From Heptranchias perlo (Eukaryota): a DNA stretch of 64,000 bases. Positions 1-64,000 of this stretch are shown here, piece after piece. The DNA lies in NCBI RefSeq assembly GCF_035084215.1, contig NC_090334.1, forward strand, positions 62,744,001-62,808,000. Reading direction: 5' to 3'. The position numbers and the translations under genes were made by a program. How positions within the stretch are numbered: the first letter of the stretch is position 1; the number at the start of each line of letters is the position of its first letter. The notes below the pieces were generated by a model. It was given only the letters and a program-made list of their open reading frames with translations, did no database searches and had not been told where the DNA came from.

Positions 1-465
1 GGGTTTACCATTGCGGTGGGGTCAACCATCGGAGGGTGGGGGGTCAACCATTGGAGGGGGTCGGCCGATCGTGGAGGTCCGATCGCACCAGGTGAGCTTG
101 TTGGGCCTGGTTGAAGTACTCCTGCTCCTCCTGGCCCACAAGCAGTGCAATAAAGACCCTCACCTCATGGATCCGGCCCTTCTCGCCTCCTTACACCTAA
201 CGAGATTCAGAAGTCATGGGAAACCTGTGCAGGTGAGGTTAAATTAGTTTCAGACATGGAATCAACAAAAAATTAAGTACCTCAACTATTCCAGTGAGGT
301 AAGTTGCCTCTTTAACAATCGGCCCGCCGGCATTAAGTGGAGATGTGACTTCTGGGTTTCGGATGCGCGAGCATCCAAACGCACCTGGGTTAAACCTGGA
401 AGTGGATGCGTTGGAGCCAGGTTTGCGGTCGCGCTTCCAAAAGCTGTTATTTTAACCTCCCACCC
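1..465. mobile_element. Non-autonomous DNA element (Harbinger/Tourist-like MITE), left part. It is interrupted by a CR1 and resumes at about 5344-5381.
   Basis: It shares internal sequence (ACTCCTGCTCCTCCT..CCCACAA) and the terminus GGGTTAAAAT(T/C)ACC with the element at 26183-26620. The terminus is found after the CR1 block, at about 5366-5381. Confidence 0.5.
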
Positions 466-1121
466 TGCGGTACAGAGGGATCTGGGTGTCCTCGTACATG
501 AAACACAAAAAGTCAACATACAGGTGCAGCAGGTAATCCGGAAGGCAAACGGAATATTGGCCTTTATTTCTAGGGGGATGGAGTATAAAAGCAGGGAAGT
601 CATGCTACAACTGTACAGGGTGCTGGTGAGACCACACCTGGAGTACTGCGGACAGTTCTAGTGCCCTTATTTAAAGAAGGACATACTTGCATTGGAGGCA
701 GTTCAGAGAAGGTTCACCAGGTTGATTCCGGGTATGGAAGGGTTGTCTCATGAGGAAAGATTGAACAGGTTGGGTCTATACTCATTGGAGTTTAGAAGAA
801 TGAGAGGAGATCTTATTGAAACATACAAGATTCTGAGGGGACTCGATAGGATAGATGCTGAGAGGATGTTACCCCTCACGGGGGAATCTAAAACTAGGGG
901 GCATAGTCTCAGAATAAGGGGTCGCCCGTTTAAGACGGAAATGAGGAGGAATTTCTTCTCCCAGAGGGTCGTGAATCTTTGGAATTCTTTACCCCAAAAA
1001 GTGGTGGAGGCTGAATCATTAAGTAGGTCCCTAGTGTAGTTAACATTCTCTAAATTAAGAGTAATTTAAAGGAGTAAACTCTTTAAAGGGAGTAACTAAC
1101 GAGCTTAATCTAAGGCAAGTC

Positions 1122-2071
1122 ATGGCAGCAGAGCTCACACCCGTGATATGCTCCTCCTGCACTATGTGGGAAGTCATGGACACTACTGGTGTCCCTGACG
1201 ACTACATGTGCAGGAAGTTTGTCCACCTGCAGCTACTGACTAACCGTATTTCGGAGCTGGAGCTGCGGGTGGATTCACTGTGGAGCATCCGCGATGCTGA
1301 GATTATCGTGGATAGCACGTTCAGTGAGGTGGTCACACCACAGGTAAAGATTACGCAGGAAGAAAAGAAATGGGTGAACGCCAGGAAGAGTAGAAGGACT
1401 AGGCAGGTAGAGCAGGAGTCCCCTGGGGCCATCTCCCTCTCAAACAGATATACCGCTTTGGATACTGTTGGGGGAGATGGCTTATCAGGGGAAAGCAGCA
1501 AGAGCCAAGTTTGTGGCACCACGGGTGGCTCTGCTGCACAGGAGGGGAGGAATAAGAGTGGCAGGGCTATAGTGATAGGGGATTCAATTGTAAGGGGAAC
1601 ATAGGTGTTTCTGCGGCCGCAAACATGACTCCAAGATGGTATGTTACCTCCTTGGTGCTAGGGTTAAGGATATCATGGGGCGGTTGCAGGGCATTCTGGA
1701 GGGGGAGGGTGAACAGCCAGTAGTCGTGGTCCATATCGGTACCAACGTCATAGGTAAAAAAAAGGGATGAGGTCCTGCAAGGTGAATTTAAGGAGTTAGG
1801 AGATAAATTAAAAAGCAGGACCTCAAAGGTAGTGATCTCAGGATTACTACCAGTGCCACATGCTAGTGAGTATGGGAACAGGAGAATAGACCAGATGAAT
1901 GCGTGGCTGCAGGGAGTGTGTAGGAGGGAGGGATTTAGATTCCTGGGACATTGGGACCGGTTCTGGGGAAGGTGGGACCTGTACAAACGGGATGGGTTAC
2001 ACCCGAGCAGGACACGGACCGATGTCCTGGCGGGGGTGTTTGCTAGTGCTGTTGGGGAAGGTTTAAACTAG
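1122..2071 (+). pseudogene. CR1 ORF1 (zinc finger plus SGNH esterase), frameshifted
   Basis: ORFs 1122-1604 and 1832-2071 carry the motifs in different frames, with a stop between them. Confidence 0.85.
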
Positions 2072-3184
2072 AATGGCAGGGGGATGGGAACCTGAGCAGG
2101 GAGACAGAGAAGGGGGAAACAAGGATAGAAACAAAAGAAAGAAAGGGAAGAAGCAATAGTGGAAGGCAGAGAAAACAAGGGCGAAAAAAAAATAGGGCCA
2201 TAGTGCAAAATAATACTAAGACGACCAGCAATCTTAAAAAGACAAGTCCAAAGGCATTGTGTTTTAATGCGCGGAGCATTCGCAATAAGGTAGATGAATT
2301 AACAGCGCAGATAGATATTAACGGTTATGATATAGTTGCGATTACGGAGACATGGCTGCACAGTGACCAAGGATGGGAACTGAACATCCAGGGGTATTCA
2401 ATATTTAGGAAGGACAGGCAAAAAGGGAAAGGAGGTGGGGCAGCGTTGTTAGTAAAGGAGGAAATCAATGCACGGAAAATCACGATGTGGAATCTGTATA
2501 GGTGGAGCTAAGGGGCAGAAAGGGGCAGAAAACGTTGGTGGGGGTAGTCCATAGGCCCCCAAACAGTAGTGGAGATGTAAAGGAGGGCATTAAACAGGAA
2601 ATTAGAGACGCAAGCAAGAAAGGTACAACTACAATCATGGGTGACTTTAATCTACATATAGATTGGTCAAATCCAATTAGCAATAATTCTGTGGGGAAGG
2701 AATTCCTGGAAAGTGTACGTGATGGTTTTCTAGACCAATACGTTGAGGAACCAACTAGAGAACTGACGATTCTAGACTTGGTATTGTGCAATGAGAAAGG
2801 ATTAATTAACAATCTTGTTATGGTCGCTCTTCCCTAAGGGACCCCACACAACATGATAGAATTCCTCATTAAGATGGAGAGTGAAGTAGTCGAATCCGAA
2901 ACTAGGGTCCTGAATCTAAATAAAGGAAATTACGAAAGTATGAGGTGCGAGTTGGCTATGATACATTGGGGAACTTTACTGAAAGGGATGACGGTGGATA
3001 GGCAATGGCTAATATTTAAAGAATGTGTGCAGGAATTACAACAATTATTCATTTCTGTCTGGTGCAAAAATAAAACAGGAAATGTGGCTCAACCTTGGCT
3101 TACAAAAGAAATTAGGGATAGTATTAGATCCAAAGAGGAGACATATAAAATTGCCAGAAAAAGTGGCAAGCCTGAGGATTGGGA

Positions 3185-3287
3185 ATTGTAAACAATTTTA
3201 CAACACCAAGTTATAGTCCAGCAATTTTATTTTAAATTCACAAGCTTTCGGAGGCTTCCTCCTTCCTCAGGTGAACGTTGTTGGAAA
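3185..3287 (-). mobile_element. Penelope-like terminal-repeat insertion (103 bp) with 10-bp TSD AGGATTGGGA
   Basis: The TSD lies at 3175-3184 and 3288-3297, and removing the insert restores CR1 ORF2 (PEDWEQFR). A near-identical copy lies on the + strand at 13314-13408. Confidence 0.8.
3237..3275 (-). ncRNA. Minimal type I hammerhead ribozyme
   Basis: The minus strand reads UUCAC-CUGAGGA-A-GGAGG-AAG-CCUCC-GAAA-GC-UU-GUGAA. This gives the core CUGAnGA/GAAA, a 5-bp stem I, a 5-bp stem II and a palindromic AGCU stem III. Confidence 0.8.
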
Positions 3288-5394
3288 AGGATTGGGAGCA
3301 GTTTAGAATTCAGCAAAGGAGGACAAAGAGATTGATTAAGAAGGGAAAAATAGAGTATGAGAGTAAACTAGCAGGGAACATAAAAACTGATTGTAAAAGC
3401 TTCTATAAATATGTCAAGAGAAAAAGATTAGTGAAGACAAATGTAGGTCCCTTACAGTTAGAAATGGGGGAAATTATAATGGGGAACAAAGAAATGGCAG
3501 AACAATTAAACACATACTTTGGTTCTGTCTTCGCAAAGGAGAACATAAATAACCTCCCAGAAATGTTAGGTCTAGTGAGAGGGAGGAACTGAAGGAAACC
3601 AGTATTAGTAAAACAATAGTGCTAGGGAAATTAATGGGGCTAAAGACTGACAAACCCCCAGGGCCTGATAATCTACATCCCAGAGTACTAAAGGAAGTGG
3701 CCCTGGAAATAGTGGATGCATTGGTGGTCATCTTCCAAAATTCTATAGACTCTGGAACAGTTCCTGAAGATTGGAGGGTGGCAAATGTAACCCCACTATT
3801 TAAAAAAGGAGGGAGAGAAAAAACAGGGAATTACAGACCAGTTAGCCTAACATCAGTAGTGGGGGAAATGCTAGAGTCTGTTATAAGATGTGATAACAGA
3901 ACACTTGGAGGGCATTAACGGGATCGGACAAAATCAGCATGGGTTTATGAAAGGGTATTTATCATGCTTAACAAATCTACTGGAGTTTTTTGAGGATGTA
4001 ACTAGTAGAATAGATAGGGGAGAACCAGTGGATGTGGTGTACTTGGATTTTCAGAAGGCTTTTGATAAGGTCCCACACAAGAGGTTAGTGTGCAAAATTA
4101 AAGCACATGGGATTGGGGGGAATACACTGGCATGGATTGAGAATTGGTTGACAGACAGGAAACAGATTGGGAATAAACGGGTCTTTTTCTGGGTGGCAGG
4201 CAGTGACTAGTGGGGTATCACAGGGATCAGTGCTTGGGTCCCAGCTATTCACAATATATATCAATGATTTGGATGAGGGAATGGAATTAACATTTCCAAG
4301 TTTGCAGACGACACAAAGCTGGGGTGAGTGGGCAAGAACATGGCAGATGCAGTATAACGTGGATAAATGTGAGGTTATCCACTTTGGTTGTAAAAACAGA
4401 AAGACAGATTATTATCTGAATGGTGATAGATTGGGAAAAGGGGAGGTGCAACGAGACCTGGGTATCCTTGTACACCAGTCGCTGAAAGCGAGCATTCAGG
4501 TGCAGCAAGCAGTTAGAAAGGCGAATGGTATGTTGGCGTTCATTGCAAGAGGATTTGAGTACAGGAGCAGGGATGTCTTACTGCAGTTGTACAGGGCCTT
4601 GGTGAGACCACATCTGGAATATTGTGTGCAGTTTTGGTCTCCTTATCTGAGGAAGGATATCCTTGCCATGGAGGGAGTGCAACGAAGGTTTGCCAGACTG
4701 ATCCTGGGATGACAGGACTGACGTATGAGGAGAGATTGGGTCGACTAGGCCTATATTCACTAGAGTTTAGAAGAATGAGAGATGATCTCACCGAAACATA
4801 TAAAATTCTAACAGGACTAGACAGACTAGATGCAGGGAGGATGTTCCCGATGGCTGGGGAGTCCAGAACCAGGGGTCACAGTCTCAGGATACGGGGTATG
4901 CCATTTAGAACCGAGATGAGAGAAATTTCTTCACTCAGAGGGTGGTGAACCTGTGGAATTCTCTACCACAGAGACCAAGTCATTAAATATATTCAAAAAG
5001 GAGATAGATATATTTCTTAATGCTAAAGGGATCAAGGGATATGGGGAAAAGCGGGAACAGTGTACTGAGTTAGGCGATCAGCCATGATCATTTTGAATGG
5101 CGGAGCGGGCCCAAAGGGCCGAATGGCCTACTCTTGCTCCTATTTTCTATGTTTCTATGTTAATACATTCAAGGCTGAGTTAGACAAATTTTTGATCAGC
5201 AAGGGAGTCAAAGAATATGGGGAAAGGGCGGGAAAGTGGAGTTGAGGTAAAAATCAGATCAGCCATGATCTCATTAAATGGCGGAGTAGGCTCAGGGGGC
5301 GGAATGGCCTACTCCTGCTCCTATCTCTTATGGTCTTATGGTCACTCCCAACCCACCTGTTCTTTGGGGTTAAAATTACCTCCGTGGTGTCAGA

Positions 5395-5770
5395 AGACTG
5401 AGTTATAAGGAAAGGTTAGATAAACAAAGACTATCAGATTAAAAAAGTGAATGAGAGGGTCCTTATAGAGAAATATAAGATGCTAATTGGAATAGGAAAG
5501 GTTAATCAAGAGAACTGTTTCAAGTTAAACCAAAATTGTGGGACAGAGAATACAGACACAAATGGTGAAAAGGCAAATTCAGGCCTGACGTCAGAAAATG
5601 CTTCTTCATTCAAAGAGTGATTCATACCTGAAATGGTTTTCCAGATACGGTAGTGGATACAAAAACTCTGAAATCGTTCAGGTACTGTGATGGGGATTTA
5701 GGTTTCTATGGAAGGATGAACTAGATGGGCCAAATGGCCTCCCACATCCATACTTACCTTTGTGATCTTC
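5395..5770 (+). mobile_element. Old, degenerate CR1 3' fragment
   Basis: Degenerate match to the CR1 3' end: TTCTTCATTCAAAGAGTG, then ATGGGCCAAATGGCCT as the tail stem. Confidence 0.6.
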
Positions 5771-7789
5771 GTTTCAGTCTCGATCAGTGCTTATCAAACT
5801 TTTCTGTATGGGGGGCCCTTTGCAAATATTGACACACTCTTGGGCACCCCACTGTAAATGTTGGCACACTCCTGGGCGATCCTGTCCTAACTTTTGAAAG
5901 AAAGTGCCAGCCATCCAAAGGAAATTGGTGCTATCATTTTCATTAGTATATATACAGCAAGAGAAATTCTCTGATAGTGAAACAACTAATACAGAATTTC
6001 TGAGAGACTAACGCCATGGCCATAGATGAACAGAAATCTCACAGACCCTCGTTTGAAACCTATGGTCAAAGTTATGGGCTTTATTCCTGGTGTGGGGCTT
6101 AAATTCAAAAGTTTCTGACTCAAAGAAAAGAAGTCTACCAACTGAGCCAAGGTGAGATGTATCTTCTCTTCTGTATTACTTTAAGGCTATCAATATTATT
6201 CAATGCCAATTGCTTGCAAACTGAATCATTTAAACACAACTTTATTGACAATTAGGAACAAATTTTACACTATGGATTATTCAGCAGTCAGCCAATGTCT
6301 AAATTTTACTTACATTGCATTGAGAAGGGTTTATGTTTGTTGTAGCCATTTATAATTTCATCCCATCTGTTTCCCATCTTTTTTTTTGACTCCACACAGA
6401 GCATTTATAATTCTTTAGCACCTTGTAGTGTAAAACTTGATGTAACACATTTGCTGCACACATGTGGATTGAACAGCAGCATTCATCTTTCTCATGCAGT
6501 GTCAGGTGTTGTTGGTTTGAGTGTGGTACATCCTATCTAACTGCACTGAGTTGTGACCCACTGTGAACAGCTGTAGCTCTGAGCTGATTCCAGCTTCTGG
6601 AACTAGTTCTCTTCCCTGGGGACAATGGTTCTAGCAATGCATAACTCTCCTGAGAAATGCAAATAATGATTAAAAACACTCAACTTTAATCTCAAATATT
6701 TCCCTATTTCAAACATCCCTGAGAGTATGTGAAGCTCTAGCAGAATTGCAGAATTATTTCAGTTAAAAAAAAGAACAAAACATTTCAGCCAATAGACGCA
6801 AAATGAATCTCTTCACTGACATACTCCTCTGTGTTACTGGTGTTTATGCTGATGTAAAACTTGTCACCCATAAACGAATATCCCAGTGCAAATGATGGCT
6901 CTTTGCATGTCCAGCATCATCAGAACTACATACAACTTTTATTTGAACAATGTCAGTCAAGAATAGGGAGAAAATATTTATAGGGACAGCAACAAAGAAA
7001 CTCTTTTGCAAGCCTGCTTTAATTTCCTGTTGTTGACATTAGCGGTTCCTTGTATCTTTGTGCATGCTATGTTCCATTTAGACTTATTGTAGGCTTTTGT
7101 TTGTTATCTGATCCATTATTTTTTTGTGTGTCTGTTGCATCACCTGACCAGGTGAGCAAAGCTATTTGTTTCACAAGGGAGCAGCTGTAGCCAGGTAATG
7201 TGTGCAGTCAATGCTCTGGGCCTTCACGAGGGACTACCTCAACGGCAACTTGAATCTCAAGAGCATTGGTCAGAAATAAGCAATAGTAAATGTCATAAAT
7301 TAGTGTGACACTGAGGAATGAGATCTGTGATTGTGCGTTGACATTATATCCAGCGTGTATTGTGTAACAAAGTGCCACATACCAAATAACTCTGACTCAG
7401 AGGCAAAAGTGCTACCCACTGAGCCATGGCTGACACGGCTGATTGTAAATTCAAATCTGAACCCAATTTTCAAATGTTAAAACAACGGAATGAAGGTTGT
7501 TCTTAATCCATGTTTGTTGGCATAAATGAAATGGCTCTATAACCTTACAGAGTGGTTTCACTACTGCTAAAAATTGTGGGTTAGTCCTGCCACCATTCTT
7601 AGCTATGTTCCATAGTTCAGACAGAGGCAGCACAGGGTAATTCTCCATCCTCCCCAGTAGATTATCAGGGATTGGAGAGATAAACTCCTATCATAAGTAA
7701 TATAATCCATTCCATTCCCCAACTAAATTACTAATGATTGGACACATACTCTGCCCGGATCCAAATATCCTTCATTGGAAACAGCAGGT

Positions 7790-9198
7790 CGAGGGCTCTG
7801 GGGTTTGAGCAGATTGTAGGCCTCCCCCAAGTCCAGGATATCATCGACACCACACACAGCTCACTGCCCTCATGAATTGTAAGGGCTTCCAGCAACACAG
7901 ATGACATCAAGGATGGCGAAGAAACAGGAGGACGGCTACACCAGCCTGCAGCCAGAACTCTTTGGCAGCAGCTTACTGCACAGCGCTTCAGTTGAATAAT
8001 TCCTGCCTCCCATTGCCCCCCCCACGCATTAACAGCCATGTCCAACATCTTGTCAACCACCCTTCAATAACTACATCTGTCCAAATGCCAACATTGACAT
8101 ACACGTCACCTGACATTGCAGGGTTACCAACTGCTACAGGAACAGTCTACACACAAAGATTTCAAAACAGTTTATAATTTTACTGACTTACACAAATGCC
8201 TACAAACTAATGTGTGACCTTGGTGCCTTTCTTAAGAGATTCCTTACCAATTCTACCAGTCCTCTGAGGTGCTCTCCTGATGGCTTCAGCATGTGAGGTA
8301 GAAGGCTGCTGTGGATAAGGTGAAGCCTCTTAAGCTGTTCGTGGCCGGCGACCTCAAGGAGCTCGGGCCTGAGAGGGCTCGGCTGCAGACTGCAGCATCT
8401 TGGTGGTTGCCAGGGCAGTCTGGCTCGGCTGGCCTTCTGGAACCAATGTGGGCATTGGTTGATGGAGTGGCAAGGATTAGAATGTGCTAACATCATGGGA
8501 GAGGGCAACATGTTCCAATCCCACTGCACGACTGCCTCTGCTATGGAGATGTGGCTCAGCACTCTCACTGATCTGCGAGAGATTGAAGTGACTGTCCAGG
8601 GAGGAGGAGATGGTAGAGCCCAGGGCCTGCGTGGTGTGAGTATCAGCATTCCTGAGAGATGCTACTACTACTGATGTTCCAGACACCTGCAGGGAGGCCC
8701 CAACTGCAGCGTCCATTGGTTGACTGTACAGTGTCAATGCCATGCACTAGAACCCCATACAAGTTAGTAGTGGACTCCTGCACCATTTGACAGGATTTCC
8801 ATTACATTGAGCAATTGCTGGTGCACAGAAAACACAGAAGGCTGGCCCCTACAGTCTGCGTCTCTGTCCTCTTCAGAAGAGCTAGGACCTGAGCTTGCCC
8901 ACTGGCGAGCTGTTTCCTAGGCTGTCCTTTCCACTTGCATCTGCTCCTGCTCACTTGTGCTGAGTGAATCACCCTGTGCAGACCTCTCTAATTCACTATC
9001 TTTACCACCTGGGATGTCAATCCCTGTACTAGTGTTGGGAAGGTATTGGCAAGTGATGATGCATGTTCGGGAATGTGGTCCCCACCCCCTCTCCATCTGA
9101 GCAGCTCATCGGAAGGACCTACGAGAAGGAGAGTGGGACAAAGATGTGGACATAATGGAAGGGTAAGTAGTAGTAGGTGCATTGTAGTCCCAGGATGC

Positions 9199-9232
<34 letters not shown>

Positions 9233-10336
9233 GCTAGAGAGTTAAAGGGAAAGAGTAAAGGATGGGAAAATGGCCAAACACTCTGCTACACATGGCTTAC
9301 AGCCTTGCCATCTCCAATGCTGTGGATCCTCCCTCTGCCAATGGTGTCAATGGTTGCATCCTCCATTGGAGTGCGAGTTCGCACCTCCCCCAAGATCTTC
9401 CAGTCTCCCCTCTGTCGTGTGCCAGTTTATCCTGCAAGAGGTGTGGAAGTGGGTTTGTGCACGGCTTATGAAAGTGTTGTGAAGATGTGTGAGGCAGCTT
9501 AGCATAGGGTGCATGCTGAGAGGAAGAAACAGCAAATGTCTGCAAAAGGAGGGGAAAGTCTTTGGATGAAAGGTGGTGTTTTACAGCGTGAAGTATTAAA
9601 GAACTTAACAAGAATGTGAGAATTGATCCAAGTCCAAACAAAGGAAAAGCAGAACGTTGTTTGTGCCAGTTTGGAGAGCAGTAGCAGGTGTTGAGTGTGT
9701 GAGTGTAAGCACAATCAGGTGTAGTGAAGTGTCCCATTGTAGTTTAGAGTAGAGGCTTGTGCAGTGGGGAAGAGAAGGACCAGCAGTGCTGGGGGAGAAG
9801 TTTGATGTTGCAGAGTAAGAGATGTGAAGAAGAGTCTTATTTTGTCAGTCCTGGTAAGGTCATTAAACCTTTTGTGGCATTGTAACCAGGCTCTGGGAAT
9901 GCTCCTCCTGCCACTGACCTGCTCACTCACTTCTCTCCATGAATGCTGACTTATTTGTGGTGGTACCCATCTGCCATCTGAGAGAAACAGGACCTCCTAC
10001 CTGGCCCATATCTTTTCAATAAGCACCTCCACCGCAGCATCAGAAAGTCGGGGTGCCCCGGCCGTTGCAATGACAATGCACTTTCCCCACACCACCAATG
10101 AAAATTACAACTCCTCTTTAAGAGGTGCAGGCTGACTTTAAGAAGGGGCAAACCCATTGGATTTCCTGCCCTCCCAAATGGCAAGCTGTCTATAAGCAGC
10201 GTGCTTAGTGCCGGCCACTTGCCAATCATATTTAAAGGAGGCCTGATCAACAAAATCGATCAGGCCTCCCACTAACACTATCAGATGGGCAAAGCAGATG
10301 CCCTGCCTGTTGATGTCCGATATGAAAATTGATCCC
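7790..10336. mobile_element. Ancient decayed PIF/Harbinger element
   Basis: A transposase remnant lies on + (GLPQVQDIIDTTH, equivalent to GFPRVQGVIDCTH). A Myb remnant lies on - (WLQCHKRFNDLTR). The right end TGAAAATTGATCCC resembles the TIR of the other copies, and the convergent layout is the same. Confidence 0.75.
9200..9230. repeat. (TG)n microsatellite
   Basis: About 15 perfect TG units. Confidence 0.95.
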
Positions 10337-10617
10337 TTACTTTCTTATGTGGGGCCCTAATGTCCAAGCATTAGAGCAATGGACTCTCAGAGTACTGTGA
10401 GCTTGATTTTGATTTAATCATTATCTCCCACATTAGATAAAGTTTGCTAGTTCAGACCTATGCCAGCGATGGAGCACTATACAGAAGGGAAGCATTCTGC
10501 CTGGGATAGAGGAACGAGTTGTGGAAATATAAGAGCAATTCCATGCTATTAGTTATAAAAACAGAAAATGAAGGAGAAGCTCAGCAAGTCAGGCAGCATC
10601 TGTAAAGGAAGAAACAG

Positions 10618-10654
10618 AGTTAACGTTTCAGGTCGAAGACCTTTCGTCAGAACT
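10618..10654 (-). ncRNA. Minimal type I hammerhead ribozyme in the Penelope terminal repeat
   Basis: The minus strand reads AGUU-CUGACGA-A-AGGUC-UUC-GACCU-GAAA-CG-UU-AACU, with an intact core and stems and a palindromic ACGU. Confidence 0.82.
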
Positions 10655-11189
10655 GGAAGAAGTTAAAAGAGTTAAAGTTTTTGAGCAAGTGCAGAGCCAG
10701 GGAAAGGTGGGGAGGGAGGGGAGGGGAGGGGAAGAAAGAACAAAAGGGAAGGTCTGTGATAGGGTAGAGGGCACTAGTGATTAAAAGACAAAAGGGATGA
10801 TGGTGCAAGGCAAGGAAGGTGGTAATGAAACAGGTTAAGAAACAAAAGATTGGTCAGTAGCAGCTCTAAATGGCAGCAGCAGAACCATTACCAGCACTGG
10901 CTGACCGAAAAAATGGCAGCAGTGATTATCATCTGAAGTTATTGAAATCAATGTTGAGTCCGGAAGACTGTAAAGTCCTAAACGAAAGATGAGGTGCAGT
11001 TCCTTGAGCTTATGTTGAGCTTCTTTGGAACAGTGTAGGAGGCCGAGGACAGAGTGGGAGTGGGACTGGGAATTAAAATGGCAAGTGACCGGCAGGTCAG
11101 GGTCATGCTTGCTGACTGAGTGGAGGTGTTCAGCAAAGCGATCACCCAGTCTGCGTTTGGTCTCCCCAATTTGGAGAAGACCACATTGT

Positions 11190-11356
11190 CTTTTAAAAAG
11201 CATTTGGACAGTTACATGGGTAAGATGGGTATAGAGGGATATGGGCCAAGTGCAGGCAATTGGGACTAGCTTAGTGGTATAAACTGGGCGACATGGACAT
11301 GTTGGGCCGAAGGGCCTGTTTCCATGTTGTAACTTCTATGATTCTATGATTCTATG
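11190..11356 (+). mobile_element. CR1 3' tail inserted in the Penelope element
   Basis: It ends in (ATTCTATG)n and has TSD ATTGT at 11185-11189 and 11357-11361. Confidence 0.85.
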
Positions 11357-12479
11357 ATTGTGAGCAGCAAATACAGTATGCTAAATTGAAAGAAGTACAA
11401 GTAAATCGCTGTTTCACCTGGAAGAAGTGTTTGGAGCCTTGGCCGGTGGGAAGGGAGCTGGTGAAGGGGCAGGTATTGCATCTCCTACGCTCGCATGGGA
11501 AGGTGCCGTGGGGAGGAGAGTAGGTGTTGGGGGTGATGGAAGAGTGGACCAGGGTGTTGCGGAGGGAGCGGTCTTTTTGGAATGCTGAAAGGGGAGGGGA
11601 GGGGAAGATGTGTTTGGTGTTGGGATCGAGCTAGAGGTGGCAGAAATGGCGGAGGATGATATGTTGAATGTGGAGGCTGGTGGGGCAGAAGATGAGGACA
11701 AGGGGACCCCATCATGGTTCTGGGAGGGAAGGGAAGGGGTGAGGGCAGAAGTGTGGGAAATAAGACGGACACGGTCGAGGGCCCTATCGACTACAATGGA
11801 GGGGAATCCTCGGTTGAGGAAAAAGGAAGACATATCGGAAGCACTGGTGTGGAAGGTGGCATCGTCAGAACAGATGCGACGGAGACGGAGAAACTGGGAG
11901 AAGGGAATAGAGTCCTTACAGGAAGCGGAGTAGGAGGAAGTGTAATCAAGGTAGCTATAGGAGTTGGTGGGCTTAAAATAGATATTGGTTGACAGCCTAT
12001 CCCCAGAAATGGAGATAGAGAAGTTGAGGAAGGGAAGGGAAGAGTCAGAGATGGATCATGTGAAGGTGAGGGAAGGATGGAAATTAGAAGCAAAGTTGAT
12101 GAAATTTTCCAGTTCGGGGCGAGAGCAGGAAACGGCATCGATACAGTCACCAATGTACTGGAAAAAAAGGTGAGGGAGGGAACCTGAGTAGGACTGGAAC
12201 AAGGAATGTTTCACGTATCCCACAAAAAGGCAGGCATAGCTGGGACCCATACGGGTCCCCATAGTGACACCTTTTACTTGAAGGAAGTGAGTGGATTCAA
12301 AGGAGAAGTTGTTCATTGTAAGAACAAGTTCAACCAGGCGGAGGAGGGTGGTAGTGGATGGAAACTGGTTGGGCCTCCGTTGAGGGCAAAAGCAGAGAGC
12401 CCGCAGGCCGTCCTGGTGGGGGATGGAGGTGTAGAGGGACTGGACATATTATTAGTTAATCGCAGAGTTTTATTTGGTG

Positions 12480-12675
12480 GTTTTAGTCAAGGGAGGAATG
12501 TTGACAAATCTTAGTTTTGAATAGTGCCATGGAATCTTTACCGACCACCTGAAAAGACAGACAGATCCTCAGTTTAACAAACTACCTTCAACATTGCCTC
12601 AGAACTTCACTGGAGTGCCAAGTCCCGAAGTAGAGCTTAAAGCAAGAGTGCTACCAACTGAGTCAAGCTGACACC
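12480..12675 (-). mobile_element. DeuSINE (SacSINE1-like) fragment
   Basis: Its reverse complement matches the head and Deu core of the full SINE at 50335-50790. Similar fragments lie near 7390, 19220 and 33450. Confidence 0.7.
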
Positions 12676-12937
12676 TTTCTGGAGATATATGGAGGAAAAT
12701 GTATTCACTTAAAAGAGAGTATCTGACCATCCAATGATTTTTTCCTCCAAAATGCAGCAAACAACAAGCTAGGCATAGACAAGAGTAGATCCTTTAACTG
12801 CAGCAATATGGTGAGGATATTACAATTCAAAACGATTTATGAGTTCCATTACCCTTTGGTTTGTCAGGAAAGAACTAATGATTGAAGTTCTTTGCAGTGT
12901 TTGAATAAACGTATCATTGATTGATTTTTCAAAGAAG

Positions 12938-13590
12938 AGTCACCTCCTGACTCCCCAAAGCCTTTCCACCATCTACAAGGCACAAGTCAGGAGTGTGATG
13001 GAATACTCTCCACTTGCCTGGATGAGTGCAGCTCCAACAACACTCAAGAAGCTCAACACCATCCAAGACAAAGCAGCCCGCTTGATTGGCACCCCTTCCA
13101 CCACCCTAAACATTCACTCCCTTCACCACCGGCGCACAGTGGCTGCAGTGTGTACCATCCACAGGATGCACTGCAGCAACTCGCCAAGGCTTCTTCGACA
13201 GCACCTCCCAAACCCGCGACCTCTACCACCTAGAAGGACAAGAGCAGCAGGTACATGGGAACAACACCAACTGCACGTTCCCCTCCAAGTCACACAACAT
13301 CGCGACTTGGAAACATTTGCCTGAGGAAGGAGAAAATCTCCGAAAGCTTGTTGTGAATTTAAAATAAAATTGCTGGACTATAACTTGGTGTTGTAAAATT
13401 GTTTACAATTGGAAATATATCGCCACTGGGTCAAAATCCTGGAACTCCCTTCGTAACAGCACTGTGGGAGAACCTTCACCACACGGACTGCAGCGGCTCA
13501 AGAAGACGGCTCACCACCACCATCTCAAGGGCAATTAGGGATGGTCAATAAATGCCGGCCTCGTCAGCGACGCCCACATCCCATGAACGA
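12938..13590 (+). mobile_element. Non-LTR retrotransposon 3' end (CR1/L2 group, Crack/Zenon-like)
   Basis: It encodes TIYKAQVRSVMEYSPLAW...IQDKAARLIG and has a 3' stem with AATAAA. Related copies lie at 18085-18885 and 32990-33195. Confidence 0.75.
13314..13408 (+). mobile_element. Penelope-like terminal-repeat insertion with a hammerhead core (13321-13349) and TSD TTGGAAA
   Basis: The TSD lies at 13307-13313 and 13409-13415. The core reads CUGAGGA-A-GGAGA-AAA-UCUCC-GAAAGCUU, and the tail is the same as in 3185-3287. Confidence 0.8.
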
Positions 13591-14204
13591 TTCAGCTGGT
13601 CAGGTATCCCTCACAAGTGAACTGAAAGGTGGCTTACGACAGTTTTAGTGTTGACCAGTTTCATTTGAAATTTAGTTTTTACATAATAACATACCACACA
13701 ATTGGGCTACGGTGCTGTTTTCTGATATCTTCCCTCATCCTTATTAGCTTGAAAATATCACACTGAACTACCGGTGATAAGCAGTTGGGGGGTGAAAGCA
13801 TGACAGAAGAGAAGGATATTCAGGAGGCTTTTCAGGCAGGGTGTGAGGTGACAAGGCAGAGGTTCTAGGAGAGATTGTTCCATTACAATAAGGACAGGTT
13901 TTTAAAATTATTTTGACAGAAAGTAACAAGTATAAGTACATACAATAGTAGCAATTCTGTTGCCAACACCACAACATTAAAACTATACTGCTCCATTTAA
14001 AAGTCTTCAACAAAATATCTTTCATTATTTAGTTTGATGATGACAGCTATTACAAGACAATGCCAGTCTTATTGCTTCACCGGTGATCCGGAAAGTAACA
14101 TTATACTAGTAATTTTCCAACTTAGGGCTCCCAGCAGAGACCCTCACCTGCCAGAAGTGCCTATAGGAAATTCGGGCACATATTGTGCATATTTTTCCAC
14201 CTAT

Positions 14205-14590
14205 TAGAGTGGGTTTTTGAGGAGGGGGTGATTATGACAATTTTGAAAGGGAGATGGTCAGAGCTTGAGAAAAGGGAGACTTCAACAATTTCACTAACCT
14301 TGGAGGCCAGGGGCGGTAGTTGAGTAGTCAGGAGTTGAATGGGGAGGTGATTGACTGAACAAGAGATGGGCCTCATGGAAGAGAAAAGGGCAGCACGGAT
14401 GGGAGATAATGTGCAGAGTGACAGGGGGTCAGGAGTAGGATGTGTAGGAAATTGGGGGGAGATCAGGTGTGGGGGGAGAGGGAGCAGAGGTACCAGAAGA
14501 GGCAGCTCCATGATGGTCTCAGTCTTAGAAATTAAAAAATCCAGAAGCACTTCACCCTTGGTAACGGAGGTGAGGGTGGAAGGATGGGGA
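14205..14590 (-). mobile_element. L2 LINE ORF2 relic
   Basis: The minus-strand peptide RPISCSVNHLPIQLL...IVEVSL..S..LPFK..IITP resembles the L2 pre-RT region. Confidence 0.6.
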
Positions 14591-17470
14591 AAAGAAGATT
14601 GCAGAGACAGTTTGTCATGGGTTGTCCTTGTCTTTGAGGATATTCCTGGAGTAGAAGGAGGATTTGACTGAGAAGAGCAAAGCCTGGTAAAACTTGACAT
14701 GGTCGAACGAAATCTGACAATGAATGACTAAAATAAGAATAGAAAATGCTGGAAATACACAGCCGGTTAATCATCATCTGTGAAGAGAAAAGTCAAGTTA
14801 ACATTCCAGGCATTCATCCTTAAAACTGAAAACTGTTAGATCAGCAAGTGTTTTAGTAAGGTTGGAAAAAATTGAGAAAAAGGAGAAGGGTGAATAACAA
14901 CAGACTCCAATCACAGAGAGGAAGTTAATGCGTACAGGCACAGCAAAGATGCCTGCCCCAAAGGCAGTCCAAAAGATTAAAACGGCGCTATGCCACTCCG
15001 AGGGAAGTAGCAAGAAGCCCTTGAGGGGCTGAAGATTCAAAGGTTTCTTGTCCCTGCAGGGATTATATGGGCATTTTTGTAAAGGTAATTGATCCCCTCT
15101 GAGATTAATGACTTATCTCTCTTTGTGTCTTGGGAGCTTTACTAGGCCCAGAACAGAACTCAAGTCAGTTCTCAGCCCTCATATTTTTCAGCAAAGTCTT
15201 TTCTTCCTGTCAGCTGAAGTTATTGTAACCCTGGTGCAGGGTCATGACCTTGTAAACCCACCTCTTCCTGCGACACAACACAAAACTGTGCAGCAATTTA
15301 CATCACAACACCATATTAGCACAGAGGATGTTTGATGCTGAAACTGGATACAGAATTAAAAATAAAAGCTATTCACAACTAATACAGAAAATAACCTTCA
15401 AAAACATGTCACAAATAAAATTGTTATTTAAGTGGCAAACCATTTTTAACTGAGCTATCCTTTCATAGAAAATTGAGCTTTGTTCCAGCTCCATTAATGA
15501 CACAATACCACTAATTAAGAATGCAATGTCATCAAAGAGAAGGGATTGAAAGGTGATTCATTGAACTAAAATACAACTGAATTTGTTAAAGAAAATTAAA
15601 GGCCTAGTAGACCAGGGGCTTTCTTTGTTCCAAAGCTGTCATTTTACTGTTGCTAAGCCATTTGATAAAACAATGGTTTGCTCTTTGAACCAATTGCTCC
15701 AGCTTTAAAATTTGGGGAGGAGGGGCAATATTATTGTGCATTGGTGAAATTAAATTAATAAATTCTTCACGCCACATCCATAAAGATGCAGTTCAAATGA
15801 CCTAATAATGAGTGTTAAAGGAGCTATCCGACTGTCAATAATCCTCATTAAAGGTAAAAAAAAATGTTTTAAATGTATGCCCCATTTACACTATATACTT
15901 GGCAACTGGGCCAGTAAAGATGTTAAACATGGGTATAATGCTGCCAATTGATCAGATACTATCATTGGCACTGCTGGCAAAATGAGTTGGAGAGATGGTC
16001 TTGCACCATTAGTGCTATCAGCTACATTGTTAGTGTGGAGCTGACCTTTTAATAAAATTAAAATCATGATAATTCCACAATTACTTCTCAATATTGTTTT
16101 TTTTTAACAAAGGGGATTGCAGACTATCCCTATTGCACCCACCCATCTGATATCTATACTATTCTCCTGCAGAAGGAAGACAGGATAGCCCAGCTCAGTC
16201 CCACCTAATGACATCACAGTCAAAAGTGCCTCTGATTGAAACTATTCATCATCATCAGTCAACTATTATCAGAGCTTGTCTGCTCTTTCATTGTCTTGTT
16301 CTGTACTGTAGCTGCGTCATGGTTTGCAGGTTGTGGGATGTCGTTGACTAATTCAAGGATTATCTCATTCGCCCTTTGATGGCATTGCCTCCATCAAGGG
16401 TCCCACTCCCCTCCTCCAGGCGCTCATCCACCTGCAGCCGTTGACACTTTCTGGACTTGGCCAGGTTACTTAACCGGTGCCCGGCTCTCGGTGTTGACCA
16501 GTCGCAGGTACCACCGTCTACTGCCATTATTGTAATAGAGTTTAACACCTGACCTGACTTGTAGTCTATTTATTATGGGACACACTTAAGTGGTTCAGGG
16601 AGGATGAACCAAGCTTGTCCAGCTTGTGTTCATTCCCAAATATAAATCCATAAAGACTTCCTCCTCTGAAGGAAGTCAAAGTGCAAACATTGGTTAGACT
16701 CTGAAGTTAAACTTAGTGTACCAGCCAGGAATCCAAACCACAGTGTTGTGGCTGTGTACTGTAACTATTCAGCTATGGAACAGTAGCAAATAGACAACCT
16801 CATTCAGTCTGTAATCATGAAAATAGCTGGATTAAATTACGCCATCCAAGATCCTTGCGTATAAATTAACTGAATTCAAATGGGTTGAATCTAAGTTTTT
16901 AATGAATATTCACCTGCCATTACAATCCTTCTTGTTTTCACCTTCATAACATTTTTTCTACCACAGAGATAGTTTTACCACCTTATACCAAAAATGTGTG
17001 TGTTCAGATGGACAAATTAAGCACCCATGAATAATTTAGTAATCACAAAGCTCTTTATTATCAGCTGATCTGGGTTTCATCTCGTAATCTATGCATTATG
17101 GAGCTGAATGTGTTGGGTGCCTTGCTGAATGCGTTGTATAAATTAATGGAAAAGATTCATATGCCTCACATAGGTCATATGATAAAAGCAATGGAACTTT
17201 AAGAAGCATTGTTGCAGTTTCTGCAAACTGATTGATTGAATGTATGGTCCTTACCTCAAATTAAACCACTGACAAAAGGATATCTTGAAAGCCATGCAAA
17301 AGGATTGATAGATAGCCATGCAAAAAGCCTAGGATGTAAAAAGTAAAACTGTTATCCTGACTGTCAATATAATATTGACTGATAAACAATTAATTATGAA
17401 TTAATATGCTGGAGCTAAAGATTCTTCAGGATTCTGTAGCCAAGTTCAGGAACGTTGCATACAAGATCAA

Positions 17471-17642
17471 GGCCCTGAAATTCAATAGGGCTACCACTGG
17501 TTTCCCGTTGTAACTAGAGTGGGAGATAGGCAGAAACCCCTTTAGTGGCCGTTTTCAGCCATTTATGCAATTTCTCTGAGGTTTCGATCGGTCTCGGTGT
17601 TCCGATGGGAGACCAGTGGCAGCTCCGCAGAATTTTAGGGCC
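17471..17642. mobile_element. 172-bp Tourist/Harbinger-type MITE
   Basis: The TIRs GGCCCTGAAATTC and GAATTTTAGGGCC match at 12/13, and a 3-bp TSD CAA lies on both sides. Confidence 0.7.
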
Positions 17643-17669
17643 CAAATCTCTCGGTGTGTGAGATGGTTA

Positions 17670-18040
17670 GGGACTTCGCTGATGGCTCAGTTTTTAAATT
17701 CACCGTGTGATGTATTACTGAAACAAATATACCAGATATATCCTGGATTCAATTCCTGCTCAGTGCTCAGTTAGCCAATCTCAGCTAAGGCAGCAGTGTA
17801 CCTCAGCTATGGAGGAAAATATCAGCTAGATCTGTTCCTGATCACTATCTAGTGCTCTCTGCTGGAAAGTGCACGTGTGTCGACACTGGATGTGCACAGG
17901 ATTAAGCTTGTGAACATTCCCAACAGTCGAATAAGCTTCCAATACTAACTGTCTAGATTTACTCTTTGACAAGATGCCAGAAGGCTACAATTACATGCAG
18001 ATCCATACCGTACAATAAGTCACAGCCCTCAGAAGAAAAG
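17670..18040 (+). mobile_element. Old tRNA-head SINE-like family (further copies at 27215-27373/31645-31850 and 46270-46650 on -)
   Basis: It has an A-box-like TGGCTCAG and a B-box-like G(G/A)TTCAAT. Shared blocks TTAGC..TCTC, GGAAAATCAG..CCTGATCACTATC..GCTGGAAAGTGC recur in three copies. Confidence 0.6.
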
Positions 18041-18084
18041 TGAAAATATATTGTGAGACACCAATGATAAATATACCCACCTTA

Positions 18085-18885
18085 GACCAATACACACAGC
18101 TTGGGCTGACTAATGGCAGATAACATTCGTGCCATATAATGCCAGGTAATAACCAACCCAAACAAGAGAAAGCCCAGCCATCTCACCTGACCATCAACTG
18201 CACCACCATCGCTGGGTCCACCACTATCAACACCTTAGAGGGTCAACACTGATCAGCAGCCTAGCTGGACCAGCCATATCAAAACAGTGGCTACAAGAGT
18301 AGGGCAGAAGCTGGATACTCTGCGATGAGTGGCTCACTTCCTGACCCTCAAACCCTCTCCATCATCTACAAGACTCAGTTCAGGAGTGTAATGGAATACT
18401 CACATGCCTGGATGGGTACAGACACAACAACATTCAACAAACTCAACACCATCCAGGACAGAGTAATTTGCTCGATGGGCACCCACCACTAGACTCAATA
18501 TCAATCCCCTTCACCACCGGAATACTGACTCCAGTACGTACGAGCTACAGAATGCACTGCGGCAACTTACCAAGGTTACTTCGCCAGCACCCACCTCCCC
18601 TGTGACCTCTACCACCAAGATGGACAAGAGCAGCAATGCTGTGGAAACACCATCACCTCCAAGTTCTCCCCCAAATCACAACCATTCTGATGTGGACATA
18701 TATGAGTTACTTCATTATTGTTAGGTATGTATCCTGGAACTTCCTACCTAATACCACTGTGGGAGCACCAACACCATGAGGATGTTCAAGGAGAAGGCCC
18801 ACCATCACCTTCTCAGGGCAATGAGGGGTGGGCAATAAATATGGCCTTGCCAATGTCGCCCACACTCCGACAACCTATTAAAAAA
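18085..18885 (+). mobile_element. Decayed non-LTR retrotransposon 3' end, same family as 12938-13590
   Basis: Colinear nucleotide similarity (ATCTACAAG..CAGGAGTGT.ATGGAATACTC, GCAATAAAT tail). Confidence 0.75.
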
Positions 18886-20399
18886 AAACACAAACATCTA
18901 ATAAAAACATATGCAACCAGAAAATGGACTTATGATTCTAAACATCTGTAATACACATCATTTTGGAATTGTGTTAACATATTTAATTTTACTCAGAATT
19001 AAAAACATATATTTTTGTTAATTTTCATTAGCCACATCATACAGATTTTCTTTTCTCTTTAACAAGATTTTTTTTATGTTCATCAAGGAAAGGGATGTTG
19101 GATATGAATGCTGGGAAATGGAGGTCTCCCTGTGTCAGGGACCACGGGCATGATTTTGACCCCGAGCCGGGAAGGGGGCAGAGGGGGTCAAATTGCGGAT
19201 GGGAAATCCGGAATGGTGCACTCCCTCAGTACTGCACTGAAGTATCAGCCTAGATTAACTGCTCAAGTCTATGGAGCGGGGCCTGAATCCACACCTTTCT
19301 GGCTCAAAGGCAACTACTGAACCAAAGCAGGCACCTTATGAATAGGATCTTAACTTAAAAGTGTTCTTTCTTATTTTTTCTCAGTTTATTTGCTCAAATT
19401 TCAACTGACAGCATAACAAAACCCAGAGAGCTGAAAATGATGTTTGATCAGTTTAGTCCAAATTGAATGGAGTTAACAAAAGTCTAAAGTGCCTTTTCAT
19501 CCAACAGTCTAAATATAAAACCTATAAAGTGTTTTATCCAAAGTATCTGAAGGTTAATGGACATCATCAGTAAGCAAATGAGTTGCAGTCTACTGTACAA
19601 TCCTTTACACAGATATGGATAGACAACAATGTGTCAACAGGGAGAGCTCGGCATGAAAAGAGGGAACAGATGGAAGGACACTGCAGACTTGATTTCTGCC
19701 CTGCCCTCAATTTCCAAAGTCATCATTTTGATGAATTTTCCCATTCCTCCTCCAGTCCAAGGGGTCCGGGACTTTCTTGAGTGGAGAACAGCATACAGCA
19801 GATTGCAATTTGACAGCTGGCTGGCTGAGGGCTGAGAACACAGGGATCTGGCAGAAATGCACCAGAGGGACTTGAGATATATTTAGCACTCTTGGCTGCT
19901 TCAGTTTAACATACTGAGATGTGCAAGCTGCCCTCTATTAATCTGTTAAAGAAAACATCCTGAAAGCAATAGGCAAACAGCAATGAACAGTTTCTATTGC
20001 TATATAGTTCAGTATGAAACAACTTATGCAAATATTATAAACCTCTTTTAAATGATGAGCAACTAACATATTCACTATGCGAAAGTAGCCCACTTTTTAC
20101 TTGACTATCCCATTTCTGAAACGAACTGAAATTATGGCTAATCTTCATTAGTTTCCAATCCCTTCCTCACAGTAGCATTTATTGTTTTATAACACACTGA
20201 CGTTAGAAATTGCCAGCAATTGTCTCCAAATTAGTTCTCCATAAGTTCAAAGTAATTACATCAAAAATGTTCAGCATTCCTTGTTCATCAACAACATGGG
20301 GGGGAGGTCACAGGAGTTGGCGGTTTCACCAGCAGCTGATGCTGCCTCCAAAATAGACCCGAGGAATATATGCATCAGAATATATTATTGAAACCACCT

Positions 20400-22625
20400 G
20401 CACTATTTCTCATTGTTTCCCATTGAGCGAGAGTCAGTAACACTGCGTGCACTGTTTCCCATTGACTGCGAGTAACACTGTGTGCACTGTTTTCCATTGA
20501 ATGACTGCGAGTAACACCATGTGCATTGTTTCTTATTGTGTGTGTGTCAGTAACACCGTGTGCTCTGTTACCCTTTGAGTGTCAGTAATACTGTGTATGC
20601 TGTTTCCCATTGACTGTCAGTAACACCATTTACACTTTTTCCCATTAAGTGTGTGTCAGTAACATCGTGTACACTTTCTCCCATTGAATGTGTGTCAGTA
20701 ACACCGTGTACACTTTCTCCCATTGAGTGTGTGTCAGTAACACCGTGTACACTTTTTCCCATTGAGTGTGTGTCAGTAACACCGTGTACACTTTTTCCCA
20801 TTGAATGTGTGTCAGTAACACCGTGTACACTTTTTCCCATTGAGTGTGTGTCAGTAACACCGTGTACACTTTTTCCCATTGAATGTGTGTCAGTAACACC
20901 GTGTACACTTTTTCCCATTGAGTGTGTGTCAGTAACACCGTGTACACGTTTTCCCATTGAGTGTGTGTCAGTAACACCGTGTACACTTTTTCCCATTGAA
21001 TGTGTGTCAGTAACACCGTGTACACTTTTTCCCATTGAGTGTGTGTCAGTAACACCGTGTACACTTTTTCCCATTGAGTGTGTGTCAGTAACACCGTGTA
21101 CACTTTTTCCCATTGAGTGTGTGTCAGTAACACCGTGTACACTTTTTCCCATTGAGTGTGTGTCAGTAACATCGTATACACTTTTTCCCATTGAGTGTGT
21201 GTCAGTAAAATCGTGTACACTTTTTCCCATTGAATGTGTGTCAGTAACACCGTGTACACTTTTTCCCATTGAGTGTGTGTCAGTAACACCGTGTACACTT
21301 TCTCCCATTGAATGTGTGTCAGTAACACCGTGTACACTTTTTCCCATTGAGTGTGTGTCAGTAACACCGTGTACACTTTCTCTCATTGTGTGTCAGTAAC
21401 AACGTATACACTTTTTCCCATTGAGTGTGTGTCAGTAACACCGTGTACACTTTTTCCCATTGAATGTGTGTCAGTAACACCGTGTACACTTTTTCCCATT
21501 AAGTGTGTGTCAGTTACACCGTGTACACTTTTTCCCATTGAATGTGTGTCAGTAACACAGTGTACACTTTTTCCCATTGAGTGTGTGTCAGTAACACCGT
21601 GTACACTTTTTCCCATTGAGTGTGTGTCAGTAACATCGTATGCACTTTTTCCCATTGAATGTGTGTCAGTAACACCGTGTACACTTTCTCCCATTGAATG
21701 TGTGTCAGTAACACCGTGTACACTTTTTCCCATTGAGTGTGTGTCAGTAACACCGTGTACACTTTTTCCCATTGAGTGTGTGTCAGTAACACCGTGTACA
21801 CTTTCTCCCATTGTGTGTCAGTAACAACGTATACACTTTTTCCCATTGAGTGTATGTCAGTACCACTGTGTACACTGTTTCCCATTCAGTGTCAGTAACA
21901 CCACGTGCACTGTTGCCCATTGAGTAAGTGTGAATAACACCTTGTGCACTGTTTCCCATTGAGTGTGAATAACACCTTGTGTACTGTTTCCTATTGAGTC
22001 AGTGTCAGTAACATTATGCACTGTTTCCCATTAAATGTGTGTAACACTGTGTGCATTGTTTCCCGTTGAGTGAATGTGAGTAACATGGTGTATAATATTT
22101 CCCACTGAGTGACTGTGGATAACACAGTGGACAATATTTTCCACTGAGTGACTGAGTAACATGGTGTTCAATCTTTCCTACTGAGTGACTGTGAATAACC
22201 CAGTGTACAATGTTTCCCACTGAGTGGCTGTGAATAACCCAGTGTACAATGTTTCCCACTGAGTGACTGTGAATAACCCAGTGTACAATATTTCCCACTG
22301 AGTGGCTGTGAATAACCCAGTGTACAATGTTTCCCACTGAGTGGCTGTGAATAACCCAGTGTACAATATTTCCCACTGAGTGGCTATGAATAATCCAGTG
22401 TACAATGTTTCCCACTGAGTGGCTGTGAATAACCCAGTGTACAATATTTCCCACTGAGTGGCTATGAATAACCCAGTGTACAATGTTTCCCACTGAGTGA
22501 CTGTGAATAACCTAGTGTACAATGTTTCCCACTGAGTGACTGTGAATAACCTAGTGTACAATGTTTCCTACTGAGTGACTGTGAATAACCTAGTGTACAA
22601 TGTTTCCTACTGAGTGTCAGTAAAG
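20400..22625. repeat. 39-bp minisatellite (more than 50 units) with two homogenised variants
   Basis: Unit A is TCAGTAACACCGTGTACACTTTTTCCCATTGAGTGTGTG (about 20650-21850). Unit B is GTGAATAACCCAGTGTACAATGTTTCCCACTGAGTG(A/G)CT (about 22180-22620). Degenerate units occur at the left edge and between the two blocks. Confidence 0.97.
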
Positions 22626-24604
22626 CCGTGTTGATGGGCATATTAAAAAAGACTGTTCCCTCATTGGTCTAAGTTCACCAGTGAGGTAGCAATCTTTTTC
22701 AACCTGCTAAGCCCCCAAATCTCATATGCTATAGCCAACAAAAGAAGAATCATATGTGAACAAGGGCACAAATAGAAGGAAAATGTACAACTCAGCCTAC
22801 AGGATTGTGTGCACTTGGGTCCATGCAAAACACCCTGCAAAGTTTGGCTAGAATTATGAAGAAGTCTATTAGTCGCATCTGTGTTGTCCGGTATTGCATT
22901 CTACTATAGAGTGCTTGACAATTGTGGGTCATTTGCAGTGGAGGTCCTAAACTCAATTGGAATATCTCTTATCAATGGTTAGGTTACTGCTGTTGAGGTC
23001 TTGAGCTCTAATCTACAAAAGACTCTTTTGTCTGGCTTCAATATGGTGGGAGATTGGACTTTGTGAACCTTGAGGCAGGGATTCACAGACCTCCTTGCTG
23101 CCCAGAGTTCTGCTGCCATGCAATGGGGGCATATCTAGGGTAATGCAGTGAAATTGGGCAGATCTGTCATGCCATTATCCATGCATGCATCAAACAGGTC
23201 ACTGGGGCAAGGCTAAGTCATGTTTCTACCGCTGGTCAATGAAATAGGAAATGTAGGTGATGGCCCTGCTGAATAAATCATAAATCACCTGCTTGATGCA
23301 TCGATGGATAACGAATTGGCTAATATTGCTTATGTTATCAGCAATTATGAAGCAGCAGTTGTCCTTGTGGAACTTGAGACAAAACAAGTACTTTCCCATT
23401 ACTGGATGGCGACAGGGGATGGACTTCAAAAACAGCAAATCCTGGACAAGTCAATGAATGACCAGCCTTGCTATCAATTTTAAAAAAAATCTTGGTATGT
23501 TATTTACCCCTCCCCCATCTCTAGCATGTGGTTGTATCCATTACACTCAGATTGCTTGCAGAGTGACACCAGTGAATTCCGAAGTTGTGGTCTGCTACGT
23601 GGTTGAACCTCTGCATTCAGCTGACAGAGTGATAGCTCCGGAGAACCCATAAACTCAACCCCAGGTTTCTTAGTGAGGAACAGGCCTCCAACATAAAATG
23701 TCAGAGACATTTCAAATGCACAAAAGGGTATGAATTAAATGTAATTATTTCCCTGTGTAATTTGTAACTTTTAGCGTAATTATGTTAGAAACTTAATAAA
23801 CAAGATTTACTGTTGAGGTCTATTTTTGGCCACTTTCCAGTAGTTCTGCGTTACATCTTCATTAATTAACCTCCATTTACTGCCTCATCTCATGCGTCTC
23901 GGGTTTCCAAATTGCTCAGATTAACAGAGGATATAATGTGTGTTTGCCTCCACATCAAATTGAAAACCTTCACTGTGCTTCCAATAACAAGGACGTGCGA
24001 CTCTCAAAGGGATTGTTGTGATCATGCTTCATTTCTCATCACACTTGCCCCATGAACTGTACTTTGCAGAGCACATTGCATGTCCTGATTAAGCCATAAT
24101 TGATAATCCTTTTGAGATTATCATCAATCTTCAGCATCCTGTTGATTGCCAAAAATACAAGACTTTCTTTCGGCTGTTTTTCAGAGAAGCGTTGTGTATC
24201 CATGATGCCCATGTTTCATTTTTAAACTGAACGATGGCTCCTCTGCTTACACAGAGCATTAAAGCAAATTTACTTCATGTTTCCTGAGCAGATAGTAAAT
24301 TAAAATAGCTTTTGTTTGGTTCATTCATTTCCTGACTGCGAGACCCATTTTCAAATCCAGGTCTCAATTAATGTGCAAGTTTTCCCTGGAAGAGGGGGTG
24401 GGGTTAGAAGTTTAGACTGCCTCCTTCCAGTTGTCAGAAGGTAGGACAGAAATCAGGCCAGATACCCATTCCTGTATTATTCAAGCACCATCTCCTGGTA
24501 AATTAATTTTTGATCGCTGTTCCTATGGAATGGGGTGCTAATGTAGGAGGAGGAAAGAATCAGACAAGCAGATAGTTGCAGAATAATTTGATTACTTTGC
24601 TTTT

Positions 24605-25950
24605 ACATCGAGTTACATCGAAACTACAGCACAGAAACAGGCCATTCAGCCCAACTGGTCTATGCCGACATTTATGTTCCACACGAGCCTCCTCCCTCCC
24701 CACTTTATCTAACCCTATCAGGATACCCTTCTATTCCTTTCTCACCCATGTGCTTATCTAGCTTCCCTTTAAATGCATCTATGCTATTTGCCTCACCTAC
24801 TCCTTGTAGTGGCGAGTTCCACATTCTTACCAGGCTTTGGGTAAAGAGGTTTCTCCTGAATTCACTATTGGATTTATTAGCGACTGTTTTATATTTATGA
24901 CCTTTAGTTTTGAACTTACCCACAAGTGGGAACATATTCTCTACATCTACCCTATCAAACCCTATCATTATCATAAAGATCTCTATCAGGTCACCCATCA
25001 GCCTTCTCTTTTCTAGAGAAAAGAGTCCCAGCCTGTTCAGCCTTTCCTGATAAAGATAACCTCTCAGTTCTGGTATCATCCTTGTGAATCTTTTTTGCAC
25101 CCTCTCCAATGCCTCTATATCCTTTTTATAATACGGAGACCAGAACTGTGTACAATACTCCAAGTGTGGTCTAACCAAGGTTCTATACATATTTAATGTA
25201 ACGTCTTTGCTTTTCAATTATATCCCTCTAGAAATGAACTCCAGTGCTTGATTTGCCTTTTTTATCGCTACTTTAATGATTTGTATATCTGTATCCCTAG
25301 ATCCCTTTGCTCCTCTATCCCATTTAGACGCTTATTATCCAAGCAGTATGTGGCCTCTTTATTCTTCCTACCAAAATGCCTCATCTCACACTTACCTATA
25401 TTGAAATTCATTTGCCAATTACACCCCCATTTTGCAAGTTTATTAATGTCCTCTTGCATTTTGACTCATTCTTCCTTTGTGTTAATTACCTTCCCCAATT
25501 TGGTGTCATCCGCAAATTTTGAAATTGTACTTCGATTCCCAAATCCAAATCGTTAATGTAAATTATGAACAACAGTGGTCCCAGCACCGATCCCTGTGGA
25601 ACACCACTTCACACCTTTTGCCAGTCTGAGTAGCCATCCTTAACCCCTACCCTCTATTTTCTGATTTGTAGCAAATTACCCATGAGATAACATCAGGGGG
25701 TGAGTTTAACCCTACCTGCCTGGGGAAACGGTGTGCAGTTAAAATATCCAGGTCAGTTACTCAACGTCACTGAGTTTTGTAGTCCCGGCGCGGACTCGAT
25801 GGGCCGAATGGCCTCCTTCTGTGCTGTAACCTTTCTATGATTCTACGAACTTGCTATCCATTCTGCTACCTGTTCCCTGACTCCACATGCTCTGACCTTA
25901 GTCATGAGTCTGCAATGCGGTAACTTATCGAAGGCTTCTTGAAAATAGAA
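24605..25950 (-). mobile_element. CR1 LINE 3' half (RT C-terminus and tail), decayed
   Basis: Minus-strand fragments read FQEAFDKLPH, KFADD, WQMNFNIGKC and LVRPHLEYCTQFWSPY. Confidence 0.9.
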
Positions 25951-26182
25951 CACTAACCACCCAACGTGTGAACACATTATCAATACACACTGTAGACCAT
26001 TATTCAATGTAATATATTCATATGTTAATTTTTTATGTGTGGTGTTATTGGAATAACATAATTCTGAGGATAGCAAGGTTAGAGGTCCAACATGCCGTGT
26101 TGACTGAACCTAATTTACGCCCACAATTAAGTTTCTTACCCCGACTGTGTCACTACAGAAAGACTAAGCACAGTCCACCCTC

Positions 26183-26620
26183 AGGGGTGAGCAGGGTAGA
26201 TTACAGGGAGGGTGACTCCAGGCCCTTCTTCAGCGCCCATTTGGGGTGGGAAGTCGGTGGGAAGCAGCGTAAATTTGCACGGCCTGGAAACTGCCCACCA
26301 ACAGCAGGTAGGTAGGCCTGTGGGTTTGCTGCCAGGTTGTCCTAAGGGGGTTTCCCACTATCGGGGGGAGGGGGGCAGTGCAATTGCAGCATGGGAGGCC
26401 TAAAATAGCCTTGTGGGACCTTGGAAGAGCACTCCTGCTCCTCCTCACCCCACAACGAATTTTTAAAAAAATTTAAACTTACCTTTTGGGACGTCTCCTG
26501 GCGCCGATCTGGTTCCTCGCTGGATAGGCCTGGCGGGAAACTCACTGCCGTTGAGTAACTGACCTGGGCTATTTTAACTGCACACTGTTTCCCCGGGCCA
26601 CTAGGGTTAAAATCACCCCC
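26183..26620. mobile_element. MITE-like element, same family as 1-465
   Basis: It shares the internal motif ACTCCTGCTCCTCCT and the right end GGGTTAAAATCACCCCC. Confidence 0.55.
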
Positions 26621-27871
26621 TGATGTTATCCCATGGGTAATTTCAGGGACTGTGTTTTATGTTCCCTTTTCATTGCCTCCATCACTGAGTACATAGACTG
26701 AATACAGAAACATTAATTTTCTGCAGACATTGACAGCCTAGCATAGCACTGCACTTCTGCCCTTTCTGCTGCACAAGCAGATTGAGTGGTAGCTGGGCTG
26801 TGCTCCACGCAATATGTTGAAGAGAATAATTTATTGTCTAATCTACGGGGAGAAAGACCTTTTTTTTTACATGTTAATGTATTCCATGGTTCTGTCTCGT
26901 AGATCACAAGCTATAAACTTTGCACAAGAAGACCACATTTTAATTTCATATAGCGAGTGAGATTCAATAAAACTACATGTTCAGTTTGTGTTGCAATAAA
27001 TACTGTTCGGTTTGATATCATCTATATATTTTCATGATATAGCGGTGAATATTGTTGATGCTTCCTGGTTTCTTTCACAAGCCATTGTCATTATGCTGAA
27101 GTGTCCAAATATCACACAACAATGTACCCTTGGGGGTACATAGGAAATATATTAAGGTTGGAAACCTGAATTTTTTTTTTAAAAGGACAATGCAGAATTC
27201 CCAGGTGACTCGCAATCCAGAGAATATCTGAGCCACGCAGACCAAGAAGGTACCAGGTTCAATCTACTCAGCTGAATTAGCTGGTCTCGGCCGGAGCAGT
27301 GGGAAATGGGTTACAATTGGTCTCAGACCACTCGGATTAGGGCAGGGGAAATCAGTTTGGTTTCCCACTCCTGGGGCTCGATTTTAAAACGGAACTGTGG
27401 GTGCGTTGGGGGCTTGGGGTGGGGGTTGAAGAAAATTGCGATTTCCAGGAGCGGGCAAAAATCCCGGCACCAACACGCCTAAGAACACGCACAACCCAGA
27501 GTCATTAGGGTGCACGCGCCGTTCCCGAACCCGGAAGTCCTGCCAGACGATATTTAAACAAGGAGTTCAAGTACTTAAAGTACTTAAAAGGTACATAAAT
27601 CTAATTAAGAGTGAAGGCAAGCAATTTCAACGCTGCCTCAGCGTATTTCCCGTGCCGAGTGAAACACGCCATGGGGAACGAGTCGTGTTTCAGCTGGCAG
27701 CCATTTGGACATTTAAATGCCTGTTTGACAGATGAGGATAAAAGGTGAGTTATTGCAGCAAGGCTGGGAGATCTTTGTGTTTAGACAAAAAATTCTTGGT
27801 TTCCACTCAGAATTGTTCTGTTTACACATATTTACCAACTTTTTGGACCCTGTCAAACTGACACCATCAGG

Positions 27872-29056
27872 ATGGGGGGCGTGATGGCTGCATTCACCAC
27901 TACATCCGAGGACGAGGAACATCACCATCCCCACCAGGCACGGCGTGCACTTCTGCCACTTGTAGCTCCACAACATAGTGCTGCGCCACAGGCACCTGCA
28001 CAAGAGCACAGAGGGGAACAACAGAGGGAGTGACGTTGCAGGAGCCACTGCCCTTGTCAGAGGGTCTACAGACTGAGGCTCAGCTTCCTGGGCCTCTCTG
28101 AGGAGCAGTGCATATGGAGGCTGAGAGAAAGTCACCAGGTGGTCGCAGAAATCTGCAGCCTCCTTCATGCCGAGCTGCTTTCGGCTAACCCTGGTGGCAT
28201 CTCATTACCCGTCACAGTTAAAGTGACCAATACCCTCAACTTTTTCGCCTCCGGATCATTCCAGGGTGTCACCGATGACACCACCGGGGTCTCTCAGTCG
28301 TCTGCACACAAGTGCATAAGGCAGGTCACCGACGGCTTGTTTTGCAGATCCTCGCCAGCCGGAGAAGGCAGTGGGATTCCATTCTGTGGCTGGCTTCCCA
28401 CGGGTACAGGGTGCAATTGATTGCACGCATATAGCAATCCGAGCACCTCCACAAGAGCCAGGACTGTTCATCAACAGAAAGGGCAATCACTCCATCAACG
28501 CTCAGCTCCTTTGTGACCACCGCAAAAGATTTCTTCACCAGATTCCCTGGCAGCTGCCACGATTCATTCATTCTGAGGGAATCCAACATCCCAGGCCTCT
28601 TCCATGCACCAAACACCCCTAAGGGCTGGTCCTCGGAGACAAGAGGTACCCCCTGCACACGTGGCTCATGAGGAACCCCATCAGCGAGTAACAGCGTCGA
28701 TACAATAACAGCCACATCGCCACCAGGTCTGTAACTGAACATGCGATAGGGCTGCTGAAGATGCAATTTCGGTGCCTCGATCATTCTGGGGGAGCGCTTC
28801 AATACGCACCAACCGAGTGGGTCACATTATAGTAGTGTGTTTTGTCCTGCACAACATGGCACAACAGAGAGGGGTACTGGTTGATGAGGTCCCATGCCCT
28901 CAGCCACCACCCACATCTGCAATCAACATTGAGGAGGAGCAGGAGCAGCAGCAGGAGGAGGAGGAGGAGGACAACGACGAACCCATGGGCAACGCAGCAG
29001 CTCACCTGGTCGCTCATGAGGCCAGGGAGTCACTCATATGTGAATGGTTCTCATAA
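27872..29056 (+). pseudogene. Harbinger DDE transposase, frameshifted
   Basis: Fragments LNFFASGSFQG, AIDCTHIAIRAP, NRKGNHSINAQL, LGDKRYP and LHNMAQQR lie in shifting frames. Confidence 0.9.
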
Positions 29057-29359
29057 GATCAGAAAGTGAGAAGAGTCCAGTCCTCACACCACTTGGAAAG
29101 ACCAACACCAACAACCCCCACCCTGCAGAAAACAGTCCTGCAACTACACATACACCCACTGTAAAGTGACCCACTGCATGGCATCAAGTGTCGCTGTTCA
29201 CAATGGAGCACATGAAAGGGCACTATCACAAAAGCCAGTCAAGAATGGGCAAGACGTGGCAGTAGTGGTGAGAATGATAACATTTACCGTGATTTTAACA
29301 AAAAACAAATATAAATGAAAACCATGACAGTCTGTCAGACACCCTTGTGCATTGTGATC

Positions 29360-31386
29360 GCAAATCCTTAGCCTTTCTCTTCCTACTACTTCTACGTGGT
29401 GCACCCCCTGTGACTGCAGCAGAGGTGGTGGCAGGTTGCTCATGTTCATGCCCTGACTGCTTAGATGCTTTCAGGCTACATCCTCTGGGTTTTGGAGCCC
29501 ATGAGGGCCCCTCCAAAGACTGCTCCACCTGCACCTGTGCAGGGGCAGACTCAGCCACCTGGAGAAGAGGCAGCGCTGCAGGTACTGGTTGAGAGTGGGG
29601 CAACGGGTGAGACATGGGAGCGCTTTGAGTAGCGTCCCCACTTCCATGTCCCCTTTCGCCATCATCCTTCTCCTGGACCAGGTCCACATCACTCCTATCA
29701 CCCTGCTGGAGAACAGTCTGGAGGACATGTATGATGCCTTGGAAGCCCAGTTGTAAAGTTTCTGTCTGCCTGTTTAAGACGGCAGAATGTTGTTCACCAT
29801 GAGTCCAAACAGCCGTTGTCAGGGCCTGAATGGACTCATTTGTGAGCCGTGCTTGAAGCTCAATGGAGGCTAGCCTTCTCTCCATCACAGACATTCCTGC
29901 ACTTACCCATGACACTATCTCAAACATTTCCGCAGTTACCTGCGACACCATCTCAAACATTTCCGCAGTTACCTGCGACACCATCTCAAACATTTCCGCA
30001 GTTACCTGCGATACTATCACAGACAGTTCCTCATGTCCCTATGACACTATCTCAGAGATTCCCTCACATCCCTCTGACACTATCTCAGAGATTTCCTCCC
30101 TTGTACCACTATTCCACTAATGCAGGAGTTGGACTCCTCCATCTTCTGCGCTTTTGTGGACAGTGTGCGTGGCACCTGTTCCAGTACTTTGCAAATGTGC
30201 TGCTGTCCCTCAATCATTCTCCTTTTAAAGGATGGCCCCCCCGGGGTTCAGCATCTGTGTCCAGCTGAGCAGAGCCTGGAGAGGAGCGCGCTCACTGACG
30301 CGGACTCTCCACTGCTGCCCCTGCCACCGGTGTCTGCTCATGCTCACTTGTGTGTGGTGACTCACCAGGTGCCAACCCAACTAACTGACTAGTAGGACCC
30401 ATCGAGGTGTGAGTATCTGCGCTGGTGGATGGCTTGCCAAGATGTGACAGTGTGCCCTCAGAGGCTGGAAACTCCTCTAAGGAATCGCCCTCTGCCGTCA
30501 CTACAGTTGTTGAATGGCCTGTAATAGAACAGAGGCAATATTAAGCATCATCACAGATGTGTCATGTAGCGATGAACATACTGAGGTGTTCAAAATGCCA
30601 ATCATTGTTAACATCAATTCATGTTGTGTGTGATGAATGTTAAAGTTGTGTCACCAGATGTTTGTGGGGTGCCAGTCTCGGCATCCCCGACGGACAGGCA
30701 CTCGAGGGTGCGGCTGATCTCCAGGGCCTCCTCCTCCTCCTCTGTAAGGCCCACTATTTGTTGTGGCCCCCCTCCAGTCCTTGCCCTCTCCCGTGCATTT
30801 TGCGCTCTCTTCTCCTACAAGGGGAGAAAGTACAGACATGTGAGGGAGTGATGGTGAAGTGGTCAGCTGATGAATGCATTGCTTTGGGTGAGGCTGACCA
30901 TGAAAGAGGTGCATCAGAGGGTGAGTATCAGACAGAGACATCACATTCGATCAGGATTGGGGTGAGTGGTAATGGTGGGGTCACAAATGGGGAGGTGAGG
31001 AGGTGCTGAGGAAGTGCAGGTAAGTTGAGGATGAGCTTTAAGTGGGTGTGAGGAGTGATATGATGGAGTAGACTTGGCAGTGCAGAATGTGAGGGGGGAG
31101 GGGGTTGATGTGCACCACAGAATGCAGGAGAATCATTAAGTGTACTCACTTTTGCTGACCTAGTTAGGTCATTGAAATGCTTCCTGCACTGGTCCCAAGT
31201 GCGGCAAATGTTGCTCCTGCTGGTGACCTCCTCTGCCACCTCGAGCCAGGCCTTCTTGGCGGCAGAGACAGGGCACTTCCTCCTATCGGCCGGGGAAAAT
31301 AGTTCCCTCCTCCTCACCTCGGCCAGTAGCAGCTGAAGTGAGGCATTGCTGAATCTTGGAGCAGCCTTGCCCCTGTGCTGCTCCAT
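29360..31386 (-). pseudogene. Harbinger Myb/SANT-like protein gene with 3 exons (31386-31150, 30814-30655, 30518 to about 29360), disrupted
   Basis: Exon 1 encodes PRFS..L..L..V..R..LF...AW..VA..V......RTWDQCRKHFNDL. The GT-AG introns sit at the same positions as in the intact copy, and there is an in-frame TGA at 30292. Confidence 0.88.
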
Positions 31387-31854
31387 TGGGTCTTCTGGCT
31401 CTTTGCTCCAGCAAAATCAATTGGATCAATGGCTCTTTAAATCCAGACGTTCCAGCTGACAGCCTGTCATGCGAGTGCGCAGTCCGCCCGCTGCGCAGCT
31501 TTTGGACGGCAAATCCAGAAACAAGGTTAAGGGGCACCAATTAAGTCGCGATCGTGTGGGGAATGGTAAGTTTTATTATTTGGGTTTGCTGCACACCCAC
31601 TGACCCCTCCGCTGCCATCCCGCCGCCCTTTTAAAATCGAGCCCCTAATGTTTATTCAGTAATCCCTGCTGGAAGCGCATGCGTTTGAATATTGAGAGAG
31701 AACAAGATGTAGGTTGGCTGTATTTCCACTAATGGTAAAATAGCTGCTGACAGTCACTGTAAAGGTTCACATGAATATGACCAACAGGGCAAGACGGGGA
31801 CTGATGCCTGTGAAACCATGTCAACAAGGAGCCAGTATATTCAGTAGAGAGCAG

Positions 31855-32190
31855 AGTTGTTTCCCCTGGCTGGAGCATCTAGAACTAGGGGGCATAGTCT
31901 CAGGATAAGGGGTTGGACATTTAGGACTGAGATGAGGAGAAATTTCTTCACTCACAGGGCTGTGAATCTTTGGAATTCCCTACCCCAGAGGGCTGTAGAT
32001 GCTCAGTCGTTGAGTATATTCAAGACTGAGATTGATAGATTTTTGGACTCTATGGGAATTAAGGGATATGGGGATCAGGTGGTAAAGTGGAGTTGAGGTC
32101 AAAGTTCAACCATGATCTTATTGAATGGTGGAGCAGGCTTGAGGGGCCGTATGGCCCACTCCTCCTCCTATTTCTTATGTTCTAATGTTC
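31855..32190 (+). mobile_element. CR1 3' fragment (a shorter copy lies at 33265-33445)
   Basis: It encodes SRTRGHSLRIRG..FRTEMRRNFFT..VNLWNSLP and has the CR1 tail. Confidence 0.88.
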
Positions 32191-35100
32191 AGAGAGAGGG
32201 TAGAAGAAAAAATTGTCCAAAATTCTTTTTTAAATCACCATAAAAAAAGAGAAAAATAAGTTAACAATTAGGACACTAGCCTATATTGGAACATCATTTA
32301 ATAAAGAACTTAGGTTTATTTTACACGTCTATGGGTCTCTATCTAATATCCCCTGTTTGGTGGCCTGTAATGTGTACCAAGAATTGTACCACTTCCCTTC
32401 ATATTGCTTAATTCTATCTACGGTATATGGATTCTGTCTTAACTAAACCCCCAGGACATCCTTCCATTTGAGTGCAGCGTTAGAATCCTTCACAAACACT
32501 GCCAACCCAACCACTCACCACCACCCCCCCACCTCTCCTGAAAATGTCCTAACCAAGAATATTAAGCTCCCAGTCCTGACCAAACATACGCCATATCCCA
32601 TATTAGCTACTGTATCATACCCCTCCACTGGTTTAATGCTTCTAACTCTCCAATTTTGGTCTGAACGCTTTGTGCATTCACAAATATACCACGCAATCCT
32701 CAATCCAATTTTTGGAACATTGAGCCTTATTCTTTTTCCTGGTTTTCTCTTTTTTTTTGATAATCCATGTCCCTTCTATAACAAGTGTTTTTATCTCTCA
32801 CTAACACATAACGTGTTGCTTTCCATTAATCCCCTGATACTAGTTTCTCTATTTATTTCAACTAAGTCTTCTATTCTATCAGTTTTATTAATCCTATTCT
32901 CCCTCTTTAGTCTCAAACCTAGCCTTTCCCCACCCTCTTGCCATTTTAGTTTAGATTCTCCCCCACTGATATTTCGACCAACCTGACTTGGACATATATC
33001 GTCGTTCCTTCATTTTTGCCAGGTCAAAATCCTGGAACTTCCTACCTAACAGTATTGTCGGAGTACCTTCACCACAAGGACTGCAATAGTTCAAGAACGA
33101 GGTTCACCGCCACCTTTTTGAGGGTAACTAGGGATGGGCAATAAATGCTGGCTTTGCCAGCGATGCCCATATGCCAAGAACGAATTTTAAAAAAATTATG
33201 CTCTCTGCAACGATATTGTTGCCGTTTCAGTTCAGGTGAATGTCATCCCTTCAGTACAGTCTTTGTTGAGTATATTCAAGACTGAGATTGATGGATATTT
33301 GGACACTAAGGGAATCAAAGGATATGGGGATAGGGCGGGAAAGTGGAGTTAAGGTGGAAGATCAGCCATGATCTTATTGAATGGTGGAGCAGGCTTGAGG
33401 GACCGTGTGGCCTACTCCTGCTCATATTTCTTATGTTCTTATGTTTACCTCTGACAATTGCCGAGCTCCCCCAGTACTACATTGGAATATCAACCTAGTT
33501 TATGTGCTCAAGTACTGGAGTGGAGCTTGAACCCATGATCTCTGACTCAGAGGCAAGAGTGCCAGAACAGAGCAAAGCTGACCTTGTTCCATTTCAAAAG
33601 AAAGTTTGATTCCATTGGATAAGGAGTCACATAGAAGTTGAGCTGATGGTTTGGCTGAATGCTTTCAAAGCCATTATGGTCACAATAGAATCAGATTTTT
33701 ACGTGTTAATGATGAAAGGTTTCCATAGAGAAAACACTTGCATCAAACTGCTAGCTGCTTTTTACCCATCATGAATGCAGAACCATGGTCTCATTGAAGC
33801 AACCCCTTTTCAGAAATAGCACGTAATATCTCACACATTACATTTGTATCGAGGTCTGTTACAATAGGCTTTGAATTGCTGAGCTCTCTATTCTTTTGCC
33901 TCTTAGAAATATAATAATGCCTTTAAAAGGAGGCAGTTTGTATCATAGCTCATTAAAATTAAGCCATTTACTGGACAATAAGACAACAGTATGGATGTTT
34001 CGAAACCATTATTTCAGATGCATTAGTTCAAAAGCTGAAATAGGCTGCTTTGTATTTTTGTCCAAAACTCTATGTTCTAATTGTGAACAAAAGCATTCAT
34101 AAGCCAGGTTATGCTGAGCATGTGCTTGTATCTCTTTATTTTTTTGTGGAATAAAACTACAGATAACCTTAGGTTAGTTATTCTCAGCCATCATTCTGAA
34201 AGTAAGGCCAATCACTATAAATTGACAATTAATTATTCCAAAGATCCATTACAAATTACTTTCTTGCATTCTAGGATTTGTGCCATATGAAATGAATTAT
34301 ATTTGTTTATTGATCATCTTCAAGAACTAATCCATACAGCTTAAATGTATCTGTCTGCCCAACTGTGAAAAATTAAATCTTTTGTGTTGACCAGAAGAAA
34401 TATTTCATAGGGATTGCAGTGCAGCGATGAAAAAATCATCAATGAAGAAAAAATCCTTTAGCCTACCAGCCATAGTCTGTAAACATAGTCTGAGGATAGC
34501 ACTAGATGATTTTTTTTTAGCTAATCTGTGTTTTGCAAAATGAAGGTGCCTCTTCACATATTATATTGTAAAGGCATTTACCATAGCATTCGGAAACATC
34601 TGAATATATAATATTACTGCATTGTGATGATTCAGCACAATCATGATTCCTCCCGAATAACACTGAGTTTCAAAAAAATATTTAAAATATCTTATAAAGA
34701 GAACGTTAGGAAAGAAACATCTTACATGGGTTTCCTATAATAAAGGGAGTCGTAATATCGGAGGTCATTGTATTTCTGGGAGCCTTGTATTGTGGGTGAA
34801 TAAATGGGTCTACTGTTTAGTCAATTCTAAACCTTTCCAAATGAATACTGGGTGGTTCTGTTCTTTTGATGTTATCTCAAGTGTTATTTTAATGGGTCCT
34901 CTAATTTTCTCCCTCACTAGGAAAGCTCTTCACTTTCACTCATGATCTCTGCTAATGTCCTGCGCATGATCTAAAATTTTCTATCTACGAAATAGTGGTT
35001 TTAGGACTGCTTCCTGCAATATCTGGACCTGCACATTGCTTACCAGTGCACCATGGCAATGTAATGTCACTATTTCATGTTTAATTCAGAACAACTATTT

Positions 35101-35924
35101 CTGTGAACTATTTTACAGGTGTATGCGGGATAATGAATTCTCAAGATTCTGCCGAGTTCCCTATCTCAGCCATACCAGCTGAGAAGGTACTGAGTGAAGC
35201 CAGGTATTTTTCCCACATGGTGGGATGGAAAACTCAGAGGAGCAGAAAGTCTTATCAGCTTCCTGGTGGCTCACACAAGAACACCATAGATCGAGGTCTG
35301 GGAGCATGTCACCTACCGAGCCCAAGCTGTACTGCATAGGTTAGGGAAGCTAGAAACAGGCAAAAAAAAGAGGAAGACTTAGCCAGTAACATTCCCTCAA
35401 AAATAATTCTAAAATTCTGGACAGTCCTGGAGGGTTGGTAATCCTAGTTACACTCCACATGGAATGTAACTTTAGTGCAGTATCAAACCAGGTGCAAACT
35501 GTGCCAAGAGGTTTCTTGGACCTCCTGGACGCTTTTACACCTAGCATCATTTTACACCATTAGTTTAAATGTTTATTTAAATAAGTACATTATGATGTAC
35601 TTATTTGTGTAAAGCAAGACCCAAAATTAAGAGTTTTGGACCAAAATACAAAGCAGTTAAAATTATTTGTGAAAAAATATAACCCCACCAAATATCCCCA
35701 ATGAAGGAAAATTTCCGAATGTTTCAGGATACAGGATCACTTGTATTTGTAGTTACTGCAAGACAGGGAGAGAACTAAGATTGATAATAAACTTTAAACT
35801 TCCATTTACAACTCTGCATTTCCAAATACATATTGTATCTCACAGACCATAATACTGTATCTTTTCTTCGGTTATTCCATTCAAAATAGCAATAATGCAG
35901 GCACAGGTTTCATTTTGAAGCCTT

Positions 35925-36270
35925 TGTGTATGTGTGCACAAGTATACCTGTGAGTGTTAGTGCATGGACACCTGTGTATGTTGGTGCATGTGTTTGCATC
36001 TGTGTATCAGTGAATGCAAGTGCACCTGTGTATTTGTATGCATATCTGTGCATGTATTTGTGTATATGCACATGTGTATGTGTGTGCATGTCTGTGTGTT
36101 TGTGCACGCACATGAGCCTGTGTATATGTATATGATGCATGTGTGACTGTAAATGTGTGCATGTGCACATACACATGCGTCTGTGTGTGGTGGGCATATG
36201 TGCACCTGCGTTCATGCACTCATCTATGTATGTATATATGCTCATCTGTGTATGGGTTTGTGCTTGTGTG
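35925..36270. repeat. Degenerate alternating purine-pyrimidine (TG/TA/CA) tract
   Basis: About 345 bp of TGTGCA/TGTATG mosaic. Confidence 0.9.
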
Positions 36271-38314
36271 AAAAGCTTGTTCAATTATGAACAATGATCC
36301 AAAGCAACTCCAATAATAGATAACTGGGAGAAAATGTACTTAAATATTCAGCAGTTTCCAGAAAGTAAAATTTGACTTTATACCTATCCAAAACAGATCT
36401 ACACAAAATGAGATCTAAGGATTTTTTTTTATTAAGAAAAAGTAACATTAGTTTTTTTTGTTGCTGAAGCTGTGAAACAAGATCACATGGTTAAAGCAGA
36501 GTGATATTCATCCTAACAATATACATAATCAAATAACAGGTACTGTTTTGTTTATTATTGGGAAAATCAGGTGAAAGGCCAAAGCCCATAATACAGGGAA
36601 CCACTAAGATTGGAAAGAGCAGGAAAAAAGGTGAAATAAATCAAAATGTAAAATTCCATGATTCTTTGATACTGGCATTTTAGTGACAACAAGTTTGGGT
36701 TTAAATGCCTATAAAGTGCAGTCACAATATAAACAATTCAAATATTCCTTACACATAAGGATGTAACACTACAGTGTATGGAATCCTCACGCACATGTCG
36801 TGACTACGTTGTCAGAAACATTCTACTTATATCATTGGAAAGAAATGGGATTCCAAGAAAATGAGTCTGAATAAAGATCAAATCTAACAGTACAGTCATT
36901 ATGAGTTATCCAGTTTGTTTGTTTTTTAAATCACCCAGACATGTTTCCTTGATGTGGGAGACCTGCCCTCTCATCTCCACCAGAATTTCCCAGCCTTTTC
37001 TCCACATGGCGAAACCCCAGCAGAACTGGATCCTGCCCCATTATTCGGACCCCGTCCAGCAAGTATAGTGGAGAAGCACGCTGGGCCCAAATTAAATTTT
37101 GGGTCCAATGTTCTCATTATACCACCATATCATTTAGTGTACAAAGTATTGCAAATTTCTCTGAATGAGTTGGATTATTGAATGGCTTATTCTAATTCCA
37201 TATTTATTTATGTTATGCACAAAGTATTCTTCAGACTGATGAAGAACTTTACACTCTCACCAGTTCTTGAGTTTCTTTCCTACAGAGAAAATCTCACCCC
37301 AGTGAGGGTACATTGTGAAAGTCCTTCAACATATGTGGAAGACCCACAGGACATATAATTTATGGTAATGTTAAAAAAAAGAATCTCATGGACCATTATT
37401 GGGGAAATGATTGTTTGCTGCAATGGTTTGTTATTGTTCAGATCTGCACAGAAGCTGGCATTTTCACTGTCTCTATTTTTTAATACAAAATTGCTGCATT
37501 CGGGCAGCACATCACACGACTTGCAGCAAGTGTAGACTTCTGACGTTTGCTATGGGATGTTGCACTGAAACAAATCACTTGCTCTAAAAATGATCAACGG
37601 TGCTGTGTTTTCTTGATTATGAGAGTTTCTTTTCAAATGTGTTCTGCAGTATATTTTTCTGGTCATTAATTGATAATAAACTGCAATAGATACTGTTTGT
37701 ATTTTTACGTCAGTTAGGTTGTCAAATTGTTTCCTCATTCATAATGCATAGGGGAAATTCCAACTTATCCCAAATGATGGAAATTTTACCAATGGCTATA
37801 GAATAATCTTTTTTATTTTGCTGATTTAACCTTAAAGTCAATATTCTGGTATCTGTTGTTTTTAATGCTACCGCAGCTGGATATCCACACCCCAAGTGGT
37901 TGTCAGCATATTCAGTAGTTGTCATTGTGCCTACTTGGTTGTCTGTGTACCTGATGTTCACAAAGAGGCATTAGCACCTTCTGATGTTGAGAAAGGGTAT
38001 TAATAATCCTTACTGTAAGGTCAGTTACTAAGATTGAGTGCAATCAGTCTAAAAGGATCTAAATTTGGTCTCAGCAGGCTTGGTGACTCAGTTCACGTTC
38101 AAGACCTCCTACCTGCGATATTGATGATCATATTCATGCTGTACTGGAGAGGTGCCAAGTAAATATAACATTATAAACCTCATTCTCCGAGATTCCTTTT
38201 CCCACAGACCTACTTTCTAACCCTTTGCAAGCTTCCAAGTGTCAGTCTGATAATCACACCAAAGTTTGACCTTGTTGTTCCTTTTCCATGACCAGGTCAA
38301 ACTATAATATTCAA

Positions 38315-38460
38315 TCAGCAGATCAGGCAGCATCTGTGGAGAGAGCAGACAAAACGTTTCGGGCATGGAATCTTCCTCCAAACGGTGCCTGACCTGGAGG
38401 GTGTTTCCCGCATTTTCTGTTTCTGTTTCAGATTTCCAGCATTTGCAGTATGTTGCTTTT
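38315..38460. mobile_element. Penelope terminal-repeat fragments in inverted arrangement
   Basis: TCAGGCAGCATCTGTGGAGAG..AACGTTTC is followed by the opposite-orientation TGCCTGACCTG..CATTTTCTGTTT..AGATTTCCAGCAT. Both match 10560-10630 and 52645-52745. Confidence 0.65.
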
Positions 38461-39407
38461 TGTATAATATTCAATCCTCTGACCGAATAACAATGTCCTT
38501 TGGACCACTTTCTGACAGCGTCTCCAGCTCTTACGATACTCTCTAAGAGCAGTTATATAGCTGCTGATATTTTGGCCGCTTTAATTTTTAATAAGCGGTG
38601 GCAAATAGTAGTGCAATTATCAAATCCAAGGAATGATAGTTTAAAAATAAAATTAATATTTTATCCAGTAACACTTTTATTTTCTCTCCAACTTTCTCCT
38701 TTCCTCTCCCACCCTTCCTTGCTGGGGTATGGTTCTATTGGGGGGGGGAGCAGTATCTCTGGTACCTCTCCCAAGTGGCCAGTGTTCACGTGTGGGCCTA
38801 GAGACAGCGAGTGACTGCATTTATTATTTGTACTGAGAATGACAAAACAAGACATTTACTGTGGAAATGATGAACTTGCCTTGCCTATTGCCATTGATGC
38901 TATTTTGAACAGTCTGTTTGTACTGGCGCCAGAATCTTAAGTGTCCGTTGTTCAATGGGATGTTTTTTTAATTACTTAAAAATTCCGGATAACAATGGGC
39001 CTCAAAAATTGCAATGATTTTTTTTGCAAGTTTGGAACACTCAAAGTCATTATCCTGTATTACAAAACATAAGATTATATAACAATATCCTGTAAATAAA
39101 AAATAAAATGTTAGTGCAGAAATACTAACCTAAGCCTCCAAGTGTTGAAATCTCATAGTATTTTACACTTGTAACTCGCAATCTCAGTATGATCTAAACA
39201 CAGCTACTAGCATACTGTGAACCTGCAGACAAAGTGTAGATTCATATATTTTACCTAATAAATGATCATTTGCATAATGTTTGAATGAATGTTGGACAAA
39301 GATTGAGCCAGCTGATTTCCTGGGAGCCTTTTGTCTGCTCCAGTAAGCACAGAACTATTGAATACCAGATGGTTTCTACGCCGCTTCTACTCACTAAGCT
39401 CAGCTGG

Positions 39408-39482
39408 ATTGGCTCTGCCTCAGAAGCTGCTGGGATTCACTTGATTCTCTTCGATGTCACATCCGGCTGCTGGGATTTAAAG
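39408..39482 (+). promoter_or_regulatory. Predicted CHGA core promoter: inverted CCAAT, CRE-like CGATGTCA (39452-39459), ETS-like CATCCGG and TATA-like TTTAAA (39476-39481)
   Basis: These motifs lie about 250 bp upstream of the ATG in a locally CpG-richer region. Mammalian CHGA promoters are known to use a proximal CRE next to a TATA box. Confidence 0.55.
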
Positions 39483-39729
39483 CTGGAGTTGCTGCTGCAA
39501 TCCATGCCGTTCCCGGAGTCCTGCAGCAGACAGGCAGCTCTCAGCTCAACTCAACTCAGCCAGTCCTTCAATCTCCAGCCCCAAGTCATCGCGTCGAATT
39601 CTCTGTCTTTTACCTTGTGTTTTATTTTTGAAGGGGAGGTGGGGGGCGGGCTGTACGAGGAATAAAGGAGAAAACGGTGTGGGGTTTTTTTTTTGCACCT
39701 ATTGAGCACATGCACATTCTGCAGGCAAA

Positions 39730-39775
39730 ATGATAGCATTGGGATTTTTCACTTTTCTTTTACTTGCGAATCAAG
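39730..39775 (+). CDS. CHGA: Chromogranin A coding exon 1 (signal peptide MIALGFFTFLLLANQ)
   Basis: ATG in an AAAATGA context, 46 bp long, followed by the donor GTAAG. Confidence 0.9.
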
Positions 39776-39899
39776 GTAAGGACATTTAGTTGTTTCCCCT
39801 TTCTGGATAAATGTGTCGCTTTAGTCTCGTAGATACGTTGTGATTTGAAAAAAAAATAGATAGTAATCACGAGTTATGGAGAGACGGGAATGACCCATT

Positions 39900-39920
39900 T
39901 TCAGCACCAAGGACAGAGCA
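39900..39920 (+). promoter_or_regulatory. RE1/NRSE (REST-binding site) in CHGA intron 1
   Basis: TTCAGCACCAAGGACAGAGCA matches the consensus TTCAGCACCACGGACAGCGCC at 18/21, with both half-sites and the 2-bp spacer intact. Confidence 0.88.
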
Positions 39921-40231
39921 GGGTTGAGAGACGAGGGACTCGCGACCCCAGCACAGTCCTGTATAATGTATCCATCGTAACCAATGATTCTAGAAATGAA
40001 TCCCAAATCGTGAAACTCTGTCCAGTTGTAGTAATAAAATGATGCTGAGTGTTGCTTAATTCCACCTACATGGCGTGTTGACAAGAAGTTGACTGTTTAT
40101 ATCGGTCTTTCGAAGCTCCAGTGTTTTGTCAATATTCATGACCTGGTAGCCCATGCAGACTGTTCTGAAATTCCTCTCGAATGGACAGTGGATTAGATTA
40201 CATTTCCCGATTTGTTTCTTTTCTATTGCAG

Positions 40232-40278
40232 TTTTCTCATCTCCTGTGCCCATTGAGCAATCGAAAGCCGACGCCAAG
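40232..40278 (+). CDS. CHGA: Chromogranin A exon 2 (VFSSPVPIEQSKADAK)
   Basis: Acceptor TTGCAG, donor GTAAG, 47 bp, with a phase consistent with the neighbouring exons. Confidence 0.92.
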
Positions 40279-40381
40279 GTAAGATAGTCTCCGTACGATT
40301 GTTGTTTGACCTTGGATGTCTTTCCCTTGGGGAAATTTAACCAAAACAGCACTCACTGAAACCCTTGTTTTTGCTGTGTAG

Positions 40382-40475
40382 GTAATGAAATGTGTTGTCG
40401 AGGTCATCTCCGACACGCTGTCCAAACCCAGCCCTTTACCAGTCAGCCAGGAATGCATGGAGGCTCTCAGGGGAG
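40382..40475 (+). CDS. CHGA: Chromogranin A exon 3 (VMKCVVEVISDTLSKPSPLPVSQECMEALRG), disulfide loop
   Basis: Near-identical to the vasostatin Cys17-Cys38 loop, and bounded by AG/GT. Confidence 0.97.
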
Positions 40476-40819
40476 GTAGGCTGATTTCATCTCATTTCAT
40501 TTTCTATCACCATTTCATCCAATTCCATTAAGTTAATTATGAAATCCATTTTATCTTCAGCATTAAACTGATTAAAAAAGGACATTTTGAAAAGTGATAA
40601 AGAAAACATTATTAAGATTTTCCACTTTAAATCAATTAATCGTTAAGCAGAAATCTATTTAATTTTTATAACTGTAAATCTTTTAAAAAGAAATCTACAG
40701 CCATCTACTGCTTAACTGATTAAAATCTAAAATTCTCTGCACCATGAAACCCAGACTAGGGCACATTCATGGATTTTAATGAATTGCTGATTAACTTTCC
40801 TATTCTGTGCTCTTTGCAG

Positions 40820-40888
40820 ATGAGAGAATAATCTCAGTACTTCGACATCAAAATCTGTTACGAGAATTGCAAGAACTTGCTGCTGAAG
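40820..40888 (+). CDS. CHGA: Chromogranin A exon 4 (DERIISVLRHQNLLRELQELAAE)
   Basis: Matches human DERILSILRHQNLLKELQDLA; AG/GT boundaries; 69 bp. Confidence 0.97.
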
Positions 40889-41209
40889 GTACTTTGCCCA
40901 ATGGCTGTGTTTCTGTAACTGTAAACCAGGAGACTTGGTATTTCTAAGACTGAGGACGAGTCTGAAATAGCGCCAGATTTGCAGGCTGTAACCACTAAAC
41001 ACCAATCCAACATGGTCACTGTACCCACTTTCTCCATGAACTCTGCATAGTTCCTGCAGCTAACCTAATTGGAAAAAAACAATCCTGCAGCTGTGGTCTC
41101 GCCACATAAATGTCGCCGCATTACATCGAGTCTACAGCACAGAAAGAGGCCATTCGGCCCAACTGATCAATGCCGGCATTTATGCTCCACACGATAATAA
41201 TTCACTTAA

Positions 41210-41655
41210 CCCTGAGATGAGCTTCCGACAACATATCCGCTCCATCACCAAGACTGCCTACTTCCACCTCCGTAACATTGCCTGTCTCCGTCCCTGCCTC
41301 AGCTCATCTGCTGCTGAAATCCTCATCCATGCCTTTGTTACCTTTAGACTTGACTATTCCAATGCTCTCCTGGCTGGCCTCCATCTTCCACCCTCCATAA
41401 ACTTGAACTGATCCAAAACTCTGCTGCCCAGATCCTAACTTGAACCAAGTCCCGTTCACCCATCACCCCTGTGCTTGCTGACCTACGTTGGCTCCCAGTT
41501 CAGGAACACTTCGATTTTAAAATTATCATCCTTTTTTTTCAAATCCCTCCATGACCTCACCCTTCTTTACCTCTGTAACCTCCTCTAGCCCTACAACCCT
41601 CCGAGATCTCAGTGCTCCTCCAATTCTTGCCTCATGCACTTCCCTGATTTTGACA
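41210..41655 (+). mobile_element. L2 LINE 3' fragment in CHGA intron 4
   Basis: It encodes [22 protein letters not shown]...[17 protein letters not shown] and the HITPVL..L.WLP motif. Confidence 0.88.
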
Positions 41656-42382
41656 TAGGAGGAAACCCATCAGTATATTTATGAATCTCCAATCAAGCCA
41701 CTGAGGAATCTAAACACATCTGTAGATGTTCTGTTTGCCCAATATTGAGTGCACACTCTCTCTGTAAGAACACATCCCACTTAATCCAAATCCAGACAGT
41801 TTAGATACAGGTTGGCAGAGAGCTAGGTGCTGCTGGAGTCTCTCCTGCTAAAACAGTACCACTTACCACAGCTGCAACTCCAGCTAGGTCCACCTTACCT
41901 GTCGGGGTACTGGCTTCCAGGGCTAACTTTAACAAAATAGATCAATTATTTCAAAATAATTGAGTAAAGCACCCAGCTTTCACCATGAACATTAATTCAG
42001 TTGTCCGTACTTTTCAACACAGTTAATGCAATTAAACACACAGTTGACAATCTAACGATATATGGAATACTGCACCAAGGCATTAATAAAGACATCTCCA
42101 TTTAACCCTACTGAAACCTGATATTGTCAGTAATATAGAACCTTCCTATGTCATTGCAATGTTCTACATTGACTGAGAACACAAGAAGGTACAAGTAACT
42201 CCATCTTCAAGGTGAGGGCAAATCATTAGAATCTGATATCATCAAGGATACGGTGAACTGGAATATCTGAGAACGGTCATAACATTTTCAACCCATAAAA
42301 AAGAATTCAACCAGCTCTGGATAGGATTGTAAGATTCAGTACTTTGTTCCGATAACAAAATTTCTTTGGGATTTTGGTGCAG

Positions 42383-42484
42383 GGGCCAATGAGAAGGCAC
42401 TGCAAAAAAAGCAAAGCAACGATTACAAAGACAAGCTATCTGCTGCTCTCAGGAGTCACGTCGACAAAAAGATATCATCAGCAG
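42383..42484 (+). CDS. CHGA: Chromogranin A exon 5 (GANEKALQKKQSNDYKDKLSAALRSHVDKKISSA)
   Basis: Acceptor GTGCAG and donor GTTAGT, phase 1-1, with the KK vasostatin cleavage site. Confidence 0.9.
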
Positions 42485-42968
42485 GTTAGTGTCGAGGTAA
42501 CCCAACTAATCCTTAGTGCATATTGCAGAGTCTCAGCATAATCCAGACACCTGTTCAGTTGCAGACCATCTTTTTGATCGGAGTCATGTAATGTTGGCTA
42601 AAAAATATTTGTGGTGTATTGCCAGAATCTGCCACTGAGAACATCAGAGACTGTTTAAATAGATTACATTGCAAAAAAAGCGGTATAGGTATAGGTTAAC
42701 TAGATTTTCTGTGTTGCATTTGTAACACAAATACTATGTATAGATTGCTCTCTGTACCATCATTTAAAAAAAATGAAGTAGCATTAATTTAACATGCTGA
42801 TACTCATTAAGTGATATATAACCAGCTCTTGCTGTCTTTGTTCCTGTTAGGATTCATGGTGTTTGGACAAGACATGTTTGCGGCAATGTGTTATTATGAC
42901 AGCTGAGAAAAAGCAATTAATCAAGATGAATTCTTGAAAGTTCACTTGTTGTATTGATTGCTCTGCAG

Positions 42969-43924
42969 ATAAATCATATGAGATCCCCGCAGAGGAATGG
43001 CAAGGATCATCTGCTGAGATAGTGGGAATAAAGGACAAGGAAGAGCAGGACAGCGTAGAGGGGTCACAGCCAAATGTAAGTGGACACCGCTTTCTGGACA
43101 TGCAGGATACAACTACAGGCTCAAACAGCGAAACAACCAACAGTAGAGATATGCCGACAGAAAAGAAAGATGCAACGGGAGATGAGCCAGTAAAGCGTGG
43201 TTCCACTGAAAATGAATCTGTTGCGGAGCAGTCCCAGGATCAGAGCCGAAGTGAGGAGCATAGTACAGAGGAAAGTGAGCAAAGCGAAGATGAGTACACC
43301 CAGGAAGAGGAAGTGGATGAAGATCAAATCAAAGAGAGTGAGGAGGACGAGGAAGAAAAACACAGCCGTTATGATGACAGTAAGGATGAGGAGCTAGCTA
43401 ACGGTGAAGAACCTTCACAAGAAGATAGAGGCGATGGAGAAACACAGGAAGAGAACAGAAGCCAAAGTGAAGACAGTGACCATTCAGAGGGGGATGGGAA
43501 GATCTCAGAGGAAGAAATAAAGTCCAATGAGGATAACAGGAGCCACCAGAATTCAGAGGATGAAGAAACAGAGGAGGATGAATACTCAAATAATAGTGAT
43601 GAAAAGGACAGGTTGTCTGAAGAAGAGTGGGTGGAGAGAAAAAAATGGAAGAAGATGGGTGAACTGGCCCCAGAGCAAAACTCAAGAAAACACGGAGAAA
43701 TAAGCGATGAAGATACAGCTGTGTTAGAATCTGGAAATCCCAAACCACAGAACAAACATAGTAATTTCCAAAACTCGTGGGGAGGTAGAAGATCTCACTC
43801 TGGGGAAGATATCAGGGAGAAAGGGAAGAAGAAACCCATTGCATCATACCCGGTGCGAAAAAGGCTTGATGTGGAGGATAAGAAAGAGAAAGAAGAGGAA
43901 GGAAGTGCCAATAGGAAAAATGAG
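42969..43924 (+). CDS. CHGA: Chromogranin A exon 6 (large acidic exon, 956 bp)
   Basis: Open E/D/S-rich frame with a WE-14-like KKWKKMGELA and the conserved EEEGSANRK. Acceptor CTGCAG; GT donor at 43925. Confidence 0.92.
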
Positions 43925-45949
43925 GTTTGTGTCATTTTAAGTGCACTGGCTGATTTGTTGTGCTTCCCATCAGTGGTGATCTGTATCATGGTTGTGATAG
44001 TTAGTTGCTAAGATGGAGCTATCTCTTACCAGGCCTATTTCTTGTAAGCCACTGCTCAGATACTCCCTTTGGGGGAAGTTTCTGTAGATTAGCAACTGCT
44101 TATAAACTCCCAGTCGCTGCCCCTGGGGAGGGGACAGATAACCACGGTCAGAAAAACAAGGAAATGACTGTCTTTCTTTTTGACACTGAAGCATGACAGA
44201 TTCAGGCAAGTTACGAGACATGTCAATCTATCTAGATATATCTTAACAGGTCTCATGTGACATTAGCTAGTCAGAAGATATGGGTTGTAATTTTTGAAAT
44301 CGATGGAAATGAAAATCGTACAGGTGTAAAATGGGTGGTTGATCCGCTCCGCCAGTTCATCCCCCAAAAGGTGAATGGTGTTTTATAATAGTGTTATCAA
44401 CAAAGTATGATGGGAAAGGGGTTACAGGAAGTGAGTGTCACACAAGAAGTGTGCACTATACCCAAGATACTTACTATTACCAGTAGATGTACCATGGCAT
44501 TGAATGGGGAAGTCGAGATTAAATTCAGCCTTCAGGTGAAGCGGAGTTAGACGGACAGGGATAAATGAAAGCGGGCCAAGGGAGGATTACAATGCTGGAG
44601 GCTAGAGAGTGAAGGTATGGGGGAAGGGAGAAGGTAGAGCAGGGTTACAGGTGAGAGGGTAGAGCAGGGTTACAGGTTGGGAGAGGAGAACAGCATAATA
44701 ACAACCAAAAGATAATTAAATTATTTTTACTTTTAAATGAGGGAAATGACTCACCTGGATACCTTACCAAAATGGCTGGCAGTCAGACCTGTGAAAAGGA
44801 ACAAGGTGTTCTGTCACCCAGTGGACAGAATGTGGAACTGCAGGCAGACTTAACCCAAACTTTTTAATAGGGAATCTCAGAATCACAGGCTTTTGTGACT
44901 GAAAGTGTGACTAAAGGCTGTGTGCTCTAAATGGCAAATCTTATTAAGGTGCCACATAGAGGCATCTTAGACAATTACAAATATAATGTGGTCTGGAAAC
45001 AATTAACATGTAAACTCCATAAAGAATATTGACAGGACATACCAATTTTAATAATATATGGATAGAAGTAAACGAAAAGGGGTGAGGATGATGTGCATAT
45101 GATTAGGTGCAGGTGTAATCAGGTATAAAATATCGTGTAAAAATTGTAAGGATTTAAATTGCCGTGATAAATTTATACTTTTTATTTAAAGGCCTAATAC
45201 GGCAACTATTTTTTAAAGTGTAATGGCAAACTCATTTCTCCATAGTCCAAATTAGAAATATTTGATAATAATCTACCCTACATTCATTTGTAATAGAAGC
45301 TCGTAGTTATAAAAGTTTAAAATGTATTTTCACACATGGTGTGACTGGCTAAAGTAGGTCTCTTCATCCTGTACATTATCAAGTAATGAGTTAAGCCATT
45401 TCTAAACATAGTAACTATTATTATCTAACACAGTGGAGGGGTTCAAATTACATCTACAATGAGAGCAAAGCTAGTGTGTTCCAAGGCTGTGACTCTCAAT
45501 TTAGTTTTGTTTACCTGTGGAGACTTACTGGCGACTTTATCTTACTGTCACTAACACTTAATGTGATAGCTGGTGCTTTTTATCCATGGTACTCCATGTC
45601 ATGTGACAAAGGTGGTGCAATACAACACTATGGAACCACACAAAGATCACTATTACTAGTGGACTAGAAGGGAAAGTATTACTGAAATCATTAGATTTGG
45701 TTTCAGGGATACTGGTCACGCGTAGATATTGCAGAAGACTAACCTAAACAAAAGTTATATTTGTGTATGGGATCAAGAGATAAGCTCAACATGGTGGCAC
45801 CAAGTGTCAACACATTTTTTTCTTTTTATCTCAGAAAATAGAGGTTATATCACGGCCAGTAGCAAAGTTTGAGACAAACCTCCACAAGTGAAACTGATAA
45901 TGATAAAACTGGAGGTCAGTTGTTGGCTCCACGTTTGGTAATATTTATC

Positions 45950-46220
45950 AACAACAACAACTTGCATTTATATAACGCCTTTAACGTAGTAAAATGTCCC
46001 AAGGCGCTTCACAGGAGGGTTATCAAACAAAATTTGACACCAAGCCACATAAGCAGATATTAGGACAGGTGACCAAAAGCTTAGTCAAAGAGCTAGGTTT
46101 TAAGGAGGGTCTTAAAGGACGAGAGAGAGTATTCCAGAGCTTGGGGCCTAGGCAGCTGAAGGCACGGCCCGCCAATGGTGGAGCGACGAAAATCAGGGAT
46201 GCGCAAGAGGCCAGAATCAC
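45950..46220 (-). mobile_element. L2 3' end in the last CHGA intron
   Basis: The minus strand encodes GRAFSCLGPKLWNTL and ends in an L2-type tail ATAAATGCAAGTTGTTGTTG. Confidence 0.8.
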
Positions 46221-49200
46221 TATTGCCAAGAAATATATTTATGCATCTGTATTTTTTTCAAATTCTCTCCCCTCCTCAAGGCGGTAACTCCTGCTGGAGG
46301 ATGAGTGCATAGTGCTGAGCATGCTCTGGTACCTCAGCAGGTGGCATTTATTGATGTGTGAGCTTGACAATGAATGGCAACTGGCCATTTTACCATGGAG
46401 GCATCACAAACCAGCCTGATCCTGTCTTCAGTGGATGTCCACAAATGGGCACTTCTGGCAAAGGCTGCTGGGTAGTGATCAGGAGTAGAAATCCTGTTTG
46501 ACTTTTCCCTTCCATTGTCACCAAAGCCAATTGTAGTTCCCCTGCCACTAATCAGCTAACTACACAGATCAGGGATTGAACCTGGGATCTTTCTGGTCTA
46601 CGTAGTTTAGATGCTCACTGGATAAAGTAGCTGAGCCATTTGAGATGCCCTTATGCTGTGCATTTTACTGTGTGATAACATAGCATAAATGTGGAAACAT
46701 AAGTATCTCCATAGTTTCCAGAACACACACATAGTAGAAAGAGGGCATACACATTGGGACCAGTGATTTACATAAATCGTTGCTTGGTGCAAGTAATATA
46801 ACTCACCAGCTCAGCAAATGGTGGTGAGATAATATTACAAGTTTATTTTCCTTAAACCACCACTCCATAATATGCATTTTATTCATACAATAGGCATACA
46901 TACATGTGATCAACACATGGTGTATTTTTAAAAAATTGTAACTTCATCATTTTCAGGCTCACTTGCTATTTAAATGTGGAATGTTGCATACAGTGAAGTG
47001 GCACAGCAAAGTGTTTTCTCAATACAAGTCTGAGGGCGAAATGTGCATGAAAGGCACATAAATTAAGGTAGACAGAACTTGTGCATGTAGGACTTGATTT
47101 TAAATGTGTGATTAATGATACAGTCCTATTAATAGTGCATTCACACTACAGGTTTAGTATTGGTGGAAAAGGCTTTCAGCTTCATACCAATGCTAAACTT
47201 GTGAAGTGTAAACCAAGCCTCGAGGCTCAATCTGCCTCTGAAGCAAAGCAGTGTGAAGCTATCAACTCATTTCACCTTGCTGTGGTGTCAGGTTGGGCCC
47301 TGACATTCACACTGCAAGTACAGCTTTGGTGCAAAACAAAACCACTTTACGGCAACACTAGGGGTGGATGTGAATTAATTTACTTGCGAATGGCTAAATA
47401 AGATGCATCATGACATCGGTGGCATTGTTTTTGATGCATTTTGGAGGCTCGAGGAAAGCATAAGCACCAATTTGAAGACACAGCTAGTGTATGTTTATTT
47501 TCACCTCCTCAGTTACCCCTTTATACAGACAAACCAACTATTACACCATACTCATTCAGTGAAATTTGGCAACTTGTCCCATTTGCTGGCACATTGTGAG
47601 AGCGCTGAGGTTTGACCTGGATTTCCCATCTTGTTTCTGCTCATTCCCCCTCTCCAGATGGTCTAGCTGAAGCTCAGAGTTCAATGTATGGGAAACAGCA
47701 GGGAGGAACATGGACTTACCCCCTTTTCTCTGTAGCACAGTTCACCAATGCTCCATTATTTAGCCATATTTTATTTTTCTTAAACCTTATTTATCAAAAA
47801 ATAATTAATCCATTGCTGATGTCCTGTGGCATTGCTTCTGGGTACTCTGGGCACTGGAGTGTAATTGTGATGTTTAGTGTGGTCCCAGCCAAAGCTGGGA
47901 GCGGAGCTATGCGGGGGGTCAGGGAGTGAAAGATAGCTTGGAAGGAAGGGAAGAGAGAGGCTGGGGTGTGTCGCACAGAATTTTAAAATTAAAACCACTG
48001 ACCTGGACCGAAGCTTGGCCTTGTTTCAGTTTTATTAGCTTTGAAACAAACTCAAATATGCTCACCAGAACAGTTTTTTAAAAAAAAATGTTTATTCAGT
48101 GCAGTTCCACACAGCCTCCATTACAAAATGGTTTTATGAATAAATTGTGTTTCTTCCCCGGTATTTTAAAAAATATATTAGGCTCTCAATGTTATTTTTT
48201 GGTCCTGGAGAAGCAAGATGACCACTCAAAACACTTGGAGATTCTTTTCTCAAGCATTTGATCAGTTGGGTTTTGCTTGAGTGGCTGGTTCCAGATTGGT
48301 CATTTTTTCTTACTAGTTTAAATTTGAGAGAATCAGTAAACAGTCAATGATGATTTGGGCCAATCAAAAGTGGATTCTGATTTTTCATACAACATACATG
48401 TGGAGTGTGAAGTACACATTTAGTGTATGGTCTGGAAGACTTTTAATTATATAGGTAGATTAGATTAGATTGGTTTTGTATATACAGCTTTACTGAAATA
48501 TTAGCAACGCATTCCTATTAAAAAAAAATGAAATGGATATTTATTTATAGCAAAGTATTTATTATTGCTAACCTGTTTTTATGGTTGGCGTAACAATTAA
48601 GTGCCCAATCAGAAGAAGACCACCATTTTTTAAGCTGCAATTCCTAAGGCTCAGTGCAAATACTTACACCTGCTTAGACAGGAGCACAAATGAAGCCTAG
48701 AAATGAAAACTAAGTTTAATAGCCAATATTTATAATATTCTACATACATAAAGACAGGTATTTCATTCCATTACTGTCATGGAGGTCACAGCTTCTCTGT
48801 TACCACATTCTTAAAGAGTACTTCATTGAAAATTTGTCAGTCATCTTTATTCTGTGAAAGTACATTTAAAGGAATAGTTCAAGGAAGATTCAGAAAAACA
48901 TTATTGTGAACTTAACTCCAACAGCTGCAAGGTAAAGACCTAAGAGGGTATCATGGAGGGAGGTTGGGAGGTGGGAAGCATTTTAATACCAGGCACTCCC
49001 TAGCCTATTTGGAATAAAAATTGTTTAAAAATTCTCTTAGCTGGCAGGAGAGGTGCCTAATTCGATTGTTTTCAGTCAACTGTTGTTTCAGGTTTCCCCT
49101 CTCAGCAGGGAGAAAATGTCAAGTTTCTCTTCTTTTGAGCATCTGAGGACTCTGTCCTACAAATTCACTTCAAAGCCCTTAAAGATGATGGGCACAAATA

Positions 49201-50334
49201 CATGCAGCAGTTCTATAAAGAGACATTTCTAATAGCTGTGCCTCTATGCATACTTTTCATGATTCTTTCTATTTTTGGATATTATGTACAAGATGGGCAG
49301 CAGTTTACAAGATTATACAGTGTCAATCCATTACTCACCGTGATTCTCAATAATGGTGAAAGAAATTTGTTCTACTGAGCATATGTAAGACAAAAGAAAT
49401 GAAACAGCTAACATCTAGTGTATTCATGAGGCAGAGAAATGAAAGTCACAGGGTCAGTCTAATGGCTGAACATGGCATATCCTAGCTACAATACCTGGAA
49501 ATACATTTTTATTAAGTAACTTGTTATAGTCTATAGGCCAGCAAAGTCAGTAGAAGTTGATTTGTGATAGCAGCAGAAATAGGATTTCAACTCTCATTGG
49601 TATTTCTTCACACAAGTGCTAAGTTATATTTATTTATGTTCACTGACTAGGACTCTTCACATTGACCCCAGTTTTACTTATTTCGCTAAAGATGCTAGAT
49701 ACAGTAGAGGTACAATTGGTTGTTGTAACCTTAAATGAAGTAAAATAATAGCAGCAGAATTTGTGATTAAATCGACATAAATGCAGCACTCAGTGCAAAG
49801 CATTCTCTTTTCCTACATGGAGCAACTCCATTTTGTTATTTTTTACATATATTTGACATGTAAAGTATTTCAAGCAAGTCCTGACCCCATCAGAGTATTA
49901 AATGAAAATTACAGCTGCTAACCGGTCCTTCAGGATTTTATAAGATGAAGGGAAGTAAGCATTTTCGTTCAAAGACTACCTGAAACTGTTACTGTATCGA
50001 GTTAGATCATAATGTATAAATGTTTTATCATGTCTTCAGAAAAATACTCCTCACCGAGAAGATCTTACTCAAATTTTTAAGAAAAAAACTATTGATATTT
50101 ATAAATGATTAAAAATCTTGCATAAGGCATGCACTTCCTGTCCATAAATCTTACTATGTTATCACAATTTGTGATCACACTTTTCTGTCATCATTTACCA
50201 TTGTAAATTGCTGAGTTGGCATTTCCCATTCAATTTTGCCATGTCAACTGCCACTATGTAGTTGCCAGCTCTGGCCACTCAGTGGCTCTGTGAAGCCAGT
50301 TATGGATCTCTCCCATTTCCATCACTACATTGTA

Positions 50335-50795
50335 TTAGTGGCTCAGTGGTAGCATTCTTGCCTCTAAGTCAGAAGGTTGTGGGTTCAAGTCCAACTCCAG
50401 AGCCTTGAGCACATAATTTAGCCTGACATTTCAGTGCAGTACTGAGGGAGTGCTACAGTGTTGGAGATGCTGTCTTTCAGATGAGATGTTAAACCAAGGC
50501 TGCATCTGCCCTCTCAGGTGGACATAAAAAATCCCATGGCACTATTTCAAAGAAGAGCAGGGGAGTTCTCCCTGATGAGCTGGCCAACATTTATCCTTTA
50601 ACCAACACCACTAAAATAGATGTTCCGGTCATCTATCTCATTGCGTTTGTGCGACCTTTTGTGTAAATTGGCTGCCGCATTTCCTACTTTACAACAGTGA
50701 GTACACTTTAAAAGTACTTCATTGTTTGTAAACTGCTTTGGGTCGCCCTGAGGTCACGATAGACACTATATAATTGCAAGTCTTTTCTTTCTTTC
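50335..50795 (+). mobile_element. Full-length tRNA-derived DeuSINE (SacSINE1-like)
   Basis: It has an A box (TGGCTCAGTGG), a B box (GGTTCAAGTCC), the Deu core (GTCTTTCAGATGAGATGTTAAACC..ATCCCATGGCACTATTT) and an L2-like tail. Confidence 0.85.
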
Positions 50796-50899
50796 CCAGC
50801 TATGACGTACAGAGACTGTTCAGTAATCATCTAGAAATCAGTTGCTAGAAATTCTCCTCTGTGTTAAATAACATTTAGGCATGTCTAATATTTTCCCAG

Positions 50900-50983
50900 G
50901 AGCAAGAAGCGGAGAACCTTGAAGAGATTGAAAGTGAACTGGAAGCCATGGCACAGAGGTTACACAAAATGCGTGAAGGTTAA
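50900..50983 (+). CDS. CHGA: Chromogranin A last coding exon (EQEAENLEEIESELEAMAQRLHKMREG*)
   Basis: Acceptor TTTTCCCAG, phase 0, 84 bp. It matches human DQELESLSAIEAELEKVAHQLQALRRG*. The total CDS is 1398 bp, or 465 aa. Confidence 0.95.
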   Translation, partial: EQEAENLEEIESELEAMAQRLHKMREG

Positions 50984-51388
50984 ATCATGTAGTACAAAGC
51001 TCAGTAATAATGAAGCAATTATCAGCACCTTCAAAGTACATTTCATTTGATAAGTAATATTTTATCTAGTGTATCAAAATCACCAGTGCTTTCTAGAGGT
51101 CTATATTCCACTTTTTTTTTTCTTTCTGAGGTGCTGCTATATTCTAGCTTACTAAATCATTTTGCATTGTTTAGTTTAATGAAAAACACCAACTCCCATT
51201 GCACTTTTTTTTCTACAATAGCTGAATCAGTTTGCAATATTTTACTTTGTGGTTTAAAATGCAATGGCTTTTTAGAATACTGTATGGAAGAAATGAAACT
51301 CAAGTTAAAATATTATTGTACTTGGTGATTGTGTGTACCAAGTCAGACTAATTGTATTGTACATTCTATATACAATTTATGTAATTAA

Positions 51389-51394
51389 AATAAA
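51389..51394 (+). terminator. Probable CHGA polyadenylation signal AATAAA
   Basis: It lies about 400 bp after the stop, at the end of an AU-rich 3' UTR, and is followed by a T-rich tract. Confidence 0.6.
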
Positions 51395-51974
51395 ACAACT
51401 TTTACCCCATGGTCTTTGCTTTTTCCCTCTAAATCTCATTTAAAAAAAAAATTAAAGTGGAGATATGTACCTCCAACAATATTAGGTCGTGTGTATTATG
51501 GGTAAAAGCTAAGCTTCAGCTTGGTCTATTCATATATGTGAATGATTAACATTGATGAATGAAAATGTTGTTTATTTTAAAATTAATGATATTTGTCATT
51601 CATAGTTTTGCCACTCACATACCCTTACATGCAGTATACTGGTAACTGCCAGATCTGTACCACTGCAGTGAAGCAGCTGCTTACATATAATGCTTCAAAA
51701 ACCTGTTGTTCGCCACATAGACACTGGCCATTGTTCTTGAATCCCCAGTTAACCAGATAAAAGGCAAAATGTAAATTGGGGGAAAAATCCTATTGAATAA
51801 CTGGATAAGAATGTAAGGGCAATACTGGGGAACAACAAAGCAGGTGGATAAATTGAACTTCACATCGGTTACTGGAGTTGACCCACTCTTCAAGACATTC
51901 TTTGGTATTTAAACAGAATGCATGGAATGAGAAAAGCCAACTTCCATAGACCATGCACAATATATCATATATAT

Positions 51975-52275
51975 AGTCTACGTAGAAACATAGAAAATAG
52001 GAGAGAAGTAGCCATTTGGCCCTTCGAGCCTGCTCCGCCATTCAATATGATCATGGCTGATCCTCTATCTCAATACCATATTCCCACTCTCTCCCCATAC
52101 TCCTTGATGCCTTTTGTGTCTAGAAATTTATCTAGCTCCTTCTTAAATATATTCAGTGACTCGGCCTCCACAGCCTCCTGAGACTGTGACCCCTTGTTCT
52201 GGACCCCTCAGCCAGGGGAAACATCCTCCCTGCATCCAGTCTGTCTAGCCCTGTCAGAATTTTATGTGTTTCAAT
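51975..52275 (-). mobile_element. CR1 3' tail fragment with an internal deletion
   Basis: It matches the reverse complement of the tail at 4990-5160. Confidence 0.8.
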
Positions 52276-52639
52276 GTCTACCCCAGGCATTTAATCTCCC
52301 AAGTGACATAGCTACATTAATGTTCCCTGATCCTCAAAATAAAAAATCCGTCTTCACATCACCATTATTCAATCCTGGCCAATTATCCCCCAAAGACAAT
52401 GATCCTCCCATCACGCCGGCCGCAGAGAACCACTGACTTATTGGACAGTTGCCTAAACGAGCTATATATAGGGAAGGTTATGTGGCGTAGCACAACATCC
52501 TGTAACAAATCCCACAAATTTCCACACGCAGCACTATTTGCTGCTGAGAGCTGCAATTTTGAATCGAATGCTCCAGAGGCTGTGAAAATGCCTGTATCTG
52601 CATAATAATAAATCACTTACTAAATTGTAGCAAAAGCAA

Positions 52640-52980
52640 ATTAGTGCAGATGCTGGAAATCTGAAATAAAAACAGAAAATGTTGGAAAATCCTCAGCAGG
52701 TGAGGCAGCATCTGCGGAGAGATAAACAGAATTAATGTTTCAGGTCAATGACCTTTCATTAGAGCTGGACGATTTTAGAGATTTAACTGTTTTTAGGCAA
52801 ATACAGAACCAGGGAAAAGAAGGGGGGAACGAAAGAACAAAAGGAGAAGAGGTCTGTGATAGGGTGGAGGGCAGGGGTGATTAAATGACAAAGGGGTTGA
52901 TGGTGCAAGACAAGAAGGGGGTGGTAATGGGACAAGTAAAGAAACAAAAGATGGGTCCAGAAGAGGTGTGAATTGTTACA
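52640..52980 (-). mobile_element. Penelope 3' terminal fragment with a mutated hammerhead (CUAAUGA core)
   Basis: Colinear with 10556-10870, and stem II AGGUC/GACCU is retained. Confidence 0.8.
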
Positions 52981-55814
52981 GCCAATAGCAGAGGGGGAGG
53001 GAAGCATAGAAAATCTGGCAAAAAGGAGAATGCTCCCGTAGCCCGGGAATGTGGTGGAGAAAGGTATCAATTGTAGCTATCAATTGAGCACACTACAAAC
53101 AGATTTTTCAGCAAAACTGCCATTCAAATACATGAGGGATGCCATAGAATTCATTCTTCAGTACAGATTAATTGAACATCAGTGGAACCTCCACTGGTTT
53201 TGCTAGGGGAGACTAAATAAGCTGATGCTCTCTGAGGATCAGTATAAACTTTTGAGCACAGTCATTGGTATTCGCAGGGTAGCTGCAAGAATGGTTGGTA
53301 GCGATTTGTAATCATCTTAATGGTAGAGAGCAGCTCTGCATTTATTTGAATCAAATTGAGATTCTTGGTTCATTTTTCCCAGCAAATATTGCCTTCACAT
53401 TATTATATTATGTGCATTCCTTTTAAATGCAGTTCGTTTTCAATTGTTTTCAAATGGTGCATAAAATTCTCTCCTCAGAATTACCAATACTCCACTATTT
53501 GAGTTTTTTTTCCTCCTCTGTTCTGGTTAACTATTAAAAATATACTTGTATCTACACTTTCAAATACATCTATTTAAAATATCATAGTGGTTTTGGACAA
53601 TTTTATATACACCGTCATTTATGTAAGCGGTAGCTATGAAATTATTTAATCACCATTCCGAATGGGTAATGATATTCATGTTACGATATTTTTTCCAAAC
53701 ATACTTTTAGTTTTAATTTAAGTCATTAAGTGTCAGCATCCCTTTTGCTTGTATTTGTCCCCAGTGAATTGCAGGGTGATGTTGGAAACCCGAGACCAAC
53801 CAGAGCTTTTTTTACATTTATATCTTAAAGATAAAGCGCCTGTTTCAGGAAAGTGACCTCCCCCTTTAACATTCCTGTCAGTCGGTGATCTCTTGTGTGT
53901 CCCCAATGTGTAACACAGGGTCTCAATTGCTTAACAGCATGCAGAGGTGAGGAACCAGATCCCTTCCATTACTTTGCTGGAACAGGCAACTTTAATCCAA
54001 CGGCGGATTCACAAACCATGGGATTCTGTGGGCCAACGATGCTGTGGGTTCCTTGTAGGTCCTCTGTCTTGGGGGCTGCAGGAGAACCACACGTCTGCAG
54101 TTAGCGGCACTCCTTTAAAAGTGCTTAACACTTGGGAACTTAGAATATCACTTGTTCCAAATTTGCAAATGTTGGCCTAGATTTTCCTGGGGACTTGCAC
54201 CACTAGTAATAGCAGATCTACAGCGTAGGGACCCTTGAATGACATAAAAGAAAGAGGAAATTATGGAGTAAATGACTTGCACCATTAATTATGCTGCTAC
54301 ATATTTTCCTGGGAATTTTGCGCCGTTCCGCTGTTACCCTCACCGAAAACAGTTAGAAGGCAATCATCATAGCTTCGCCCCTATTAAAATCAATAGCAAC
54401 CATGATTTTGCTGCATTTAAGGTAGTTTTCATGTTACTGCCACTTAGACTTAAAAATAATGACTTAAGTGGCCTGGCAGTGGTGTGATTTATTGCACCAA
54501 GATCAGATTTAAACTCCAGTTGTTAAAATGTATTACTGTTGCAAAGATTAACAGTTAGGATCTTTGAGTATCCACTTCCTGCCTCAGGGATTTTCAATTT
54601 TAATATTGCCTGCTATATGTCCGGAGCCCATTCAATTTATAAGATCGTTTTCGGAATTGAAATGACCCCTTTTCTGTCTCCCCACAATACGCAACCTCAC
54701 TAAAGCCGCTAACACAGCAAACATATCTTTTCTAATAACTCTAGTTTGCTTATTAATCACTATTTTATGAGTAATTTGATGTACACACACCTCAAAAACA
54801 TTTCAAGCCCATTTACTCAGAGGAAAGTCAGCATGTCATTATATAAATTTTTGCTGTCCACAAATATTTGCAATGTTCAGTCTCATTCAAACCCGGAACT
54901 TTTCAATAAGTTAAAAACTCAAGGTTAGCTTCCTTAGCTCATTTTATACCCTCCTTATCAATAAAAATAAGTCAATAATTATTAATAATTGATAATCTAG
55001 CGACTTGGCGTGGCCTGAATCCATAGGTCACACACAGCAGTGCAATCGACAAAAATCTCAAAACTTGAAAAGAGACACTACACCTTAAAATAATTGTAGA
55101 TTAAAGTTTATTTAAGAAGTTACACTTCCACTCACTGAAACCCTTCAATCTTGGGTTTAAATTTGAATTCCAAAAAGAACTTGAGGGAACAGTAAATATT
55201 TCTAATTTGGATTATTATATTTTTTTAACAAATTGACTCCTGCCACTCCAGATGAAATAAGTATAATCAGTTAAGTGATTCCACTAGTTTTAAGACTATT
55301 CTTAAACAACTCCATTGCAAGTGACTAGCACCTTCCAGCAATAGTTAGAAAGAACCCAATGATAGTTAGTTTTAATTAGTTCCACAAATCAGACACGTGA
55401 CATTGAGAGGGAGTTAATAAGCAAATAGAATAACTGCTAGAATTTGGAAATGGGCACACAAAGATTGTGCTTAGCAGTACTGCTTTTTGGGATTTCATCC
55501 TAGAGCATCCTTGCCTTGCTATCTCTCATCTTTCTTTCCTTCAAAAGTCTCCTAAAATTATCTCTTCAATTATCTCAACTATGCTTTTGCCCTCCACCCT
55601 TAATCGTGTCCATTTCCTGCTTATTGCCTTTTCTGCCCTCTTGTAGAGTGCTCTGAGATTCTTCTATGGGAGAGGTGGTGAATAAATGCAAGTAGCTGCT
55701 GTATAGGGTAGGCTAAAAGGAACCATTCCAAGAATCTAGATACGGCACCTGGAACGTCTCTGGCATGTCCAGATTCCATCCAATAGTAACATTTGTTTAC
55801 AAAATAGCAAAGGA

Positions 55815-56100
55815 AGGAGCAGGAGCTGAGCGAGACCGGAGCAGGGATATAAAGCACGGAGACCCAAGACCAGAAGGAGTGGGAGCTGAGCGAGTGTGAG
55901 AGCGGAGCAGGGATATAAAGCGCGGAGGCCCGAGACTAGAAGGAGTGGGAGCTGAGCGAGTGCAAGAGCAGAGCGGGGATATAAAGCACGAAGGCCCAAG
56001 ACTAGAAGGAGTGGGAGCTGAGAGAGTGCGAGAGCGGAGCGGGGATATAAAGTGCGGTGGCAACAGAGGCCCGAGACTAAAAGGAGCGGGAGCTGAGATC
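55815..56100 (+). repeat. About 4 tandem 66-bp monomers at the CR1 5' end, each containing TATAAA
   Basis: TATAAA occurs at 55848, 55914, 55980 and 56046, an exact 66-bp spacing. Confidence 0.9.
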
Positions 56101-59100
56101 AATTCAAACACAGACAGAAATTTGAAAGAATGACGTCAGAATTAGCGCAGAGAGGAAGGAGCGGCAGAACCCGAGGGAACTAAAATAATTATCGAGGATA
56201 AGTATTGAGGTAAGGATCTAAGAAAAGAACTAGAATAATTAAACCGGGTTTAAAAAGTGTGAGATTCGGTTCAGGTAAACAACTCCCGGACCTGGTGACG
56301 TCACAGGACAGGAGGTTGGTGATTGGTTTTTTGCTCTCTAAGCTCAGGGAGAGGTTTGAACTAGGCTCCTACAACTTGCTAATACTTTATTAAACAAATA
56401 ATTTAAACTAGATAAATTAATTTGTTTAAAAAAAACTAAAAATAAACCAAGCAAATTAATTATATTAAAACATTGATTATTTAAATAAATAAAACAAGGT
56501 TAGATAGAGATGGCAGTGCAGGTGGTGCCGTAACTGTAGCAAGTGGGAGTTTGTGGAGAGCAGTGTGATCCCAGGCAACCACATCTGCAGTAAGTGTCTG
56601 CAACTCGAGGAACTTCGGCTCAGCGTTGTTGAGCTGGAGTCCGGGATGCAGATTTTGCTTTGCATCAGGGAGGGAGGGAGTTATCTGGACGCTTTGATCC
56701 AGGAGGCAGTCACACCCCTTAGGTTAGGTAGTAGTTCAGATTTGGTCAGTTGTCAGGGACAGGAAGATGTGACTGCGAGTCTGGCAGGTACAGGGACCCA
56801 GGATGCAGTGATGGAGCAGCCTCAGCCTATGACCTTGCCCAACAGGTACGAGGTACTTGCTACCTGTATGGATAAGATCAAAGACTGCAGGGAGGTTGGG
56901 CAAACTGACCACGGCACCCTGGTACAGGAGGCCATTCAAAGTGGGGGGAGCAAAAAGGAACGTGGTAATGGTAAGGGATGGTATAGTCAGGGGGATAGAC
57001 ATTGTTCTCTGCAGCCACGACCGGGTGTCCCGAAGGCTGTGTTGCCTGCCCAGTGCTGGCTGGAAAAGAACTTGGAGCATGAGGGGGAGGATCCAGTTGT
57101 TGTGGTCCACATTGAAAGCAACAAAATAGGTAAAACTAGGAATGAGGTTCTGCTGAGGGAGTTTGAGGGGCTAGGGTACAAACTAATAAGCAGAAACTCA
57201 AAAGGTAATAACCTCTGGATTACTACCTGAGCCACACGCAAACTGGCATAGGGACAAACAGATTAGATGGTTAAATGCGTGGCTGACAGACTAGTGTGGG
57301 AAGCAGGGGTTTCAATTCATGGGGCACTGGTACCAGTACTGGGGAAAGAGGGAGCTGTTCCATTGGGACGGGCTCCACTTAAAACGGGCTGGGACCAGTG
57401 TCCTTGCGAATCGAATAACTAGGTCTGTAGATAGGGCTTTAAACTAAAAAGGGGGGGGACGGGGAAAGTCCAGGTGAGGAGAAAGTTATAAATCTAATGA
57501 GGGAAGTCAAGGCCGTAGAGCAGTGGAGCAATTTGGGTAAAGATAAGCAGAGTGGGACAAGAAGGGACAGAGAGTTTAACGATAATAGTGCATCAGTGAA
57601 TAAGGTCAAATCAGGGGAAAATGGTAAAAAGTTAAAATTAAAGGCGCTTTATCTGAATGCACAAAGCATTCGTAACAAGATACACAAATTAATGGCACAA
57701 AAGAGATAAATGGGTTTGATCTAATAGCCATTACTGAGACGTGGTTGCAAGGTGACCAAGGTTGGGAACTAAACATTCCAGAATACTTGACTTTTCAAAA
57801 AGATAGGCAAAATGGAAAAGTTGGGGCGGGCGGGTAGCACTGATAATAAAGGATGAGATAAGGACAGTAGTGAAAAAGGATCTTGGCTTGGAAGATCTGG
57901 AAGTAGAATCAGGAAGTAAAATCTGCATCAGATAAGAAATAATGAAGGGCAGAAAACACTGGTGGGAATAGTTTATAGGCCCCCTAACAATAGTTATACT
58001 GTTGGACAGAGTATTAACCAAGAAATAAGAGGAGCTTGTAACAAAGGCAATGCAATAATCATGGGGGACTTTAATCTTCATATAGACTGGGCAAATCAAA
58101 TTGGCAAAAGTGGTTTGGAGGACGAGTTCATGGAAAGCATTTGAAACCGTTTCCTAGAACAATGTCATGGAACCAACCAGGGAACCGGATATTTTAGATC
58201 TTGTCTTGTGTAATGAGACAGGGTTAATTAGTCATCTCATAGTAAAGGATCCTCTGGGGAAGAGTGATCATAATATGATAGAATTTCACATCGAGTTCGA
58301 GAGTGATGTATTTAAGTCCAAAACTAGAGTCTTAAATTTAAACAAAGCCAATTACATAGGTATGAGGGGCAAGTTGGCTAAGGTAGAATGGGAAATCAGA
58401 TTAAAAGATATGACAGTAGATAAGCAATGGCAAACATTTAAAGAAATAATTCAGAATTCTCAACAAATATACATTCCATTGAGGAATAAAAACTCCATGG
58501 AAAAAGTGATCCATCTATGGCTAACTAAAGAAGTTAAGGATAGTATTAGATTAAAAGAAGAGGCTTATAATGTTGCCAATAAGAGTAGTAAGCCTGAGGA
58601 TTGGGAGAGTTTTAGAAACCACCAAAGGATGACCAAAAAATTGATAAAGAGTAAGAAAATAGAAAATGAGAGTAAACAAGCAAGAAATATAAAAACAGAT
58701 TGTAAGTGCTTCTACCAGTATATAATAAGGAAGAGAGTACCTAAAATAAGCGTGGGTCCCTTAGAGGCTGAGACAGAAGAAATTATAATGGGGAATAAGG
58801 AAATGGCAGAGACGATAAACAGATATTTTGCATCTGTCTTCACAGTAGAAGACACAAAAAAATACTGGAAATAGTGGGGAACCAACAGTCTAATGAAAGT
58901 GAGGAAATTAAAGTAATTAATATTAGTAAAGAAAAAGTACTAGAGAAATTAATGGGATTAAAAGCCAACAAAACCCCTGGACCTGATGATCTACATCCTA
59001 GGGTTCTAAAAGATGTGGCTGCAGAGATAGTTCATGCATTGCTTGTGATCTTCCAAAATTCCCTAGATTATAGAACGGTCCCAGTGGATTGGAAGATAGC

Positions 59101-60186
59101 AAATGTAAAACCACTATTCAAGAAAGGAGGGAGAGAGAAAACAGGGAGCTACAGGCCAGTTAGCCTGACATCAATAGTAGGGAAAATGCTAAAATCCATT
59201 ATTAAGGACATGGTAACAGGACACTTAGAAAATCATAATATGATTAGGCAGAGTCAACATGGTTTTATGAAAGGAAAATCATGTTTGACAAATCTATTAC
59301 AGTTTTTCGAGGATAAAGGGAACCGGTGGATGTATTATATTTGGATTTTCAAAAGGCATTCAATAAGGTGCCACTTGAAAGGTTGTTACACGAGATAAAG
59401 GCTCATGGGGTTGGGGGTAACGTATTAGCACAGATAGAGGGTTGGTTAACGGACAGAAAACAGGGAGTTGGGACAAACAGGTCATTTTCAGGTTGACAGG
59501 CTGTTACTAATGAGGTGCCGTAAGGATCAGTGCTGGGGCCTCAGCTATTTACAATCTATATTAATGACTTAGATGAAGGGATCGAGAGTAATGTATCCAA
59601 GTTTGCTGATGATACAAAGCTAGTGGGAAAGTAAGCTGTGAGGAGGACACAAAGGGCTCGATTTTAGGGTCGGGTTTCCGGCGGGTTTCCAGCGGGGGGG
59701 CCCCGAAAATCCCGATCTCCGATCACGTGACCGGATTCGGACGAAATCCCGGCCACTTCCGGGTACCGCGCTGACGTGCGGGGCTGCGCGCGCAAGCCCC
59801 GCTGGTGGGAATCCCGCAGGCAATTAAAGCCAGCGGGGTTCCACTTGAGAGCACTTAACTTGCTCGTTGTGGTCAGTTAATGAGCTGAAGCAGCTGTCAA
59901 AAGAGGAAGTGTGGGATTTTACGGTCAAAGCAGTCAGTTTCCCACACTGGGGGAAACAGGACCCTTCAAACCAGGCGTGTTGCAGCCAGCAGCCTGTGCC
60001 AGGTGCCAAGGTGCGCTCCACGGGGGAGCGCCCTCACCCACGCAGGAGGCCACCGCGTCACATAGGGCAACCCCTGCCCTCCACCAACCCCCGCCAAGCC
60101 AGAGGACAGACCGACACGAAACCGCAGCCCCAGTCCGAGGACCCACCCACCTACCCTGCACAACCCCTCACACCAACACCTGCCAG

Positions 60187-61440
60187 ATGGGTGGTGCGTT
60201 GACATCGTCGGAGGACGAACAGGATGACCAGCCCCAGCAGCCTCACAGTCCACGCCGTCCGCCTCGGAGAGGTGGGGCCCCCCAACACGGTGCTGCGGCA
60301 CACCCACCTGCACAGCAGGAGGGAGGGCAACCGCAGAGAGAGATGCGTCGCAGGAGGCACTACCCTCCGCACAGGGTGTACAGAGCGAGGCTCAGCTTCA
60401 TGGACCTCTCCGAGGAGCAGTGCATACGGAGGCTCAGAGTCAATCGCCAGGTAGTCGCCGACATCTGCAGCCTCCTTAACGACGAGCTGCTCCCTGATGG
60501 ACCAAGCAGCATCTTCTTACCTGTCGCCGTCAAAGTCACCACTGCCCTCAACTTCTTCGCATCTGGTTCCTTCCAGGGTGCCACCGGGGACATCACCGGG
60601 GTCTGTCAGTCCTCTGCACACAAGTGCATAAGGCAGGTCACCGATGGGTTGTTCCGCAGGGCCTCCCACTACATCAACTTCGCCATGGACGAGCGCAGCC
60701 AGATGGAGAGGGCGGTTGGATTCCATGCCATGGCCGGCTTCCCACGGGTGCAGGGTGTAATCGACTGCACCCACATCGCAATACGGGCACCTCCGCATGA
60801 GCCAGGGCTGTTCATCAACAGGAAGGGGTATCACTCCATGAACGCCCAGCTCATCTGTGACCACCGCCAGAGATTCCTACACGTGTGCGCCAGATACCCC
60901 GGCAGCTGCCACGATGCCTTCGTCCTCAGGGAGTCCGCCGTCCCGCCCATCCTGCAGGCACCCAACGCCGGCAACGGCTGGCTCCTCGGCGACAAGGGGT
61001 ATCCCCTCCACACGTGGCTCATGACACCTCTGAGGAACCCCATCACCGAGCCGGAGCGTCGGTACAATGACAGCCACACTGCTACCAGGTCTACAATTGA
61101 GCAGACCATAGGGCTTCTCAAGATGCGCTTCAGGTGCCTTGATCGTTCTGGGGGAGCGCTCCAATACACACCATTCAGAGTGGGACGAATCATAGTTGTC
61201 TGCTGTGCCCTGCACAACATGGCCCAACAGAGAGGGGTGCCGCTGGAGGAGGCCCCATCCACACCCGCCACCCACATTGAGGAAGGCGAGGGCGAGGAGG
61301 AGGAGGAGGAGGAGGAGGAGGAGGCGGAGGAGGAGGAGGAGGACGCGCCCGAGGATGTTGGACGACCCATGCGCCGAGCCGCGACTCACCGGGATGGTCG
61401 CCGGGCCAGGGACGCACTCATACGTCAACGGTTCTCCTAG
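60187..61440 (+). CDS. Harbinger DDE transposase (417 aa from the first ATG)
   Basis: Uninterrupted ORF with an HTH region (LNFFASGSFQ) and the catalytic motifs IDCTH, GDKGYP and RSTIEQTIGLLKMRFRCL. It has an acidic tail. The start position is supported by the paralogous MGG start at 27872. Confidence 0.93.
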   Translation: MGGALTSSEDEQDDQPQQPHSPRRPPRRGGAPQHGAAAHPPAQQEGGQPQREMRRRRHYPPHRVYRARLSFMDLSEEQCIRRLRVNRQVVADICSLLNDELLPDGPSSIFLPVAVKVTTALNFFASGSFQGATGDITGVCQSSAHKCIRQVTDGLFRRASHYINFAMDERSQMERAVGFHAMAGFPRVQGVIDCTHIAIRAPPHEPGLFINRKGYHSMNAQLICDHRQRFLHVCARYPGSCHDAFVLRESAVPPILQAPNAGNGWLLGDKGYPLHTWLMTPLRNPITEPERRYNDSHTATRSTIEQTIGLLKMRFRCLDRSGGALQYTPFRVGRIIVVCCALHNMAQQRGVPLEEAPSTPATHIEEGEGEEEEEEEEEEAEEEEEDAPEDVGRPMRRAATHRDGRRARDALIRQRFS

Positions 61441-61737
61441 AGTCAGACACTGCGAGGCGCTCGCATCTCCTCACCTGCACATGCGAGCGGCCATACCAGC
61501 CCCCTCCACTGAAGAGTGCTGCCAGTAATCCTGCACCCACAGCAGTGTGCCCAATGGGTGGCAGCAGGTGTTCGCCGTCATGATGGCCTCCACGGAACGC
61601 AACTACTGCACAAGCCGCGGAAGAATGGACGAGAGGTGGCAGGAGTGGTGAGAATAGACTATTTAATATGTGGAATGTGACATCATTTAAGAAACAAAGT
61701 ACAAAATAATAAACACCCTGGTGTATTCCCTTTGTGA

Positions 61738-63577
61738 TTATAAGGCCTTTGGAATTCTTCTCCGGGAACCCCTACGTGGTGCTACCCCTGTGGCTCCAGC
61801 AGAGGTAGTGGCAGGTTGCTCGTCTTCTTGCCTTGACCGGGTAGATGCTTTTGGCGGACGGCCCCTGGGTTTCGGTGCCCGTGAGGGCACCTCCACAGAC
61901 TGCTCCTCCTGCACCGGGGCAGGGGCAGACTCGGCCACCTGGAGAGGAGGCACCATTGCGGGTGCTGGTTGAGAGGTGGGCGACGGGTGGGACGTGGGGA
62001 CGCCTTGAGAGGCGTCCCCGCTTCCATGTCCCCGGTCACCATCATCCCTCTCTTGGCCTCGGCCCACATCACCCCTTCCACCCTGCTGGACGGCAGTTTG
62101 GATGGCATGTGTGAGGCCTTGCAAGGCCACCCCTAGTGTATCCCTCAGCCTGTTGGTGGCGTCGGAATGTTGCTCACCCTGAATCCGTACAGACGTTGTG
62201 AGGGCCTGCAAGGACTCGAAGTGGAGCTGTGCGTGACGCTCGAGGGAGGCCAGCCTGTCCTCCACCGCAGACAGTCCCGCACCTACCCGCGACACTGTGT
62301 CGCCGGTACCCTCCTGTGCCTGCGCCACCAATGCCCACATGCAGGAGGTGGACTCCTCCATCGCCTGCGCTATTGTGGACAATGCGCGCGGCACCTCTGC
62401 CAGCACCTCAGCAATTAGCTGGTGGCCCTCGACGACTCTCCTTTTCTCTGGTGGCCCCCTGGGTTCAGCATCTGGGTCCGGCTGAGCAGAGCCTGGAGAT
62501 GAGTGCTCCCTCCGTCGCGGACCCTCCGCGGCTGCCCCTGCCACCAGGGTCTGCTCATGCTCACTCGTGCGCAGTGACTCACCAAGTGCTACCCCAACTA
62601 GTTGGCGAGGGGGACCCACCGAGGTGCGTGTCTCTGCGCTGGTGGATGGTTGGCTCTGATGTGACGATGCACCCTCAGAGACCGCCATGTCCTCTGAGGA
62701 ATCGCCCTCCATGCTCGCTTGATCCAAAGACGCACCTGCAAGAGAACAGAGGGCACTTTGAGGCATGTGGACCAACTTGACAGTGCGCCTGATGGCAGGT
62801 GATGATACGGTCACTCGCGATCATGGGTGTTGAGTGTCAGCTTTCCCTTACCGCCCATTTCGGCAGCGACACACTCGCCATCGGCCACCGACAGGCAATG
62901 TCGCGTGCGGGCGAGGTCGAGCGCCTCCACCTCTGCGTCGGTGAGCTCCACCACTTGCGGCGGCCCACCTCCGGTGCGTGCCCTTTCGCGGTTGTTCTTG
63001 CTCCTCTTCTCCTGTGAAGGCAAAACACAGATGTGTGAGTGGGTGCGTCTTGCATCGTGAGACGCATCGAGCATCGGTGTGGTTGGGTTGAGCGTGGCGC
63101 GGAACGGATGGGAGGAAGTGTGGGCCACGTGCCCATCCCATTGCATGGGGATTGGGGTGTGTGGTAGTGTTCGGGTGGGGTCAGGGACGGTGGGTACTTG
63201 CGTGCACGGCGAGGATGGTGAATGAGTGGCTGTGAGGATTGCTGATGGAGCGCAGTGGTGGCTGTGCAGGAGGGGGTTGTGATCTGCTTGGCGTGATGGT
63301 GGGGACGGGATGTGGGAGGGTGCGTTGGTGTACTCACCTTGCCAGACCTAGTCAGGTCATTGAAGCGCTTGCGGCACTGCTCCCAAGTCCTTGGGGTGTT
63401 GCCCCTGCTGCTCACCTCCGCCGCCACCTCTGCCCATGCCTTCCTGGTTGCGGCGGCAGGGAACTTGCGCCCATCCTCAGGGAAGAGTGTTTCCCTCCTC
63501 CTCCTCACGCCCTCCAGCATCAGCTGCAGTGCCAGATCTGAAAAACGGGGCGCAGCCTTTCCCCTTGGTTGAGCCAT
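61738..63577 (-). CDS. Harbinger Myb/SANT-like DNA-binding protein, 3 exons (63577-63338, 63011-62852, 62735-61738), 465 aa
   Basis: Exon 1 is a trihelix domain (PRFS..LF..AW.EVA..V...RTWEQCRKRFNDL). Donors are GTGAGT and GTAAGG, acceptors are CAG, and phases 0 and 1 give an open 1398-bp frame. The C-terminus is basic and NLS-like. Confidence 0.9.
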
Positions 63578-64000
63578 TCTCCCAGACCTCTTGCTTGCAG
63601 CAGGAGGGGCTTTGGGAGACTGCCCCTTTAACTGGAGCTCCTACATCGCGTCGACGGTACTGCGCATGCGCAGCCGGCCGGCACGCAGCTGGGGAGCGCA
63701 GAACCCGGAAGCAGGCCTTAATGGGTCCAATTATCCCGCGATCGCGTGGGGGACGCGAACAATTACCCGTCCGCGTTTTCGACGCTCCCGGAGGACCACC
63801 CGCTGGGAACCCGCAGGCCTGCTAAATTCGAGCCCAAAGAGTCTGCAAAGGGATATAGACAGATTAAGTGAGTGGACAAGAAGGTGGCAGATGGAGTATA
63901 ATGTGGGGAAATGTAGTTATTCACTTTAGTAGGAACAATACAAAATCAGAATATTTTTTAAATGGTGAGAAACTATTAAACATTGGTGTTCAGAGGGATT

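Follow-up and report, generated by a model that had tools for sequence, protein, structure and literature searches.

A 103-nt insertion carrying a minimal hammerhead, probably a short retrotransposed copy of a Penelope-like pseudo-LTR

The window, that is, the whole 64,000-nt stretch of DNA analysed here, contains two short related segments, copy A and copy B, each bounded by a short direct repeat and each lying in a LINE. The features at and around the two copies are listed below.

3185-3287, minus strand: copy A, probable retrocopy of a segment of a Penelope-like pseudo-LTR, 103 nt, without poly(A) and without the optional tail
3175-3184, plus strand: left target-site duplication (TSD) of copy A, 10 bp; base 3184 also agrees with the base that follows in the family master (microhomology of 1 nt)
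3288-3297, plus strand: right TSD of copy A, 10 bp
2047-4948, plus strand: host of copy A, a decayed APE + RT LINE; its reading frame is split at the insert and the EDWE codons are duplicated
58597-58606, plus strand: empty-site control, the same LINE position in a paralog, where the 10-mer occurs once
13314-13408, plus strand: copy B, 95 nt, probably of another subfamily; its hammerhead is out of register and its 3′ end is that of copy A
13307-13313, plus strand: left TSD of copy B, 7 bp
13409-13415, plus strand: right TSD of copy B, 7 bp; its first 3 nt equal the continuation of the master (3-nt microhomology)

The host LINE of copy A matched RVT_1 (E 5e-7) and, below the cutoff, Exo_endo_phos (E 1.4e-4), and from its motifs we take it to be of the CR1 type. 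Copy A itself has no coding content, and the hammerhead accounts for the whole of its 5′ part. The direct repeat flanking it is perfect. A paralogous LINE at 58518-58714 is free of the insert and holds the 10-mer only once, which confirms the 10-bp repeat, already described in an earlier reading made from the sequence alone (hereafter the sequence-only reading), as a true TSD. Copy B sits in the 3′ end of a LINE different from the host of copy A; a paralog near 32990 contains its target once, with one mismatch, and another at 18635-18770 is too diverged to tell. The TSDs are short and variable in length, both have empty-site paralogs, and poly(A) is absent. Both copies are solo at their loci, and TRF (minimum score 100) reported a tandem array at neither site.

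Read on the minus strand, copy A contains the parts of a minimal hammerhead followed by two further conserved elements.

3271-3276, minus strand: stem I, 5′ arm
3263-3270, minus strand: catalytic box CUGAGGA with an extra A between A9 and G10.1
3250-3262, minus strand: stem II, 5 bp with a 3-nt loop; the fifth pair is G-C in copy A, A-U in copy B and C-G in the metagenomic contig L001
3242-3249, minus strand: GAAA box, palindromic AGCU (stem III as a dimer only) and U16.1-U17; predicted cut 3242/3241
3236-3241, minus strand: stem I, 3′ arm
3226-3231, minus strand: AATAAA hexamer, present in copies A and B, absent from L001
3210-3219, minus strand: conserved downstream block GGACTATAAC, found in both copies, in other subfamilies and in L001 (where the search pattern required it)

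A strict minimal-hammerhead descriptor matched two places in the window, copies A and B, and none in each of 30 shuffles. The complete minimal hammerhead of the sequence-only reading, with its stems, core and AGCU, is confirmed, and the cut site had been placed correctly. Stem I of copy A (GUUCAC/GUGAAU) forms five Watson-Crick pairs and one GU pair in register, stem II is GGAGG/CCUCC, and the triplet preceding the predicted cleavage between 3242 and 3241 is CUU. The CUGANGA and GAAA boxes, the G10.1-C11.1 pair opening stem II and the extra base after A9 are all present, as is a palindromic 15.1-16.1 segment that would permit a dimeric stem III. The motif was not recovered through Rfam, which gave no hammerhead at the gathering score in the window and three matches, none of them a hammerhead, at E ≤ 10 in 3000-3500. 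Across copy A, copy B and L001, stem II is paired in 15 of 15 cells, one position showing three Watson-Crick pair types; the covariation is not significant with three sequences only, since 91 of 500 shuffles reached the score.

On structural grounds we regard copy A as a member of the minimal-hammerhead class of Penelope-like elements (PLEs). With the minimal hammerheads of PMC4209133 it shares the type I layout, the extra nucleotide after A9, the G10.1-C11.1 pair, the palindromic 15.2-16.2, a helix III that is not stable, and solo occurrence; it differs in its 5-bp stem II, and the available text of that study maps neither insertion ends nor TSDs nor a start site. Monomers of this class showed no cleavage and dimers cleaved poorly (PMC4209133); dimer cleavage is also the subject of Lunse 2016, as covered in a review (PMC6765202). 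The nearest-neighbour energies calculated for copy A were -24.7 kcal/mol for the active dimer, -27.2 kcal/mol for two monomers and -33.5 kcal/mol for the best dimer. The active dimer is thus less stable than two monomers, in line with the poor dimer cleavage in PMC4209133, and the model suggests that it is possible, not favoured.

The AATAAA hexamer is a possible poly(A) signal; it occurs in both copies and not in L001, and the copies end without poly(A). The 3′ arm of stem I resembles the consensus of a 5′ splice site, and the hammerhead cut site coincides with this splice-site-like GTGAAT. Farther along the minus strand (3241-3185 and the family tail), the conserved downstream block is branch-point-like and the family tail has a CAG, so that there would be an intron of ~69 nt, the removal of which destroys stem I. 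L001 is without the splice-site-like GT, and among the rows listed for the public run X6 there was no spliced join for the putative intron.

Copy B had been described as a second copy with the same 3′ end, truncated at nearly the same 5′ point. The shared 3′ end stands, the 56 3′-most nucleotides being identical (56/56). Copy B is, however, probably a representative of another subfamily and not a mere second copy, because contigs from another organism (run X14, rows 3253 and 3271) show B-type letters. Stem II of copy B has an A-U pair in place of the G-C of copy A, and its stem I is wobble-paired. Owing to a 3-nt duplication, stem I keeps only 2 bp in register, compared with 6 bp in copy A and 5 bp in L001; copy B thus lacks the short stem I of the class, and its cut site is out of register. 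The two 5′ ends do lie near one another without coinciding exactly: core C3 is base 18 of copy A and base 8 of copy B, a difference of 10 nt relative to the core.

Contigs from four of 16 listed public runs (X3, X6, X9 and X14) aligned to window positions 3165-3307. In one organism (organism A), 16,661 contigs of the DNA run X3 and 2,899 contigs of X6, whose RNA label is a guess, belonged to the family, and two other organisms carry it with one contig (X9) and 12 contigs (X14). Each contig gives one depth, and the contig depth profile was therefore not counted as evidence; all counts of loose ends rest on the 18 rows listed of 158. No listed contig spanned the whole of 3165-3307, or either junction with 31 letters on each side, a result that is uninformative either way. 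Beyond 3184, at the 3′ edge, a common sequence follows in 110 X3 contigs and one X14 contig; in X14 it amounts to 34 letters and reaches the contig end. On the 5′ side, one upstream sequence occurs in X3, X9 and X14 (rows 3281 and 3277), and the upstream sequence of a second subfamily occurs in X3 and X14 (row 3274). Since other copies extend beyond it in both directions, the 100-nt unit is only part of a longer element, one that comprises several subfamilies.

The extended family bears on the retrozyme-like element that the sequence-only reading had offered as one interpretation. Non-LTR retrozymes (PMC7229834; bioRxiv 2026.07.22.740005) are likewise small non-coding units with a type I hammerhead and kinship to PLE pseudo-LTRs, and solo monomers of them are reported. 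In the portions available, the same sources describe tandem repeats of 150-450 nt, typically canonical hammerheads, and circular RNA. Copies A and B, by comparison, are solo and TSD-bounded, carry a minimal hammerhead and end off the cut site. A non-LTR retrozyme was rejected at both loci, where a single unit stands in place of at least two units with a complete hammerhead each; together with the TRF result and the continuation of the family sequence on both sides, this speaks against the retrozyme-like interpretation.

A wider possibility is a self-propagating, non-autonomous short element of SINE or retrozyme type, whose 100-nt copies are transcribed and re-copied in trans by a PLE protein. 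The great abundance of the family in X3 and X6, the reports of non-autonomous PLE derivatives (PMC8557442; bioRxiv 2026.07.22.740005) and the head-to-tail joins in two X3 contigs are compatible with such an element. We nevertheless consider it improbable: the unit is part of a longer family sequence on either side, the short copies are without the upstream TATA-like box described below, copies A and B each stand alone and represent different subfamilies, and their ends do not match the ribozyme cut. ARAGORN found no tRNA genes in the whole window, in a search that a decayed tRNA-like head would escape.

The two X3 contigs with head-to-tail joins, the sole departures from solo occurrence among the contigs listed, differ from each other. 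One (3281 to 3234) has the hammerhead alone duplicated, with a period of about 49 nt, and the other (3281 to 3184) has two short copies 18 nt apart. Both are natural dimer candidates for cleavage.

The longer element to which the unit belongs was approached with a pattern scan. Metagenomes gave a single match, L001, and viral contigs gave none. L001 has the CUGANGA box and both stems, which are features outside the search pattern. Four matches in prokaryote genomes (L002-L005) were dropped as chance; they have no CUGANGA box, and their alignment scores are 54-64 compared with 88 for L001. L001 is a low-coverage contig that looks chimeric, with bacterial-looking flanks. Its hammerhead is preceded by a frameshifted peptide ending about 210 nt upstream. 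The end of this peptide is 61% identical to the protein P0002 over 29 aa (E 7e-4), with 17 of 21 residues identical in the shifted frame, and P0002 in turn matches the C-termini of shark proteins (19 matches of 29 candidates). The shark protein P0009 matched RVT_1 (E 5e-9), and P0020 gave RVT_1 and GIY-YIG below the cutoff. A protein search with the 40-aa L001 piece returned only the piece itself (1 of 939 candidates), and Pfam assigned no family to any of eight fragments of the window and L001.

Segment 515-1075 of L001 is an animal-type PLE end, flanked on either side by a gene of bacterial appearance; this marine contig is probably chimeric. The order within it is the endonuclease C-terminus, a 3′ UTR, a TATA-like box, the hammerhead, a tail-like segment and an ATG.

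Through its relative L001, and thus indirectly, copy A appears to belong to the 3′ pseudo-LTR behind an open reading frame encoding RT and GIY-YIG. The linker of P0009 contains C-x4-C-x2-C, the tie of which to the insert runs only through L001; a Cys-rich linker between RT and EN is a mark of Neptune elements (PMC8557442, PMC3846280). The L001 link, the tail, the TSDs and the minimal hammerhead lead us to regard the insert as part of a Penelope-like pseudo-LTR, and the earlier assignment to a dimer-type minimal hammerhead from a Penelope terminal repeat is likewise supported. We consider it highly probable (about 0.9) that copy A arose by retrotransposition of a short stretch of the pseudo-LTR of an EN+ PLE, probably of Neptune type, the PLE protein having synthesised it and integrated it with a TSD. 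Its minimal hammerhead would then be a passenger from uncleaved RNA, and cutting of the monomer is not expected. As an object, copy A is ordinary: Cervera & De la Pena 2014 found that the minimal hammerheads of metazoan PLE pseudo-LTRs are mostly solo, and interpreted them as truncated PLEs (PMC4209133).

No full-length master of this family was seen in the organism of the window. The window has a PLE of its own (10.6-12.45 kb), which was rejected as a candidate master; it shows 33% identity to P0009, a weak match to P0002 and a different hammerhead-like motif, and blastn between it and the insert found only chance words of 11-18 nt.

This second PLE (10590-12450, minus strand) consists of decayed RT and GIY-YIG-like frames, the identity to P0009 extending over 93 aa, and is interrupted near 11180-11350 by another short repeat. 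At about 10650 its own hammerhead-like motif is followed by a pyrimidine tract, CAG and ATG, an arrangement that looks like a pseudo-LTR intron acceptor.

The 3′ ends of the copies are informative about priming. Copies A and B stop just before the common tail, target DNA overlapping the tail by 1 nt in copy A and 3 nt in copy B, and one of the X3 tandem contigs is also without this optional tail behind the fixed 3′ end. In the sequence-only reading the AATAAA region had been the tail of the insertion. It was not added on insertion, for poly(A) is absent and the optional Penelope tail is missing in both copies. Frangieh 2024 reported that PLE reverse transcription begins at two internal sites behind the hammerhead, between which lies an optional tail of 30-40 nt (PMC11167929). 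The common 3′ continuation in the 110 X3 contigs and the X14 contig fits this tail between two RT start sites and, by analogy, the 3′ ends of copies A and B fit the first internal initiation site. In the same work catalytic mutants of the hammerhead left insertion in vitro unaffected, the main template being uncut RNA; internal initiation was demonstrated there for a Poseidon element, not for Neptune (PMC11167929). Our copies resemble those of that element, Anolis Poseidon PAc, in the fixed internal 3′ end behind the hammerhead, the optional tail of 30-40 nt and the presumed uncut template. They differ in that the likely master is of Neptune type and the hammerhead holds no start codon, and the available account of PAc does not discuss genomic run-off copies of ~100 nt or a transcription start (PMC11167929).

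The 5′ ends call for a separate explanation. The earlier interpretation that RT stalls at the ribozyme is difficult to reconcile with copies A and B: for an RT moving 3′ to 5′ on the template, stems I and II would be the first obstacles, but the whole motif is present in both, and copy A goes on for another 11 nt after the 5′ arm of stem I. Self-cleavage of the template does not account for the end either: the first base of such an RNA would be 3241, and the core would be gone. It is true that each of the four resolved 5′ ends is no more than 17 nt away from the core, and RT might resume and then drop off just past a stable structure. However, the monomer fold of the motif alone is weak (-13.6 kcal/mol, z -1.8), copy B ends at a similar point although its motif is out of register, and no loose end falls at 3241/3242 among the 18 rows listed of 158, a weak argument. 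We regard it as very improbable that the 5′ end is determined by the ribozyme, whether through stalling or through cleavage.

We propose that the ~100-nt copies may instead be run-off products. A promoter in the pseudo-LTR would start the RNA 7-17 nt ahead of the hammerhead core. The PLE protein would nick the target and use the first of the two internal sites for priming, a position some 57 nt past the hammerhead cut site and ahead of the optional tail. The cDNA would pass through the hammerhead and run off the 5′ end of the RNA after about 100 nt, and repair would leave a TSD of 7-10 bp. The retroviral strong-stop product is an analogy for such a run-off cDNA. For the short copies of this family, we rate the combination of internal RT initiation with run-off at the transcription start as an even chance. 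The general form of the proposal, in which PLEs mass-produce strong-stop-like insertions of ~100 nt by internal RT initiation on the 5′-proximal pseudo-LTR, the 5′ end marking the transcription start, is more tentative and stands slightly below even odds.

In X3, X9 and X14 the family sequence ahead of the unit contains TCATTT (counted by hand), which matches the initiator consensus. The background frequencies per base in the window are 0.0017 for TCAKTY and 0.011 for YYANWYY. Only four 5′ junctions are resolved, those of copies A and B and of the two X3 contigs, and the initiator match was noticed post hoc. Relative to the initiator-like A, copy A starts at +2. The X3 contig 3281 to 3184 starts at +1, with unrelated DNA before it, and the X3 contig 3281 to 3234 starts at +6; two of the seven rows listed for such X3 contigs touch this edge. 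Copy B starts at the CA-TTT of its subfamily, a weaker motif, and its junction is ambiguous by a few nucleotides of microhomology. We infer that the initiator-like motif would be the real start site, with most short copies ending there. Among the upstream-side rows listed, 10 of 13 loose ends cluster at 3271-3281; this pile-up is not a distribution of 5′ ends, because the positions are largely forced by the differences between copy A and the family masters.

Further promoter-like features lie upstream. An ATG is present at -24 in all three X9 and X14 upstream rows that reach that far, from two subfamilies, and is absent from the two X3 consensus rows checked (3274 and 3281; agreement 0.48 and 0.51). 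In L001 the ATG lies at -25, at the end of a TATA-like box (TATTTAA) that stands at -31 of the initiator TCACTTT. The TATA-like box was seen in L001 only, and a donor-like CAG/GTAAT at 789-796, upstream of this box, would suit an earlier start.

A putative TATA box and initiator in a pseudo-LTR have a precedent (PMC3846280), and pseudo-LTR promoters have been shown for Drosophila Penelope (PMC2377424). The promoter of D. virilis Penelope is TATA-less; transcription begins there at 371, 45 nt ahead of an intron that ends at 491, directly against the hammerhead (PMC2377424, PMC4209133). With >100 nt separating this start from the hammerhead, initiation beside the ribozyme is not a general rule.

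These junctions also have to be weighed against ordinary heavy 5′ truncation, in which a long PLE RNA is primed at the 3′ pseudo-LTR and copying stops early through low processivity or microhomology capture. The ~100-nt copies would then simply be the shortest members of a graded series of lengths, and the match to the initiator would be due to chance. High 5′ truncation is standard for PLEs (PMC8557442), and solo minimal hammerheads have already been interpreted in this way (PMC4209133). Longer copies of the family do exist, as X9 and X14 have loose ends that extend for 97-176 letters, and the 5′ junction of copy B shares microhomology with its target (X14 row 3271). On the other hand, in three of the four resolved junctions the copy begins at +1, +2 or +6 relative to a single initiator-like A, no copy with a resolved junction starts within the hammerhead, and the promoter-like spacing is kept in two shark-type subfamilies and L001. 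We regard ordinary truncation as an unlikely account of the short copies, though a considerably better one than self-propagation.

The solo pseudo-LTRs and TSD-flanked PLE insertions of Adineta vaga offer a further comparison. TSDs of 8-10 bp, a 31-bp optional tail and a putative TATA box and initiator are described there as well; in the available description the solo pseudo-LTRs are about 200 nt long and rare, several being without a TSD (PMC3846280). The copies described here are half as long, TSD-bounded and very abundant. Titles and abstract openings in the literature gave no account of this shark-type family or of PLE run-off copies ending at a transcription start site (TSS); the plot of genomic copy ends in Frangieh 2024 may bear on novelty.

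If run-off at the transcription start is true, internal RT initiation and the thousands of solo hammerheads would be joined by one simple mechanism, which would explain why these genomic minimal hammerheads are solo and yet complete. The start sites of PLEs would be readable from genomic DNA, providing a cheap genomic test of PLE copying, and any promoter-bearing pseudo-LTR might seed short non-autonomous elements. It would also follow that the RNA being copied usually carries its hammerhead uncleaved.

Several other features of the window were recorded. A GC-rich Harbinger-type transposon at 59884-63640 has a long open transposase frame (DDE_Tnp_4, E 8e-37) and convergent Myb/SANT frames, and a more decayed relative of it lies at about 28000-31400. 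A 39-bp minisatellite of 57 copies occupies 20416-22617, with open frames on both strands that suggest a switch of orientation near 21400. On the plus strand at 42938-44011, an acidic open frame of 357 aa contains paired basic residues and has no Pfam match; we presume that it is a putative large exon of a granin-type secretory protein.

What the first reader, a model, noticed from the sequence alone, without database searches (positions are those of the whole stretch)
59654..63835. Apparently intact, autonomous two-gene Harbinger transposon, likely recent or active
It has a clean AAA TSD inside a dead CR1, TIRs and subterminal GCGGGTT(T/C)CCAGCGGG motifs at both ends. The transposase has a complete DDE triad, and the 3-exon Myb partner splices to an open 465-aa frame. 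It is strongly GC- and CpG-rich, whereas its host CR1 and the older sister copy show CpG decay. The best-studied vertebrate Harbinger system (zebrafish Harbinger3_DR) was reconstructed from a consensus, so a naturally intact copy is a candidate active element, genetic tool or horizontal-transfer case.
Basis: partly seen in the sequence, partly recalled or inferred. Interest (0 to 1): 0.8.

Follow-up and report, generated by a model that had tools for sequence, protein, structure and literature searches.

The report
Intact Harbinger DNA transposon in shark
This is a complete, little-decayed copy of a known kind of two-gene jumping DNA element in a shark genome; it may still be able to move, but nothing here shows that it does.

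Summary
59654-63835 is a complete two-gene Harbinger transposon: 14-bp TIRs (13/14), an AAA duplication inside a dead CR1, a 417-aa transposase (D193/D269/E305) and a convergent three-exon 465-aa Myb/SANT gene. Residues 132-465 of that gene equal an NCBI Heptranchias perlo protein (P0121). Two other H. perlo loci (83-87%) share its exon junctions.

The copy is young in sequence terms. It has 0 disruptions in 2652 coding bases, against at least 11 in 2178 for its host CR1. Only 2 of 43 private amino-acid changes look like CpG decay, which suggests roughly 0.5% decay, under 2%.

Current activity is not shown. No transposase at 90% identity or more was found, and copy number, polymorphism and transcription stayed unchecked. 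At a published shark mutation rate, 0.5% is about 7 million generations.

Horizontal transfer is unsupported: the transposase nests among H. perlo relatives within a chondrichthyan clade.

It works like zebrafish Harbinger3_DR (NuwaI), but its AAA duplication fails the CWG, TWA and TNA rules. Intact vertebrate Harbingers are known; my searches found no full-length shark one described. Verdict: new member of a known kind, moderate interest.

The parts
59654..63835 (.). Whole Harbinger element, 4182 bp
59651..59653 (+). Left target-site duplication AAA
   Evidence: CR1 reads through when the element and one copy are removed
63836..63838 (+). Right target-site duplication AAA
59654..59667 (+). 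Left TIR, 14 bp, begins GGG
   Evidence: 13 of 14 complementary to the right TIR; same word at both sister ends
63822..63835 (-). Right TIR, 14 bp
59670..59696 (+). Two overlapping left subterminal motifs (2 and 0 mismatches); inferred Myb-binding sites
   Evidence: the binding role is inference from Harbinger3_DR
59798..59843 (.). Further partial copies of the subterminal motif, one on each strand
63799..63814 (-). Right subterminal 16-bp motif, exact
60187..61440 (+). Single-exon DDE transposase, 417 aa; D193 at 60763-5, D269 at 60991-3, E305 at 61099-101; Glu-rich tail from a GAG repeat at 61294-61343
   Evidence: start ATG supported by alignment with the N-terminus of P0003; AlphaFold core pLDDT 91.3
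63338..63577 (-). Myb/SANT partner exon 1 (80 codons, trihelix DNA-binding domain)
   Evidence: same junction in P0122 and P0123
62852..63011 (-). Myb partner exon 2 (160 nt)
61738..62735 (-). Myb partner exon 3 (998 nt): low-complexity linker, probable coiled coil, basic C-terminus
   Evidence: P0121 equals residues 132-465 and spans the exon 2/3 junction; coiled coil is my reading of the sequence
61662..61713 (.). Candidate polyA signals of the two convergent genes (AATAAA + at 61708, ATTAAA - at 61667), implying overlapping 3' UTRs
   Evidence: use not tested
63662..63711 (.). NRF1-like palindrome (63662) and ETS-like site (63705) upstream of the Myb gene in a CpG-rich arm (o/e 0.99); candidate promoter
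   Evidence: NRF1-like word in 1 of 500 resampled arms, ETS-like in 10%; motif names and consensus are recalled
56508..59653 (+). Host CR1 LINE, 5' part (approximate start), dead
   Evidence: Pfam RVT_1; at least 11 stops or frame switches in 2178 bp of ORF2
63839..64000 (+). Host CR1 LINE, continuation past the insertion to the window end
27374..31644 (.). Related dead full-length Harbinger of another subfamily; 16-bp perfect TIRs, TSD CTG/CTA
   Evidence: at least 7 disruptions over the transposase span

Best explanation
A structurally complete, autonomous Harbinger cut-and-paste transposon of a lineage that has diversified in the Heptranchias line of sharks. It inserted into an already decaying CR1 and has decayed little since (about 0.5%, under roughly 2%). 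SHOWN: ends, duplication, both open frames, DDE triad, exon structure, relative youth. INFERRED from Harbinger3_DR and Ping/Pong: each CpG-rich arm drives one gene inwards. The Myb/SANT protein binds the TIRs and the repeated subterminal motif, binds the transposase and brings it into the nucleus. The transposase cuts out the element and inserts it with a 3-nt stagger. INFERRED from two sites only: the target is read mainly through flanking half-sites of the form ACWC-NNN-GWGT with a loose central triplet (AAA here, CTG in the sister). My odds: proteins functional if expressed about 0.55; element transposing in the species today about 0.25.
For: 0 disruptions in 2652 coding bases, where the host CR1's minimum rate predicts 13 (P 1.5e-6). 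Simulated neutral decay keeps both frames and the splice sites intact in under 5% of runs beyond about 2-4% divergence, depending on the assumed indel rate. Private amino-acid changes are not decay-like: 2 of 33 in the Myb gene and 0 of 10 in the transposase are CpG transitions, against 26-44% simulated (P at most 4e-4). The decayed relative P0003 has 7 of 16 CpG-compatible changes (judged at amino-acid level by me; P 9e-4). End branch 0.057 against 0.18-0.42 for the 12 H. perlo relatives in its clade. 2 departures at 76 conserved columns against a median of 11% in 118 homologues. dN/dS 0.24 (transposase core) and 0.21 (Myb 1-110) against the sister. Confident model, pLDDT 91.3, pTM 0.90, whose top fold matches are mostly DDE transposases and integrases, all weak. 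Target 15-mers match the published Harbinger3_DR consensus at 8/15 and 10/15; background rates are 4.7% and 0.35%. Mechanism from PMC2836001 and PMC9392472, passages only.
Against: No transposase at 90% identity or more in the protein collection, though annotation often omits young repeats (own knowledge). The conserved-column test does not separate this copy (2/76) from the dead sister (2/70); in the clade-based version they score 22 and 24 of 174. S140C and F256L hit conserved columns and could impair the enzyme. Relatives' branch lengths are inflated by frameshifted gene models. The decay estimates rest on my own simulation settings (CpG rate 4-8x). The copy was picked for being intact, so survivor bias applies. 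At 7e-10 per generation (epaulette shark, PMC10587355), 0.5% equals about 7 million generations (range 3.5-36 million). The 8/15 target match is only borderline, and the ACWC motif was read after the fact from 4 half-sites.
Confidence: 0.78

Rival explanations
1. An old, fixed copy from a past burst (3-4% decayed, like P0122 and P0123) that kept its frames by luck and is silent or subtly dead.
For: 33 private plus 9 three-way-different residues in 465 against P0122 and P0123, a star-like pattern. No near-identical transposase found. Slow shark mutation rate. S140C is a single-base change at a conserved column.
Against: P(intact) at 3.5% divergence is 0.06 with no indels and 0.005 or less with indels, and the sister shows that indels are common here. 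Private changes are CpG-poor and 4 of 33 need two base changes, against about 2.5% simulated.
Confidence: 0.12
2. A domesticated gene pair kept by host selection, like HARBI1/NAIF1 or the MSANTD genes, so intactness says nothing about age.
For: NCBI holds a gene model identical to Myb residues 132-465. Sharks and rays carry several conserved HARBI1-like groups with short branches across genera, such as P0004/P0005 with a DDK triad. Harbinger domestication recurs in vertebrates (PMC9392472 passages).
Against: Non-coding TIRs, subterminal motifs and a perfect TSD are kept, inside a lineage-level CR1. No orthologue in another species appears among the 7 Myb exon-3 hits (all H. perlo) or the transposase hits.
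Confidence: 0.06
3. A recent horizontal arrival from another animal lineage.
For: GC 0.62 against 0.415 for the rest of the window. One salmonid-carp Harbinger transfer is reported (PMC9179366).
Against: It nests in a 13-row clade (SH-aLRT 99) whose 12 other rows are all H. perlo, inside a 62-row clade (99) of cartilaginous fishes only (quick tree, 78 rows). Best hits outside named chondrichthyans are 51% or less over 64% or more of the query, or up to 61% over 23% or less. Older relics of the lineage lie in the same window.
Confidence: 0.04

Closest known systems
Harbinger3_DR of zebrafish (= NuwaI-2_DRer; 4204 bp, 12-bp TIR, CWG, 343-aa transposase, 221-aa Myb_DNA-bind_5 protein; PMC4482050 supplement 1)
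   Same: Length about 4.2 kb, short TIR starting GGG, DDE_Tnp_4 plus Myb_DNA-bind_5 genes, 3-bp TSD, partial match to its 15-bp palindromic target (8/15; sister 10/15).
   Different: TSD AAA rather than CWG. Myb partner 465 aa, longer than any in the 14 NuwaI rows (up to 280 aa) and 14 NuwaII rows (up to 394 aa) that I saw of the supplement tables. Natural open frames rather than a consensus. Direct sequence comparison was not possible.
NuwaII group (C|TNA|G; turtle, amphioxus and others; PMC4482050)
   Same: C and G flank the triplet (C|AAA|G), giving the same 3-bp versus 5-bp ambiguity; transposase of 413-495 aa in the rows seen, 417 aa here.
   Different: First base of the triplet is A, not T; the sister's TSD is CTG; best Myb family is Myb_DNA-bind_5, with Myb_DNA-bind_4 below its cut-off.
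H. perlo annotated relatives P0003 (transposase) and P0121-P0127 (Myb partner)
   Same: Same family and exon structure: P0003 84% over 251 aa; P0123 465 aa at 87%; P0122 83%; P0121 100% over 334 aa.
   Different: Annotated only as 'putative nuclease HARBI1', 'uncharacterized' or 'myb-related' proteins. P0003 is frameshifted and lacks the second D and the E.
Coelacanth Harbinger elements (Smith et al. 2012; paper not held; seen only through PMC5381603 and PMC9179366)
   Same: Natural Harbingers in a slowly evolving vertebrate, reported with ongoing accumulation and expression in a mouse transgenic line.
   Different: Different host lineage; sequence relation not tested.
Domesticated HARBI1, NAIF1 and MSANTD1-4 (PMC9392472 passages)
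   Same: Same two protein types.
   Different: Those are described as host genes conserved across jawed vertebrates; this has TIRs and a TSD and sits inside a LINE.

Membership tests
Harbinger superfamily, broad sense (autonomous element) | DDE transposase ORF with intact triad | tested here: met
   Pfam PF13359 127 bits against cut-off 24.8; D193/D269/E305, the triad seen in 62 of 120 homologues
Harbinger superfamily, broad sense (autonomous element) | Second, separate Myb/SANT ORF | tested here: met
   PF13873 39 bits against cut-off 21.7; 465-aa spliced frame
Harbinger superfamily, broad sense (autonomous element) | TIRs and a 3-bp TSD | tested here: met
   14 bp is shorter than the 25-50 bp given in PMC9179366 but inside the ranges in PMC4482050
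Harbinger superfamily, broad sense (autonomous element) | Dispersed related copies | tested here: met
   Sister and relics in the window; 7 H. perlo Myb clusters on 7 different contigs by length. Near-identical copies not established
Harbinger superfamily, broad sense (autonomous element) | Mobility needing both proteins; Myb binds ends and transposase | not testable with these tools
   Needs cell or biochemical assays; the complex predictor was not available
PIF/Harbinger group in the narrow sense of Han et al. 2015 | TWA TSD | tested here: not met
   AAA; sister CTG/CTA; definition
NuwaI (includes Harbinger3_DR) | TIR begins GGG, 12-61 bp; Myb_DNA-bind_5 partner | tested here: met
NuwaI (includes Harbinger3_DR) | CWG TSD | tested here: not met
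   This copy AAA; the sister has CTG on the left and CTA on the right. One site cannot give the family consensus, so the element is not filed as NuwaI, only as working like it
NuwaII | C|TNA|G target | tested here: not met
   C|AAA|G: flanking C and G agree, first T does not
NuwaI / NuwaII | Falls in the Nuwa clade of the DDE tree | not tested
Domesticated HARBI1/NAIF1/MSANTD genes | Orthologous host gene across species, without transposon ends | tested here: not met
   TIRs and TSD present; Myb exon-3 hits only in H. perlo (7 of 7); synteny not testable
Horizontally transferred element | Unexpectedly high identity in a distant taxon | tested here: not met
   limited to annotated proteins
Currently active element | Near-identical copies, insertion polymorphism, transcripts | not testable with these tools
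   No eukaryotic genome or RNA-seq search on hand; the 4 members of the P0121 cluster could not be listed, so isoforms and separate loci cannot be told apart

The most novel reading that the evidence does not exclude
A still-mobile natural vertebrate Harbinger, the first from a cartilaginous fish. It belongs to a Heptranchias radiation of several coexisting subfamilies and picks targets by palindromic flanks (ACWC-NNN-GWGT) with a free central triplet, which would break the TSD-based split into PIF, NuwaI and NuwaII. It would be usable without reconstruction as a two-component, semi-site-specific vector and as a substrate for a first Harbinger transpososome structure (no Harbinger match in the PDB by sequence, profile or fold).
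Probability: 0.22. Interest if true: 0.65.

Novelty: new member of a known kind. Interest (0 to 1): 0.42.

Why it matters
Two surveys that sampled only the elephant shark or early assemblies called Harbinger absent from sharks, and one asked for other cartilaginous fishes to be checked (PMC4482050; PMC9179366). Later shark genome papers list PIF-Harbinger only as a repeat class (whale shark PMC8455134; grey reef shark PMC12498223). This copy supplies a complete anatomy (ends, both genes, introns, target) and shows the lineage stayed functional into the recent history of one shark line, in genomes reported as LINE-dominated. It also suggests that many shark 'putative nuclease HARBI1' annotations are transposon copies. 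If the natural proteins work in cells, they give a second vertebrate Harbinger system beside the reconstructed zebrafish one, with a possibly different target rule. If they do not, this is a well-preserved, ordinary transposon fossil.

Tried and rejected
(1) Conserved-column departures as a test of youth: rejected as a discriminator, since the dead sister scores the same (2/70 vs 2/76; 24 vs 22 of 174). (2) Fewer private changes in the Myb domain than in the rest: 3/110 vs 30/355, P 0.053, inconclusive. (3) Insertion of both copies into the same CR1 site: rejected; the sister sits in different, SINE-like sequence (the SINE label is recalled), and no paralogous empty site for it was found in the window. 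The other CR1 copy in the window has a deletion over the insertion point, so it gives colinearity but not an empty-site alignment. (4) 5-bp TSD reading: cannot be excluded from this copy alone; the sister fits 3 bp with 1 mismatch against 2. (5) P0128 as the sister's or the element's protein: rejected, 68% and 74%. (6) PDB by sequence and by profile: nothing significant. Foldseek: no match at E 0.001 or better; the wider structural search was not run. (7) ESM Atlas for the coiled-coil part of P0121: best score 0.79, below the lead level. (8) Rfam over 59000-64000: 0 matches. The bacterial promoter scan is irrelevant to a vertebrate. (9) ETS, E-box and CRE-like words in the arms are not above chance singly (10-17% of resamples). 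(10) The members of the P0121 cluster could not be listed and the complex predictor was not available, so near-identical copy number and Myb-transposase binding stay open. (11) The careful tree did not finish; the quick tree is cited. It holds the window protein plus 77 of the 120 hits (first 70 and 7 chosen); 43 were left out. (12) Sinzelle 2008 and Smith 2012 are not held; Naville 2014 has 0 mentions of Harbinger.
Full report
Observation. The element spans 59654-63835 (4182 bp), with AAA on both sides and 14-bp TIRs that pair at 13 of 14 positions. It interrupts a CR1 reverse-transcriptase region: both flanks match another CR1 copy in order, and the CR1 reads through the junction once the element and one AAA are removed. 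The 16-bp subterminal motif is exact at 59681 (+) and 63814 (-), and all 4 of 4 copies of its 8-bp core in the window lie in the element's arms. The transposase (60187-61440, 417 aa) matches Pfam DDE_Tnp_4 with D193, D269 and E305. The Myb gene on the minus strand splices through two GT-AG introns to 465 aa with no stop. The genes converge, and their candidate polyA signals imply overlapping 3' ends (use not tested).

Independent support for the gene models. NCBI protein P0121 (Heptranchias perlo, cluster of 4) is identical to Myb residues 132-465 and spans the exon 2/3 junction. It is either this locus or an identical copy; I could not tell which, nor whether the 4 members are isoforms or loci. 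P0123 (465 aa, 404/465 identical) and P0122 (388/465) lie on other contigs and share both junctions. These are annotation models, not proof of transcription. All 7 hits of the exon-3 search were H. perlo (only the 8000 best candidates were scored). The closest transposase is P0003, also H. perlo, 211/251 identical and frameshifted. An AlphaFold model of the transposase core is confident (pLDDT 91.3, pTM 0.90). Its top fold matches are mostly DDE transposases and integrases, none at E 0.001 or better, and PDB sequence and profile searches found nothing significant.

How young is it? Four lines say young. (a) The host CR1 needs at least 11 stops or frame switches in 2178 bp and the sister at least 7 over its transposase, while the element has 0 in 2652 bp (expected 13 at the host's rate, P 1.5e-6). 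(b) In simulation, both frames and splice sites survive in under 5% of runs beyond about 2% divergence with 0.1 indels per substitution, and beyond about 4% with none. (c) The copy differs from its relatives by 33 private residues in the Myb gene and 10 in transposase residues 53-253, but only 2 of these 43 are CpG transitions, against 26-44% under simulated decay (P at most 4e-4). P0003 has 7 of 16 CpG-compatible changes, by my amino-acid-level reading. So the differences are mostly subfamily evolution, not decay after insertion. The implied decay is 0.7-1.2% of residues (upper bound 2.5-4.2%), roughly 0.3-0.5% of bases and under 2% by my conversion. (d) Its end branch is 0.057 against 0.18-0.42 for clade mates, though their broken models inflate this.

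Results against. Conserved-column departures do not separate it from the dead sister (2/76 vs 2/70; 22 vs 24 of 174). S140C and F256L hit conserved columns. The CpG contrast with the sister is partly a general GC difference, and the sister is a separate subfamily (dN/dS 0.24 in the core, dS 0.58). No transposase at 90% identity or more appears among the 120 listed of 296 hits or 37 short hits. At 7e-10 mutations per base per generation (epaulette shark, PMC10587355 passages), 0.5% is about 7 million generations. The data cannot tell a new insertion from one of that age. 'Young in sequence' is supported; 'active now' is open.

Origin. In a quick maximum-likelihood tree of 78 rows (window protein plus 77 of 120 hits), the transposase falls in a 13-row clade (SH-aLRT 99) whose other 12 rows are H. 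perlo, within a 62-row clade (99) made only of cartilaginous fishes. Hits outside named chondrichthyans reach 51% over long alignments. Older Harbinger relics lie at about 7750-10340 and 23200-23450. This fits long residence with lineage-specific expansion, not horizontal arrival. The test covers annotated proteins only.

Mechanism. By analogy with Harbinger3_DR, where both proteins were required, the Myb protein bound the TIRs and the transposase, and the interaction was needed for nuclear import (PMC2836001 passages; PMC9392472 passages), the Myb partner would load the transposase on the ends, probably using the repeated subterminal motif. The transposase would excise and reinsert with a 3-nt stagger. 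The right arm is CpG-rich and carries an NRF1-like palindrome that appeared in 1 of 500 resamples (motif recalled), a plausible methylation-sensitive promoter. All of this is inference. The target 15-mers match the zebrafish consensus (PMC3016246 passage) at 8/15 here and 10/15 in the sister, where 4.7% and 0.35% of window 15-mers do as well. Three of four half-sites read ACWC exactly, noticed after the fact. The central triplet differs (AAA, CTG), which suggests flank-driven targeting but rests on two sites of two subfamilies.

Comparison. It meets the tested features of an autonomous Harbinger in the broad sense. In the scheme of Han et al. (PMC4482050; I read parts 1-3 of 4 of the text and the first 15 places of each term in supplement 1) it resembles NuwaI, which holds Harbinger3_DR: GGG termini, Myb_DNA-bind_5, about 4.2 kb. 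Its TSD fails TWA, CWG and TNA, so I do not file it in any of the three groups. The C|AAA|G context echoes NuwaII. Supplements 2 and 3 were not read and may hold TSD exceptions.

Novelty. Families with two intact ORFs are catalogued widely. Harbinger transcription is reported in fishes (PMC9179366, parts 1 and 3 of 6 and passages), ongoing accumulation in coelacanth (PMC5381603 passage) and a spontaneous insertion in a nematode (bioRxiv 10.64898/2026.05.26.728016, abstract and passages). For sharks, earlier surveys reported absence and later genome papers list the superfamily as a repeat class (passages). My searches (open-licence papers and bioRxiv only, most hits seen as listings) found no description of a full-length two-gene shark element. 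Repbase and Dfam were not searchable and may hold one.

Verdict. A real, complete and little-decayed Harbinger of a Heptranchias lineage; a new member of a known kind. It is a good candidate for a cell assay, but activity is unproven and horizontal transfer is unsupported. Interest 0.42. The boldest reading left open (still mobile, with a relaxed central triplet) has probability about 0.22 and would merit about 0.65.

Noticed in passing
window 27374-31644: Dead full-length Harbinger of a related subfamily with perfect 16-bp TIRs and TSD CTG/CTA, inserted in SINE-like sequence (label recalled). It has few substitutions at conserved columns but many indels.
   Followed up: yes
window 29884-30096: In the sister's Myb exon 3, a 33-bp (11-residue) unit is repeated 6.5 times in the probable coiled coil. 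P0124 has an extra 11 residues there and the intact copy lacks the expansion: a variable-length coiled coil in this family.
   Followed up: partly
window 7747-10336: A third, older Harbinger relic: Myb exon 1 at 10056-9841 (49% to the intact one), exon-3 remnants 9039-8261, a transposase scrap and a TIR-like end at 10336.
   Followed up: partly
window 23208-23450: A fourth transposase fragment on the minus strand, with a TIR-like word at 23662. Four Harbinger-derived loci in 64 kb suggest high density in this genome.
   Followed up: no
window 25673-26643: 106-bp inverted repeats at 90% about 970 bp apart; possibly a MITE.
   Followed up: no
window 42938-44011: Long acidic exon-like ORF (357 aa) that looks like a chromogranin-type exon (recalled resemblance; no Pfam hit). 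Probably the host gene of the region.
   Followed up: partly
window 20411-22631: Tandem array of a 39-bp unit, about 57 copies, giving long spurious open frames.
   Followed up: no
window 61662-61713: The two convergent genes' candidate polyA signals cross, so their transcripts would overlap and could form double-stranded RNA, a possible self-silencing feature.
   Followed up: no
P0004/P0005, P0015/P0017/P0033/P0057, P0016/P0021, P0008/P0011: Short-branched groups of HARBI1-like proteins shared across shark and ray genera, with a DDK triad in P0004/P0005; these look like chondrichthyan domesticated Harbinger transposases beyond HARBI1. Synteny was not tested.
   Followed up: no
window 1065-5340 and 56508-64000: Two near-full-length dead CR1 copies, about 69% identical to each other; a 66-bp unit repeated 3.4 times at 55830-56052 may belong to the 5' end of the second.
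   Followed up: partly
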